A stretch of DNA of 50,240 bases from Omnitrophica WOR_2 bacterium RIFCSPHIGHO2_02_FULL_45_21 (GCA_001805575.1 MHGN01000063.1:1-50240), one strand, 5' to 3'; positions 1 through 50,240 are shown, counted from the first letter of the stretch. Notes: generated by a model from the sequence alone, not told the origin. A program made the numbers and translations.

Positions 1-1297
1 ATTTCTTTTCACCTAAGGCTAAAAAGCCCAGAAGCCGGCCCCTGGAAGAAGCAGGAATAATCAGGGCGGCAGATAAACTCTCCATCCGGGAGGATATTTC
101 GCGAACAAGCTCGCCTGATTTATCTTTTATGTTTTGGGCCTGCGTTTTTATCTCTTCATAAACTAAAGGCTCTTCAAGCGCTGATAATCTCTGAATTAAA
201 ACATCGTCCTTATCTAGGTATTCTACGTAGCCATATTTGCTCCTTAGCCTGACTGCTTCTAACTTATACCGCCCCCCTTCTTCATCCAGGAGGAAAACCG
301 CAGCATTGTCTAATTTGAGTATCTTGCAAGTGACATGCACCATAAGGCTGACTAACCTTTTAATACTGCGTATGCGCATCATGCCTTCTGAGGCCTGCTT
401 AAGAAGCTCGCGGCCGCGGCGTTCTTCGGCTTGGATACCGGCTTCAGCGCGGCGGCGGAGGAAAATGAAAATAAAAGGCCCACCTGAGGCAAGTATAACA
501 GTAATCCAGGTGGCCAGTTGCCATAATTCATAACGATAACCTAACACAAAAGGTATACCTAAGACAAATAAATAAACAAAAATAAAGATACCAGCACGTG
601 TTAAAGCGATATTAATATCCATGAGGCGGTATTTGAGGATGGCATAGGCCATTATTGCAAAATAGACAACAAGTATATAATCATCTAAAGGTGGGAAGCG
701 TTTAATGCCTAAAACTGAAGAAAAATATTCATAACCGGCGGACAAAGCAACTAATTGAGAAATAAACATGTATTTTAACTGATTCCGCCGTGCACCTGTT
801 GATTCCTTGATTGATGTATAAAGCGTGCTCAAACCCAAATAAGTACCAAATCCAAAGAAAAGTATAAAGACATAATACGCCGGACCAGGATTGGAAATTA
901 AAACACCATATGGTTCTATTATCCTAATCCCTTTAATAAATAGATTACTGAATAAGAAAAATAACAAACCTAAAGAAAGTAAATATGAAATAGGGATAAT
1001 ACTGGTTTTATTTCTCTTTTGGCCAGTTATAAAATAAATAAAATGAAGGTAAATGGGAGGCAATATTACTGCGAATAAATAACAAAATCTTAAGACTAAA
1101 AGAGCAATATACTTATTTGAGATACTATTAACTAACGATGAACCGACACTCCAAAATGCAATGGTAACGCTGAACAAACAGAAGAATGTATTAATAGAAT
1201 TCTTTCTATTTTTAGAATAAACAAACCCTCCGATAAATAAATTAATCACAAATGACAAGTAACCGCTAAAATTAAGCAAAGCGACAAAATTATTCAT
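1..1297 (-). CDS. Membrane sensor with N-terminal HisKA_7TM domain followed by a GAF-like region (probable histidine kinase); runs off the window
   Basis: Not in the ORF track; read by hand. ATG at 1297 overlaps the upstream stop (ATGA). MNNFVALLNFSGYLSFVINLFIGGFVYSKNRKNSINTFF... has several hydrophobic segments, the AYAILKYRLMDI motif, then a soluble LLKQASEGMMRIRS...NAAVFLLDE region. Confidence 0.75.
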   Translation of the reverse strand, partial: MNNFVALLNFSGYLSFVINLFIGGFVYSKNRKNSINTFFCLFSVTIAFWSVGSSLVNSISNKYIALLVLRFCYLFAVILPPIYLHFIYFITGQKRNKTSIIPISYLLSLGLLFFLFSNLFIKGIRIIEPYGVLISNPGPAYYVFILFFGFGTYLGLSTLYTSIKESTGARRNQLKYMFISQLVALSAGYEYFSSVLGIKRFPPLDDYILVVYFAIMAYAILKYRLMDINIALTRAGIFIFVYLFVLGIPFVLGYRYELWQLATWITVILASGGPFIFIFLRRRAEAGIQAEERRGRELLKQASEGMMRIRSIKRLVSLMVHVTCKILKLDNAAVFLLDEEGGRYKLEAVRLRSKYGYVEYLDKDDVLIQRLSALEEPLVYEEIKTQAQNIKDKSGELVREISSRMESLSAALIIPASSRGRLLGFLALGEKK

Positions 1298-1731
1298 GTC
1301 TTTGTATTACTTTCTACGGTATTTTTTAAGCAAGATAAAATATTGGCTGTTGTCTTCGGTATAAGTAAACTCCCGATAACTTTCTCAAATAATTTTCCAA
1401 AAAAAAACTGAAAATTAAATTGTGTCCTTATGGTTGCTCTTGTACTCTTTTTATTTAAACCCTCAAATAACCAAGTTGCCCTTAATCCCTTAAGTAGTCC
1501 TTTTGTTTGAGTAAAATCTATGGATTTATTTTTATACTTGATTCCCTCGCCTTCCCATTTCAATATTTTACCATAAAATGATGAGCATATTTTTACAACT
1601 ATCTTACTCTGGTTTTCAAATATTATTTCCTTTTCTTTGTAGAAATCCACAAACCTCGGATAAGTTTCGGCCACAGCATAAACTTTTTCCAACTCTCTGT
1701 CGATAACGATGGACTTTTCGCTCTGAAACAT
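1294..1731 (-). CDS. SRPBCC/START-fold polyketide cyclase/aromatase-like protein
   Basis: SIVIDRELEKVYAVAETYPRF N-terminus and F.QTKG.LKGL.ATW.F motif typical of Polyketide_cyc/SRPBCC. Confidence 0.75.
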   Translation of the reverse strand: MFQSEKSIVIDRELEKVYAVAETYPRFVDFYKEKEIIFENQSKIVVKICSSFYGKILKWEGEGIKYKNKSIDFTQTKGLLKGLRATWLFEGLNKKSTRATIRTQFNFQFFFGKLFEKVIGSLLIPKTTANILSCLKNTVESNTKT

Positions 1732-1735
1732 ATGC

Positions 1736-2569
1736 TTACTCCACGATCGCCACCGCTCTTATCCAGCCAGCACTTGCACTTTTTATGTTTATTGGAAAAC
1801 ATGCTACCGTAAAATCAAAAGGGCGAGGGATTTTATCCAAATTAACTAATTTCTCAATATGGCAATACTCCTTTTCTTTACCTACAAGGTGAGCAGGCCA
1901 TAGGCATTCTTTGTTTTTAGTTCTTAAATAATTTTTAACCATATCCTCAAAAGGCCTATCAAATCCCCAGGTATCAGTTCCTATAATTTTTACTCCTTTG
2001 TCAAGCAGCCAAAGTGTAGCTTCTTTGCTCATTCCAGGATACTCAAAGAGATACCTCCTTTCATGAGAAAATTTATCTGAGCCTGTCATAATCAAAACAA
2101 TGTCTTTTTCTTTAATCTCATAATTTATTTTCTTACAAGCTGCCTCAAGATCGCTAACCTCGATTTCTTCTCTTTGCTGTTTATGTCGCAGATCTAACAC
2201 TACACCTTTTCCGTAACACCAATCCAGTGGAATTTGATCTATAGTCTTGGATGGCCTGCCATCAGAAGATGGACTGAAATGCCAAGGTGCGTCTAAATGA
2301 GTTCCTGCATGCGTTCCCATTTTAACTTCTTCCCATGCCAAGCCAATTCTATTTGGGAAATCTTGATAGCTTACCTTCTTTATGCCAAGGAAATATAATA
2401 GAAAATTATACAACGTCTGAAGAAAAGATTTTTCTGAAATCATTCCGGCCAACCCTAATAAATTAGCTCCTTTTTTGTGATTTATGAATTTTATTCTGGG
2501 TGAGATAAATTCTTGATTTGAAGCTTCTATAGATAAGCTTAAATCTATTATTCGATATTTGTCAGGCAT
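1736..2569 (-). CDS. Cyclase family (kynurenine formamidase/polyketide cyclase-like) metal-dependent protein
   Basis: HAGTHLDAPWH motif, IGTDTWGFD, HIEKLVNL, SAGWIRAVA. Confidence 0.85.
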   Translation of the reverse strand: MPDKYRIIDLSLSIEASNQEFISPRIKFINHKKGANLLGLAGMISEKSFLQTLYNFLLYFLGIKKVSYQDFPNRIGLAWEEVKMGTHAGTHLDAPWHFSPSSDGRPSKTIDQIPLDWCYGKGVVLDLRHKQQREEIEVSDLEAACKKINYEIKEKDIVLIMTGSDKFSHERRYLFEYPGMSKEATLWLLDKGVKIIGTDTWGFDRPFEDMVKNYLRTKNKECLWPAHLVGKEKEYCHIEKLVNLDKIPRPFDFTVACFPINIKSASAGWIRAVAIVE

Positions 2570-3803
2570 CTATATATTTTTTCAACACAATAATTGAATT
2601 CTTGCCGCCAAAAGCAAAGGAATTTGATAGGGCGATATTAACTTTCTTAGAAATAGCCTTATTAGGTACATAGTTAAGATCGCATTCCGGGTCCGGCGTT
2701 TGATAGTTAATAGTGGGATGGATTATTCCCTTTTTTAAAGCAAGAATAGTGGCAATAATCTCTAATACTCCACAGGCACCCTGGGTATGACCAATCATAG
2801 ATTTAGTTGAACTTATAGGAATCTTATAGGCATACTCCCCGAATACCTCTTTTATCACAACGGTTTCATTGGCATCATTCATTTGTGTGCCTGTTCCATG
2901 GGCATTTATATACTCAACTTCATTGGGTGCGATACCCGCACTCTTTAAGGCTATTTTTATTGCGCGAACCTTCTCCTTCCCGATAGGTTCCGTGCTCGCC
3001 ATATTATAAGCATCTGTAGTTGTAGCTGAACCTACGATTTCTGCATATATAGGAACGCTGCGTTTCAAGGCATATCCTAACTCTTCCATAATTAACATCC
3101 CCGCTCCTTCGCTAAGTACTGTACCATCTCTATTCTTATCAAACGGTGCCGGAGTGTTATTTTCTTTTTGAGAAAGGACTCTCGCCTGAGAAAAGGCACA
3201 CATAATCGACTCCGACAAAGGCGCATCTGTGCCACCAGCTATACAGACATCTGTTTCCCCGAGTTTTATTCTTTTATAGGCATCTATCGTAGAATTTGTG
3301 CTGGCAGCGCAACCAGCGCAAATAGTTTCAGCCGGACCCCTAAGGCCGAAAATTATGGCCAGTTGCCCTGAACAAGCATCAGGAAAACAAGAAACCGCAG
3401 CAAATGGGCTTAGGTTTTTATAACCTTTGGTAAAATAAACCCTCAATTGTTCTATATATGAAACATGTCCGCTCATAGCGGTACCAATTATTGTATGAAT
3501 TTCTTCTTGAAGTTTATCGGTAAGTTGCAATCTTGCATCCTCTAACGCCATACGTGTAGCAGCTACTGCCAAGTGAGTAGAGCGGTCTGTTCTATGAATG
3601 GCTTTTATAGACATGAATGCCTTAGGATCAAAATCATTTATTTCCCCTGCTAAATGAAAAGGAAAGATAGAAGAATCAAAATAAGTAATCTTTTTTATAC
3701 CGGAATTGCCATTTTTAAGCGCATCCCAAAACTCATCTTTACCTATACCATTAGGAGCAATTGCTCCAATACCTGTTATAACAACCCTTCTATTGTTATC
3801 CAT
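2562..3803 (-). CDS. fabF: Beta-ketoacyl-ACP synthase (FabF/type II PKS KS-like), catalytic triad intact
   Basis: RRVVITGIG start; AGCAAS catalytic Cys; NAHGTGT; KSMIGHTQGA; NSFAFGG. Confidence 0.85.
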   Translation of the reverse strand: MDNNRRVVITGIGAIAPNGIGKDEFWDALKNGNSGIKKITYFDSSIFPFHLAGEINDFDPKAFMSIKAIHRTDRSTHLAVAATRMALEDARLQLTDKLQEEIHTIIGTAMSGHVSYIEQLRVYFTKGYKNLSPFAAVSCFPDACSGQLAIIFGLRGPAETICAGCAASTNSTIDAYKRIKLGETDVCIAGGTDAPLSESIMCAFSQARVLSQKENNTPAPFDKNRDGTVLSEGAGMLIMEELGYALKRSVPIYAEIVGSATTTDAYNMASTEPIGKEKVRAIKIALKSAGIAPNEVEYINAHGTGTQMNDANETVVIKEVFGEYAYKIPISSTKSMIGHTQGACGVLEIIATILALKKGIIHPTINYQTPDPECDLNYVPNKAISKKVNIALSNSFAFGGKNSIIVLKKYIDA

Positions 3804-3806
3804 AGA

Positions 3807-4181
3807 TCATTGTTTACCTAAAGATTTAGCTATCTCTGCTAAAAATTCTTTCATATCAAATGGTTTAAAGATTACTTCACCAAATTTCTTGGCTTTTATA
3901 TGAGCGTCGGAATCAGCGTAACCAGTAATAAAGATAACAGGTATATCAGATTTGGACTTGTTTTCAAGATATTTCTTGATATGTTGAACTGTTTCAAGAC
4001 CATCCATATTAGGCATCCTGATGTCTGCGATTATTAAATCGGAACCTGTCTTTTTAATTTCCTCAATGGCCTCTAAACCATTTTCAACTACTATAGTAAT
4101 ATAACCTTCCCTTTTTAATAAATTACCAACTGTTCTGGTTATCATCCCATCATCATCAATCACCAAAATCTTCTTTGCCAT
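3807..4181 (-). CDS. Single-domain response regulator (receiver)
   Basis: ILVIDDD, ADIRMP phospho-Asp, FITGY, KPF. Confidence 0.92.
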   Translation of the reverse strand: MAKKILVIDDDGMITRTVGNLLKREGYITIVVENGLEAIEEIKKTGSDLIIADIRMPNMDGLETVQHIKKYLENKSKSDIPVIFITGYADSDAHIKAKKFGEVIFKPFDMKEFLAEIAKSLGKQ

Positions 4182-4222
4182 TTTTGAATCTCCTGTGCTG
4201 TATATTTAGTTTAACACAATTC

Positions 4223-4471
4223 TTAAGACCTGAGAAAGGTTATTCTCTCCGTAACCCCAGAACTGTTCCTGCGGTTCTTTATATATTTCAATGAGTAAAA
4301 GTGCGTTCTGGTACGATTTCCATTAATTAAGTGATGTATCCCTGGAATTCTATTTAGATTTGATTTGGGATTTCTAAGAAATACAAATATGGCGAGGAAT
4401 AAACAGGTAATAAAGTTCAATGTTGCAGAAAATGAATAGTAGACCAAAGGAATACTTTGAAGGTTAATCAT
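4223..4471 (-). pseudogene. Truncated HisKA_7TM sensor N-terminus (about 42 aa) fused to unrelated sequence
   Basis: FSATLNFITCLFLAIFVFLRNPKSNLNRI resembles the first TM and loop of the sensor at 1-1297, then similarity ends abruptly near 4345. Confidence 0.6.
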
Positions 4472-4482
4472 AAAAAATTCCG

Positions 4483-5835
4483 CTACAGCTTTGTGATGGT
4501 AAAATAATAAATATATTCAAAGTCATCGGAATCGGAAGAAAGGTTAAATTTTGAAACACCACAGTCATAAACTAAGTTAATGACCTCTTCTTTATTTCGT
4601 GACACAAATTTCCAATCGCAAAACCAATCTGGAGGTATAGTGGGAAATGTTTTCTCTTTGTTCTTATGAGTTAAAACCAGCTTTCCGCCTTTCGGAAGAA
4701 GCCTATATAATGCGTTAATTAACTTCTTTAAAATTCTATCGGGCAGATAATCAATTAAGCCTATGCTATAAATCAAATTTTGCACGCCAAGCAATCGGGT
4801 TGTATTCTCAACCTTTATTATATTCATAATATCTTCTTTAATAAACTTAAACGACACATTTTTGGGCCTGGCAGAAAGAAGAATGTCCCGCGAAAATTGT
4901 AATGCTTCCTCATCCCAATCTAAACAACTAAAATTAACAGAACTGTCTGTTTTTAAATCCGGCAATAACTCTTTAATTTCTCGGCAAGAACCGCATGCAA
5001 TATCCAATATATCTATTTTTTTTATTTTTGCCTCATTAATATATCGCTGTAGTATTTCACGTAAATGATCCTTCCGAATTCTTACTGCTACTGCATAAGG
5101 ACTTTTTAAAAAATAATTATCGAAATACAGCCCTATATTTTTTGTTTTTGAGATAACGGAGTTATCGTAAACTATCTCTAACATTTTATAGTCTCCGGGA
5201 TAACCACGTGGTTTCTCATATCCACGTTTAACAATCATACTTTTATAACTCCACACTCCAACCAAATGCCTAAAATGCTCCTTTATCTTCTGTATTATAA
5301 TTTTATCAGAGAGTAATTCATCTAAATAATAGCCTTTCAGCAGGATTTGATTATTCAATTGATCTAATCTTTTTTCTGCGTCTTCTGAAAAATCATTATT
5401 TTTTAATAAATCTCTGCTGAGTTTGATAACCTCATTTACGTAATTAAGTATGTCTTTTAAAAAGAAATCGTAAACCTGTTCTCTTATATCGTGCGCCTCA
5501 ATTTCATTTAAAAGCGGGCTTATTTGTGTTTTTATCAACTCTTTTCTTAGCTCGGACTTTTGATTTTCGGTTAAATCCAAAAATTCCATTCCATATGAGG
5601 AGCTACCGGTTTTAAGGTTTCTTCTCCAGACGAGTTTAGCTTCCATTTTTAAATTGGTGTCTGGAAAATGTACGCGCAACGATATGTTCGGACTAGAGAT
5701 CATTTCTGAGGAGTTTATACTTATTCCATTCTCGCTTAGATCGATTGAGGCAGTGTGTATGCTTTTAGGGATATCTACTTTTAAATCCGCTTTTATGCGG
5801 GGAAACGATCTTTTTTCTTCGTAATCCTGAGCCAT
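4483..5835 (-). CDS. PilZ domain fused to a class I SAM-dependent methyltransferase (PhcB-like)
   Basis: PilZ RSFPR and DLSENG motifs; KPRGYPGDY motif; ILDIACGS SAM-binding motif; GLIDYL. Confidence 0.75.
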   Translation of the reverse strand: MAQDYEEKRSFPRIKADLKVDIPKSIHTASIDLSENGISINSSEMISSPNISLRVHFPDTNLKMEAKLVWRRNLKTGSSSYGMEFLDLTENQKSELRKELIKTQISPLLNEIEAHDIREQVYDFFLKDILNYVNEVIKLSRDLLKNNDFSEDAEKRLDQLNNQILLKGYYLDELLSDKIIIQKIKEHFRHLVGVWSYKSMIVKRGYEKPRGYPGDYKMLEIVYDNSVISKTKNIGLYFDNYFLKSPYAVAVRIRKDHLREILQRYINEAKIKKIDILDIACGSCREIKELLPDLKTDSSVNFSCLDWDEEALQFSRDILLSARPKNVSFKFIKEDIMNIIKVENTTRLLGVQNLIYSIGLIDYLPDRILKKLINALYRLLPKGGKLVLTHKNKEKTFPTIPPDWFCDWKFVSRNKEEVINLVYDCGVSKFNLSSDSDDFEYIYYFTITKL

Positions 5836-5860
5836 CTTATCCTCTGCAATTTCCTAACAA

Positions 5861-6235
5861 CTACGCAAGATTTCTTCTGACAACTTCCAGGAAATCCGCT
5901 ATGTCAAAAGGCTTGTAAATATAGTCTGCTACCTTTAGATCTATTGCCTTTTCATATTTTTCAATATCAGCGTATCCGGTAATTAAAATTTCAGGAATCA
6001 ATTTTCTATTCAATTTTTTTAGGTAATTCCTGGCCTGCTCGATTGTTTCTATCCCATCCATTTCTGGCATTCTAACATCACAAATAATAAGGTCATAATT
6101 GGACTCTTTTACTTTATCTATGGCTTCCTTCCCGCTTCTGACCACGGTTGTGCTGTATCCTTCTTTGTCTAATAATTTTAACAGGCTTTTTGTAATCAAC
6201 TCCTCATCATCAACCACCAAAATCTTCTTTGCCAT
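5861..6235 (-). CDS. Single-domain response regulator (receiver)
   Basis: ILVVDDE, CDVRMP, ITGY, KPF. Confidence 0.92.
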   Translation of the reverse strand: MAKKILVVDDEELITKSLLKLLDKEGYSTTVVRSGKEAIDKVKESNYDLIICDVRMPEMDGIETIEQARNYLKKLNRKLIPEILITGYADIEKYEKAIDLKVADYIYKPFDIADFLEVVRRNLA

Positions 6236-6250
6236 ATTCGCATTCTCCAG

Positions 6251-6622
6251 TTATACTCCCGTATAATTAGTCATGTATTTTAAGAATTCCTGATTATCAA
6301 AAGGTTTAAATATCACCTCACCCAATTCTTTGGCTTCAAGATTAATTTTAGAGTCAGTATAACCAGTAATAAAGATTACCGGAATATCAGGCTTGTGTTT
6401 AGCTTTTAGGATTTCTTTTATTCTTTTTACGGTCTCTACCCCGCCTATTTCTGGCATCCTTATATCCACCACAATAAGGTCAATATGCGTGTCTTTGATT
6501 CTATCTATGGCATCAAAACCATTTTCTAAAGCCTCAGCAGAAAAACCGCTCTTATTCAAAAGCCCGCAGAGGCTTTTGCTTACCATACCGTCGTCATCGA
6601 TTACCAAAATATTTTTGGCCAT
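6251..6622 (-). CDS. Single-domain response regulator (receiver)
   Basis: ILVIDDD, VDIRMP, FITGY, KPF; AGGAGG RBS upstream. Confidence 0.92.
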   Translation of the reverse strand: MAKNILVIDDDGMVSKSLCGLLNKSGFSAEALENGFDAIDRIKDTHIDLIVVDIRMPEIGGVETVKRIKEILKAKHKPDIPVIFITGYTDSKINLEAKELGEVIFKPFDNQEFLKYMTNYTGV

Positions 6623-6701
6623 TAACCTGTATCCTCCTGCTTCTTTAGCCGGGCATCGAGCTTAGGCTTCTTAAATCTCCAGTGCCGGCTGGAAAGCAGC
6701 T

Positions 6702-7223
6702 TTATTTCAGGAGGATTCCCAGGATTCCGGCGCAGATAATAATCATGGCGGGCTCAATCTTGGTGAAAAGGAAAAAGCTAAAAGCTGATATAATTACCAG
6801 AAGGTTTTTAAGCTGGGTCAGCCTGTCAATGCTGACGGTCTGAAAGGCCACGGCAATAATCATTGCGAATACCGCCAATTCAATCATATTAAAGGCATTC
6901 TTAACCTGCGGCCGCTCCTTATATTTGAGATAGAAAAACGACGCTAAAGCTACCAGCAGGGCAGGGGCTAAGAGGTTCCCGATATTAGCGGCTGCCGCTC
7001 CCCAGATACCGGCTATCTTATAACCGGTATAGGTAGCATATTTTATGGATATTGCTCCCGGGAATATCTTGACGATACTCAAGACATCCAGGAATTCTTC
7101 CTTGCTTAACCAATTATATTTCTGGACTACCTCTTTTTCTATTAACGGTAAAAATGAATATGCCCCGCCCACGGCGAAAAAGCCTACTTTCAAAAAAGAC
7201 AGAAATAATTTTAATAAAATCAT
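6702..7223 (-). CDS. chrA: Short-chain chromate ion transporter (CHR family)
   Basis: FLKVGFFAVGGAY and FPGAISI motifs; start placed at MILLKLF (7223) rather than 7265. Confidence 0.85.
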   Translation of the reverse strand: MILLKLFLSFLKVGFFAVGGAYSFLPLIEKEVVQKYNWLSKEEFLDVLSIVKIFPGAISIKYATYTGYKIAGIWGAAAANIGNLLAPALLVALASFFYLKYKERPQVKNAFNMIELAVFAMIIAVAFQTVSIDRLTQLKNLLVIISAFSFFLFTKIEPAMIIICAGILGILLK

Positions 7224-7233
7224 TTTTAATCCG

Positions 7234-7722
7234 TTAGGCGCAGGTGGCGTGGTCCTGCCCGGCAATCATATCCAAGGCATGGACGATAATATCCATAATA
7301 ACCTCTAAAGATTCTTTAACTGCCTTAGGGCTACCGGGAAAATTTATAATTAAAGTCCTGCCCCGCATCCCGGCAACTGCCCGGGAAAGAATTGCCCGCG
7401 GGCTCAACTTAAAACATCCGCTGCGTATTGCCTCTGGTATTCCCTGTACTTCTTTATCTATTACTGCCTTGGTTGCCTCAGGGGTAACGTCTCGCGGGGT
7501 AAATCCGGTTCCGCCATCAGTCAAAACCAAATCTACTTTCAGCTTATCGCTATAATCAATCAACTTTGCTTTAATAATATCCACTTCATCCGGGATAATC
7601 TCGTATTTTACTACTTGAAGAGGAAGATTTTTGATAAGCTCCCGGATAACCTTTCCGCTTAGATCCTCTCTTTCGCCCCTGGAACATCTATCGCTTATGG
7701 TCAATATTACTACTTTATACAT
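7234..7722 (-). CDS. mog: Molybdopterin adenylyltransferase MogA/MoaB family
   Basis: TISDR, DLSG, TDGGTGFTPRDVTPEAT, ILSRAVAG, NFPGSPKA. Confidence 0.92.
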   Translation of the reverse strand: MYKVVILTISDRCSRGEREDLSGKVIRELIKNLPLQVVKYEIIPDEVDIIKAKLIDYSDKLKVDLVLTDGGTGFTPRDVTPEATKAVIDKEVQGIPEAIRSGCFKLSPRAILSRAVAGMRGRTLIINFPGSPKAVKESLEVIMDIIVHALDMIAGQDHATCA

Positions 7723-8195
7723 AGTATCTTAATGCTATCCCCGACTTTAACTTTGCCGCCTTTTAATACCTTAACAAAAATCCCTTCTTTAGGCATCACG
7801 CAGTCACCGGCTTGATAATAAATATTACAACGAGTATGACAAACTTTACCAATCTGAGAGATTTGCAATTCAACATCTTTACCTATTCTAAATCTATCGC
7901 CGAGCTCTAGACTCAGCAAATCAAAACCCTCAGTGGTGATATTCTCGGCAAAATCACCCGGACCCACCTTCAATCCTTTCTCCTGCATCTTCTTTATTGA
8001 TTCCACAGCTAAGAGGCTTACCTGCCTATTTTTTGTCCCCGCGTGCGCATCGCCAATAATGCCAAAATCCTCTTTTAAAATGGCTTGCTTAACATTAGCC
8101 TTCTTTATTCCTTTTTCCTTAGATATGGAAATTGCTTTAATTATGCCTTCGGCTTGAGACTGGGAACTTGTGACTTGAGACTTATTTTCTGACAT
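7710..8195 (-). CDS. MOSC domain protein
   Basis: GDAHAG, RQVSLL, PGDFAENIT, QIGKVCH, GDCVMPKEG. Confidence 0.88.
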   Translation of the reverse strand: MSENKSQVTSSQSQAEGIIKAISISKEKGIKKANVKQAILKEDFGIIGDAHAGTKNRQVSLLAVESIKKMQEKGLKVGPGDFAENITTEGFDLLSLELGDRFRIGKDVELQISQIGKVCHTRCNIYYQAGDCVMPKEGIFVKVLKGGKVKVGDSIKILCIK

Positions 8196-8616
8196 ACCTT
8201 CCGCTCTTTCCGCCGCTTTTTCTTAAAAGCTTTATTTCTGAAATCACTATATCTTTATCCAGAGGCTTACACATATCATAAATGGTTAAGGCTGCTATTG
8301 AGGTTGCGGTTAGCGCTTCCATCTCCATTCCGGTTTTGGCTTTGCCTTTTACTATAGCAGTGATGATTATCTTTTTATTCTCTAAAGTAAAATCTATCTT
8401 TACAGATTCTATAGGTATCGGATGGCATAAAGGAATAAGCTCCGGGGTTTTTTTCGCGGCTAAGATTCCGGCTAATTTCGCGGCTTCTAAACAATCGCCC
8501 TTAGGTATCTTTCTGCTTTTGATTAACTCAATCACCCGCGGCTTGATGAAAACTATGCCTTCAGCTACAGCCTGGCGCGCCGTGACATCTTTTTTTGATA
8601 TATCTACCATACCCAT
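8182..8616 (-). CDS. moaC: Cyclic pyranopterin monophosphate synthase
   Basis: MVDISKK, LIPLCHP, TGMEMEAL, YDMCK, KSGGKSG. Confidence 0.96.
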   Translation of the reverse strand: MGMVDISKKDVTARQAVAEGIVFIKPRVIELIKSRKIPKGDCLEAAKLAGILAAKKTPELIPLCHPIPIESVKIDFTLENKKIIITAIVKGKAKTGMEMEALTATSIAALTIYDMCKPLDKDIVISEIKLLRKSGGKSGRYVRK

Positions 8617-8617
8617 A

Positions 8618-8953
8618 TCATTTTCTTCTTCTAATCTTAAGCTTTTTTAGAATATCATTAACCCAAGATAAAGTTGCCATTGCCTGCGGCCAGCCGATAG
8701 TGGTAACGCCCAGCAAGGCCGCCTGATAGATTGCTTCATCGGTTATGCCGGCTTCCCTACACTTACGCACCTGCGAATGCACTCCGCCTTCTGTCTTTGC
8801 GCCTATTGAGATGCCGAGCTTTACTAATCTTTGGCTGCGCTCATCCAGGCCTTTTACTTCTGAGATTGCCTTTGCTAAATCCTCGTAGCTTTTTGCGATT
8901 TTAGGATATTTCCTGACGACTTCTTGGAAAAATTCCGGAAGCTGTTTTTTCAT
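8618..8953 (-). CDS. Carboxymuconolactone decarboxylase/AhpD-like protein
   Basis: LVKLGISIGA.TEGGVHSQVRK and TTIGWP pattern of the CMD family. Confidence 0.8.
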   Translation of the reverse strand: MKKQLPEFFQEVVRKYPKIAKSYEDLAKAISEVKGLDERSQRLVKLGISIGAKTEGGVHSQVRKCREAGITDEAIYQAALLGVTTIGWPQAMATLSWVNDILKKLKIRRRK

Positions 8954-8971
8954 TTTGTCATCTCCCTCATT

Positions 8972-9982
8972 TTAGCCGCCTATCTGGCACATACTGAAAT
9001 TCTCAGACTCAGAATCTAAAGACGCATGCGCTAATCCTGATCGCTCAGCCAGGTTATGCGCTCTTGGTTTTAAAAACACCGCTTCTTTTATCAATTGCCC
9101 TAATTCCTCTTCTTGAGCGTTCCTATCTAACAGCGCTTTTAGATTAAGGGTCCGGGATGAATGCAGGCAATTCCTGATTCTGCCGTCTGAGGTTAATCTT
9201 AGCTTATTGCAGGATGAGCAAAACGGCTGGCTGACCGCAGATATAAAGCCCAGGCTGCCAGAAAATCCTTCGAGCCTGAAAATTCGGGCAGTTGCGCCGT
9301 GTGCGCTGTCTAAGGGTTTCAGCTCTCCTAAACCGCAGCAGAGGGCTTTTGCTTCTTGCGCGCTAAAGAAAAGCTCGTTATACGAAAAGTAGTTAAAATC
9401 AGTGGGCATATATTCAATAAACCTGACATTAATTGGCCTATCCTTAGTTAAGCCGGCAAAAGAAAGGATTTCATCGCTGTTAAAGCCTTTGAGCAAAACT
9501 GTATTAATCTTAAGGAAAGAAAAACCTGCATCCAAAGCAGAATCTATGCCTCTTAGAACCACTTTAAGGCTTCCGCCGCGGGTTATCTCTTGAAATTTAT
9601 CCGCATTAAGGCTATCTAAACTAACATTTATTCTGTCTAAGCCGGATTTTCTCAAAATAAAAGCATATTCAGCAAGATTTATCCCATTAGTAGTAAGCGC
9701 TATCTCCTTTAATCCCCCGATGGTTTTAAGCTGCTCGATCAAAAGAGGCAAATCCTTTCTTACCAAAGGCTCGCCACCGGTGATTCTTACCTTTTCTATT
9801 CCCAGGCCTGCCGCTACCTTTACGAGCTTGTAAATCTGCTCAAAAGACAAAATCTCCTGATGCGGCTTATGCATAATGCCTTCTTTCGGCATACAATATA
9901 CACAGCGCAGGTTACACCTATCGGTAACCGATATGCGCAGATAATTTATTTCTCTGCCAAATTTGTCTCTAAGTTTTCCCAT
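8972..9982 (-). CDS. moaA: GTP 3',8-cyclase
   Basis: YLRISVTDRCNLRCVYC, RITGGEP, FCSSCNKLRLT, C-terminal MCQIGG. Confidence 0.97.
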   Translation of the reverse strand: MGKLRDKFGREINYLRISVTDRCNLRCVYCMPKEGIMHKPHQEILSFEQIYKLVKVAAGLGIEKVRITGGEPLVRKDLPLLIEQLKTIGGLKEIALTTNGINLAEYAFILRKSGLDRINVSLDSLNADKFQEITRGGSLKVVLRGIDSALDAGFSFLKINTVLLKGFNSDEILSFAGLTKDRPINVRFIEYMPTDFNYFSYNELFFSAQEAKALCCGLGELKPLDSAHGATARIFRLEGFSGSLGFISAVSQPFCSSCNKLRLTSDGRIRNCLHSSRTLNLKALLDRNAQEEELGQLIKEAVFLKPRAHNLAERSGLAHASLDSESENFSMCQIGG

Positions 9983-9993
9983 ATACAGAATAA

Positions 9994-10467
9994 CTAGCCT
10001 GTAGTCACAACTGAATCTACTTTATTAAATATGTCTTTTGCTGACGGTTTAAAAACTGAATTCCCTCTTTTTACAAAAATTGCCAAGTCCGGCTTGAGGT
10101 ATTTAAGGATACTATTACCCTCAATGATAATGCCTCTTGCTTTCTTAAGCATAAAGAGGGTTTTCTTAAGGCCTTGCTTTAGCCCTCGAGGACGCGCTTT
10201 AAGCCAGAGCACATCTTTTGCGCCTGCCTGCTTAAAACGTTGAGTATCTTTTCCTTTTTGCTCTATTATTTCCCTATCGCTGACTATGGCAAAATCAGAA
10301 CCCAGCTCATCACAGGCGCCACAATCCCTATGCCTGGGGCATACGTTGCCGCGATGCGAAACAGTCACCTTAATCGCAGACCAACCCCTTAGCTTCTTAA
10401 GAAGCATTTCTGCTACTTTAGTCTTGCCCACCCCGCTATGCGCCCCGGATACTGTAATTATTCTCAC
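9994..10467 (-). CDS. MobB-related P-loop NTPase with Cys cluster
   Basis: SGAHSGVGKT P-loop, CPRHRDCGAC, GKDT, IIEGNS; Moco gene context. Confidence 0.6.
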   Translation of the reverse strand: MRIITVSGAHSGVGKTKVAEMLLKKLRGWSAIKVTVSHRGNVCPRHRDCGACDELGSDFAIVSDREIIEQKGKDTQRFKQAGAKDVLWLKARPRGLKQGLKKTLFMLKKARGIIIEGNSILKYLKPDLAIFVKRGNSVFKPSAKDIFNKVDSVVTTG

Positions 10468-11288
10468 GCTTCTATGCCTAATTCCTTCATCTGGCTATAT
10501 GAAAAGTTCGGGCCGTCTAAACAGACATATTTCCCTTTTAGATAACAATGCCCGCACTTTCCTATACCGCATTTCATATAGCGTTCAAGCGAAGCCCAGA
10601 TATTCGGCTCTTTAAATCCAAACTTTAATATATCTCTAATGGCAAATTTAATCATTAGCGCAGGGCCGCAGATAAACGCAAAAGAAGTTTTAGGATTTAA
10701 CTTAATTTTAGGAAACAAGACGCAGACCACGCCGCAGGACCCGCCCCATTTTTCATCCGGCTCATCCACGGTAAGATGAACCTTGGTATCAGGGTTATTC
10801 TGCCAGGATTCCATCTCAGCCCTATAAAATCTATCCCCGGGGGTTCGGCAACCATAGATAATCTCAATTTTACCATACTCTTTTCTGTGTTTAAACACAT
10901 ATTGGATAAGCGAACGAAGCGGCGCAATACCGCAGCCCCCGGCCACAAAAAGCAAGTCTTTTTTTTTGAGCTTCTCTAAGGGAAATGTATTTCCATACGG
11001 CCCGCGCACCCCGACAATATCTTTTTCTTTAAACTGATGTAAAGCGTTGGTAAGAGCGCCAACCCTTCTTACTGAGACCTGAAACCTTCCGTCTTTACCG
11101 GGAATTGAGGCAAAGGTAAACGGCGCCTCCCCAAACCCGGCCAAAGAGAGCATCAAAAACTGCCCTGGCTTATATTTTAATCTGCCGTAGGCTCTATGAT
11201 TAAGACAAAGCAGAAAGGTCTTCGTATCTGAAGACTCCTGAATAATCTTCTCAATAATTGCTTTTTTGGGTAAATATTCGTTGTTCAT
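10464..11288 (-). CDS. FAD/NAD(P)-binding [2Fe-2S] subunit (AsrB / sulfhydrogenase gamma family)
   Basis: PGQF, RGPYGN, AGGCGIAP, CGP, ERYMKCGIGKCGHC...VCLDGP. Confidence 0.85.
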   Translation of the reverse strand: MNNEYLPKKAIIEKIIQESSDTKTFLLCLNHRAYGRLKYKPGQFLMLSLAGFGEAPFTFASIPGKDGRFQVSVRRVGALTNALHQFKEKDIVGVRGPYGNTFPLEKLKKKDLLFVAGGCGIAPLRSLIQYVFKHRKEYGKIEIIYGCRTPGDRFYRAEMESWQNNPDTKVHLTVDEPDEKWGGSCGVVCVLFPKIKLNPKTSFAFICGPALMIKFAIRDILKFGFKEPNIWASLERYMKCGIGKCGHCYLKGKYVCLDGPNFSYSQMKELGIEA

Positions 11289-11342
11289 CTCGTAATAAGA
11301 TGTCAGTATGATAATATGGGGGCGGCAAGGCCAAGACCCATA

Positions 11343-12374
11343 TTATCCATTTAAGATAACAGTATCAATGAACTTTTTTATACTGATATTTCCCGGACAG
11401 GCCTGAATACACCTGCCACAGCCCACGCAGCTGGGCGTTCCATAGCGCTGGAGATCAACATTTAGTTTATGCTCAAAAAATCTGCGGATATGCTCCTTAT
11501 GCAGAGGAAAGGGAGTGCTGCCTCCTGCCATGCGGGTAAAGCCGGCATAGGGACAGCCGTCGCAATAACGTAAGCGCACACCTTTATCGCCATCTAATCT
11601 GTCCACGATGCTAAAACAACTGCAGGTCGGACATAAGGTTATACAGCCGGAACAGACTACACAGCGCTGTCCAATATCGTCCCAGACCTCCGGGCTGACT
11701 TTATCTTCCTGCATTATATTTGCTAACTTCTTAAAATCTATTTTTTTAACTCTCTCTGCAAAATTCTTTAAGAGAGCTTTAATTTCTTTTTCATCATCAG
11801 GCAAAGCCTTAGAGAATAATTTCTTATTTTTCTGAATTATCTGACTGCCCTTTTTTGAGCCGGCTTCTGCCAGATATCCGCGGCTTAGAGGAATAAGCTG
11901 CAAATCAAACCCCTCTTTAGCAACAGGCCCGGCATCCATCAAATTGCAGAAGGATTTTGCAAAACAACGCTTTCCACAGGCAAGACTGATAAAAACAGAA
12001 TGCTCTAACTTTTGCTTGTAAAAGGTATCCTCAATTCCTTGAAGAAAAAATTCCTTCATTAGGCTTATTGCCTTAATATCGCAGGGGCGAACCCCGTAAA
12101 ATATCCGCGTCTTTTTATCTTCTATCGGCCTAAAGCCGCAATTCTTAACTGACTGTATCTCAAAAAGTGGCTCTGTCTGCGGCAGCAAAAACGCCCGCGG
12201 CGAGATAACGGAATTACCCTCATACTCCAAAAGCTCTCCGCCTTCATTTTTCGCATCGCCAAAGACAAGATCATCTAAATGCTCTCTCTTGGGCGCGATA
12301 AACTCATCACAATCTTTTTTAAGACTTGCGATAAGAACTTTTAGATTTTCTTTCGTGATAAAGAATCTTTGCAT
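11343..12374 (-). CDS. 4Fe-4S dicluster subunit (AsrA / sulfhydrogenase beta family)
   Basis: GVRPCD, CVVCSGCITLCPTCSCF, HK, CVGCGRCIQACP. Confidence 0.85.
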   Translation of the reverse strand: MQRFFITKENLKVLIASLKKDCDEFIAPKREHLDDLVFGDAKNEGGELLEYEGNSVISPRAFLLPQTEPLFEIQSVKNCGFRPIEDKKTRIFYGVRPCDIKAISLMKEFFLQGIEDTFYKQKLEHSVFISLACGKRCFAKSFCNLMDAGPVAKEGFDLQLIPLSRGYLAEAGSKKGSQIIQKNKKLFSKALPDDEKEIKALLKNFAERVKKIDFKKLANIMQEDKVSPEVWDDIGQRCVVCSGCITLCPTCSCFSIVDRLDGDKGVRLRYCDGCPYAGFTRMAGGSTPFPLHKEHIRRFFEHKLNVDLQRYGTPSCVGCGRCIQACPGNISIKKFIDTVILNG

Positions 12375-12394
12375 TAGCTATAAACTATCAGCTA

Positions 12395-14470
12395 TCAGCT
12401 GCTTGGTTTTTCCACCCTTGCGGCACAGGCCTTGTATTCGCCTATTCGGCAGACCGGGTCAAAGGCATTGTTGGTTAAGACATTAGTCGGCTGATCGCTG
12501 AAGTGAAAGGGCATCCAGAGCACGCCTGCTTTTATCTTATCGGTAACCTCTGGCCATACCTCTAATTCTCCACGACGGGTCTTTACCCTTACCTTCTCCT
12601 CACTTTTTACCCCCAACTTTTGAGCATCTAGAGGATTTATCTGCACAAAGTTACGCGGATGTTCTCTTAAGAGATTCGTCGTCCTTCTGGTCATTGTGCC
12701 GGTATTATAATGAAATAACATTCTACCGGTAGTCAAAATAAAGGGATATTCACTATCAGGCGTCTCTGCCGGAGGCTTGTGCTTAACCGGAATAAATTTT
12801 CCTAATCCTCTGATAAATTTTTCCAAGTGGACAACGGGTGTGCCGGGATGTTCTTTAGAATATACCGGCCACTGTAAACCGTTTTCTTCAAGGCGCTTGA
12901 AACTCACACCTCTAAATAGAGGAGTTAAAGAAGCCATCTCAGCGCAAGCCTGTTCTGGGTCTGCATCCATCGGATAACCCAAGCGCTTGGCGAGCTCACA
13001 AATTATCTGGCCATCAGTTTTACCGGCGATGGGCTCAATTGCCTTGCGCACCCTTTGAAACCTGCGTTCGGCGCAGGTAAATGTGCCGTCTTTCTCGGCA
13101 AAAGATGCTCCCGGTAAAACCACATCTGCCTTCTTGGCGGTTTCGCTCATAAAAATTTCCTGAACTACCAGAAACTCTAAACTATCTAAAGCCTTTTCTA
13201 TCCAGTGCGTATTCGGGTCTGTGCGCAATTGGTCTTCTCCGATGATGTAGAAACACTTCAAACTTCCCTCAATTGCCTTAAATATCATATCGGTAAGAGT
13301 AAGGCCATTAGCAGTCGGTAGGCTTACCGCCCAGGCATTCTCAAATTTCTTACGTACGTCCTCGTCGGTAACCGGCTGATATCCGGAATACACATTCGGC
13401 AAGGCCCCCATATCACAGGCACCCTGGACATTGTTTTGCCCGCGCATCGGATATAACCCTGAGAATTCTTTACCTACATGGCCGCAAACCATACTCAAGT
13501 TAGCCATCGCAATAACATTGTCTGTGCCTACGGTATGCTCGGTCATACCCAAAGAATACATTATGCAGGACCTTTTGCTTGTGGCATAAAGTTTAGCCGC
13601 TTGTTTAATCAGCGCAGGCTCAACTCCGGTTGTATCTCTTATTGATTCAGGGGTATAATCCTTAACCACCTCCCAGAAGACATCAAAACCCTCTGTCCTT
13701 TTGGCAATAAACTCCTTATCGTGCAAGCCTTCACTAACAATAAACTGTATCATGGCATTGATAAGCGCAATGTCTGAACCGGGATAATGCTGAATATAAA
13801 CACTTGCATTTTCAGCCGGCAATATCTTTCTGGGATCACAAACAATTATTTTTGTTCCGTTGTCTATAGCTGTGCGCACGCGCCAGCCGACTATTGGGTG
13901 CGCTTCAGTCGGATTTGAGCCGATAATCAGGATGCAATCCATAAAAGGAATTTCATCATAAGAATTTGTGCTCGCTCCGGAACCAAAAGATTGATTTAAA
14001 CCGGCAACAGTTGGCACATGGCAGGTCCTGGCGCAGTGGTCAACATTATTTGTGCCCAGGACTGCGCGGGCGAATTTCATCATCAGGAAGTTTTCTTCAT
14101 TAGTGCAGCGGGCAGAGGTGCATACGGAAAGAGCATCGGGCCCGTATTTATCTTTGAGCTCTTTCAAGCGGCCGGCCACATAATCTAATGCGCTGCCCCA
14201 GGAGGCCTCTTTGAATTTGCCGTTTTCTTTGATCAGCGGTTTCTTTAGACGGTCAGGGTGCTCAACCGGCTCATGGGCATGCCAGCCCTTAACACAAAGA
14301 TAACCCTTTGAAACAATATTTGACTTAGAAGGAATGATGCCGACAATCCTGCCGTCTCTTACATCAAGATAAAACCCGCAGCCAACCCCGCAATAGGGAC
14401 AGGTAGTCAGGACTCTCTTCAATGGAGTTTCTTCCTTTCTTGCATTTATAGACCTGTTCTCTAAATACAA
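12395..14470 (-). CDS. fdhF: Cytoplasmic Mo/W formate dehydrogenase alpha subunit (Cys ligand)
   Basis: TTCPYCGVGC, LCVKG, NNVDHCARTCH, RGQNNVQGACDMG, EYKACA; no Tat leader; start uncertain. Confidence 0.93.
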   Translation of the reverse strand: MYLENRSINARKEETPLKRVLTTCPYCGVGCGFYLDVRDGRIVGIIPSKSNIVSKGYLCVKGWHAHEPVEHPDRLKKPLIKENGKFKEASWGSALDYVAGRLKELKDKYGPDALSVCTSARCTNEENFLMMKFARAVLGTNNVDHCARTCHVPTVAGLNQSFGSGASTNSYDEIPFMDCILIIGSNPTEAHPIVGWRVRTAIDNGTKIIVCDPRKILPAENASVYIQHYPGSDIALINAMIQFIVSEGLHDKEFIAKRTEGFDVFWEVVKDYTPESIRDTTGVEPALIKQAAKLYATSKRSCIMYSLGMTEHTVGTDNVIAMANLSMVCGHVGKEFSGLYPMRGQNNVQGACDMGALPNVYSGYQPVTDEDVRKKFENAWAVSLPTANGLTLTDMIFKAIEGSLKCFYIIGEDQLRTDPNTHWIEKALDSLEFLVVQEIFMSETAKKADVVLPGASFAEKDGTFTCAERRFQRVRKAIEPIAGKTDGQIICELAKRLGYPMDADPEQACAEMASLTPLFRGVSFKRLEENGLQWPVYSKEHPGTPVVHLEKFIRGLGKFIPVKHKPPAETPDSEYPFILTTGRMLFHYNTGTMTRRTTNLLREHPRNFVQINPLDAQKLGVKSEEKVRVKTRRGELEVWPEVTDKIKAGVLWMPFHFSDQPTNVLTNNAFDPVCRIGEYKACAARVEKPSS

Positions 14471-14473
14471 ATG

Positions 14474-15352
14474 TTATTCTTTTTTGCCGCGCAGGTAGAT
14501 AAACCAATACACCAGACCCACCAGCACCCCTCCGCCAATAATATTTCCCAGAGTAACCGGCAAAAGATTTTTCATAAAGAGCCCCCGTATTGTAAGGCAG
14601 GAAAAATCATTTACCTTTCCGGTCAAAACAGCTGCTGCCTCTAAGACCGCGGGGTTATTTTTCAACAATAATCCCATAGGGATAAAATACATATTGGCAA
14701 CGCTGTGCTCAAATCCCAATGCCACAAAGGCAGTAATAGGAAAGAGTATGGAGAGTATCTTGTCAGTGGTAGTGCGCCCACTCATACACAGCCAAACTGC
14801 AAGGCAGACTAAGGCATTACATAAGACGCCTCGCGAAAAAGCAACGATAAAAGGAAGGCTAACCTTGGCATTAGCGATCAAAAGCGCCTTTGCCCCAACG
14901 AGATTAGTATTCATCTGCCACTGGCGGGTAAGATATATCCAAAGCGCTATTGAAACCGCTCCCGCAAAATTGCCGAAATAAACAACCACCCAATTCTCTA
15001 ATAACTGGCCTAAGCTTATTTTCTTAGAAACATACGCCATCACCAAAAGATTATTCCCGGTAAACAGCTCGGCCCCTGCCACCACCACCAAAATCAGGCC
15101 TAAGCAGAATGACAAGCCGCCGATAGCTTGAGTAAGGCCAAAACTCATTTTAGAATCGTGCACTACCAGAGTAAATAATACCGCGCCAAAGGCAATGAAT
15201 ACCCCGGCAAGCACCGATAAGGTGAATTTTGCCAGGAACTTTAAATTTGCCTTGCCTGTGCCAATCGTTTCAACGCGCGAGGCAATTTCTTTGGGAGAGT
15301 AGGCATCAAATTTTATCTCGGAGGCAATTATTTCTGTCATTGTGTATTTCAA
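14474..15352 (-). CDS. fdhC: Formate/nitrite transporter (FNT) family channel
   Basis: GAELFTGN, CNALVCLAVW, GFEHSVANM, VTLGNIIGG. Confidence 0.93.
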   Translation of the reverse strand: MKYTMTEIIASEIKFDAYSPKEIASRVETIGTGKANLKFLAKFTLSVLAGVFIAFGAVLFTLVVHDSKMSFGLTQAIGGLSFCLGLILVVVAGAELFTGNNLLVMAYVSKKISLGQLLENWVVVYFGNFAGAVSIALWIYLTRQWQMNTNLVGAKALLIANAKVSLPFIVAFSRGVLCNALVCLAVWLCMSGRTTTDKILSILFPITAFVALGFEHSVANMYFIPMGLLLKNNPAVLEAAAVLTGKVNDFSCLTIRGLFMKNLLPVTLGNIIGGGVLVGLVYWFIYLRGKKE

Positions 15353-15375
15353 GGCCTATCCTCGCTAAAACGAGG

Positions 15376-16029
15376 CTACGTCTTGCCCTTGCATGGGTAT
15401 TTTATCCCTATCAATTCTTCTGGCGTATTGATATTTACTAATGAAAGTAAGCCGGGGTCAATTCTCTCTATCTCCTGCCTTGATAAAAAGCGTGCATTCA
15501 ATTTAGGAAATATACTTCTGATGCGCAATTCATTCTTTTCTAACATCTCTTCCATAACCGGAATGCAGGATTTTGAATAGAGACCGAAAAGTGTGTGAAA
15601 CTTTTCACTAACTCTAGAAATAACTATATCATAATTGTCGCGGTTGTCAATGATGAATTTTATTAAAGAGGTATTGATAAAAGGCATATCGCAGGCAACG
15701 ACAAAATTATATTTGCAGGAAGAGGCCTTTAACCCGCAGTAAATGCCCATAAGCGGGCCTTTACCAGGATGTTCATCCTTAATAGTCTTAACTTTAAAGC
15801 TAACATATTTCTCGGGGCTGTTGGTTACGACTATTATTTGTCTTACCCCGTTTGAAATCTCTTTCTCTTTAGAGCTTGCGCAGTAGTTTTGAACGGGGCT
15901 GAGCAACGTCTTTAATTTCTCAATGATCCTGGCGACGATAGGTTTTCCCTCTATTTCTATAAAGGCCTTATCTTCTCCCTGCATCCTTGTATTCCTGCCG
16001 CCAGCCAGAATTATGGCGTTTAATTCCAT
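15376..16029 (-). CDS. mobA: Molybdenum cofactor guanylyltransferase (with about 18-aa palindromic insert)
   Basis: ILAGG, GPLMGI, VACDMPF, NINTPE. Confidence 0.93.
   Translation of the reverse strand: MELNAIILAGGRNTRMQGEDKAFIEIEGKPIVARIIEKLKTLLSPVQNYCASSKEKEISNGVRQIIVVTNSPEKYVSFKVKTIKDEHPGKGPLMGIYCGLKASSCKYNFVVACDMPFINTSLIKFIIDNRDNYDIVISRVSEKFHTLFGLYSKSCIPVMEEMLEKNELRIRSIFPKLNARFLSRQEIERIDPGLLSLVNINTPEELIGIKYPCKGKT
15845..15899. repeat. In-frame palindromic insert in mobA (CCCCGTTTGAAA...TTTGAACGGGG)
   Basis: Imperfect terminal inverted repeats; encodes SPVQNYCASSKEKEISNGV between the MobA helix and the IIVVTN strand. Confidence 0.6.
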
Positions 16030-16721
16030 CGGGAAACCCAGATGCCTATTTCATAGAGAAGAATCATCGGGAGAGCCAATAAACACATATTAAACGGATC
16101 TGTCGTAGGAGTGACGATTGCCGCCGCAATCAAGAGCAGGGCATAGGCATATTTTCTTTTTTTCCTTAAAAACTCAGGGGTGGCAATTTTTAATCTGGTA
16201 AGTATCCATATCAAAACCGGAGTCTCAAAAACCAACCCGCATCCCAAAACTAAAGCTAAAACAAAGGAAAGATATTTGCTTAGAGAGATGACCGGGGTAA
16301 GCTCATCTCCTGCGATAGCCAAAAGAAACTTTAACGATATGGGGGTCAAAAACAAATAGCCGAAGGCGCATCCTAAAAGAAAAGCCAGCAGGGCGAGCGA
16401 GATAAAACTTAGGGCAAATCTTTTTTGTTTCTCTGCTAAGGCAGGCAGGATAAATCCCCAGATTTGATAGAGAATCACCGGCAGAGATAAAATCAGGCCG
16501 CTAAATAGCGATATTTTAAAATAGACAAGCACAACTTCCTGGGGGCTGAAAAAGGCTAACTTCTCAATAACCCCTTGGGCAGGAATGCGCAAGAAAAATA
16601 GCAGTGATTTTGCAAAGGGCACGCTGAAAACTACTGTCAGCAAAAAGGGAATCAGGCAATAGATCAGCCGCTTTCTCAATTCGGCAAGGTGTCCAACTAA
16701 GGTTAATTCTTTCTCCGGCAT
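16020..16721 (-). CDS. tatC: Twin-arginine translocase subunit TatC
   Basis: HLAELRKRL, YQIWGFILPAL, FETP, AAIVTP.TDP. Confidence 0.95.
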   Translation of the reverse strand: MPEKELTLVGHLAELRKRLIYCLIPFLLTVVFSVPFAKSLLFFLRIPAQGVIEKLAFFSPQEVVLVYFKISLFSGLILSLPVILYQIWGFILPALAEKQKRFALSFISLALLAFLLGCAFGYLFLTPISLKFLLAIAGDELTPVISLSKYLSFVLALVLGCGLVFETPVLIWILTRLKIATPEFLRKKRKYAYALLLIAAAIVTPTTDPFNMCLLALPMILLYEIGIWVSRWN

Positions 16722-16727
16722 TACTTC

Positions 16728-16913
16728 TTAGCCTTTGGGCTTTGCTTCTTCTTTTTTCTCTTCCTTTTCCTCAGTTGCCTCGCGCATGCCCTTTTTAAAT
16801 TCTGAAATCGTTTTGCCAATAGCTTTGCCTATTTCTGGAAGCTTGGCAGCTCCAAAAATAAGCAGTAAAATCACCAAAATAATAATCAACTCCGGCATCC
16901 CTAATCCAAACAT
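16728..16913 (-). CDS. tatA: Twin-arginine translocase subunit TatA
   Basis: [10 protein letters not shown]...[14 protein letters not shown]; GAGGAGG RBS. Confidence 0.95.
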
Positions 16914-17024
16914 AGCATTCCCTCCTCGTTTTTCAAACCAAAACCCATTATTTTTGCGTTTCCCTATTTATTATACCCCTTTTTACCTAAATAGAATAGT
17001 ATTTTTTACCTTATATGTTAGAAT

Positions 17025-19415
17025 ATGGCTATGGCGAGAATACGGCTTGCCCTTCTGTTGATGGGTTTTAGCTCCCTGATAATCCAGACTCTCCTCATCC
17101 GTGAATTTCTCATCAGCTTCTACGGCAACGAGCTAACCATCGGATTAATCTTAGCTAACTGGATAATCTTAGAGGCATTCGGAAGCGGCCTGATTAATCC
17201 ATTCTCCGCAAAATCAAAAAAGCCGCAGCTTGTCTACGCCCTTTTACAGGCAGCTATTGCTTTATACCTGCCAATAAGCATCTATCTTATTCGCAATGTA
17301 AAAAATATCTTAGGGCTTACCCTGGGCGAAGGGATAGGAATCCTGCCCATATTCTTCAGTTCTCTGTTTATCCTTGCGCCTTTAAGCATCCTTGACGGAG
17401 CCCAGTTTCCCTTCGGCTGCCGCATACTCTCGGACAGGGAAAAAAGTCCGCTAGAATCCGCGGGCAAAGTCTATATCTTGGAGGCAATGGGATTTATTCT
17501 GGCCGGCCCTATTTTTACCTATCTTCTGGTTACGAAACTCAATTCCTTTGCCATTGCCTTTTTATTAGGCGGGCTTAACCTATTCTCTGCCGCGGCCCTT
17601 CTTAAGAGAAAACTTTCTGATTTCTCATATAGAACTTCTTTTGTGGTTATAAGCACTTTGTTCTTCCTTAACGGATATTTCCTCCTTAACCAGGCAGAAA
17701 TCCTCCACTGGCATTCCTTGAATAAACAATGGCAGAATCAACAGGTGCTTACTTACCAAAACTCTATCTATGGCAATCTGGCAGTAACCAAGTCGGGAGA
17801 GCAATTTACCTTCTACAGCGACGGAATCCCTATTATCAGCGCTCCCCTGCCTGACATCGCCTCTAGCGAAGAATTAGTGCATTTTTCTATGCTGGCGCAT
17901 CCTAAACCCAAAAACGTCCTCTTATTAAGCGGAGGCGCAGGCGGCATTATCAAGGAAATCCTTAAACACCCGATCGATAAACTAACCTATACTGAACTTG
18001 ACCCTCTACTGATAAAACTAATTAAGGATTTCCCCACCCGGTTAACCCAGGAGGAATTAAGCGACCCGCGGCTTGAGATTAAATATATTGACGGCAGAAG
18101 ATTTCTGTTGCTTACAGAATCAAAATACGATCTGGTTATCCTTCATCTGCCAGCGCCCTCTACCTTACAATTAAACCGCTTTTATACTCAGGAATTTTTT
18201 CAAAAGGTCAAATCTATTTTGGCTGAAGACGGGTTCCTCTCTTTTGGCCTCCCGGGATCCTTAAGCTACCTCAACCCGCAATTACGTAACCTCAATGGCT
18301 CAATATTGGCTACGGCTGAAGATGTATTTGGCAGGGTAAACATCATCCCCGGAGATTTTAATCTTTATCTTGCCTCAAAAACAACTCCCCAGAAGTTAAG
18401 CCAGCAAGGCGACGGTTTGGCTTTCCCTTTAGCCAAAGCCATAAGCCAGCAAGGCAATGGTTTGGCTTTCCCTTTAGCCGCAGCCATAAGCCCGCAGGCA
18501 ATGGTGCGGCTTCCGATAGCCGCAGCCATAAGCCCGCAAGTTTTCCTTAACCGGCTTGAAGAAAGAAATATTCAGACCCAGCTTTTAAACAAATTTCATC
18601 TTGAATACCGCCTTGACCCTCGCTGGTTAGCCTGGTTTAAGGATTCCCTCGGCGATTATAAGCACATGAGAAGAAACTCTGACCTTCTGCCTTCCGGAAC
18701 CTTCTACAGCATCGCTTACTGGAACAGCGCATTTTCAAGCAGGCTGCAAGGATTATTTAACGGTTTAGACAAGCTGAATTTCTCTATAATTATGCTCTGG
18801 CTTGGACTGGCTGCTTTAGTTATATTGCTTTTAAAGAGGTTCGTTGTTAAATTGAAAAGATTCTCTATCGGATTTGCTATTACCACTACCGGTTTTATCG
18901 GAATGAGCTTTGACCTTATCTTTATCTACGCCTATCAGTCATTTTACGGCTTTGTCTTTAGCCACCTTGCCCTCTTAGTTTGCGCCTTTATGGCCGGCAT
19001 TACCTTAGGCGGCTGGATGATCACCAAAAGGCTAAACCGGATAAAGAATGATTTCATCCTCTTCTCAAGAATAGAATTAATCCTTGCGGGTTTTTGCTTA
19101 GCGGTGTGGCTGCTGCTGCAATACTTGAAATATATAAGCCTGACGGAATTCTCTTATCTTTTCTTTGTCTTAGCCGCTCTTTCGGGCTCTCTTGTGGGCC
19201 TGGAATTTCCTTTAGCAAATAAAATTTATGGGAAAGATAAAACCCACACCAAAAGCGCGGGGCTGCTCTATTGCCTTGACCTTTTTGGGGCATGGCTGGC
19301 AGCCCTGATTGTCTCAATAGCTTTTGTGCCGGTCATAGGGATAATAAAGACCTGCCTTATTTTGGCCTTCCTAAAAGCTATAAGCTTTGCCTTTGTTGTT
19401 TTATTTAAGAACTAA
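17025..19415 (+). CDS. Membrane protein with spermidine synthase-like domain (fused MFS/spermidine synthase family)
   Basis: N- and C-terminal TM bundles; SIYGNL, EELVH, LLSGGAGG, ELDP, DGRRFL, NRFYTQEFF. Confidence 0.8.
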   Translation: MAMARIRLALLLMGFSSLIIQTLLIREFLISFYGNELTIGLILANWIILEAFGSGLINPFSAKSKKPQLVYALLQAAIALYLPISIYLIRNVKNILGLTLGEGIGILPIFFSSLFILAPLSILDGAQFPFGCRILSDREKSPLESAGKVYILEAMGFILAGPIFTYLLVTKLNSFAIAFLLGGLNLFSAAALLKRKLSDFSYRTSFVVISTLFFLNGYFLLNQAEILHWHSLNKQWQNQQVLTYQNSIYGNLAVTKSGEQFTFYSDGIPIISAPLPDIASSEELVHFSMLAHPKPKNVLLLSGGAGGIIKEILKHPIDKLTYTELDPLLIKLIKDFPTRLTQEELSDPRLEIKYIDGRRFLLLTESKYDLVILHLPAPSTLQLNRFYTQEFFQKVKSILAEDGFLSFGLPGSLSYLNPQLRNLNGSILATAEDVFGRVNIIPGDFNLYLASKTTPQKLSQQGDGLAFPLAKAISQQGNGLAFPLAAAISPQAMVRLPIAAAISPQVFLNRLEERNIQTQLLNKFHLEYRLDPRWLAWFKDSLGDYKHMRRNSDLLPSGTFYSIAYWNSAFSSRLQGLFNGLDKLNFSIIMLWLGLAALVILLLKRFVVKLKRFSIGFAITTTGFIGMSFDLIFIYAYQSFYGFVFSHLALLVCAFMAGITLGGWMITKRLNRIKNDFILFSRIELILAGFCLAVWLLLQYLKYISLTEFSYLFFVLAALSGSLVGLEFPLANKIYGKDKTHTKSAGLLYCLDLFGAWLAALIVSIAFVPVIGIIKTCLILAFLKAISFAFVVLFKN
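18397..18534 (+). repeat. Three tandem in-frame hairpin units (45, 45, 42 bp) bounded by TAAGCC
   Basis: TAAGCC at 18397, 18442, 18487 and 18529; protein shows SQQGDGLAFPLAKAI/SQQGNGLAFPLAAAI/SPQAMVRLPIAAAI. Confidence 0.9.
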
Positions 19416-19445
19416 ATTAAACCAACAATGCATCTTAAGATTGGT

Positions 19446-20609
19446 TTAATTTATCCAGACACCGGGAATTTCTCTGCCGCAGGATTTGCATTTCCCTTTG
19501 ACTATGTCATTACTAAGCACGGTAAAGCCGCGGCGCTGGATTATCGCCTTTTTACAGACGGGGCAGTAGGTGTTTTCAGCTATATGGCCGGGGACATTGC
19601 CGAGATAAACAAAATGTAGCCCCGCGCTCAAAGCAACTTCCCTTGCCTTTTCCAGGGTTTCTACCGGTGTAGGATTGAGAGAAGTGAGTTTATACTGCGG
19701 CATGAAACGGCTAAGATGTAACGGCACATCAGGGCCTAAATTTTCCTTTATCCAAATGCACATCTGTTTTATCTTATCCAGGCCGTCATTTAAACCGGGG
19801 ACAACCAGAGTAGTAATCTCAAGCCAGACCTTGTTCTTCTTTAAAATCTTAAGCGTCTTGAGCACTGTTTCTAAATTTCCCGCGCAGACCTCGCTGTAAT
19901 ATTCCTGGGTAAATGCCTTAAGGTCAATGTCAGCCGCGTCTAAATAAAGGGATGCTTCTTCCACGGCTTGAGGATTTAATGAACCGTTAGAATGATACAT
20001 ATTTCTTAAGCCCCGAATCTTAGCCAGCCGCGCGGTATCAAGCATATATTCATAGAATATTGACGGCTCGGTATAGGTATAGGCGATGCTGGGACAGTTA
20101 TTTCTGACTGCCTGATTCACTACCTCTTCGGGAGGAAGCTCCTGATTAAGGGTTTCCTCAGGGGGAAACTGGGATATCTGCCAGTTCTGACAGAACTTGC
20201 ATCTATAATTGCATCCGGCAGTGGCAATGGAAAATATAGAAGTCCCGGGAAGAAAATGAAACAAGGGCTTTTTCTCCATCGGGTCAATATGCGCCGCGCA
20301 GGCCTTCCCATAGACAAGAGAATAGAGCTTCCCATCTCTGGGCTCCCGCGCCCGGCAGAAACTCCTCATTCCGTTTTTCAGGGTGCATTTTTGCGGGCAA
20401 AGCTCGCACTGCACGGTATCGCTATCTATCTTTTTATAAAATTTTGCTTCATAGCGGAAGAAAGAATCTGAATTCTTCGCCCAGGAGTTTTTTTGCATAA
20501 ACATATCTAAAACCGAATAAGATAGCGCTCCCCCCAGACAAAACAGGCAGCCATCCCTCACGAATTCCTTACGGCTAAACTTTCTCTTTAATAAATCTTC
20601 CATCTCCAT
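19446..20609 (-). CDS. amrS: AmmeMemoRadiSam system radical SAM enzyme with N-terminal Tat-like extension
   Basis: CELCPQKC, HIDPMEKKPLFHF.PG, GCNYRCKFCQNWQISQ, AYTYTEP, ENTYCP. Confidence 0.9.
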   Translation of the reverse strand: MEMEDLLKRKFSRKEFVRDGCLFCLGGALSYSVLDMFMQKNSWAKNSDSFFRYEAKFYKKIDSDTVQCELCPQKCTLKNGMRSFCRAREPRDGKLYSLVYGKACAAHIDPMEKKPLFHFLPGTSIFSIATAGCNYRCKFCQNWQISQFPPEETLNQELPPEEVVNQAVRNNCPSIAYTYTEPSIFYEYMLDTARLAKIRGLRNMYHSNGSLNPQAVEEASLYLDAADIDLKAFTQEYYSEVCAGNLETVLKTLKILKKNKVWLEITTLVVPGLNDGLDKIKQMCIWIKENLGPDVPLHLSRFMPQYKLTSLNPTPVETLEKAREVALSAGLHFVYLGNVPGHIAENTYCPVCKKAIIQRRGFTVLSNDIVKGKCKSCGREIPGVWIN

Positions 20610-20640
20610 TGCCCAACTTTATATTTTGTCTTCCAAAATA

Positions 20641-20669
20641 AATATGCCACAACAAAATTATATTGTCAA
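20641..20669 (-). promoter_or_regulatory. Sigma70-type promoter for amrS
   Basis: TTGACA-17bp-CATATT with extended TG on the minus strand. Confidence 0.6.
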
Positions 20670-20689
20670 GGCGCATCCGTTTTGCGCGC

Positions 20690-20746
20690 ATATAACATAA
20701 AAAACAGCGGCGGCTATCAGCCGTCCGCTGAAGTGAATTGCTAGAT
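20690..20746 (-). mobile_element. Degenerate solitary integron attC-like site (57 bp)
   Basis: Minus strand ATCTAGC-AATTCACTT-CAGCGGACGGCT-GAT-AGCCGCCGCTG-TTTTTTAT-GTTATAT; R boxes each one mismatch from RYYYAAC/GTTRRRY, extrahelical base in the left arm. Confidence 0.55.
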
Positions 20747-20786
20747 GACTTTGAGAGGCAAACGATTGGATGGATTTACTGTCTCC

Positions 20787-23700
20787 CTACACCTTCACCA
20801 ACGTTACATAGGTATCGTAAAAGGCAACTGAGGCGCCTACCAAATCCTGCAGGCAGACGTTTTTCAGGTAGGGGTCAATACGCATTGCGGAGTTGGCGTG
20901 GATTCCCAGGCTGCGGCGCTTATCCGGCTTTATGTTTTTTCCATCAATGACGATCTCTCCTGCTCCATAAGCCCAGTGGCCATGGCCTAAGGAAAAGGCG
21001 GTTACCCCGGGCCTTATGCCTTCAATCACCTTAAGCTTTCCAATCATCGGCTTCTTACCTGCCGCTTTTAAATCCCAGACGCCTTCTGGATTGGTCTTAG
21101 AGACAACCTTTACCAAATCTCCGTTAGTAAGGCCTAAACGCAGGGCATCCTGGGAATTTAAAAGGATAAAATTTTCCGGAAGCAAACTCAGGAGCCAGTA
21201 ATTTGAGATGGTCCGGCTTTTACATTGCGCCATCTCGCGGTAGGTAATCAGATTCAAGCTGAATCCTTCTTTTTCATCATTAATAATGTTTCCTTGAGAA
21301 TCTGCAATTGGTAAATAGGTAGCTGACGTAGGAAAGCCCTTACCGCTAATTGAATTTTTGGCTTTGGCTAACTTCTCAATATACATATTTATCTGCTTGC
21401 CGTATTTATTCTTCAGTTGTTTGCCATCAAAGGCGGCCTCAAAATCATCAAAGCGCCCGCCGCGATTTAAGACATAAACAACTTTTCTCCATAATAGAGG
21501 GCTAACCGCAGACTGCCATTTCTCTATGCTAAAAACACTCTTTGGTAAATGCCGGCGGGCTTTTAAAAAAACCTCTAATTCCTGAGCATCGGCATCAGGG
21601 ACTGCATTTCTCCCATCATTTTCATCGCCAAAAGCAACATTTGCCGTCATCTTTAAATAATAATCTTCCGGCCTGAATAAATCTAATCCCTCTTTTAATC
21701 CGCCTTTGCCAAAGCCAGGCAAATTCATCAGCTCTGCGGCTTTTAGGAAAAATGCCTCTAGAGAAATGGGCATTCTTTCTTCAAAAACCTCAACCTCTTC
21801 AGGAATAGGCGCTACTGCCGGCTGGCGCACCGGCTGAACCTTCCATATTACCGATGGATGCGAGCCCTGAAACTCCCAGCGCTCTAAATAGGAAAGGTCA
21901 GGAATAATATAATCAGCGTAGATTGAGGACTCGCCAATAGTGATATCCGAGGCAATAAAAAGAGGAATCTTATTGATATCTGCTAAAACCTCGGCTTGAG
22001 TCTGTCCAGCGGGGAGGGAATAAGCCGGAGTTCCCATATACATAATTAAGGCCTTAATCGGATAAGGATAACCATCGCCTGCTGAAGGAAGAATCTCCTG
22101 ATAAACATCTGAAGCCATAGGAAACCAGGGACGCTTTGCCGGGTAACCGCTATAAATAGTTGTTTCTTCATATTTGACATCGTGGCGGATGATACTGATG
22201 CCAAACGGCGAAATCTTTTTGGGATGAAGTTTGGTCATATCATAGGGCTTGCCTTCCTTTTCGCCTACATTGTCATAGGCTGAAGCCTGAGACGAGCCTC
22301 CCTGCCAATCATAGTTACCGATGAGCAGATTCAAGGTATACCAAGCCAGGACATTGTAAAAACCGTTGGTATGCTGGGATACCCCGCGGTGAATATCCGC
22401 GCAGGCGCGCTTTCCGTGTGAGGTAAACTCTTCGCTCACGGCAATAATATCCTTTACCTCTAAACCACAGAGCTCTGCCCATCCATCAATGGTATATTTA
22501 AATGCCTCCTGCCTGATGATTTCTAATACTGACTTTACTTTGATTCCTGAAATTTCAGCATCAACCAATAAATCTCCCTCAGCAGGTATCTCGGCATCAT
22601 TAGGGTCAAAAGCAACGGGTTGGTTATTTTCATAACAGACAAAGTTGTCAAACTCATAGTCAATGCTCGTGCCGTCTTTTAAGCTTTTGGTTTTCCTGGC
22701 TTTCTCTATTCCTATATCTGAGGCGCGCAGGAACTCGCCCGGCTTTTCATCTTTGATTTTAACTAACCAGCAGGCATTAGTCCAGTTCGGCTCTTTATCT
22801 ATTTTTGCCGCGGCCTTGTTAGCATTAGCAAGATATTTCAAGTCGTATTTTCCGTTTTCAATCACCCAGCGGATCATTGCCAGGGCAAGGGCTGCTTCGG
22901 TGCCGGGTTTTATGGGAAGCCACTTCCAGGCCTTGGCAGCGGCCTTAGAAAGCCGAGGGTCAACCACGGCGTATTTAAGCTTTCCGGAAACCAGGCCCTG
23001 AGTAATTTTATTACTGCGATACGGAGGCCCATAATTTGCCTCAAAAGGCGATGAGCCCACAAAGAGCACAAATTCAGCCCCGGATAAATCTGCCTGCCAG
23101 TAAAATTTCTTTCCGCCTCCCCACTTTGCCTTCTTTTCTTTTTCATCAAAGTCATACTGGTCAGACATACTCTTACCGGTAAAATAGAGTGAACCCTGGC
23201 AGACGGTGGTGTGGCCGTGAAAATTAACCGAGCCGAAAGAATCCTGAATAAAGCGCTTAAAAAATTCAGAACGGCCGCTTTTTAAACGCCCGTGAATCCA
23301 GAGCAGCTGATTATTCTTCGGCCCGAAATCCGGATGCTCCGGGTCAATGAGCTTATCTAAATGCTCTTTAAATTTTTCCTTAAACTCCCGGATCTTTTCT
23401 TTCTTTTCCTCCGGCTCTTTGCTATGCCAGATTTCTTTGATATCAGAGTTCATCTCTTTGAAAACTTTCGGGTCTCGTAAAACCCAGATGTCCTTAAGGC
23501 CGCTGAGATCGCGGTTCTCTTCGCCGGGAACATTGCTAAAAAGCTTTCCTCCTTCAACAATTTCCTTTACTGCCTGCTCAAAGGGGATACTCACCCATTT
23601 GTTTTCACCGCGCTTTCCCGCGCGTTTAAGCACGCGGCGGATACGATATGGGTCATAGAGCGTCTGGATGCCAGACTGGCCTTTAGGGCAGATGTGGCCG

Positions 23701-24035
23701 TCAATCCCTGCTGATTCTGAAAGCGAAGTCTTATACGGCAGATGCGGCCACATTGTCCAGGGGCTGTAGGGATTACCGTCAATCTTTACCGCTAAACCGT
23801 CAAGAAGTTTTACCTTTAAGCTGCAGCCGGTATTACACTGCAGGCATACGCTATTAATGATATTTTCGGGTTTATTCAAAACATAATCCGCTTCTTGAAT
23901 TTTCTCTGCCTGCGCGAGAGCATTTTTTAGCAAGCCTGAATTTTCCAGCAACTCTCTGCCCAACAATGCTCCGGCCCCTGCGCCTGTAGACAGCTTGAGG
24001 AATTCTTTTCGGGATAATTGCTTTTTTTGATTCAT
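20787..24035 (-). CDS. ttrA: Periplasmic Mo-bisPGD reductase catalytic subunit, TtrA/SrdA-like clade
   Basis: Tat-like SRKEFLK; CLQCNTGC...CPKG FS0; GNPYSP; FGSVNFHGHTTVCQ (Cys ligand); PDLSYLERW; GHGHWAYG; about 1080 aa; BCA gene order. Confidence 0.75.
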   Translation of the reverse strand: MNQKKQLSRKEFLKLSTGAGAGALLGRELLENSGLLKNALAQAEKIQEADYVLNKPENIINSVCLQCNTGCSLKVKLLDGLAVKIDGNPYSPWTMWPHLPYKTSLSESAGIDGHICPKGQSGIQTLYDPYRIRRVLKRAGKRGENKWVSIPFEQAVKEIVEGGKLFSNVPGEENRDLSGLKDIWVLRDPKVFKEMNSDIKEIWHSKEPEEKKEKIREFKEKFKEHLDKLIDPEHPDFGPKNNQLLWIHGRLKSGRSEFFKRFIQDSFGSVNFHGHTTVCQGSLYFTGKSMSDQYDFDEKEKKAKWGGGKKFYWQADLSGAEFVLFVGSSPFEANYGPPYRSNKITQGLVSGKLKYAVVDPRLSKAAAKAWKWLPIKPGTEAALALAMIRWVIENGKYDLKYLANANKAAAKIDKEPNWTNACWLVKIKDEKPGEFLRASDIGIEKARKTKSLKDGTSIDYEFDNFVCYENNQPVAFDPNDAEIPAEGDLLVDAEISGIKVKSVLEIIRQEAFKYTIDGWAELCGLEVKDIIAVSEEFTSHGKRACADIHRGVSQHTNGFYNVLAWYTLNLLIGNYDWQGGSSQASAYDNVGEKEGKPYDMTKLHPKKISPFGISIIRHDVKYEETTIYSGYPAKRPWFPMASDVYQEILPSAGDGYPYPIKALIMYMGTPAYSLPAGQTQAEVLADINKIPLFIASDITIGESSIYADYIIPDLSYLERWEFQGSHPSVIWKVQPVRQPAVAPIPEEVEVFEERMPISLEAFFLKAAELMNLPGFGKGGLKEGLDLFRPEDYYLKMTANVAFGDENDGRNAVPDADAQELEVFLKARRHLPKSVFSIEKWQSAVSPLLWRKVVYVLNRGGRFDDFEAAFDGKQLKNKYGKQINMYIEKLAKAKNSISGKGFPTSATYLPIADSQGNIINDEKEGFSLNLITYREMAQCKSRTISNYWLLSLLPENFILLNSQDALRLGLTNGDLVKVVSKTNPEGVWDLKAAGKKPMIGKLKVIEGIRPGVTAFSLGHGHWAYGAGEIVIDGKNIKPDKRRSLGIHANSAMRIDPYLKNVCLQDLVGASVAFYDTYVTLVKV

Positions 24036-25144
24036 TTGAGTGTCTTAGTTTTCAATACAGGCAGGAATTTTATTCCCAGATAAAATAATCCCACTGCCAG
24101 ACTCAGAATAAATAAACTTACCTGCCACTCATGGAAACTCGGCACATACGAAAACATCAGCCGTTTCTCGATAAAGGCGCTCTCCAGGCCCTTTAATTCG
24201 GGAATCGCCAGTGCGGGAATGACAATATTAAGCCGGACGCTCATAAAGGTAAGGGCAATCAAACCCGAGGCAAAGGAAAGCTTAGTCAGGTTAGGTTTTT
24301 CCAGTAATAAAAATAAAGGTATAACACTCCCCATGCCAATATGCACCAGCCAGAAAACCCACCAAAATGGGCCGAAGAGGACTAACTTTACCGCCTCAAT
24401 ATGGTAAGCAACCTGTCCCCAGAGCGGAACTACCAGAATAGCCGCCTCGAGAGTAATGTTGACTATAAGCAGGCCCAGAATTAACCGCGGCAGAATATTA
24501 AACATCCCTTCGTCATCCTGCTTAGTGAAGCCAAAGATTATACTTACCAACGCAATTAAAGACATGCCGGATAACAACGCCTCAAATAAAAATATAATCG
24601 GAAACATCGCTGAATGCCAATAGGGCCTCGCGCCGATTACCCCAAAGAGTGAGCCGCCGCAGACCGGAATGGCGATTGCCAAGGGCAGGCCAATCATCGC
24701 CAGAATATGGGCTTTCTTTTCAGAATCCCTAAAGGTATAGATTATCTGGAGCAAAACAAGCAGGAAATAGGCGCTATAGAGCCAGACCATCCAGCTCATC
24801 ATTGAAGAAGGCGTGGGATAAACAAAGACATACCAGAATCTTTCCCAATGGCCTAAATCCAAAACAATGGTTAAAAGCGCGGAGACCAATGCCACCAGGC
24901 TGATTAATAGGCAGAGCCTTTTTAATTTTTCAAAATACTTTAATCCCAGAAAGGAAATTAAAGAGGAAAATAAGTATGCGCCGCTGGATATGCCCACTAA
25001 ATAAATATAGAGGGAAACCCATAAACCCCAGGTGACATAACTTCCTAAATTCAGTAGTTTTTTACCAACAATCAGCCGTTCTAAGACACCGATTCCTCCA
25101 AAGATAAAACATATTCCCCAGAATAGTTTATACAGCTTTTTCAT
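24032..25144 (-). CDS. nrfD: NrfD/PsrC-type membrane anchor (TtrC equivalent)
   Basis: WGLWVSLYIY, DLGHWERFW, SSMMSW, ARPYWHS; start placed at MKKLYK (25144). Confidence 0.88.
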   Translation of the reverse strand: MKKLYKLFWGICFIFGGIGVLERLIVGKKLLNLGSYVTWGLWVSLYIYLVGISSGAYLFSSLISFLGLKYFEKLKRLCLLISLVALVSALLTIVLDLGHWERFWYVFVYPTPSSMMSWMVWLYSAYFLLVLLQIIYTFRDSEKKAHILAMIGLPLAIAIPVCGGSLFGVIGARPYWHSAMFPIIFLFEALLSGMSLIALVSIIFGFTKQDDEGMFNILPRLILGLLIVNITLEAAILVVPLWGQVAYHIEAVKLVLFGPFWWVFWLVHIGMGSVIPLFLLLEKPNLTKLSFASGLIALTFMSVRLNIVIPALAIPELKGLESAFIEKRLMFSYVPSFHEWQVSLFILSLAVGLFYLGIKFLPVLKTKTLK

Positions 25145-25145
25145 T

Positions 25146-26021
25146 TTATCCCCAGATATAATAAACCTTAGGCCTTGTCCCCAATTCACTTTTAAGCGTG
25201 GTGATATTCGGCCGGGCGATAAACTCAGAGACTAAGCTATCCCTGTCATTATTGTCGCCAAAATAAGTTGCTCCTCCGATACAAGTAGTCACGCAAGCCG
25301 GAAGCATCCCCTTCTCTATGCGATGAATACAGAAATGGCACTTTCTGGCATTACCTATCGGAGATGCCCCATGCTTACGCGGCCAAATCTTATTGTATTC
25401 AAAAGCCGGCCTTAATTCATAATCCTGCACTTTTGGCGTCCCTTGAGTATATGTTTCACCAAAATCCGCGCTGCGGGCATTATAGGGACAGGCGGTAATG
25501 CAATAGCGGCAGCCGATACAGCGCTCATAATCTACCGCCACAATCCCATCTTCTCGTTTATGGGTTGCCTTTACAGGACAGACGGGAACGCAGGGCGGCT
25601 TTTCGCATTGCATACAGGGCCGGGGAATAAACCGCCGCGTAACCTTGGGGTAGGTGCCGATTTCTTCATCCATCACCGGACGATATACCACTCCCGGCGG
25701 CAGGACATTTTCCGCTTTACAGGCGATAGTGCAGGCCGAGCAGCCAATACATCTACGTAAATCCAAAACCATAGCCCATTTTCTTTCTTTGCGCGGCTTA
25801 CTCAAGGCGCGCAACAAATCCTCCTGCATCCTCAAAAGCTCATTCTTCTGGACGAGCTCCCGAGGCAGCTTAGATAAATCTACTTCCGGAGCCTGAATTG
25901 ATTCATCTTCCCTGCTGACTGCTTTTGCTAAATTCAAAGAGCCACTGGCTAAAGCAGCCGCAGCGGCTGGCACAGCCAATTTCAGGAAATCCTTACGGCT
26001 GATTTTCTTTTTTTCGTCCAT
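25146..26021 (-). CDS. ttrB: 4x[4Fe-4S] subunit with Tat-like leader (TtrB/NrfC/DmsB family)
   Basis: SRKDFLK leader; [43 protein letters not shown]...CVTTC; start could be 26039. Confidence 0.85.
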
Positions 26022-26033
26022 AACTATAACCTT

Positions 26034-26157
26034 TGTCATCCCGCCTCATAAGCTACGCCAAAATTCTGTTCCATAATTTTGCGCGTATTCGGCGGGATAA
26101 TTCGCATTTATAACTTACTTTCCGCCTACGGCGGATCGTAAGTTATCTGCTCATTAA
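26034..26157 (-). repeat. About 125-nt double-hairpin element, copy A (TTAATGA...GAATTATCCC...GGGATGACA)
   Basis: Stems ATAACTTAC/GTAAGTTAT around TCCGCC-GTA-GGCGGA, then ATCCCGCC/GGCGGGAT around CAAAATT/AATTTTG; same architecture at 33341-33469. Confidence 0.7.
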
Positions 26158-27458
26158 AATTGCGTTGCTACTATTGCCGAAAGCAAATTATCATCCGTAT
26201 CGCCGATTCCTGACCAAGAATTCTTATTCCAGTCATAGCTGAGTTTTAAAATAGTATTATCTGTCCAACGGTAACCCCCGCCCAAAGAATACCTCTCGTA
26301 CCTATTGGCAATAACTCCGTTTAAGGTAGCAGTGCCATCTCCGTTTATATCTACAAAACTGAACCTGCCCGCTGTATAAAATTTCTCGGTCCAGCTATAG
26401 GTTCCCTCTAGAAAGCCGAAGTTTCCGTCCCGTGTCCTGTTTGCTTCATCCTTAAACTGGCCGTAGGATAATCTCAAGATGGCTTTACTGTCACTAAACG
26501 CCGGAGGGTCAAGAGGTTTTTTTCCTTTACCAAAATCATAACGAGCATCCATTTCCCAGACAGTCCTATCCCAATCATTTTCTCCCGATGGACGAGTAAC
26601 TAAGCCGGCAATGGACATCTCAGCGCTGGAACTGTCTAACCTTCCGGAATTATAATAAGTTGTAGATAAGTATAACGGCTCAATTGGACTGTGATAAAGT
26701 TTCCCCATAAATGCCTTGCCCGCGGTTGAATCTGAGCCTACGCCGGAATTACCGTCGCTCACCGAAACCACCCAGCCCAATGGCTTTAGCTTTAGCTTGT
26801 CTAACTTTACCTTACCGGCAAATTCCAAACCCTCATCAACTACTGTTACTCTAGCCGCAGAATTTGAAGGCAAAACACCTTCAACTAGATTATCTGACCA
26901 GGTCTCCTCGCCAAATCCCAGCTTAAATTTTCCCAAACGAGTAGATAAACTAAACGGAGAATCTTTCAACGCCGGGATAAAATCCTTTGACTGCAGAAAG
27001 AAATAATCCAGCAAAGGGCTCTGGGCGGTGGCATTATTCAGATTAAAACGCATTACTAAGGTATTGATTGCATCCGGCGCGAAAGAAAATTGAAGTTTGG
27101 CATCGGGCATCTCAAAAGAACCGGCAGGGTATGAACCTGCTTTTCCTGAATCAAAAAAACCGAGCGCGGCCCTGCCTTTAATCTTTAGCTTGGCTAAGGT
27201 ATTGGCTAAATCTACTCTCGGCGCCTGCACAGCTTGAGATGCTTCCTTAATTTTAGCTACCTCCTCTTTGGCTTTGAGCGACTCTTCTTTTGCCTTTGCC
27301 TGATCCGCCTCTAACTTTTCAATTCTATTCAATAACTCCTGCACCTGCGTCTTTAGAACTGTTAGTTCCTCATCCCGCTGATCGGCCTTAAGAATTGGGG
27401 CATTAAATGCCAGAACCAATATGAAAACTAATATTCCCGAAAAAATCTTTTCCCTCAT
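26154..27458 (-). CDS. Putative outer-membrane porin with N-terminal coiled coil
   Basis: Signal peptide, coiled coil, amphipathic beta strands, C-terminal Phe (IVATQF). Confidence 0.7.
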   Translation of the reverse strand: MREKIFSGILVFILVLAFNAPILKADQRDEELTVLKTQVQELLNRIEKLEADQAKAKEESLKAKEEVAKIKEASQAVQAPRVDLANTLAKLKIKGRAALGFFDSGKAGSYPAGSFEMPDAKLQFSFAPDAINTLVMRFNLNNATAQSPLLDYFFLQSKDFIPALKDSPFSLSTRLGKFKLGFGEETWSDNLVEGVLPSNSAARVTVVDEGLEFAGKVKLDKLKLKPLGWVVSVSDGNSGVGSDSTAGKAFMGKLYHSPIEPLYLSTTYYNSGRLDSSSAEMSIAGLVTRPSGENDWDRTVWEMDARYDFGKGKKPLDPPAFSDSKAILRLSYGQFKDEANRTRDGNFGFLEGTYSWTEKFYTAGRFSFVDINGDGTATLNGVIANRYERYSLGGGYRWTDNTILKLSYDWNKNSWSGIGDTDDNLLSAIVATQF

Positions 27459-27649
27459 TTTTTCTCTCCTCCCTCTTCTTCTGTCTTTTCTAATATCAAT
27501 TCAATCTTTTCCGGTTTACCGGTATCCTTGAGATTAAAAACCATGCTCAAGATAATCTGCTTAACAAAATTACTTAAGAATGGTTTTAAAGGAACAAGTT
27601 TATTGTTAATAAACAAGCGCATCTTGAAATTTTTAGCTATGTCTTTCAT
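27455..27649 (-). CDS. Small hypothetical protein resembling the C-terminal domain found with MobB/MobA
   Basis: LFINNK.VPLKPF...IILSMV..LK pattern; tightly coupled between moeA and the porin. Confidence 0.55.
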   Translation of the reverse strand: MKDIAKNFKMRLFINNKLVPLKPFLSNFVKQIILSMVFNLKDTGKPEKIELILEKTEEEGGEKK

Positions 27650-27651
27650 CT

Positions 27652-28875
27652 TTAATCCAGATAGGTTACCTGCGCCGTATCCCCCGGACGCAGGTTTTCC
27701 AGTTCCTCCGGCAGCTCCATAATCCCATTAGCCAGAACCATTGATTTCAATATTCCTGAACCCTGAGGCCCAGTCAAAGAGGCATAAAGCGTGCCGTTTT
27801 TATTTTCTAAGACTACGCGTAAGAAATAGCGCAGGCCCATTTTCTTCTGAAAATCTTCTCTAAAAATTGCAGGCAGATGAAACCTGAAAATTTCTTTTGC
27901 TCCTGTCATTTTTAAAAGCGCAGGCCGCACGAACTGCTCAAAAGTTACCATACTAGAAACCGGGTTTCCCGGAAGGCCGAAAATAGGAATTTTATCTATC
28001 ATCCCGAAAGCCAAGGGCTTGCCCGGCTTCATTGCCACCCGCCAGAATTTCATCGTAGTACCTAATTTTTTTAAGACGTCCTTAACGAAATCGTAATCCC
28101 CCACTGAAATACCACCTGAGACTAAAAGCATATCGGCACGTAAACCTTTTCTGATTTTCTGCTCTAATTCTTTTCTCTCATCCCTGGCAATCCCTAAGAA
28201 GACAGGGACAGCTCCTGCCCTCTGCGCCTGGGCATATAATGAATAGGTATTGGAATTGCGAATCTTTCCGGGAACAAGCCTTTGATTTATTTCTACCAAC
28301 TCATCCCCGGTAGCCAAAATTGCCGCTTTCGGCTTTCTGTATACCTTTATTTTGCTAACCCCTAAAGATGCCAACATTCCAATATATCCTGATTTTAAGA
28401 TGTCGCCTTTTCTAATGACCACTTCGCCTTTTTTTACATCCTCTCCCGCATAGCGCACATTCTCACCCTTCTTCACTTCACGAAATATTCTTACAAATTC
28501 TTCTTTTCTTTTACTTGACACTTTTTGACTGTCTTCTGCCATCACCACGCTATCCGCGCCTTTGGGAATAGGGGCCCCGGTCATAATCCGTATCGCCTGA
28601 TTATTCCCTATCTTCTTTGCAGTAGTATATCCGGCAGCTAAATCCGAAATTACTTCAAAAACCCTGGGATTTTCACGCGCTGCGCCGGCGGAATCCTCCG
28701 CTCTTACGGCAAAGCCATCCATTGCGCTATTATCAAAAGGCGGAATATTCTCTTTGGCTCTTATATCAACAGCAGAAACTCTGCCTGAGCAGGAATCAAG
28801 ATTAATCAGCTCGGTTTCTTTTACGGGCGAGATATTTTTAAGGATAATTTTTCTGGCTTGGCTTACGTTTATCAT
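27652..28875 (-). CDS. moeA: Molybdopterin molybdotransferase
   Basis: PPFDNSAMDGFA, IMTGAPIP, TGDEL, SGGISVGDYD, MKPGKP, LPGNPVS. Confidence 0.96.
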   Translation of the reverse strand: MINVSQARKIILKNISPVKETELINLDSCSGRVSAVDIRAKENIPPFDNSAMDGFAVRAEDSAGAARENPRVFEVISDLAAGYTTAKKIGNNQAIRIMTGAPIPKGADSVVMAEDSQKVSSKRKEEFVRIFREVKKGENVRYAGEDVKKGEVVIRKGDILKSGYIGMLASLGVSKIKVYRKPKAAILATGDELVEINQRLVPGKIRNSNTYSLYAQAQRAGAVPVFLGIARDERKELEQKIRKGLRADMLLVSGGISVGDYDFVKDVLKKLGTTMKFWRVAMKPGKPLAFGMIDKIPIFGLPGNPVSSMVTFEQFVRPALLKMTGAKEIFRFHLPAIFREDFQKKMGLRYFLRVVLENKNGTLYASLTGPQGSGILKSMVLANGIMELPEELENLRPGDTAQVTYLD

Positions 28876-28909
28876 TTAATTTTGATTAGAGGGTTTTTTC
28901 TTCCATACT

Positions 28910-28927
28910 TTGTGAAATATTTCACAT
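28910..28927. promoter_or_regulatory. Rex/CRP-like palindromic operator upstream of the moeA-porin-ttrBCA operon
   Basis: TTGTGAA-ATAT-TTCACAT; lies between the promoter and the start codon. Confidence 0.7.
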
Positions 28928-28985
28928 TAGAGCTGTAATAAAAAAGTGCATTTCTTCTGCACATCTGCTTCTATTTACAAAAGGA

Positions 28986-29014
28986 ATAATACCAAAGAAA
29001 ATAGCGCTTGTCAA
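28986..29014 (-). promoter_or_regulatory. Sigma70-type promoter for the moeA operon
   Basis: TTGACA-17bp-TATTAT with extended TG. Confidence 0.7.
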
Positions 29015-29057
29015 GAGAAATTTTAAAAAGTTCCGAAATATTCTGCGCCGAGTTAAA

Positions 29058-29477
29058 TCACCCCGTCCCATTGTCCTTTTCCTTTGGATTAAAAGATGTC
29101 TTTTTGAATTCTTTGAGTGTGTTTAGTACCTTATAGGCGCAGTCGTCCATCAATTTAGAAAGCCCGGTTATCAACGCGTTAAGTTCTCTTTGGCTTTTGG
29201 CGTGAAGCATTGTGTAGAAACCGAAGGGCCAGAGGCGGCTGGATTTGCGTAGATAAATATGGCTTATCTGGTCTTTATTCCTGAGCTGACAGGAGAGTTT
29301 CCGGCTAAGAGATGATTTTTCCCAGGCAATAAGGGCATTATGGCTAAATCCTAACTTTTGATGGTTGACAATGGCGGTGAACCTGCGGATTTTCCCCAGA
29401 CGCAAATCCTCTTTTATTTTCTTTAACCGGTCTTTGCTAAAAGGCCGGGATGTTATTTCTATGTCCATGATGCTCAT
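29058..29477 (-). CDS. ahbB: Siroheme decarboxylase subunit beta-like (NirDL/Lrp family), short N-terminus
   Basis: SRPF, IRRFTAIVNHQKLGFSHNALIAW, SHIYLR, YTMLHA, KEFKKTS; start at GGAG-N5-ATG (29477). Confidence 0.7.
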   Translation of the reverse strand: MSIMDIEITSRPFSKDRLKKIKEDLRLGKIRRFTAIVNHQKLGFSHNALIAWEKSSLSRKLSCQLRNKDQISHIYLRKSSRLWPFGFYTMLHAKSQRELNALITGLSKLMDDCAYKVLNTLKEFKKTSFNPKEKDNGTG

Positions 29478-29550
29478 CTTGACTCCTGACACATCCTGCC
29501 TGCTCAAGCAGACAAGGATATCTGATACTAAAAATATGGCCTATCCCGAA

Positions 29551-30021
29551 TTATGGTTTAAATACGGTTTTAATCTTTATCATCTTAATCGTGGGCAAAT
29601 TAACCACTGCTTTTATGCCGCTTCTCTCTTTTATGGTTCGGATGATTTCATCGCTCCTTCTCTGGGTGGGGCAAATCAGGGTAAACCAGAGGTTGTAGAT
29701 ATCGTCTTTTCTTAAATAGTTATGGGTTACTTCCTTAAAACTATTTATTATCTCAACTATCTTTTTTAATTTACCCTCCGGCGCCGATATACCGATTAAA
29801 GTACGTTTAAAGCCGCTGGCGTCAGGATTATAAATAGGCCCAATGCGCTTGATAATACCCAATGACTTAAGGCGCTTAATTCTGGAAATAACTTCTTCTT
29901 CGGATAAGCCAAGCTCCTTTCCTAACTTTTGAAAAGGCCTTAAAACCAGAGGAAAGCTCTCCTGCAAAAGAATAACGAGCTTTTTATCCAGTTCATCTAA
30001 TTTTGAGATTAAATCAGCCAC
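29551..30021 (-). CDS. ahbA: Siroheme decarboxylase subunit alpha (Lrp/AsnC-like)
   Basis: LQESFPLVLRPF, IIKRIG, VTHNYLR, YNLWFT. Confidence 0.85.
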   Translation of the reverse strand: MADLISKLDELDKKLVILLQESFPLVLRPFQKLGKELGLSEEEVISRIKRLKSLGIIKRIGPIYNPDASGFKRTLIGISAPEGKLKKIVEIINSFKEVTHNYLRKDDIYNLWFTLICPTQRRSDEIIRTIKERSGIKAVVNLPTIKMIKIKTVFKP

Positions 30022-30204
30022 AAGAAAATCACCTCAGGCAGATGGCTTTTATCGCCGGTTTGCTTTGCGCACAGCAAAGCAGGCGGAGATAGGCCTGCCT
30101 ACCGGCAAGAAAGTATTTTTATACTTTGCAGTAAACAAAAAATCCTCCCTATTCTTAGCTTAAGAGAGGATTTGAACAAATCTAACTCTGTTTGTCAAAT
30201 ATGC

Positions 30205-30603
30205 TTATTCTACGAGCAGCTTGCCGTTCATCTGCATATGCTCCTCAGAGCACCAGGCCGTGCACATAAAAGGAAAGCTTCCTCTTTTGTCAGCGACAAA
30301 GGTAACCTCAACCACCTCCCCGGCTTTTATCTCGCTCGAGCTCGGTTCAGTATCAAAATCCGGGAGCGCAAAACCGTGGCTTACGGTCTCGATGTTGCGG
30401 ATGTGCAGTTTTATCTTTTTTCCATAAGGGACTTTGAGCTCTTTAGGATACCAATTCCCGTTATTCGGCGAGCGGGCGATAAGCTCAACAAAAAAATATT
30501 CCGCACTCCGCCTGCGGTAAGACTCATAGGAAAAAACTGCCGCAATCGTTCCGATGGTAACCAGTATCATTAGTGTCACTGCGATGAATTCGTTTCTTTT
30601 CAT
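30205..30603 (-). CDS. Membrane-anchored CuA cupredoxin (CoxII-like domain)
   Basis: N-terminal TM; HGF...CTAWCSEEHMQM matches H...CxxxCxxxHxxM. Confidence 0.85.
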   Translation of the reverse strand: MKRNEFIAVTLMILVTIGTIAAVFSYESYRRRSAEYFFVELIARSPNNGNWYPKELKVPYGKKIKLHIRNIETVSHGFALPDFDTEPSSSEIKAGEVVEVTFVADKRGSFPFMCTAWCSEEHMQMNGKLLVE

Positions 30604-30607
30604 TATA

Positions 30608-32020
30608 TTAACCTATATACAGCCATAAAAATAATAATGTGGTTAAGGTCAAAAAGGTGAAGATGGGAATCCAGCCCCGCTTTGCCTCCTGAAGTCCGGG
30701 AAAGGTCTGCTTAGAAAGCCTGAACCCGTAGGCAAGCGAGAAAAGATAAAAGACGAGCAGGGTTATGCCCTGCAGATACCCTAAGGAGTGGGTAAAAACC
30801 GGCGTCCAGGGAACGTTCTTAGTTCCAAAGAGATTCCATCCCCAGGAGAACGGGTCAGATAAAATATGTAAAATATAGCTCCCATTGGGAAGAACTATCC
30901 CAAAGCTAAAGGCAATCCAGGCGCCTAAGCCAATAGGAATAAGCGTGTAGGAGAAATTTATAAAGAGCTTTTTCAAAGATACTTCTTTATTGCCGCTAAA
31001 AACTTTGGAGAGATAACTGAAGACAAAGAAAATACCCGGTATTACTAAAAGACAGAGAACGGTATGAAAAGTGATAAAGGTAAGATACCCCCTTAGGGTA
31101 GATGCCCTGACCATATCTTTAAGCACTCCCCAGGGCCCCTGCATACTCAGGAAAAATACCATTGCAATACCGAGCATAATGAATGACTTCCAGGCCTCAT
31201 CCAGACCCCTTTTATCATCCACCAATAAATCTGCTCCCGGCGGCCTGAGGTTAAAAGCCATATTGTCATATGGACAGCTCTTAAAACACTCTAAGCACAT
31301 CCCGCAGTAAGTATTCTTTCTAAAGCTAAAAGGGGCAAGGAGCCAGGGACAGCCATAGCCCTTTTCATTTCCCAAATAGCAGGTCTTAAGTTTATGCTCT
31401 TTACAGACCTGCGGGTCTTTGCTTCTAATCTCAGTCGTGGCAAACTGCGAATACAGCCCCTGGAAGCCGGATACCGGACAGACATACAAACAGAAACTGC
31501 GCTTTTCAAATATTAAGCCCATAATAAAGGCGATAAGAATGATTAATCCTAGAAGGATAAAAGTTGCCAGGGGCCTGACGGTAAAAAATCCGGAGAAAAA
31601 TGTGGTTACCAAGAAGAAGACATTCATTATCCACATATTCTTAAGCGCCTTTGGCCATTTTAGATTTAGCCCGCCCAATTTTCCCATATTCACTCCAAAG
31701 AGCGCTCCCCTTTGCGCCCATTCGCCGAATATCGGAAAAGGGCACATCAGACACCAGGCGCGGGATAAAACCGGAACCAGGACAAACATCAGCATTACCC
31801 ACCAGAGTATCCAGACAATCATAATACCGAAATTATAGTTTCCGGCTGAATAACCGCCTAAGAATCCGGCAAGCAATATAATCACAAAGATAAAGAGATT
31901 AAAGAGAATGGGCAACAGGGGAAACCAGCGGGATTTAAAAAGCGCCCTCACGGGCCTAAACTTGGTGAGTTCGAAGCGCCAGTCCAGGTCAACTAATCCG
32001 AATAACTTATCCTTGCTCAT
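30608..32020 (-). CDS. NapH/NosR-like membrane polyferredoxin (putative quinol dehydrogenase)
   Basis: Multiple TMs; RAWCLMCP, RSFCLYVCP, GCPW, CGMCLECFKSCP; start placed at MSKDKLF. Confidence 0.8.
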   Translation of the reverse strand: MSKDKLFGLVDLDWRFELTKFRPVRALFKSRWFPLLPILFNLFIFVIILLAGFLGGYSAGNYNFGIMIVWILWWVMLMFVLVPVLSRAWCLMCPFPIFGEWAQRGALFGVNMGKLGGLNLKWPKALKNMWIMNVFFLVTTFFSGFFTVRPLATFILLGLIILIAFIMGLIFEKRSFCLYVCPVSGFQGLYSQFATTEIRSKDPQVCKEHKLKTCYLGNEKGYGCPWLLAPFSFRKNTYCGMCLECFKSCPYDNMAFNLRPPGADLLVDDKRGLDEAWKSFIMLGIAMVFFLSMQGPWGVLKDMVRASTLRGYLTFITFHTVLCLLVIPGIFFVFSYLSKVFSGNKEVSLKKLFINFSYTLIPIGLGAWIAFSFGIVLPNGSYILHILSDPFSWGWNLFGTKNVPWTPVFTHSLGYLQGITLLVFYLFSLAYGFRLSKQTFPGLQEAKRGWIPIFTFLTLTTLLFLWLYIG

Positions 32021-32456
32021 TTTCTTTTTTTCGGAAAACAATAACTAAGCTTCCCAGTCCGATTAGAATAACCGCTGCGGCGGACATACTGAACCTGGAA
32101 TTCGGCTTGACCACTAAATATCCCACCATATAGGGATGAAACTCGCCGCAGGTAACCGAACAGCGAAAGCAAAATCTTCCCGGCTTATCCGCTGTAAATT
32201 TTAAAGAGCCGTCCTGCCCGGGATGGGCTGAAGTGCTGACGGCATATCCGTCTACAAAAAAACCGTGATGCACATCCTCGCTGATAAGTCGAATCCTCAC
32301 CAGGTCGCCTTTGTTAACTTCTATAATGTTAGGCGTATAAGAGAATTTTTTTGCCTTAACCTCAAAAAACTTCTCCGCTTGAGCAAAACTGCTCCCCGCC
32401 ATAAACCATAAACTACAAACTATAAACCAACAAAACACTTGACACTTGATTTTCAT
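32007..32456 (-). CDS. Exported CuA cupredoxin with C-terminal TM
   Basis: Signal peptide; DVHHGF...CSVTCGEFHPYM CuA motif; ATGA coupling at 32456. Confidence 0.85.
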   Translation of the reverse strand: MKIKCQVFCWFIVCSLWFMAGSSFAQAEKFFEVKAKKFSYTPNIIEVNKGDLVRIRLISEDVHHGFFVDGYAVSTSAHPGQDGSLKFTADKPGRFCFRCSVTCGEFHPYMVGYLVVKPNSRFSMSAAAVILIGLGSLVIVFRKKENEQG

Positions 32457-33340
32457 TTTATCTGAAGCTCCACCCAATCCGAAATGGACTTCCTCCCGCC
32501 CCGGTCGCCACTGGCGCCGTTCCAGACACTAAAGGCACAGAGTTTATTCTTCTCTGCTTGCCCCGCCGTTGGCGGGGCCTGTTCTAAATTAGCATCAACT
32601 TCCGGATCAGTGATAGCGATAGCGCGTTTAAATACCACCTGCCAGGTATTATCCGACCAAAAGCCTCTTCCCTGCACATTCTGAAGCTCTTTGGGGGTAA
32701 GAGTACCTACCCTAATGGCAATCAGGTCATTCACTGCCGATTTAGAAATGTCTTTAGAAACTACAAAAATCTCCTTTTCTTCAAACGGGTAATGATAATC
32801 CGCATAAACTTTTGTCTGCATCAGCTCATCGGTTGCGCCGGCCTTTTCCTGGCTCAACCAATACTCCCTATCCCGGCTTGCCTTCCAGTACCAGATATTG
32901 GACTTATGCATAAAACCCATCATAATAGTCGAGGCAGGTATGCCTTCTCCCATGGGGAACATCACCGCGCAGCCATCGGAAAAGGTATTGATTCCCGCAT
33001 CCCTATCCTCTGTATCGTCCTTCCAGCTGATGTAGAAATAGATATCTTTTTTATTGTGAAAGGCGCTTACTCTAAGCGGCGAAACCAAACTCTTGCCCCA
33101 GGGAAGCACAGTAACTTGCTGCATCAGCTCTATTTCTTCTCTGGGAAGGGATTGCCATATATCAGATACGCTAGCGGAAACATCGATTTCCTTATCTAGA
33201 AATTGAACCTCTAAAGTTACCTTCTTTGGCTTTTCAACTCTAACCGGAACTCCCCGAGAATGCCTTATTCCTATATAAACCAGCGCCGCGAACCCAATTA
33301 CCAATGCTATAGATATTAAGATAACGGTGGATTTTTTCAT
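32453..33340 (-). CDS. EbdC/NxrC-like heme b gamma subunit (DOMON EB_dh) with N-terminal anchor
   Basis: ISWKDDT, FSDGCAVMFP, IMMG (Met ligand), AFSVWNG...RGGRKSISDW (Lys ligand). Confidence 0.8.
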   Translation of the reverse strand: MKKSTVILISIALVIGFAALVYIGIRHSRGVPVRVEKPKKVTLEVQFLDKEIDVSASVSDIWQSLPREEIELMQQVTVLPWGKSLVSPLRVSAFHNKKDIYFYISWKDDTEDRDAGINTFSDGCAVMFPMGEGIPASTIMMGFMHKSNIWYWKASRDREYWLSQEKAGATDELMQTKVYADYHYPFEEKEIFVVSKDISKSAVNDLIAIRVGTLTPKELQNVQGRGFWSDNTWQVVFKRAIAITDPEVDANLEQAPPTAGQAEKNKLCAFSVWNGASGDRGGRKSISDWVELQIK

Positions 33341-33469
33341 TTAATGAGGCCGCAGCTTATGGAGCCTCCGCTTTGCGGGGAGGCGAACATAAGTTGTTTG
33401 GCCGAATTATCCCGAAGCGTGCGCAGAAAATTTAAAATAAATTTTCAAGCGTTTACGCGAGGAATGTCA
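33341..33469 (+). repeat. About 129-nt double-hairpin element, copy B
   Basis: TTAATGA-GGCC...CTTATG-GA-GCCTCC...GGAGGC-GAA-CATAAG...GGCC-GAATTATCCC...GAAAATTT/AAATTTTC...GGAATGTCA. Confidence 0.7.
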
Positions 33470-34002
33470 GATGCAATGAATTTTAAACATTCCTGCGCCG
33501 CTTGCGCATAAAAGCTGTCTTTATTCTTTGAAATTATCGCTCCGCTTATCTTCAGGAGCCCGGGATATAAATATTGCGCAAGAAATTTCTTCTGGGCCTC
33601 AACACAAATAGCAACTTTCTCCTTGTCCTCAAATTCCATAGCTCGTTGTGCCTTATAGACAAGATAATGCATGAATTCCAACTGGCAAGCCAAAGAATCT
33701 GCCCTGTCTTTATCCGGCTCTAAACCAAAGGCGCGATAAAAACCCATAATATCCGCTAAATGATTTACCCTTTGGAATTCGTTCTCCGCTAAATGCTCTG
33801 CCGCATAGAGCCAGATTGCTTCTAGCCGAAATAAGCGGTCGTATTCCTCAACTAATTTTCCCTTCTCAGAAGCTAATTCGGGAAAGAAAGCAAAAAAATC
33901 ATCTTGCGGATAAGAAAAGGCGACCGCGAATTTCTTATACTCAATTAACCTTAAGCTTTCCTCAGGTAACGCTGAATCTACGCACATTTCTTTCTTCATC
34001 AA
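33445..34002 (-). CDS. TorD/NarJ-family maturation chaperone (delta subunit)
   Basis: EYDRLF, LADIMGFYRAFGL, RADSLACQLEFMHYL; start uncertain (overlaps the beta subunit). Confidence 0.85.
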   Translation of the reverse strand: MMKKEMCVDSALPEESLRLIEYKKFAVAFSYPQDDFFAFFPELASEKGKLVEEYDRLFRLEAIWLYAAEHLAENEFQRVNHLADIMGFYRAFGLEPDKDRADSLACQLEFMHYLVYKAQRAMEFEDKEKVAICVEAQKKFLAQYLYPGLLKISGAIISKNKDSFYAQAAQECLKFIASDIPRVNA

Positions 34003-35122
34003 ATTCCTTGCGGATATAAATCGGCTCTTTCAGGGGAACCTTTACAATTTCCTTGCCCTGTTCATCATAGCCGGTAACAGAACCTTTCTCTATATCGCCT
34101 TCAACCTTAAAAGAGCGGGTAATCTTATCGGTAGAGCCCATGAGCATTAAAATCCCAATCAGCTTTTTATCCAGAGAGGCGCGGCGGTAATATTCTACCG
34201 CCTTCAGCGCCCCGGGGCCAAAGAGCTGAAGATTAAATTTATCCGGAACATTGATAGGAGGAATGTAATAGACATTAGGCTCTAAGCCGAATTGAGGATA
34301 CAAAGGAAGGGCAACTTTTTTAATATGGATAAGATAATCAAAGGGGTTATCTTCCCTTGCCTCATCGTATCTGCTCTTAAAACCAAAGAGCCGGATTTTG
34401 CCGATGCAATTGATCACGCACTGGGTCTGAATTCTTTCTTTGGCCGGGCTGTTTCCTTCTACACCCGGATAGCAGGCAATACATTTTTCCGATTTTCCGG
34501 TTAATTCCCTGAAAAAGGTTTTCTTATACGGACAGGCTTTTATACATTCCTGATATCCGCGGCATCTTTTCTGGTCAATCAAAACAATTCCGTCTTCTTC
34601 TCTCTTATAGATTGCCTTTCTGGAACAAGCGGCGACACAGGCCGGATAGGTGCAGTGATTACAGATTCTCTGCAAATAAAACATCCAGGGCTGATGGGGA
34701 ATCTTGATATAATCCTTATCCTTGATTGCGCTGCTTACCTCATCCTCTCCGAGATTGGGATAGAGATAATCATTTTCCTCGGGGTGCCAGCCTAAAACCT
34801 CTTCACCAAAGCCGGCTGATTCAAATATGGTTTTACCTTTGTACTTCCAGCCGCTCCAATCTTGCGGCCCTAACTTTTCCAAAAGCCGTACATCCCAGCC
34901 CAGAGGATAAAATCCCCAGGGCTTGGTCTCAACGTTGTTCCACCACATATATTCCTGGCCCTTGCCGGCGGTCCAGGCATTCTTACAGGCAAAGGTGCAG
35001 GTTTGGCAGGCAATGCATTTATTGGTATCAAAAATCCAGGCCGCCTGCTTTTTGGGTCGGCTCTCGGGATATTTATACTCCATTTTCCGATTGAGCTGCC
35101 AGTTATAAACCTTGTGGCTCAT
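33962..35122 (-). CDS. nxrB: NXR-type nitrate/nitrite oxidoreductase beta (Fe-S) subunit
   Basis: VYNWQLNR.M.Y.Y N-terminus; CIACQTCTFACK; WNNVETKP; RICNHCTYPAC; CRGYQECIKACPYKK; LPLYPQFGLEPNVYYIPP. Confidence 0.88.
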   Translation of the reverse strand: MSHKVYNWQLNRKMEYKYPESRPKKQAAWIFDTNKCIACQTCTFACKNAWTAGKGQEYMWWNNVETKPWGFYPLGWDVRLLEKLGPQDWSGWKYKGKTIFESAGFGEEVLGWHPEENDYLYPNLGEDEVSSAIKDKDYIKIPHQPWMFYLQRICNHCTYPACVAACSRKAIYKREEDGIVLIDQKRCRGYQECIKACPYKKTFFRELTGKSEKCIACYPGVEGNSPAKERIQTQCVINCIGKIRLFGFKSRYDEAREDNPFDYLIHIKKVALPLYPQFGLEPNVYYIPPINVPDKFNLQLFGPGALKAVEYYRRASLDKKLIGILMLMGSTDKITRSFKVEGDIEKGSVTGYDEQGKEIVKVPLKEPIYIRKEFDEERNVRRFSVT

Positions 35123-38100
35123 TTAACGAATTCTCCTCCCAGGAACTTCTTCATTGCCACATTCTCATACGACGGCCTAAAGCCCATTTTTGCCGGGCGC
35201 CAGAGTTTATTGCCATTAGTTCCCCCGTCTTCAGCTTTACTGACTTTGACAAATGACTCTTTCGGAGCGCCGGTGGTGCAGTGAACATCCGGAGCAAATC
35301 CTTTTCCAATCACCTGGCCAAAATACTCTTTTCTGGCTAAAGAATCGGTCATCAACGTAGGCCTAAGCCAGGCGCGGGTTGTGGACTGGTGCGAGCCATA
35401 CCTGAACATTGCCTGATAGCCGGTGCGGGAGTTTCTGGCTAATTTATCCGGGTTGGTTTCATGGCCTTCAACCGAACCATAAGTTGCCACATACATATTA
35501 AACCAGGAGCGGGCAACACCGCGCATGATTCCTAAATAATAACGGCAGCGCATCATTGCCCGATGCACCTTATAATCTTCGCCTTTTTTCTGCCAGCCGC
35601 GAAAAGGCCTATCCTCCGGGTCAGCATCTACCCAGACGTAATCTCCGTCTTCAATGCCTAACTCCTTGGCGTCAGCCGGATTGATATCAACATAGCCCTC
35701 GCCAACCCATGGTGAACGGTTATCCTTTCTATAGGGATCGCCAAAGGGGCCAAACCATAAAGAAAGCAGGTCAATATCTACCGGGGTGGTATGCGCGCCA
35801 TGGCGGTATTTGGGAGTTATATAAATGAGAGTAAAGCCGTCTTTTCTGCGGGGATGAACGGTCTTGGTAACCTCTCGCGGGCTGATTACCACATTACGCA
35901 CCTGGCGCACTTCTACCGACAGGTCATCTTTGGATAAACCGTAGCTTTCCGGGCCTTTAGGCCTGATTAAATCCTTAGCCCCGCAGACAATGGTATTGGG
36001 CTCATAAAAGGTAGCGTCCACCGGTTCGCGGTGCACCGGGATATTTTCGCCATGCTCAATAAATTCGTCTTCATCGCGATAAAATTCCAAACGGCCTGAC
36101 TTTGTATAATGCGGCTTATTTTCATTGCTCTGCTCCCAGCCCATAATCTTAGGATAGGTGCGGGTCATCAAAAGCGCCGGGATTCCTTCTTTGGCATTCT
36201 TTTCTAACTCTTCAATGTTGTATCCTTTCAGGGCGGTGGAAGCATCAATGATCCTCTGTAAATAAACCTCTAACTTATTGTCGTAGACAAACTTCCAATA
36301 ATCCTCAAATCTGGTATCCCCGGTTTCTTTGCTCAATGCCTTGGCCACTCCGGCAAACGTCTCTATATCTGCCCGGGTATCATGCAATCTCTCTAAAGGC
36401 GTGCGGGGATAAATCTGTAAAAATGGGTTGGTCACTGCCGCGGTCATATCCGGATATTTAAATTCTGCCCAGGAATCCACGGCAAAAACCACATCCGCGT
36501 ATTCGCAGGAAGCAGACCACCACCACTCATTCACTATCACGCATTCTATCCTGGGAAGAGTATTCACCACAAAATCGTGGTGCCACTTGAGGTTGCCTAA
36601 GATAGAATTGGAATTGCCGAACCAGAGAAATTTTGTCGGCGTGGAGATATGGGTTTTTCCGGTAAAAAGCTTATTGCCTACCCGCAAGGGCCTGTCGCCA
36701 TAGTTATAATAATGCGCGGATTCCATTTTGTAATATGCTTTCGCGCGCACCGGCTTTTGAGGGTCTAATTCAATATCAAAAGGGTCCTCGGTAATGTAAG
36801 TCGGCAGGCCGTTAAAATAGGCGCCGCGGTAATTGCCGGCAAAACTGCCGATATTGCCGCCATGATAACCGATATTTTTTGTCAAGGCGCAGACCAAAAA
36901 TATAGCCCGGTCTTTTAAGTCGTTGTTGAAAAAGTGATTCGGCCCCATTCCTACAGCGATAAGCACCTTGGATTTATTCGCGGCAATTTCTCTGGCTAAG
37001 CTTACTACCGCCTCTTTGCTGATATGGCAGATATCGCTGACCACCTCAGGGGTAAAATGCGAAGCATGCTCTTTCATTAAATCAAATACTGTTCTGACCT
37101 TTACCTTCTTGCCGTCAATGGTATCAACCTCAAACTCACCCTCTAAGGCAAAATCTTTGACTGCGCCGTAATCATCGCGGCTGATAACTACCACTTCATT
37201 CTTCTTCCCATCCCAGGCAACAAAATCGCTCCATTCATTGCGCAGTTTCTCTGTTACAATCTGTAAGTTCTGTTTTATCGACGGCGGGGGTTTTTCTCCT
37301 TCTTTAAGCACCTGGGTATTTTTTAATTCTTTTGGCTGGTAATCTTTAATCATATCCTGGGGTTTCAATAACTTCAGGGTATCCATCCTTACTAAAAGCG
37401 GTAAATCAGTTTGACCCTTCGCAAACTCATCATCGTAAAGCTTCTCCCCGATGATAAGATTCGCTATTCCTAAAGCAAGGGCGGTATCACTTCCCGGACG
37501 GATTAAAATAACCTCTTCTGCCTTATGGGAGGTTGCCTGGTATTCGCAGGCAATTGTGATAACCCTTGTTCCTTTGGCCCTGGCTTCGGATAGCCAGTGC
37601 GCGTCGGGCATTTTGGTGGCAATCCAGTTCATTCCCCAGTTGATGGCAACCTTGCAGTTTTCTACCGTGGCTAAGTCAAAATCGATGGTCTGCTGTCCGC
37701 AGACCATCGGATGTCCTGGCGGCAGGTCGGTATGCCAGGAATAGTTATCCCATCCTCTTGCCCCCAAGGCGTCGTTCTTATCCACACCCCTGATTTTTTC
37801 ATCTAAAAGGGCGGCAGAATTAGCGAAACGATAAAAACCAAAAAGGCGGGTTGCCCCTAAAAGGGGCATTCCGCCTCTGAATTTTAATACTTGAGTTCCC
37901 GCGCCCTTAGTTGCCTCAACCATTGCCTCATCATAGCCCTGGGCCTTGAGCAATTCTTTTCCCTTATCGCCAGAGTAAGTTGTGGCAATGTTAATCATGC
38001 TCTGCGCAACAATCTGAGATGCCTCTTCAAAGGAAACCCTGACAAAAGGCTCTTTCCCGCGGTTAAGATATTCGCCGGGTATACTGCCGTTTGGATTTCT

Positions 38101-38544
38101 GGGAAAACCGGCATTGCGCCACTCTAAGAATCCCTTACGCACACTGGGATATTTTACCCGGCGCGGGCCGTAAACTTTACGCACCATTGCCAAACCTTTC
38201 TGGCACAGGCGCGGATCCCATCTATGCGAGGCCTGATTTCCATAGATATCTTTGGCTTTGCCATAGCCGTAACTAGGGCCTATCTTGGTAACTACGCCAT
38301 TTTTTACGTAGGCCCTAAGCAGGCAGTTATGGGTATCATTGGGAGCGCAGAGAAAATGAAAGGTAGAATCATAGCGGAACTGGTCGCGGTATATCTTTTC
38401 CCAGTTTCTATCCGGATAATAGTCCAGGGGATTGTCAATCTCGGGGACAAATTTTAAAGCCGCAAGCAATGGCCTGCTTGCGGCTAATCCCGCAATGGTA
38501 GCTGCGGATACTTTTAAAAACTCTCTGCGGGTGATTCTTTTCAT
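35119..38544 (-). CDS. nxrA: Periplasmic NXR-type (DMSO reductase type II) nitrate/nitrite oxidoreductase alpha subunit
   Basis: Tat TRREFLK at start 38544; PDRNWEKIYRDQ; CAPNDTHNC (CxxxDxxxC FS0); NYSWHTD (Asp ligand); TPKYRH; FRYGSHQSTTR. Confidence 0.88.
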   Translation of the reverse strand: MKRITRREFLKVSAATIAGLAASRPLLAALKFVPEIDNPLDYYPDRNWEKIYRDQFRYDSTFHFLCAPNDTHNCLLRAYVKNGVVTKIGPSYGYGKAKDIYGNQASHRWDPRLCQKGLAMVRKVYGPRRVKYPSVRKGFLEWRNAGFPRNPNGSIPGEYLNRGKEPFVRVSFEEASQIVAQSMINIATTYSGDKGKELLKAQGYDEAMVEATKGAGTQVLKFRGGMPLLGATRLFGFYRFANSAALLDEKIRGVDKNDALGARGWDNYSWHTDLPPGHPMVCGQQTIDFDLATVENCKVAINWGMNWIATKMPDAHWLSEARAKGTRVITIACEYQATSHKAEEVILIRPGSDTALALGIANLIIGEKLYDDEFAKGQTDLPLLVRMDTLKLLKPQDMIKDYQPKELKNTQVLKEGEKPPPSIKQNLQIVTEKLRNEWSDFVAWDGKKNEVVVISRDDYGAVKDFALEGEFEVDTIDGKKVKVRTVFDLMKEHASHFTPEVVSDICHISKEAVVSLAREIAANKSKVLIAVGMGPNHFFNNDLKDRAIFLVCALTKNIGYHGGNIGSFAGNYRGAYFNGLPTYITEDPFDIELDPQKPVRAKAYYKMESAHYYNYGDRPLRVGNKLFTGKTHISTPTKFLWFGNSNSILGNLKWHHDFVVNTLPRIECVIVNEWWWSASCEYADVVFAVDSWAEFKYPDMTAAVTNPFLQIYPRTPLERLHDTRADIETFAGVAKALSKETGDTRFEDYWKFVYDNKLEVYLQRIIDASTALKGYNIEELEKNAKEGIPALLMTRTYPKIMGWEQSNENKPHYTKSGRLEFYRDEDEFIEHGENIPVHREPVDATFYEPNTIVCGAKDLIRPKGPESYGLSKDDLSVEVRQVRNVVISPREVTKTVHPRRKDGFTLIYITPKYRHGAHTTPVDIDLLSLWFGPFGDPYRKDNRSPWVGEGYVDINPADAKELGIEDGDYVWVDADPEDRPFRGWQKKGEDYKVHRAMMRCRYYLGIMRGVARSWFNMYVATYGSVEGHETNPDKLARNSRTGYQAMFRYGSHQSTTRAWLRPTLMTDSLARKEYFGQVIGKGFAPDVHCTTGAPKESFVKVSKAEDGGTNGNKLWRPAKMGFRPSYENVAMKKFLGGEFVK

Positions 38545-38599
38545 TCCTCTTTCGTAGCTGCAGAAATTATCTTTATGATGACAAATTTGGCGCACTTGT

Positions 38600-38627
38600 C
38601 CTAAATGTGAATTATTTCACATTTAGG
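38600..38627. promoter_or_regulatory. Perfect 12-bp-arm palindrome, Rex/CRP-like operator upstream of nxrA
   Basis: CCTAAATGTGAA-TTAT-TTCACATTTAGG. Confidence 0.75.
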
Positions 38628-38684
38628 GGAATAAAAATTAAATTGCCTGCAGTAACTCTACTGTAAAGCAATTTTATAAAATTT

Positions 38685-38712
38685 ATTATACCGAAAGAAA
38701 AAATCTTGTCAA
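38685..38712 (-). promoter_or_regulatory. Consensus sigma70 promoter for the nxr operon
   Basis: TTGACA-16bp-TATAAT. Confidence 0.75.
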
Positions 38713-38814
38713 TAAAAATCTTTAGTCCCTTCATTTTACCCCAACTCCTTAAGGATCGCCCTGCCAATCCCTATCCGCTTAATCCAGGCATCCTGCGTTC
38801 TACGGGGCCCACAA

Positions 38815-38886
38815 TAAAAAAGAGGCGTCTTTTTTGGTAAGCCCAAATCAACCGATTGATAAATTTAGGCGGGAGACGCCCCTTTT
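38815..38886 (-). terminator. Long hairpin with U-tract, possible terminator
   Basis: Minus strand AAAAGGGGCGTCT...AGACGCCTCTTTTTT with inner GCCTAAAT/ATTTGGGC stem. Confidence 0.4.
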
Positions 38887-38919
38887 AAAAATGCAAAATT
38901 TAAAATTTAAAAGTCAAAA

Positions 38920-40521
38920 TTAGGATACTTTACCTAAAAATACCTGCCCTAATTCCTGCCCGCTGCTCATTGATTCTAAGACAACCAAAATATCCCTTAA
39001 CGTATCCTCAGTGTGGTCGCTGCGCTCTTCTTCTTGTCTTAGGATATCTGATATGCAAAGGAGAATTTTATTTCTGTCTTGAGTTATATTATCTTGAGCG
39101 CAGGATGTTTGGATATATTCCTTAATTCTTTCTGAAGAAGGAGTTATTCCTGAACTTACCATTCTACCTATCTCTTGCCACTCCCCAGCAAGGTTAACTT
39201 GCAGCAGGGACAGTCCCCGCAGCGGACTGTCCCTAAACATTCCGCTTAAATTTGTTACCGCCTGGGCGACTATAGGGAGAGAGCGGAAGTCAATACCGCC
39301 TAAGCTTCTAACCGCTTCTTCCTGTTTGCTGCTTTCAGTTTTAGCCGGCGAATTGGTAAGAGGGCTACTCGCAGCGTTATTCCACTCCACAGTTGTTCCA
39401 TTCAGAGAATTCAGGTCTTCAACAAAAAGCGAAAACTCGTTGTTCCCATTTCTGGATATTTTAATAATAAAATGTTTTCCTGATAAGAGTTCATCCGATA
39501 GTCTATAATTGCCAGTCTCTCGTCCTATCTGCATTGGCTGATCTAACTGCATATTGTAGGCGTCGCCGACAGGATAGCTTTTATCGTCTTTATAACGCTG
39601 GAAATTGATACTATTTCTTGTCACAGAAATTTTATAAGCAAATGATCCGGCTATAATCCAAACATCTCCCGTAAAGAGGGTTTCTAAAATGGTGGCGCCT
39701 GGCTTACCGAGCCTAATCTCTGACTCCCCTTTTCCTTCTCTCCGCATACCATCTTCTAAAGCAGATTTTTCTTTTTTTACTCCTTTCTGCCCCGTTTCTT
39801 CTGTTTCGAGTTTCTTATCGACTAACTCTAAATTAGACGAAGCATCGGTAACCTCAATAAAATCGACTCGTCCATTTTGAACAACTGCGTATCCGGCACG
39901 GTCGTGCCCGGCAAAGACGATATGATGATTAGGCAGAGGCTGCCAATGCCAATTTCTATCTCTTCTTGGCGAATGTCCAACAATAAGCTGAGCTCGAGGC
40001 TGACCCATATTATTAAGAAATTCCTGGACATCTCTATCATCGTAACTGTCTTGATACCTTCCCCATTCTGCCTGCTCAACAATCGGATTACCTTCATTTC
40101 CAACATCTACATTTTGTATTTCAGCAAAATTCGCATTTGTGATAGGACCCCCGTGTACCGCAATAAAACCATTACCCATTACCATTAAAGGACTCGCTTT
40201 AATAAAATTTTCATAAGCGGTAATATAATCTTCACCATATAGCTCTTGAAGTTTTTCACTATACAATATTCCTTGCCAGACGCGATCCTGACCCTTTCCC
40301 TTAGAGAATAAATCAGAAAGATAATCATGGTTTCCGAGCACGTAATAAACGTTATCGGGATGCTGAATTTTTAAATCCATAATAAACTGCATAATTTCAA
40401 CTGATGAATCCATCTCTGTTAAATTAACTTCACTATGTACCGCATCGCCTAAGATAACTAAAACTGCCTCGCCTTTTTGAATCTTGCTTAAGTTATTATT
40501 CTTATTAAGTATCTCGCGGCC
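38920..40521 (-). pseudogene. 5'-truncated C-terminal part of a large modular protein: metallophosphoesterase + FHA + GGIDF-type C-terminus
   Basis: Frame extends upstream of 40413 through VILGDAVH to an in-frame TGA with no start; has GNHD, VHGG and VGHS but lacks motif I; FHA GR...S.KH...DLNSLNGT; ASSP and GGIDFR. Confidence 0.7.
39206..39234. repeat. In-frame perfect palindrome AGGGACAGTCC-N7-GGACTGTCCCT
   Basis: 11-bp arms read directly; encodes RDSPLRGLSL. Confidence 0.7.
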
Positions 40522-40657
40522 TCAAAAATGCGTGGTAAATTTAGATACAATTACCACTATCAGAAAATCAATTCTTAGCAAAAGAATCTGTTCGCTAAAG
40601 CAAGAGAAAATAGAACAGATTGATAAGGCACTAAAATTTGCTCTATCACTAGATTAA
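40520..40657 (+). pseudogene. C-terminal fragment of a PemK/MazF family toxin
   Basis: Hand translation PQKCVVNLDTITTIRKSILSKRICSLKQEKIEQIDKALKFALSLD*; no N-terminal half or start. Confidence 0.7.
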
Positions 40658-40775
40658 TTTTCCCTCTCGGTTTATCAATCGGGCGAGGACGCATCAAAAA
40701 TCACCTCCTCTGCAAACACCGCAAAGTGCCAGCATATATGATAAGGATTGAATGCGTCAACACGCAATGTAGGGC

Positions 40776-41453
40776 TTAAGAAAGAGTTTTCTGCCTGCTA
40801 AATAAAACTATTAAAACAGTGAATGATAGGATCATTAAAACTAACTCAATTGGCTCTCTGAGGAACCCAGCCCGGCCGAATAATTGGACATCTTCCCAGG
40901 CCTCTATCGCTAATATTCCGATAATAGTCAATATGAGAGAAACGGATTCCTTCTTTACCCAGGATAATTTCAGGCACAGGCGCCCTGGTAAACTCAACAA
41001 ACCCTTAAGGCGGGGAAAACATCTCGGCGTGCTTTGAGAATATGCCGCGTATTCTTCCTTAAACCTCTTTAATAACAAGGCCTCTTCTTTTTTAATCTGC
41101 GGTATGTAAATCAAGAGGAAGATAATAATAAACGGAAAAATTACCCATAACTGCAGGAGGGTGAAGATAACCCCTATCCCGATTAATAATGTCCCGAAAT
41201 ACATCGGATTTCTCACGGCAGTATAAGGGCCGTGCGTAACCAGATTCCTGCCTTGAGAGGACTGCTCTTCTTTGTATCCTCTCGCTGAAATACGAAATAA
41301 AAACCCGCATAAGACCAAAGCTATTCCCAGGCAATCGAATAATTTATCAAGTGACTTTCCCTGCCATTGGGCTAAAAGTATTTTATAGAAAAAAATGACC
41401 AGGAGAAACGAAACGAAGATTAATAACCCCTGGATTCTGATGCGTTTTTTCAT
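40776..41453 (-). CDS. Isoprenylcysteine carboxyl methyltransferase/PEMT family membrane protein
   Basis: LVTHGPYTAVRNPMYFG, EEALL..RF.EEY..Y....PR.FP. Confidence 0.85.
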   Translation of the reverse strand: MKKRIRIQGLLIFVSFLLVIFFYKILLAQWQGKSLDKLFDCLGIALVLCGFLFRISARGYKEEQSSQGRNLVTHGPYTAVRNPMYFGTLLIGIGVIFTLLQLWVIFPFIIIFLLIYIPQIKKEEALLLKRFKEEYAAYSQSTPRCFPRLKGLLSLPGRLCLKLSWVKKESVSLILTIIGILAIEAWEDVQLFGRAGFLREPIELVLMILSFTVLIVLFSRQKTLS

Positions 41454-41456
41454 TTT

Positions 41457-42524
41457 TCAAGTTTGCGGCTGATAAATGCAATACGGCTCTTCTTCCTGAA
41501 AATCTCCGCTGCGCCAATAGGCGCGGGCGCGGCAGCCGCCGCAGACCAGCTTAAACTCACAGGCACCACATCTTCCTTTTAATTTTGCGCTATCCCTTAA
41601 GTCCTGAAAAAGTTTGCTCTCAAACCAGACGCTTTTAAAATCCTCTTTTCTTAAATCCCCGGCCTTAACCGGCAGGTAGCCGCATCCGAATACCTCTCCT
41701 TTATAAGAAACAAAACAAACCCCCTGCCCGGCCAGGCAACCCTTGGTGATGGCGCTAAAATTATCGCTCGCGCAAGGCAATTTCTTTTTCTCTTTTGCCA
41801 AACGTTGGCGCAAGACCCGGTAATAGTGCGGGGCGCAGGTCGCCTTTACCCGTATGGTGGAATGGGACTGAAAATCATACAGGCGGTTGAATGCCTCTTC
41901 GTATTCCTGCGCTGAAATCTCATCCCCTTCCAATGATTTTCCTCTGCCTACCGGAACCAGAAAAAATACATGATAGGAAACTGCGCCCTGTTTAAGCGCA
42001 AAGTTACCCATTGCCTCCAATTCAGCTAAATTCTTTTTGGTTATCGTAGTGTTTATTTGCAGAGGTATTCCTGCCTTTTTAAGATTATTGATTCCGGCTA
42101 AGCTCTTTTCAAATGCTCCCGGCGCTCCGCAAAAATTATCATGGCTTTTAGCATTTGAACCATAAATAGACACCGCAACTAATGCGGTTTTATTCTCCTT
42201 TAAGCGCATCGCGCTATCTAAGCTTACCAGCGAGCCATTAGTGGCCAGGGTGCTCTTTAGGCCTAATTGGCTGGCATAGTGGATAAGTTCGTAGATATCT
42301 TCGCGTAATAATGCCTCTCCGCCTGAAAATACAACGATCGGTTTTGAAAAAGATGCGGCTGTCTTTAGAAATCTTTTGGCTTCTTGGGTAGTTAGTTCTT
42401 CCGGCGAGCGCTTCTTCTCTGCCTTGGCCCGGCAGTGCGGGCATTCTAAGTTACAGGCGCGCGTGGCCTCCCAGAATATCAAACGAAGACTTGAGCTCAT
42501 TGTATATTTTGCCGGATGCGTCAA
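41457..42524 (-). CDS. ahbD: Radical SAM/SPASM heme b synthase
   Basis: LRLIFWEATRACNLECPHCRA, FFLVPVGRG, ATCAPHYYR, GCLAG, CGACEF..VCGGCRARAY. Confidence 0.85.
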   Translation of the reverse strand: MTHPAKYTMSSSLRLIFWEATRACNLECPHCRAKAEKKRSPEELTTQEAKRFLKTAASFSKPIVVFSGGEALLREDIYELIHYASQLGLKSTLATNGSLVSLDSAMRLKENKTALVAVSIYGSNAKSHDNFCGAPGAFEKSLAGINNLKKAGIPLQINTTITKKNLAELEAMGNFALKQGAVSYHVFFLVPVGRGKSLEGDEISAQEYEEAFNRLYDFQSHSTIRVKATCAPHYYRVLRQRLAKEKKKLPCASDNFSAITKGCLAGQGVCFVSYKGEVFGCGYLPVKAGDLRKEDFKSVWFESKLFQDLRDSAKLKGRCGACEFKLVCGGCRARAYWRSGDFQEEEPYCIYQPQT

Positions 42525-43462
42525 GAAATCAGGAACGCTAAACCTAAAAGAATTCCAAAGGTGAGGGTTAAGGCAATGCTCAAGGCATTTGCCGGAAGGA
42601 GCTTCTCTACTTCATTGTAATTCTTTAAAGCAATCCTGCAGGCCCTGAAGGCTAAGATAAGGGTAAAAAATACAATTGCTGCGGATTTCGGCAGGATATT
42701 TTTTGTGAGCAGAATAAAAGTAAAAAGATAAATCAGCGCGAGCAGGGCCGCATAGGTATAACTTGCTCTTTTCTTTCCCAGGCGCACCACCCAGTTGGTT
42801 TTGCCGGTAACCTTGTCTGCCTCGTAGTCGGGAATTTCATTGAGCCACAAAACGCTTCCGGCCAAAAGCCCCATCAGGCAGCCAATAAGAATAATTTCCA
42901 AATCCACGCTCTGCGCCTGGACATAATAGACGCCGCTTAACATTATCGGCCCAAAGGCAATGGCTACGGATAATTCTCCCAACCCCTTTTTAGAAAGATT
43001 GATTTTAGGATGGATATAGCCTACCGCCAGAAAAACCCCGCTTACTCCCAGCGCTAATACCGGCAAGCCTCTCAAAAAAGCCAAATACACCCCGATCATT
43101 GAACCGATGGCAATAAATACAGTCCCTCCTAAAAGTAAGGATTTTGGGCTGAGGGCTCCCTCTTGAATCACCCGGGAACCTCCGCTAAAAGGGGTAGGGG
43201 TAAGATTTATATTATCCGTTCCGGAGAGATAATCAAAATAATCGTTGAGTGAGCTGGTGCCAAAATGGATAAGCACTAAACCCATTGCCGAAAGCAGCCA
43301 TAGGCCAAAGTCAAGCGCGCCTTTTCTTTGATAGACAATTGCCCCGCCTAAGAAAGAAACTGCCACGGTTAAGGCAATAAACGGCGGGCCTAAGACCCTC
43401 AACCAGGCCCTTACCCAGGCGGTAGGCGAGCGTGAAATAAGCTGACGGATTTTGACCGGCAT
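42521..43462 (-). CDS. menA: UbiA-family prenyltransferase, MenA-like
   Basis: NDYFDYLSGTD, TPFSGGSR, GLGE, NEIPDYEAD...GK. Confidence 0.8.
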   Translation of the reverse strand: MPVKIRQLISRSPTAWVRAWLRVLGPPFIALTVAVSFLGGAIVYQRKGALDFGLWLLSAMGLVLIHFGTSSLNDYFDYLSGTDNINLTPTPFSGGSRVIQEGALSPKSLLLGGTVFIAIGSMIGVYLAFLRGLPVLALGVSGVFLAVGYIHPKINLSKKGLGELSVAIAFGPIMLSGVYYVQAQSVDLEIILIGCLMGLLAGSVLWLNEIPDYEADKVTGKTNWVVRLGKKRASYTYAALLALIYLFTFILLTKNILPKSAAIVFFTLILAFRACRIALKNYNEVEKLLPANALSIALTLTFGILLGLAFLIS

Positions 43463-43535
43463 TCAAGTGTGCAGGTGAAAAATGTTACTCTAATTATTCT
43501 GTGTAACGTTTAATCTGAGCTTTTAAATGGAAATA

Positions 43536-43712
43536 TTAGAATAAAGTAGATACTATATAGCTGTCTTTTTTCTTCATTGCCGGAGACACACCCACTGCTG
43601 TTTTCAGGGTAAACTCCTCCATTGAGGCGGTCCTGGGGCAGAGATAATTCTTTAATCCCTTTTCCTTAAGGCCTCCTCTTGTTCCTGTAGGTTCAGATTT
43701 TCTTTTTGACAT
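43536..43712 (-). CDS. 58-aa peptide, candidate RiPP precursor
   Basis: Below the ORF-track cutoff; GAAAGGAG RBS 7 nt before ATG; MSKRKSEPTGTRGGLKEKGLKNYLCPRTASMEEFTLKTAVGVSPAMKKKDSYIVSTLF*; YxxP motif; directly after PqqD. Confidence 0.65.
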   Translation of the reverse strand: MSKRKSEPTGTRGGLKEKGLKNYLCPRTASMEEFTLKTAVGVSPAMKKKDSYIVSTLF

Positions 43713-43738
43713 TTTTCCGCTCCTTTCTTTAACTCCGT

Positions 43739-44113
43739 TTAGAATTTCACGATACCTTTCTTAAAAAAATACCCCACCTGTTTTTTTACATCATCTAAAA
43801 TTCTTGCGTAATTTTTCCGCTTAAATTCCTTAGCCAGTAATTGAGCGATACCGAGAAGAGAATTCCTGCCGTTACAGAGCAAGAATATCCTGGCTGCGCT
43901 GAAATTAAGAATTAAGGGAAGAGCGAAATCTTCTTTGGAAAGGATAACAATCTGCTCGCGCTCGCCATCCTTTCTCCAACTTAAGCCCCCCGCCTTCTTC
44001 GGCTTGCGGCTGCGGCTAGCGCCCCGCCTACGGCGGGGTGGCTTATGGCTGCGGCTAGCTGAAGCCGCACCATTGCCCTCTGGCTTATTGGCAGTGGATA
44101 TTCTCTGAAACAT
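43739..44113 (-). CDS. PqqD family / RiPP recognition element protein with repeat-derived N-terminal insert
   Basis: LNFSAARIFLLCNGRNSL..IA..L...F......I.DDV......F...GIV is the PqqD/RRE pattern. Confidence 0.8.
   Translation of the reverse strand: MFQRISTANKPEGNGAASASRSHKPPRRRRGASRSRKPKKAGGLSWRKDGEREQIVILSKEDFALPLILNFSAARIFLLCNGRNSLLGIAQLLAKEFKRKNYARILDDVKKQVGYFFKKGIVKF
44001..44087 (-). repeat. One full (42 bp) and one partial copy of the TAAGCC-bounded hairpin unit
   Basis: GGCAATGGTGCGGCTTCAGCTAGCCGCAGCCATAAGCC matches 18497-18534 at 36 of 38 positions. Confidence 0.85.
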
Positions 44114-45113
44114 AGGGCACCGTTTTATGCTTGATAAGGTCTGACATCATATTCAAGCTGTTAATAAACTCAATTACCTCAGGCCTATGCCAGCCCTCTC
44201 TTAAGAAATGATTCCAGATATACTCAAGTTTCTGGCTCTTTAAATCCCCATAGGTAAAGGGAAGCAGGAGGTCTAAACGACAGGCCCCCTGGGGCGTAAT
44301 AATACACCAGATATTTGGAGGAGCGCTCCTTGTTTTAACATATGTCTTTAAAGTTTCCTTTTCCCGGGAAGGGGCAATAATAGTCAATTTATCGGTGTAG
44401 ATTTTGGCTGCCTCATCTAACAAAGCATAAAATTCCACATACTCTTCTGGCCCCAGTTTAATCTGCTCAAAATTCTTCACTGCCCTTCCGGTCAAAACCA
44501 GCATATCGGTAACAAAATATTCTAAACCCATTTCCACGCATAATCCGATAACGCCTTTGACATCGCGGAAATTTATTCTCGTAGGGACAAAGGAAAGGTG
44601 GGTGCGGATGTTATTTTGTTTTAAATAGCGGATTGCGGCAACGGACTTCTCCCAGCTTCCGCTGAGCCCCCTTACTTTATCGTGGACGCCAGGGCTTGCT
44701 CCGTCAATACTAATCTGCACCCATTTGACTTTTAAATCCGCTAATTTCCCGGCGGCATTGCGGTCAATCTGCGTCCCATTGGTAATCAGCCCTACTTGAA
44801 TCTTTTTTTGGCGCAGCCGCTCAATAAGAACCGGCCAATCCTCTCGTAAAAGAGCTTCGCCTCCGGTAAGGTAAACCTCAAAGACCTTCATTTTGGCTAA
44901 TTGCTCAATAATATTCAGCGCTTCTTTGGTAGTTAATTCATTTTCGCTCTTCTGGTTGGAATTATAATAACAGTGGACGCAGGAAAGATTACAGCGATCA
45001 GTCAGCTCCCACAAAGTAAATACCGGCGCCTTAAAATACTTGGGCAATAAGCCGTCTTTGTAGAGGCGGTTTATCCTTCCTTGATACTGGGTTAAGAAAC
45101 TCGCTCTTTCCAT
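44085..45113 (-). CDS. Radical SAM enzyme, PqqE/MftC-like N-terminus, with degenerate SPASM/twitch region
   Basis: APVFTLWELTDRCNLSCVHCY, LTGGE, QISIDG; only two Cys in the C-terminal WCIITPQGACR segment. Confidence 0.8.
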   Translation of the reverse strand: MERASFLTQYQGRINRLYKDGLLPKYFKAPVFTLWELTDRCNLSCVHCYYNSNQKSENELTTKEALNIIEQLAKMKVFEVYLTGGEALLREDWPVLIERLRQKKIQVGLITNGTQIDRNAAGKLADLKVKWVQISIDGASPGVHDKVRGLSGSWEKSVAAIRYLKQNNIRTHLSFVPTRINFRDVKGVIGLCVEMGLEYFVTDMLVLTGRAVKNFEQIKLGPEEYVEFYALLDEAAKIYTDKLTIIAPSREKETLKTYVKTRSAPPNIWCIITPQGACRLDLLLPFTYGDLKSQKLEYIWNHFLREGWHRPEVIEFINSLNMMSDLIKHKTVPYVSENIHCQ

Positions 45114-46099
45114 ACGTTTGCCTCAGGCGTCAGGTCTACCAGGTCCAAAAGCGCCTTACGGTATTGTGAATCGGATAAGCTCTTTAGCCTGTCTCTTGCC
45201 GAGTTAAGATAAGATAGGGTGATTTTCTTAGTGCGGCTGATGGCATCAGAATTACTCAACTCTACTTTTATTTTTTTAAAGCAGCCATTGGTTTTTGACT
45301 TAAGTAAACTTTCTAAGCGATACCTCTTGTTTTTACTTGAAAACTTCAGCAAGTCTAACAGCGGCAAAGTCATCTCGCCCACCGCGATATCCTGGCCGGG
45401 CGACTTTCCCAATCTTGACTTTGGCGCGGCTATATCAAGGTAATCGTCAATAATCTGAAAGGCGACTCCAAAGTTTAAACCGTATGCCTTTAGCGCGTTT
45501 TGCAGAGGACGTGGAGAATCGGATAAAATTGCTCCTGCCTGGCAGGAGGCAGCAAAAAGGCTGGCGGTCTTTTTCTTCACAATCATAATATAGCGCTCTT
45601 TAAGCAGGGAAAAATTATCCCTCTCCACCACCTGGGTAAGCTCGCCTTCACACATACTTTTGGTGGCTGAGCTGATACAATCCAGGATATCCGTATTATT
45701 GCAGGTTGCGATTAACTTAAAAGCCAAGGAATAAAGATAATCCCCCAAAGCAATTGAAACATCTGCTCCCCAGCGGGAATTTACCGTGGGGTTATTATGG
45801 CGAAGGAGAGAATGGTCAATGACATCATCGTGAATGAGCGAGGCCATATGGATAAGTTCGATAGCGCAGGCAAGATTAATTAACTGCCGGCTGATAACTT
45901 CCGGGCTCCTGCCGACTGTGGCTTTGGCAGAAAGAATGAGCATTGCCGGCCTGAGCCTTTTGCCCGGGGACTTTAAGAGAAAACGATTGAGCTTAAGGAT
46001 GGACTCGTTTTTTGTTTCCTTAAGCGATACTTCCAGGACCTTTTCAACCTGGTCAAGCTCTCTTCTAATAGGTTTATAAATCTCTTTTAGCCGCATCAA
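45092..46099 (-). CDS. Long-chain polyprenyl diphosphate synthase
   Basis: GKRLRP, ASLIHDDVID (Ala five residues before FARM), KKTA, FQIIDDYLD, GK...D. Confidence 0.93.
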   Translation of the reverse strand: MMRLKEIYKPIRRELDQVEKVLEVSLKETKNESILKLNRFLLKSPGKRLRPAMLILSAKATVGRSPEVISRQLINLACAIELIHMASLIHDDVIDHSLLRHNNPTVNSRWGADVSIALGDYLYSLAFKLIATCNNTDILDCISSATKSMCEGELTQVVERDNFSLLKERYIMIVKKKTASLFAASCQAGAILSDSPRPLQNALKAYGLNFGVAFQIIDDYLDIAAPKSRLGKSPGQDIAVGEMTLPLLDLLKFSSKNKRYRLESLLKSKTNGCFKKIKVELSNSDAISRTKKITLSYLNSARDRLKSLSDSQYRKALLDLVDLTPEANVWKERVS

Positions 46100-47184
46100 A
46101 ATTTATCGTAGTAGATGTGTATGTCCTGGACGCCTTTTTTGGCCAAGACCTTAAGCGCCGCATCAATCATCGGGGGAGGGCCGCAGAGATAGGCCTCAGT
46201 ATCCCCGTTAGAATGCATATGCCGCTCAACTGCCTGGGTGACAAATCCGGTCTCACCACTCCATTTATCATCCGGCTTGGGCTCGGATAAAACCGGAAAA
46301 TAGCTAAATCTGCCGGAGGACTCTCCTTCCAGCGCCATTAATTCCTCGGTATAGAAAAGGTCTTTTTTGCTTCTTGCCCCAAAGAAGTAACTTGCCTTAC
46401 GCGGCATCCCTTTTTCTCTTAAGTGATAGAGTATGGAACGAATGGGCGCCATGCCGCATCCGCCGCCAATGCAGACTATCTCACGTTCTGAATCTTCTCT
46501 TAAATAAAAATCTCCGTAGGGCCCGGTTACGATTATTTCATCTTGAACATCTAGAACCTCATGAATATAGCTTGAGCATAGCCCGCCGGGAACAAGGCGC
46601 ACAATGAGCTCTAAAATATTCTTCTGCGAAGGAGGCGAGGCAATAGAATAAGCCCTGAACTCTTCAATCTCAGGAATCCTGAATTGGATATACTGGCCCG
46701 GCTTAAAATTAATTTCATTAGGCTCTGATAATTGCATTACCACATACTTGATGTCACTGGTAACATCGGTAATCCGCAATATCCTGGTTTTGTATTCCTT
46801 TGCCTGCAATAAATCCTCGGAAATCAAAACCTCAATATCATTTTTTACCTTGACCTGGCAGGCTAAGCGAATGCCCTTAAGCCTCTCTTCACGGTTGACG
46901 AAAACCTCTTCCGTAGGCAGGATGTGGCCAGCGCCGCTCAATACCTCCACCTTGCAATAGCCGCAGGTTGCCTTTCCGCCGCAGGCAGAAGGAATAAAAA
47001 TCTTGTTTTGAGCGAAATAGCTTAAGAGGCTGTCGCCCCCGTTTACCGCGATGATTTTTTCCTTATTAATGGTAATCTTACATTCGCCATAGGTAACTAA
47101 TAAGCGCTCGGCAATAATGAGCACGATAGCGATGACTAACAAAATTCCATTCATTAAAAACACGGGTAATATTGTATGCAACAT
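46096..47184 (-). CDS. nqrF: NqrF-like NADH-oxidising [2Fe-2S]/FAD subunit
   Basis: N-terminal TM; SACGGKATCGYC, RLACQ, RAYSIAS, GGGCGMAP, YLCGPPPM, YYDKF. Confidence 0.85.
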   Translation of the reverse strand: MLHTILPVFLMNGILLVIAIVLIIAERLLVTYGECKITINKEKIIAVNGGDSLLSYFAQNKIFIPSACGGKATCGYCKVEVLSGAGHILPTEEVFVNREERLKGIRLACQVKVKNDIEVLISEDLLQAKEYKTRILRITDVTSDIKYVVMQLSEPNEINFKPGQYIQFRIPEIEEFRAYSIASPPSQKNILELIVRLVPGGLCSSYIHEVLDVQDEIIVTGPYGDFYLREDSEREIVCIGGGCGMAPIRSILYHLREKGMPRKASYFFGARSKKDLFYTEELMALEGESSGRFSYFPVLSEPKPDDKWSGETGFVTQAVERHMHSNGDTEAYLCGPPPMIDAALKVLAKKGVQDIHIYYDKF

Positions 47185-47186
47185 AT

Positions 47187-47795
47187 TTACTGAAGGGTTA
47201 TAATCCCGGCAAAGCCCATAAAGGCAAGGGCCATTAAACCGGCAATAATCATCGTAATCCCGGGGCCGCGCAGGCCCGGCGGAATATCAGCGCTTAGCAT
47301 CATCTTTTCTTTTATTGCCGCCATAAGAATAATGGCCAATGCCCAGCCGACTGATGTGCCGAATGAATAAAGGACGGTCTGGATAAAATTGTAACTGCGC
47401 ACCACCATAAATAAGCAGACCGCCAGGACAATACAGTTAACCGTAATCAAGGGCAAGAAAATTCCAAAGGATGCCTGAAGCGGCGGGAAGAACTTCTCAA
47501 TGAGCATTTCCAGAAACTGGACCGTGGCCGCGATAACAATGATAAAAATAAGAAAGGATAAAATATCGGAATGCATTGGCACCAACAGCTTCCAGTATAT
47601 CGGCCAGTTAATGATCGCGGTTAAGGTTACCACAAAAACGATTGAAACACCCATACCGAGGGCGGTCTTGTAATTACGCGAGATAACGATAAACGGGCAC
47701 ATCCCCAGGATATAAACCAGGGCGATGTTATGGGTAAAGATTGAGGCGATTAAAATAGTCAGGGGGTTCATCAGATTCCATTCTACTGGATTCAT
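47187..47795 (-). CDS. nqrE: NqrE/RnfA family subunit
   Basis: LGMCPF, LPLITVNC, MALAFMGF. Confidence 0.85.
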   Translation of the reverse strand: MNPVEWNLMNPLTILIASIFTHNIALVYILGMCPFIVISRNYKTALGMGVSIVFVVTLTAIINWPIYWKLLVPMHSDILSFLIFIIVIAATVQFLEMLIEKFFPPLQASFGIFLPLITVNCIVLAVCLFMVVRSYNFIQTVLYSFGTSVGWALAIILMAAIKEKMMLSADIPPGLRGPGITMIIAGLMALAFMGFAGIITLQ

Positions 47796-47798
47796 CTT

Positions 47799-48428
47799 CT
47801 ACTCCGTCTTCTTGGCAATGGTTCTAAAAATCCATAAATAAACGCCTAAGAGAAAAAACGCGCCCGGGGCAATAGTCAAGATTGACCAGTTCATCCAGGC
47901 CTGCGGCATTACCTTTAACCCAAAGAGTGTGCCAAAGCCCATGGGTTCTCTAATAAGCGCCATTAAGAGCAGCATAAAGCTATAGCCGATACCACATCCT
48001 GCGCCGTCAAGAAAAGACATCCACGGCCCGTTTTTAATCGCGAACGCTTCCGCCCTGCCCATAAGAATACAGTTGGTAATAATCAGGCCTACATAGGGGC
48101 CCATTGACTCGCTTATCGGCGGGAAATACGCCTTCAGCACCCTGTCCACACAGATAACAAAGGTAGAGATAATCACCATATAGGCAAGCATTCTCACCCT
48201 GGAGGGTATAGCATTGCGAAAGAAAGAAACGAATAAAGAGCTAAAGGCGGTGCAGAAGGTAACCCCGATACCCATAGCAATGGCGTTATCCATTTTATTG
48301 GTAACTGCCAGCATTGAGCAAATGCCTAAGACCATACAAAAGGTAGGATGATCATTCCACATCCCTGTGCTAAGGACCTTAAACCATTTGCTCTGCCTGA
48401 AACTTCTTTTAATCTGCTTCTTGGGCAT
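47799..48428 (-). CDS. nqrD: NqrD/RnfE family subunit
   Basis: LGICSMLAVT, YVGLIITNCILMGRAEAFA, APGAFF. Confidence 0.88.
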   Translation of the reverse strand: MPKKQIKRSFRQSKWFKVLSTGMWNDHPTFCMVLGICSMLAVTNKMDNAIAMGIGVTFCTAFSSLFVSFFRNAIPSRVRMLAYMVIISTFVICVDRVLKAYFPPISESMGPYVGLIITNCILMGRAEAFAIKNGPWMSFLDGAGCGIGYSFMLLLMALIREPMGFGTLFGLKVMPQAWMNWSILTIAPGAFFLLGVYLWIFRTIAKKTE

Positions 48429-48436
48429 TCCTTATC

Positions 48437-49012
48437 TTAACTTTTCAGTAAACTCAGATTCTTCTCAATACTTTCGTTCAATAATTTCTCTAACGCCCTA
48501 CTGGTGCCGGTAGCGCCGGTAATCGCGTCTACCTCATTATTTGCCCTGGCATGCCCCTGCGCCGTAAAGATTAATCTGGGAATAACTTCTTTATTTTTAA
48601 ACTGGCCTAAATATTCTTTTTCTACTATCCTCGCCCCCAGGCCGGGAGTTTCCTCCTGATGCAGGATTTTAATCGTGCGGATTGTCTTAAGGTCGGAATT
48701 GATGCTAGCTATGCCGCGTATCGGCCCCCACAGGCCGGGGCCTTCGAATTTGAAAGCCACCGCCCCGTCAGCTCCTCTGTAGAAGGCATATTTGTCTTTT
48801 TGCAGGACTTCCACGTTTTGCTCAAATAATCCCAGGACCGCTTCCTTACTGCCATAGGGAACCTCCAGGGCATCAAGAATTGATGATTTTAATTTCAGTT
48901 CTTCGTTCTTTTTAATCTGCGGCTCGGTAATCTTACTCAAACCCACTAACATTATGCCTGAGACCGTGCCCATAACGATGACAAAGATTATAATTCTCAA
49001 CGCGGCTTTCAT
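48437..49012 (-). CDS. nqrC: NqrC/RnfG FMN-binding subunit
   Basis: GPGLWGPI, ETPGLG, VDAITGATGTS flavinylation motif. Confidence 0.88.
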   Translation of the reverse strand: MKAALRIIIFVIVMGTVSGIMLVGLSKITEPQIKKNEELKLKSSILDALEVPYGSKEAVLGLFEQNVEVLQKDKYAFYRGADGAVAFKFEGPGLWGPIRGIASINSDLKTIRTIKILHQEETPGLGARIVEKEYLGQFKNKEVIPRLIFTAQGHARANNEVDAITGATGTSRALEKLLNESIEKNLSLLKS

Positions 49013-49022
49013 TTTTCCTTAT

Positions 49023-50099
49023 TTATTTCTTCAGCGCGGGATATTTTACATCTAAGACCAGGTGGTCAATCAAAGGCGCGAAGACATTCAGAAGCAATAT
49101 ACTAAACATAACTCCCTCTGTGTATCCGGATAAACCCCGAATCAAAACCACCAAAAATCCGAACATAATGCCGCCCAGCCATTTGCCGGCTTTGGTAAAG
49201 GGACAGGTAACCGGGTCAGTAAGCATAAAGAATGTTCCCAGCAGCAATCCTCCGTTTAAGATTTGAAACAGAGGCGGGGCAAATTTTTGCGCGGCAAAAA
49301 GATTGCCTAAGAATGAAAAAAATAATACCGATAAAATAGCGGCAAGCGGAAGCCGCCAATTGCTGACTTTGGCTAAAATCAGGAATAAACCGCCTAAGAT
49401 AATTCCGATACGAAAGGTCTCGCCGATACAACCTAAAGAATTACCCAAAAATAAATCTAAGTAACCGGTGAACAACTTCTCGTTCTTAAACAGGGCCAGC
49501 GGCGTTGCCTGGGTGGTGGCATCAGCGGAAAATTTTAAAAAACCGCCTAAGCCCTGATGAAAAGGCTGGCTCCAGGAAACCGTCATGCCTTGAGGAAAAG
49601 CAACGCTGAGGAAAATTCTACCCACAATTGCCGCGTTAAAGACATTTCTTCCGGTTCCGCCAAAGGCCTCCTTGCCAAAAATCACTCCAAACATCACTCC
49701 CACTGCCACCATCCACAAAGGCACTGTTGGCGGCAGAATCAAAGGAAATATCAAACCGGTAACTAAGAAGCCTTCGTGAATTTCTTTTTTTCTAACCACC
49801 GCGAAGGCAACCTCTACCAGCCCGCCGAATATATAGGAAACGGCAATAACCAATAAAACCCTCAAGCCCCATAAATAGACAGCGGCAATAGTGGCCGGCA
49901 AGAGGCCGATTACCACAAAGCTCATAAAGCGCTTGATATCAATATGGTCAACGATGTGCGGTAAAGCGGTAACCTGAGCCGTGCCAAAGAAGAACTCATC
50001 CGTGGCATTAATTACCGGCTTAAAGCGCTTAAGAAGCTTATTTTGCTCACTTAACTTATTAAGATTTTCAAATATGTCTCTTAAAAACTTCATCCTCAA
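49023..50099 (-). CDS. nqrB: NqrB/RnfD family subunit
   Basis: DIKRFM, HEGFLVTG, KEAFGGTGRNVFN, TQATPL FMN site, GCIGET, FMLTDPVT. Confidence 0.88.
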   Translation of the reverse strand: MRMKFLRDIFENLNKLSEQNKLLKRFKPVINATDEFFFGTAQVTALPHIVDHIDIKRFMSFVVIGLLPATIAAVYLWGLRVLLVIAVSYIFGGLVEVAFAVVRKKEIHEGFLVTGLIFPLILPPTVPLWMVAVGVMFGVIFGKEAFGGTGRNVFNAAIVGRIFLSVAFPQGMTVSWSQPFHQGLGGFLKFSADATTQATPLALFKNEKLFTGYLDLFLGNSLGCIGETFRIGIILGGLFLILAKVSNWRLPLAAILSVLFFSFLGNLFAAQKFAPPLFQILNGGLLLGTFFMLTDPVTCPFTKAGKWLGGIMFGFLVVLIRGLSGYTEGVMFSILLLNVFAPLIDHLVLDVKYPALKK

Positions 50100-50240
50100 T
50101 ACACCTCTTTTGCTCCCCGGTATTCTTCAATGCCTCTTATATTATCAAAGTAGGGCAGGATACACTGGTTGCGGTCACAGCCCTGGATAGTCAACTTTTC
50201 CTGGCCTTCCTTAATATATTTAGCTAAGGGAATCTTGGAG
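50096..50240 (-). CDS. 3' end of a probable RnfC/NqrA-like subunit (partial)
   Basis: Hand translation SKIPLAKYIKEGQEKLTIQGCDRNQCILPYFDNIRGIEEYRGAKEVY*; SKIPL fits the (CP)SKIPL end motif; stop overlaps the nqrB start. Confidence 0.55.
   Translation of the reverse strand, partial: SKIPLAKYIKEGQEKLTIQGCDRNQCILPYFDNIRGIEEYRGAKEVY

What the first reader, a model, noticed from the sequence alone, without database searches (positions are those of the whole stretch)
42521..46099. Candidate new RiPP / prenylated-cofactor system: rSAM + PqqD + hidden peptide wedged between polyprenyl synthase and MenA
Seen: an unannotated 58-aa ORF (43536-43712) with a strong RBS sits directly after a stand-alone PqqD/RRE gene and a PqqE/MftC-like radical SAM gene. 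It has a basic leader with KNYLCPR (YxxP) and a C-terminal DSYIVSTLF. The genes from nqrF through the polyprenyl synthase and rSAM to PqqD overlap. Known: RREs bind YxxP-type leaders, and rSAM+PqqD+peptide trios make the redox cofactors PQQ and mycofactocin. Inference: this trio may make a peptide-derived head group that the UbiA enzyme polyprenylates, giving a membrane redox carrier or lipidated RiPP for the respiratory chain. No men/mqn head-group genes are in the window. I do not recognise this arrangement as a described system.
Basis: partly seen in the sequence, partly recalled or inferred. Interest (0 to 1): 0.85.

Follow-up and report, generated by a model that had tools for sequence, protein, structure and literature searches.

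The report
Conserved peptide, radical-SAM, chaperone, prenyltransferase cassette
A tiny, almost invariant peptide gene always travels with a radical SAM enzyme, a peptide-binding chaperone and its own membrane prenyltransferase in a few uncultured Omnitrophota-like bacteria, which points to an undescribed lipid-tagged peptide product whose chemistry is still unknown.

Summary
The 58-aa ORF (43536-43712, minus) is a real gene. It has 45 homologue clusters, a nearly invariant 30-residue C-terminal half, a conserved YxxP in an otherwise variable leader, and only synonymous change in its last seven codons.

It always follows a radical SAM gene and a PqqD/RRE-fold gene. In 9 of 10 other loci it is followed directly by a distinct MenA-like UbiA paralogue, which I call UbiA2. 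Peptide, rSAM and UbiA2 share one rare distribution: 2 of 401 genomes sampled in the phylum, and about 45-48 protein clusters each.

- The polyprenyl synthase belongs to an older nqrF-UbiA1-synthase module and is adjacent only in one sub-lineage.
- The AhbD-like rSAM is most likely heme synthesis.
- The ICMT-like methyltransferase is widespread and unrelated.
- The rSAM has no conserved SPASM/twitch cysteines, so it is not a PqqE/MftC-type member.
- Missing men/mqn genes are not diagnostic, because cassette-less relatives with MenA plus synthase lack them too.

Best reading (about 0.5): an RRE-guided, rSAM-modified ribosomal peptide whose core is prenylated by UbiA2. The peptide-derived respiratory cofactor idea survives only as a minority case (about 0.12).

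The parts
44085..45113 (-). Radical SAM enzyme of the cassette (342 aa), MftC/PqqE/SkfB-like fold but without conserved auxiliary-cluster cysteines
   Evidence: PF04055 103 bits and no PF13186. Best NCBIfam hit is MftC at 140 bits against a cut-off of 265, and all hits fall below their cut-offs. 48 clusters at >=58% identity, then nothing down to E 1e-40. Only C41/C45/C48 are invariant in 41 of 41 sequences. AF2 model pLDDT 78.5; Foldseek top hits are SkfB, PqqE, BlsE and SuiB.
43739..44113 (-). Stand-alone PqqD-like RRE (124 aa; residues ~40-124 folded, N-terminal basic stretch disordered)
   Evidence: PF05402 E 9e-4, below cut-off. A profile of 10 orthologues against PDB gives PqqD as the top 3 hits, best E 0.0065. 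The AF2 model has a three-strand plus three-helix topology. Foldseek top hits are PqqD (5sxy, 3g2b) and the lasso-peptide B1 RREs bound to leaders (6jx3, 5v1v).
43536..43712 (-). Precursor-like peptide (58 aa): variable basic leader with conserved Y-x-x-P, nearly invariant C-terminal half ASMEEFTLKTAVGVSPAMKKKDSYIVSTLF
   Evidence: 45 homologue clusters. Alignment A2 shows 25 invariant columns. Only 7 representative clusters at E<=1e-10 among 1.84 billion proteins. Purely synonymous variation in the last 7 codons. GGAG 7 nt upstream of the ATG. No Pfam or NCBIfam family.
42521..43462 (-). UbiA2: cassette-specific MenA-like UbiA-family polyprenyltransferase (313 aa)
   Evidence: PF01040 98 bits. 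TIGR00751 menA 89.7 bits against a cut-off of 102.15. Directly downstream of the peptide in 9 of 10 other loci. Forms a clade with 100/99 support, apart from UbiA1. Versions at >=52% identity occur only in genomes that have the peptide. 47 clusters at >=52% identity. Both Asp-rich motifs are intact.
45092..46099 (-). Long-chain polyprenyl diphosphate synthase (335 aa): likely donor supplier, but a neighbour by lineage history rather than a cassette member
   Evidence: PF00348 226 bits; best hits HepT/solanesyl/octaprenyl types, all below cut-offs. Adjacent to the cassette only in the window, L002 and L037. Elsewhere it is paired with UbiA1.

Best explanation
The functional unit is a four-gene cassette: radical SAM enzyme, stand-alone PqqD-type RRE, 58-aa precursor peptide, and a dedicated MenA-derived UbiA-family prenyltransferase (UbiA2).

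Proposed course, with shown and inferred steps marked:
1. The peptide is translated. Shown: it is a conserved protein-coding gene.
2. The RRE binds the leader, probably around the conserved Y-x-x-P, and presents the peptide to the rSAM. Inferred from fold and precedent.
3. The rSAM has only the SAM cluster. It abstracts a hydrogen from a residue of the invariant C-terminal half. Inferred. With no auxiliary cluster, I favour a reaction that needs no second electron path, such as epimerisation or a modification at the invariant Tyr or the C-terminal Phe.
4. UbiA2 sits in the membrane with both Asp-rich motifs intact. It transfers a polyprenyl chain onto an aromatic acceptor in the modified core. 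The chain would come from the neighbouring or genomic long-chain synthase. Inferred from conserved adjacency, co-distribution and paralogue divergence.

The product would be a membrane-anchored prenylated peptide or a fragment of it. The near-invariance of the core, and the lack of any protease, exporter or immunity gene in the conserved set, argue for a cell-own function such as a cofactor, anchor or structural role, not a diversifying antimicrobial.
For: Gene order rSAM-RRE-peptide is kept in 10 of 10 other loci. UbiA2 directly follows in 9 of 10 (L030-L037 and L039). These span rSAM identities of 60-89% and at least three different outside contexts: cobalamin genes and rpsU in L030, nqrF-like-UbiA1-synthase in L037, and nqrF-synthase in the window.

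Co-distribution. Among 41 relatives only G002 has the rSAM (78%), the peptide and UbiA2 (75%). In a 401-genome phylum sample the peptide is in G000 and G061 only. UbiA2-grade matches (>=53%) are in the same two genomes, while 20 other genomes carry only UbiA1-grade copies at 33-43%.

Family sizes match: 45 peptide, 48 rSAM and 47 UbiA2 clusters. 19 peptide clusters share their exact longest-contig length with a UbiA2 cluster. None shares it with the 73 listed lower-identity UbiA clusters.

L037, G061 and G422 carry both UbiA1 and UbiA2, so UbiA2 is not simply the lineage's MenA. UbiA2 forms a 100/99-supported clade on a long branch. It has its own conserved N-terminal extension and a differing TM4-5 loop.

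The RRE fold is supported. The rSAM's nearest structures are RiPP maturases. Y-x-x-P is invariant in 45 of 45 sequences and is kept in all 8 sequences fetched, which include five further-diverged representatives.
Against: There is no biochemical evidence for any step. No UbiA-family enzyme is known to me (recall) to accept a peptide, and literature searches found none.

UbiA2 is still clearly MenA-like. The L030 orthologue passes the menA cut-off (114 bits against 102), so a small-molecule naphthoate acceptor remains possible.

In G002 the peptide is followed by a LexA-like ORF, and UbiA2 lies on another contig.

G000 and G002 have UbiA2 as their only UbiA. This could mean that UbiA2 does the ordinary quinone job.

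The cassette contains no protease or transporter. The rSAM lacks the auxiliary clusters used by all the peptide-cofactor maturases it resembles. The independent lineages sampled are few (about 4-5), and several metagenome loci are near-identical (L033-L035).
Confidence: 0.5

Rival explanations
1. UbiA2 is an ordinary quinone (DHNA-type) polyprenyltransferase isozyme. The rSAM-RRE-peptide trio makes an unrelated RiPP, or a regulator or assembly factor for quinone or respiratory function. The genes are linked only by co-regulation or shared history next to the nqr-UbiA-synthase module.
For: UbiA2's best NCBIfam hits are all MenA models, and the L030 orthologue passes TIGR00751. Both catalytic Asp-rich motifs are shared with UbiA1. 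In G000 and G002 UbiA2 is the only UbiA found, and an NQR-type complex lies next door. In L037 and the window the cassette sits beside the nqrF/synthase module. In G002 the trio and UbiA2 are on different contigs.
Against: Adjacency is kept in L030/L039, where no nqr or synthase gene is nearby. UbiA2-grade sequences were found only with the peptide, in the 41- and 401-genome samples. Three sources carry UbiA1 as well, so a second plain MenA would be redundant. None of the four cassette genomes has a DHNA or futalosine pathway to feed it.
Confidence: 0.22
2. The first reader's version, which is a special case of the best explanation. The peptide is a sacrificial precursor, like PqqA or MftA. 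A small aromatic head group is excised from it and polyprenylated by UbiA2. The result is a new membrane redox carrier for the NQR-type chain.
For: The core is invariant, as in cofactor precursors. The rSAM + PqqD + peptide architecture matches PQQ and mycofactocin. No MqnA/D, MqnC, MenB, MenD, UbiD or UbiE/MenG reached cut-off in G000, G002, G061 or G422. G000 and G002 have lost UbiA1 but keep nqr and the synthase.
Against: The same head-group genes are missing in cassette-less genomes that carry UbiA1 plus synthase: MqnA/D in 0 of 41, and MenB and MqnA/D in 0 of 5 genomes that are 92-99% complete. The gap is therefore general and not filled by the cassette. The cassette is rare (2 of 401 in each of two samples). 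The conserved set has no peptidase, oxidase or other tailoring gene. A 30-residue invariant stretch is much longer than needed for a two-residue head group. The rSAM has no auxiliary clusters.
Confidence: 0.12
3. The small ORF is not a substrate but a small accessory or membrane-associated protein. The rSAM, with a PqqD-like partner, acts on a lipid or prenylated quinone made by UbiA2, in the manner of lipid-modifying rSAM enzymes.
For: The C-terminal half is conserved like a structural protein. The rSAM lacks SPASM cysteines. Foldseek also lists the lipid-modifying GDGT-MAS (7tol) at rank 28. The cassette has no protease.
Against: The partner has an RRE fold, whose known role is leader-peptide binding. 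The leader-like N-terminus is variable apart from a conserved Y-x-x-P. The best structural and sequence neighbours are peptide maturases. The gene order, with the peptide right after the RRE, is typical of RiPP clusters.
Confidence: 0.08

Closest known systems
PQQ biosynthesis core (PqqA peptide, PqqD chaperone, PqqE radical SAM)
   Same: A small precursor peptide with a highly conserved modified region, a stand-alone PqqD-fold chaperone and a radical SAM enzyme encoded together. PqqD and PqqE are among the best structural matches.
   Different: The rSAM scores 103 bits against a PqqE cut-off of 381 and lacks the SPASM cysteines. The peptide has no similarity to any family model. A membrane UbiA prenyltransferase takes the place of PqqB/C. 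I did not search for PqqB/C homologues.
Mycofactocin system (MftA, MftB, MftC)
   Same: MftC is the best NCBIfam hit of the rSAM (140 bits). The layout is RRE protein plus rSAM plus a peptide with a conserved C-terminus bearing an aromatic residue near the end.
   Different: The score is below the cut-off of 265. There are no auxiliary-cluster cysteines. The peptide ends in ...YIVSTLF, not a C-terminal Val-Tyr (the MftA C-terminus is recalled, not tested). The conserved set has no MftD/E/F-type genes.
SkfB and other twitch/SPASM RiPP maturases (SuiB, CteB, anSME)
   Same: Closest solved folds (6efn E 6.9e-17, TM 0.68); peptide-modifying radical SAM chemistry.
   Different: Those enzymes carry one or two auxiliary Fe-S clusters. 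Here only CX3CX2C is invariant in 41 of 41 sequences.
MenA / UbiA-family aromatic polyprenyltransferases
   Same: UbiA2 has the UbiA fold family signature (PF01040). It has both Asp-rich motifs and its best hits are MenA models.
   Different: The window's copy falls below every MenA cut-off. It forms a separate clade from the lineage's own MenA-type UbiA1 and occurs only together with the peptide cassette.
Known peptide prenylation systems (ComQ/ComX; cyanobactin PagF-type ABBA enzymes; lanthipeptide prenyltransferases)
   Same: A ribosomal peptide lipidated with an isoprenoid. These are known to me by recall, plus search listings and abstracts only, (PMC13731918, PMC12715784).
   Different: Those enzymes are soluble and of the polyprenyl-synthase-like or ABBA fold, and they use short C5-C15 donors. 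Here the candidate is an integral-membrane UbiA-family enzyme next to a long-chain synthase. No paper linking UbiA enzymes to RRE/rSAM peptides was found.

Membership tests
RRE-dependent radical SAM RiPP system (general kind) | Short precursor peptide gene encoded beside the maturase genes | tested here: met
   58-aa ORF 26 nt downstream of the RRE gene. Conserved in 10 of 10 other loci, with 45 homologue clusters.
RRE-dependent radical SAM RiPP system (general kind) | RRE (PqqD-like winged helix-turn-helix) domain present | tested here: met
   The predicted fold is three strands plus three helices. Foldseek top hits are PqqD and leader-bound lasso B1 RREs. A profile search gives PqqD as the top three PDB hits. 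This rests on a prediction, not a structure.
RRE-dependent radical SAM RiPP system (general kind) | Radical SAM CX3CX2C cluster motif | tested here: met
   C41, C45 and C48 are invariant in 41 of 41 sequences.
RRE-dependent radical SAM RiPP system (general kind) | Physical binding of the leader by the RRE, and enzymatic modification of the core | not testable with these tools
   Needs binding assays and mass spectrometry.
SPASM/twitch radical SAM subfamily (PqqE, MftC, SkfB, anSME) | C-terminal cysteine motif ligating one or two auxiliary Fe-S clusters | tested here: not met
   No PF13186 hit. Beyond the SAM triad, the Cys columns are C192 38 of 41, C270 40 of 41, C278 33 of 41 and C341 23 of 41.
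Mycofactocin maturase MftC (TIGR03962) / PqqE (TIGR02109) | Score above the curated equivalog cut-off | tested here: not met
   140.4 bits against 265, and 103 bits against 381.
PqqD family (PF05402 / TIGR03859) | Score above the curated cut-off | tested here: not met
   20 bits against 23.4, and 25.6 bits against 46. The fold-level likeness is nevertheless clear.
MenA, 1,4-dihydroxy-2-naphthoate polyprenyltransferase (TIGR00751) | Score above the curated cut-off | tested here: not met
   The window's UbiA2 scores 89.7 against 102.15. The L030 UbiA2 orthologue scores 114 and passes. UbiA1 copies score 120-147 and pass.
MenA, 1,4-dihydroxy-2-naphthoate polyprenyltransferase (TIGR00751) | A DHNA or futalosine head-group pathway in the same genome to supply the substrate | tested here: not met
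   MqnA/D, MqnC, MenB and MenD did not reach cut-off in any of G000, G002, G061 and G422, 0 of 4 for each. G000 is 90% complete and G061 97%. Uptake of the substrate is not excluded.
UbiA prenyltransferase superfamily (PF01040) | Family score plus two Asp-rich diphosphate/Mg-binding motifs | tested here: met
   98.4 bits against 34.2. The NDYFD...D and N-E-I-P-D-Y-E-A-D motifs are conserved in all UbiA2 and UbiA1 sequences aligned. The motif definitions are recalled.

The most novel reading that the evidence does not exclude
The cassette makes a third kind of peptide-derived redox cofactor, after PQQ and mycofactocin, and the first membrane-bound one. An aromatic head group is carved from the invariant Tyr/Phe-containing C-terminus by a cluster-poor radical SAM enzyme. 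UbiA2 then polyprenylates it. The product serves the NQR-type chain in genomes such as this one, which have lost the ordinary MenA paralogue and have no known quinone head-group pathway.
Probability: 0.12. Interest if true: 0.92.

Novelty: new variant of a known kind. Interest (0 to 1): 0.62.

Why it matters
If UbiA2 really acts on the modified peptide, this would be the first case known to me of an integral-membrane UbiA-family enzyme working in a ribosomal-peptide pathway. It would also be a route to long-chain polyprenylated peptides. That would add a new tailoring enzyme class to RiPP biology and a new acceptor class to UbiA enzymology.

The near-invariant 30-residue core, the lack of export and immunity genes, and the position beside respiratory genes point to a cell-own membrane function in ultra-small, uncultured bacteria. 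The quinone supply of these bacteria is itself unexplained: they have MenA-type enzymes plus a synthase but no head-group pathway.

The system is only four genes, about 2.6 kb, and can be tested directly by heterologous expression.

Tried and rejected
1. Co-folding of the RRE (residues 40-124, alignment A4) with the peptide (alignment A2) returned 'no answer' (score 0.02, mark 0.32). It is not used for or against binding.

2. Expression: no RNA holder was listed for window:42400-46200. The DNA holders are groundwater and soil metagenomes. I did not lay reads.

3. Idea: the ICMT/PEMT-like methyltransferase (40776-41453) methylates a prenylated peptide C-terminus. Rejected. It occurs in 27 of 41 relatives, most without the cassette, and was not found in cassette-bearing G061.

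4. Idea: the AhbD-like rSAM/SPASM (41457-42524) is a second maturase. Rejected as unsupported. It scores 466 bits on the heme b synthase model. The genome also has hemA, hemC, cobA-hemD, a siroheme-synthase N-domain protein and a NirJ1/AhbC-like rSAM on contig C51. It is adjacent to UbiA2 only in the window's sub-lineage.

5. An apparent UbiA2-AhbD fusion in L035 (671-aa open frame) is an artefact of N bases at the junction.

6. 'No head-group genes, so the peptide is the head group' is rejected as an argument, not as a possibility. Cassette-less UbiA1 genomes lack these genes too.

7. The polyprenyl synthase is rejected as a cassette member.

8. The ESM Atlas gave no usable hit for the peptide.

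9. The metagenome scan gave only 7 loci, mostly short. Shared contig lengths are an indirect substitute.

10. Literature. Searches found no paper joining UbiA enzymes with PqqD/RRE/radical SAM peptides, and none holding the peptide's motifs. I saw only listings and abstract starts, except for PMC10066038, where I read three passages. Supplements were not seen. Supplementary Table 5 of PMC10066038 may bear on quinone genes in Omnitrophota. The naming of the phylum rests on source names of homologues and on record titles, not on a taxonomy call.

11. Promoter and terminator scans were at background level and are not used.

Full report
WHAT IS THERE

On the minus strand the window carries an uninterrupted run of genes:
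- nqrB-to-nqrF-like genes, 50099 down to 46096
- a polyprenyl diphosphate synthase, 45092-46099
- a radical SAM gene, 44085-45113
- a PqqD-like gene, 43739-44113
- the 58-aa ORF, 43536-43712
- a UbiA-family gene, 42521-43462
- an AhbD-like rSAM/SPASM gene, 41457-42524
- an ICMT/PEMT-like membrane methyltransferase, 40776-41453

The small ORF has a GGAG that ends 7 nt before its ATG. The rSAM has no SPASM hit and lies below every NCBIfam cut-off; its best hit is MftC at 140 bits against 265. The PqqD hit is sub-threshold. UbiA is MenA-like but below all MenA cut-offs. The small ORF has no family.

THE SMALL ORF IS A REAL, STRONGLY CONSTRAINED GENE

A search of 5.8 billion proteins found 45 homologue clusters of 53-98 aa. 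Their alignment has 25 invariant columns. The N-terminal ~22 residues vary freely. Y23 and P26 (Y-x-x-P) are invariant, and the C-terminal half is almost fixed. In the window that half reads ASMEEFTLKTAVGVSPAMKKKDSYIVSTLF.

Across ten loci the last seven codons differ only by synonymous changes.

A full HMM scan of 1.84 billion representatives found only 7 clusters at E<=1e-10. The eighth hit is a 1890-aa protein that matches only the lysine-rich leader. The more distant members still keep Y-x-x-P and the ...GVSPAMKKK..Y..S.LF pattern. The family is therefore small, isolated and under strong purifying selection.

THE CONSERVED UNIT IS FOUR GENES

I collected ten other loci that hold the peptide:
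- L002 (the same contig as L029)
- L030 (in genome G422), from species-representative genomes
- L039 (genome G061)
- seven metagenome contigs, L031-L037

In all ten, rSAM (whole or cut by the contig end), PqqD-like gene and peptide are adjacent in that order. In nine, a UbiA gene 52-93% identical to the window's follows the peptide directly.

The exception is G002. There a LexA-like ORF follows the peptide on a 2.2-kb contig. The UbiA orthologue (75% identical) lies on another contig, behind a glycosyltransferase and ahead of the AhbD-like gene.

The outside context differs between lineages. L030 has cobalamin genes and a TonB-like ORF upstream and rpsU downstream. L037 has nqrF-like, a second UbiA and a synthase upstream. 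L033-L035 are near-identical to one another, and L030 is close to L039, so I count about four to five independent lineages.

UbiA2 IS A DEDICATED PARALOGUE

Many genomes in this class carry a MenA-type gene, which I call UbiA1, immediately followed by the synthase. The pair often lies right after nqrF. In one search, 8 of 9 UbiA1 loci have the synthase adjacent; L052 and L037 show the same. UbiA1 copies pass the menA cut-off with 120-147 bits against 102.

The cassette's enzyme, UbiA2, is only 37-43% identical to these. It forms its own clade with 100/99 support on a long branch. It has a conserved N-terminal extension and a different TM4-5 loop, while keeping both Asp-rich motifs.

L037, G061 and G422 hold both paralogues. 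In the window nqrF overlaps the synthase directly and no UbiA1 exists anywhere in the 90%-complete genome. G002 likewise has UbiA2 only.

The synthase therefore looks like a remnant of the nqrF-UbiA1-synthase module, beside which the cassette sits in one sub-lineage. It is not a cassette gene.

CO-DISTRIBUTION

Among 41 relatives, only G002 has the rSAM orthologue (78%; the next best is 33-37%), the peptide and UbiA2 (75%; the next best is 41%).

In a 401-genome sample of the phylum, the peptide is found in G000 and G061 only. UbiA2-grade matches are in the same two genomes, and 20 other genomes have only UbiA1-grade matches. A 401-genome class sample again gives 2 of 401.

In the protein database the three families have almost the same size:
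- 45 peptide clusters
- 48 rSAM clusters, all >=58% identical, with nothing else down to E 1e-40
- 47 UbiA2 clusters at >=52% identity, before a drop to <=48%

As an indirect sign of co-location, 19 peptide clusters share their exact longest-contig length with a UbiA2 cluster, and 15 share it with an rSAM cluster. None shares it with the 73 listed lower-identity UbiA clusters. Of the 20 peptide clusters on contigs of 4 kb or more, 15 match a UbiA2 cluster in this way.

THE ENZYMES

The rSAM model (pLDDT 78.5) is closest to SkfB, PqqE, BlsE, SuiB, MoaA and anSME, which places it among the peptide and cofactor maturases. Across 41 family members, however, only the CX3CX2C cysteines are invariant. 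The other Cys columns are present in 38, 40, 33 and 23 of 41. The family therefore has no conserved SPASM or twitch cluster, and I do not file it as a PqqE/MftC-type enzyme. This limits the likely chemistry to reactions that need no auxiliary cluster. Which reaction it performs is open.

The PqqD-like protein has a disordered, variable basic N-terminus and a confidently modelled three-strand, three-helix domain. Its best structural matches are PqqD and lasso-peptide B1 RREs solved with their leaders. A profile search of PDB sequences puts three PqqD entries on top, with a best E of 0.0065.

WHAT IS NOT PART OF IT

The AhbD-like gene is most simply heme b synthase. It scores 466 bits on that model, and the genome carries hemA, hemC, cobA-hemD, a siroheme-synthase N-domain gene and a NirJ1/AhbC-like rSAM elsewhere.

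The methyltransferase is present in 27 of 41 relatives regardless of the cassette and was not found in G061.

An apparent UbiA2-AhbD fusion in L035 is caused by N bases.

THE HEAD-GROUP ARGUMENT

None of G000, G002, G061 and G422 has a match above cut-off to MqnA/D, MqnC, MenB, MenD, UbiD or UbiE/MenG. The control genomes did respond to these models.

The same gap is seen elsewhere. MqnA/D is found in 0 of 41 relatives, although 27 of those 41 have a UbiA gene. MenB and MqnA/D are found in 0 of 5 well-completed, cassette-less genomes that have UbiA1 plus synthase.

A published survey of the phylum also notes prenyltransferases without a recognised head-group source (PMC10066038, passages read). 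The gap is therefore a trait of the group, explained by uptake or by an unknown route. It cannot be used as evidence that the peptide supplies the head group.

READING

The best-supported explanation is an RRE-guided, rSAM-modified ribosomal peptide whose conserved core, or a piece of it, is the acceptor of a dedicated membrane prenyltransferase. I put this at about 0.5. The existence and coherence of the four-gene unit I hold at about 0.85-0.9.

The main rival is that UbiA2 remains a quinone prenyltransferase and is linked to the trio only by regulation or history (0.22). A reading in which the peptide is an accessory protein and the rSAM acts on a lipid gets 0.08.

No described system of this composition was found. 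No NCBIfam or Pfam model covers the peptide or names the rSAM, and six literature searches gave nothing.

I class it as a new variant of a known kind, the radical-SAM/RRE RiPP-type systems. The new element is the UbiA-family partner, together with the loss of auxiliary clusters.

Noticed in passing
L052 (G034), L069, L072, L041, L040, L067, L070, L071, L073, L037:441-2365: A MenA-type UbiA1 gene immediately followed by a long-chain polyprenyl synthase is a fixed pair in this class. It often lies directly after nqrF (71-73% identical copies in L052, L069, L072). In the window nqrF overlaps the synthase by 4 nt and UbiA1 is gone, which looks like a clean deletion of UbiA1.
   Followed up: partly
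whole genomes G000, G002, G061, G422, G034, G089, G140, G199, G260 and 41 relatives: MenA-type prenyltransferase plus synthase, often with NQR-type genes, are present. No MqnA/D and no MenB above cut-off was found in any of these genomes. MqnC, MenD, UbiD and UbiE/MenG also failed to reach cut-off in the four genomes tested for them. The source of the quinone head group in these small genomes is unexplained (uptake or an unknown route).
   Followed up: partly
window 41457-42524 (-) and G000 contig C51 (L074:4402-9900): The AhbD-like rSAM/SPASM scores 466 bits, just under the heme b synthase cut-off of 500. A separate cluster holds hemA, hemC, cobA-hemD, a siroheme synthase N-domain gene and a NirJ1/AhbC-like rSAM. 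This suggests the siroheme-dependent heme route. I did not look for AhbA/B.
   Followed up: partly
window 40776-41453 (-): A 225-aa membrane methyltransferase with weak ICMT/PEMT/DUF1295 hits. It has homologues in 27 of 41 relatives, so it is a common gene of the order with unknown substrate.
   Followed up: partly
window 32453-38595 (-): Operon of a type II DMSO-reductase-family enzyme: 1158-aa alpha subunit with a twin-arginine-like N-terminus, Fe-S beta subunit, chaperone and heme b gamma subunit. All score below the curated cut-offs. It is related to the NarG/ethylbenzene dehydrogenase/NXR-type enzymes, and the substrate is unknown.
   Followed up: no
window 46096-50099 (-): The nqr-like operon scores between the Nqr and Rnf families. 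NqrF passes its cut-off (305 against 295). The NqrE-like and NqrB-like subunits fall below the Nqr cut-offs, and the B/D-type subunit passes the RnfD subfamily cut-off.
   Followed up: no
window 38920-40413 (-): A 497-aa protein that combines a calcineurin-like metallophosphatase domain with an FHA domain and a long C-terminal region without family hits.
   Followed up: no
window 43985-44050 (PqqD-like residues ~20-43) and L031:562-954: The RRE protein carries a variable, arginine/lysine-rich insertion before the folded domain in the window and in L031. It is absent or short in the other orthologues and is modelled as disordered.
   Followed up: no
L035:1900-1915: N bases at the UbiA2/AhbD junction of this metagenome contig create a false 671-aa fused reading frame.
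   Followed up: yes
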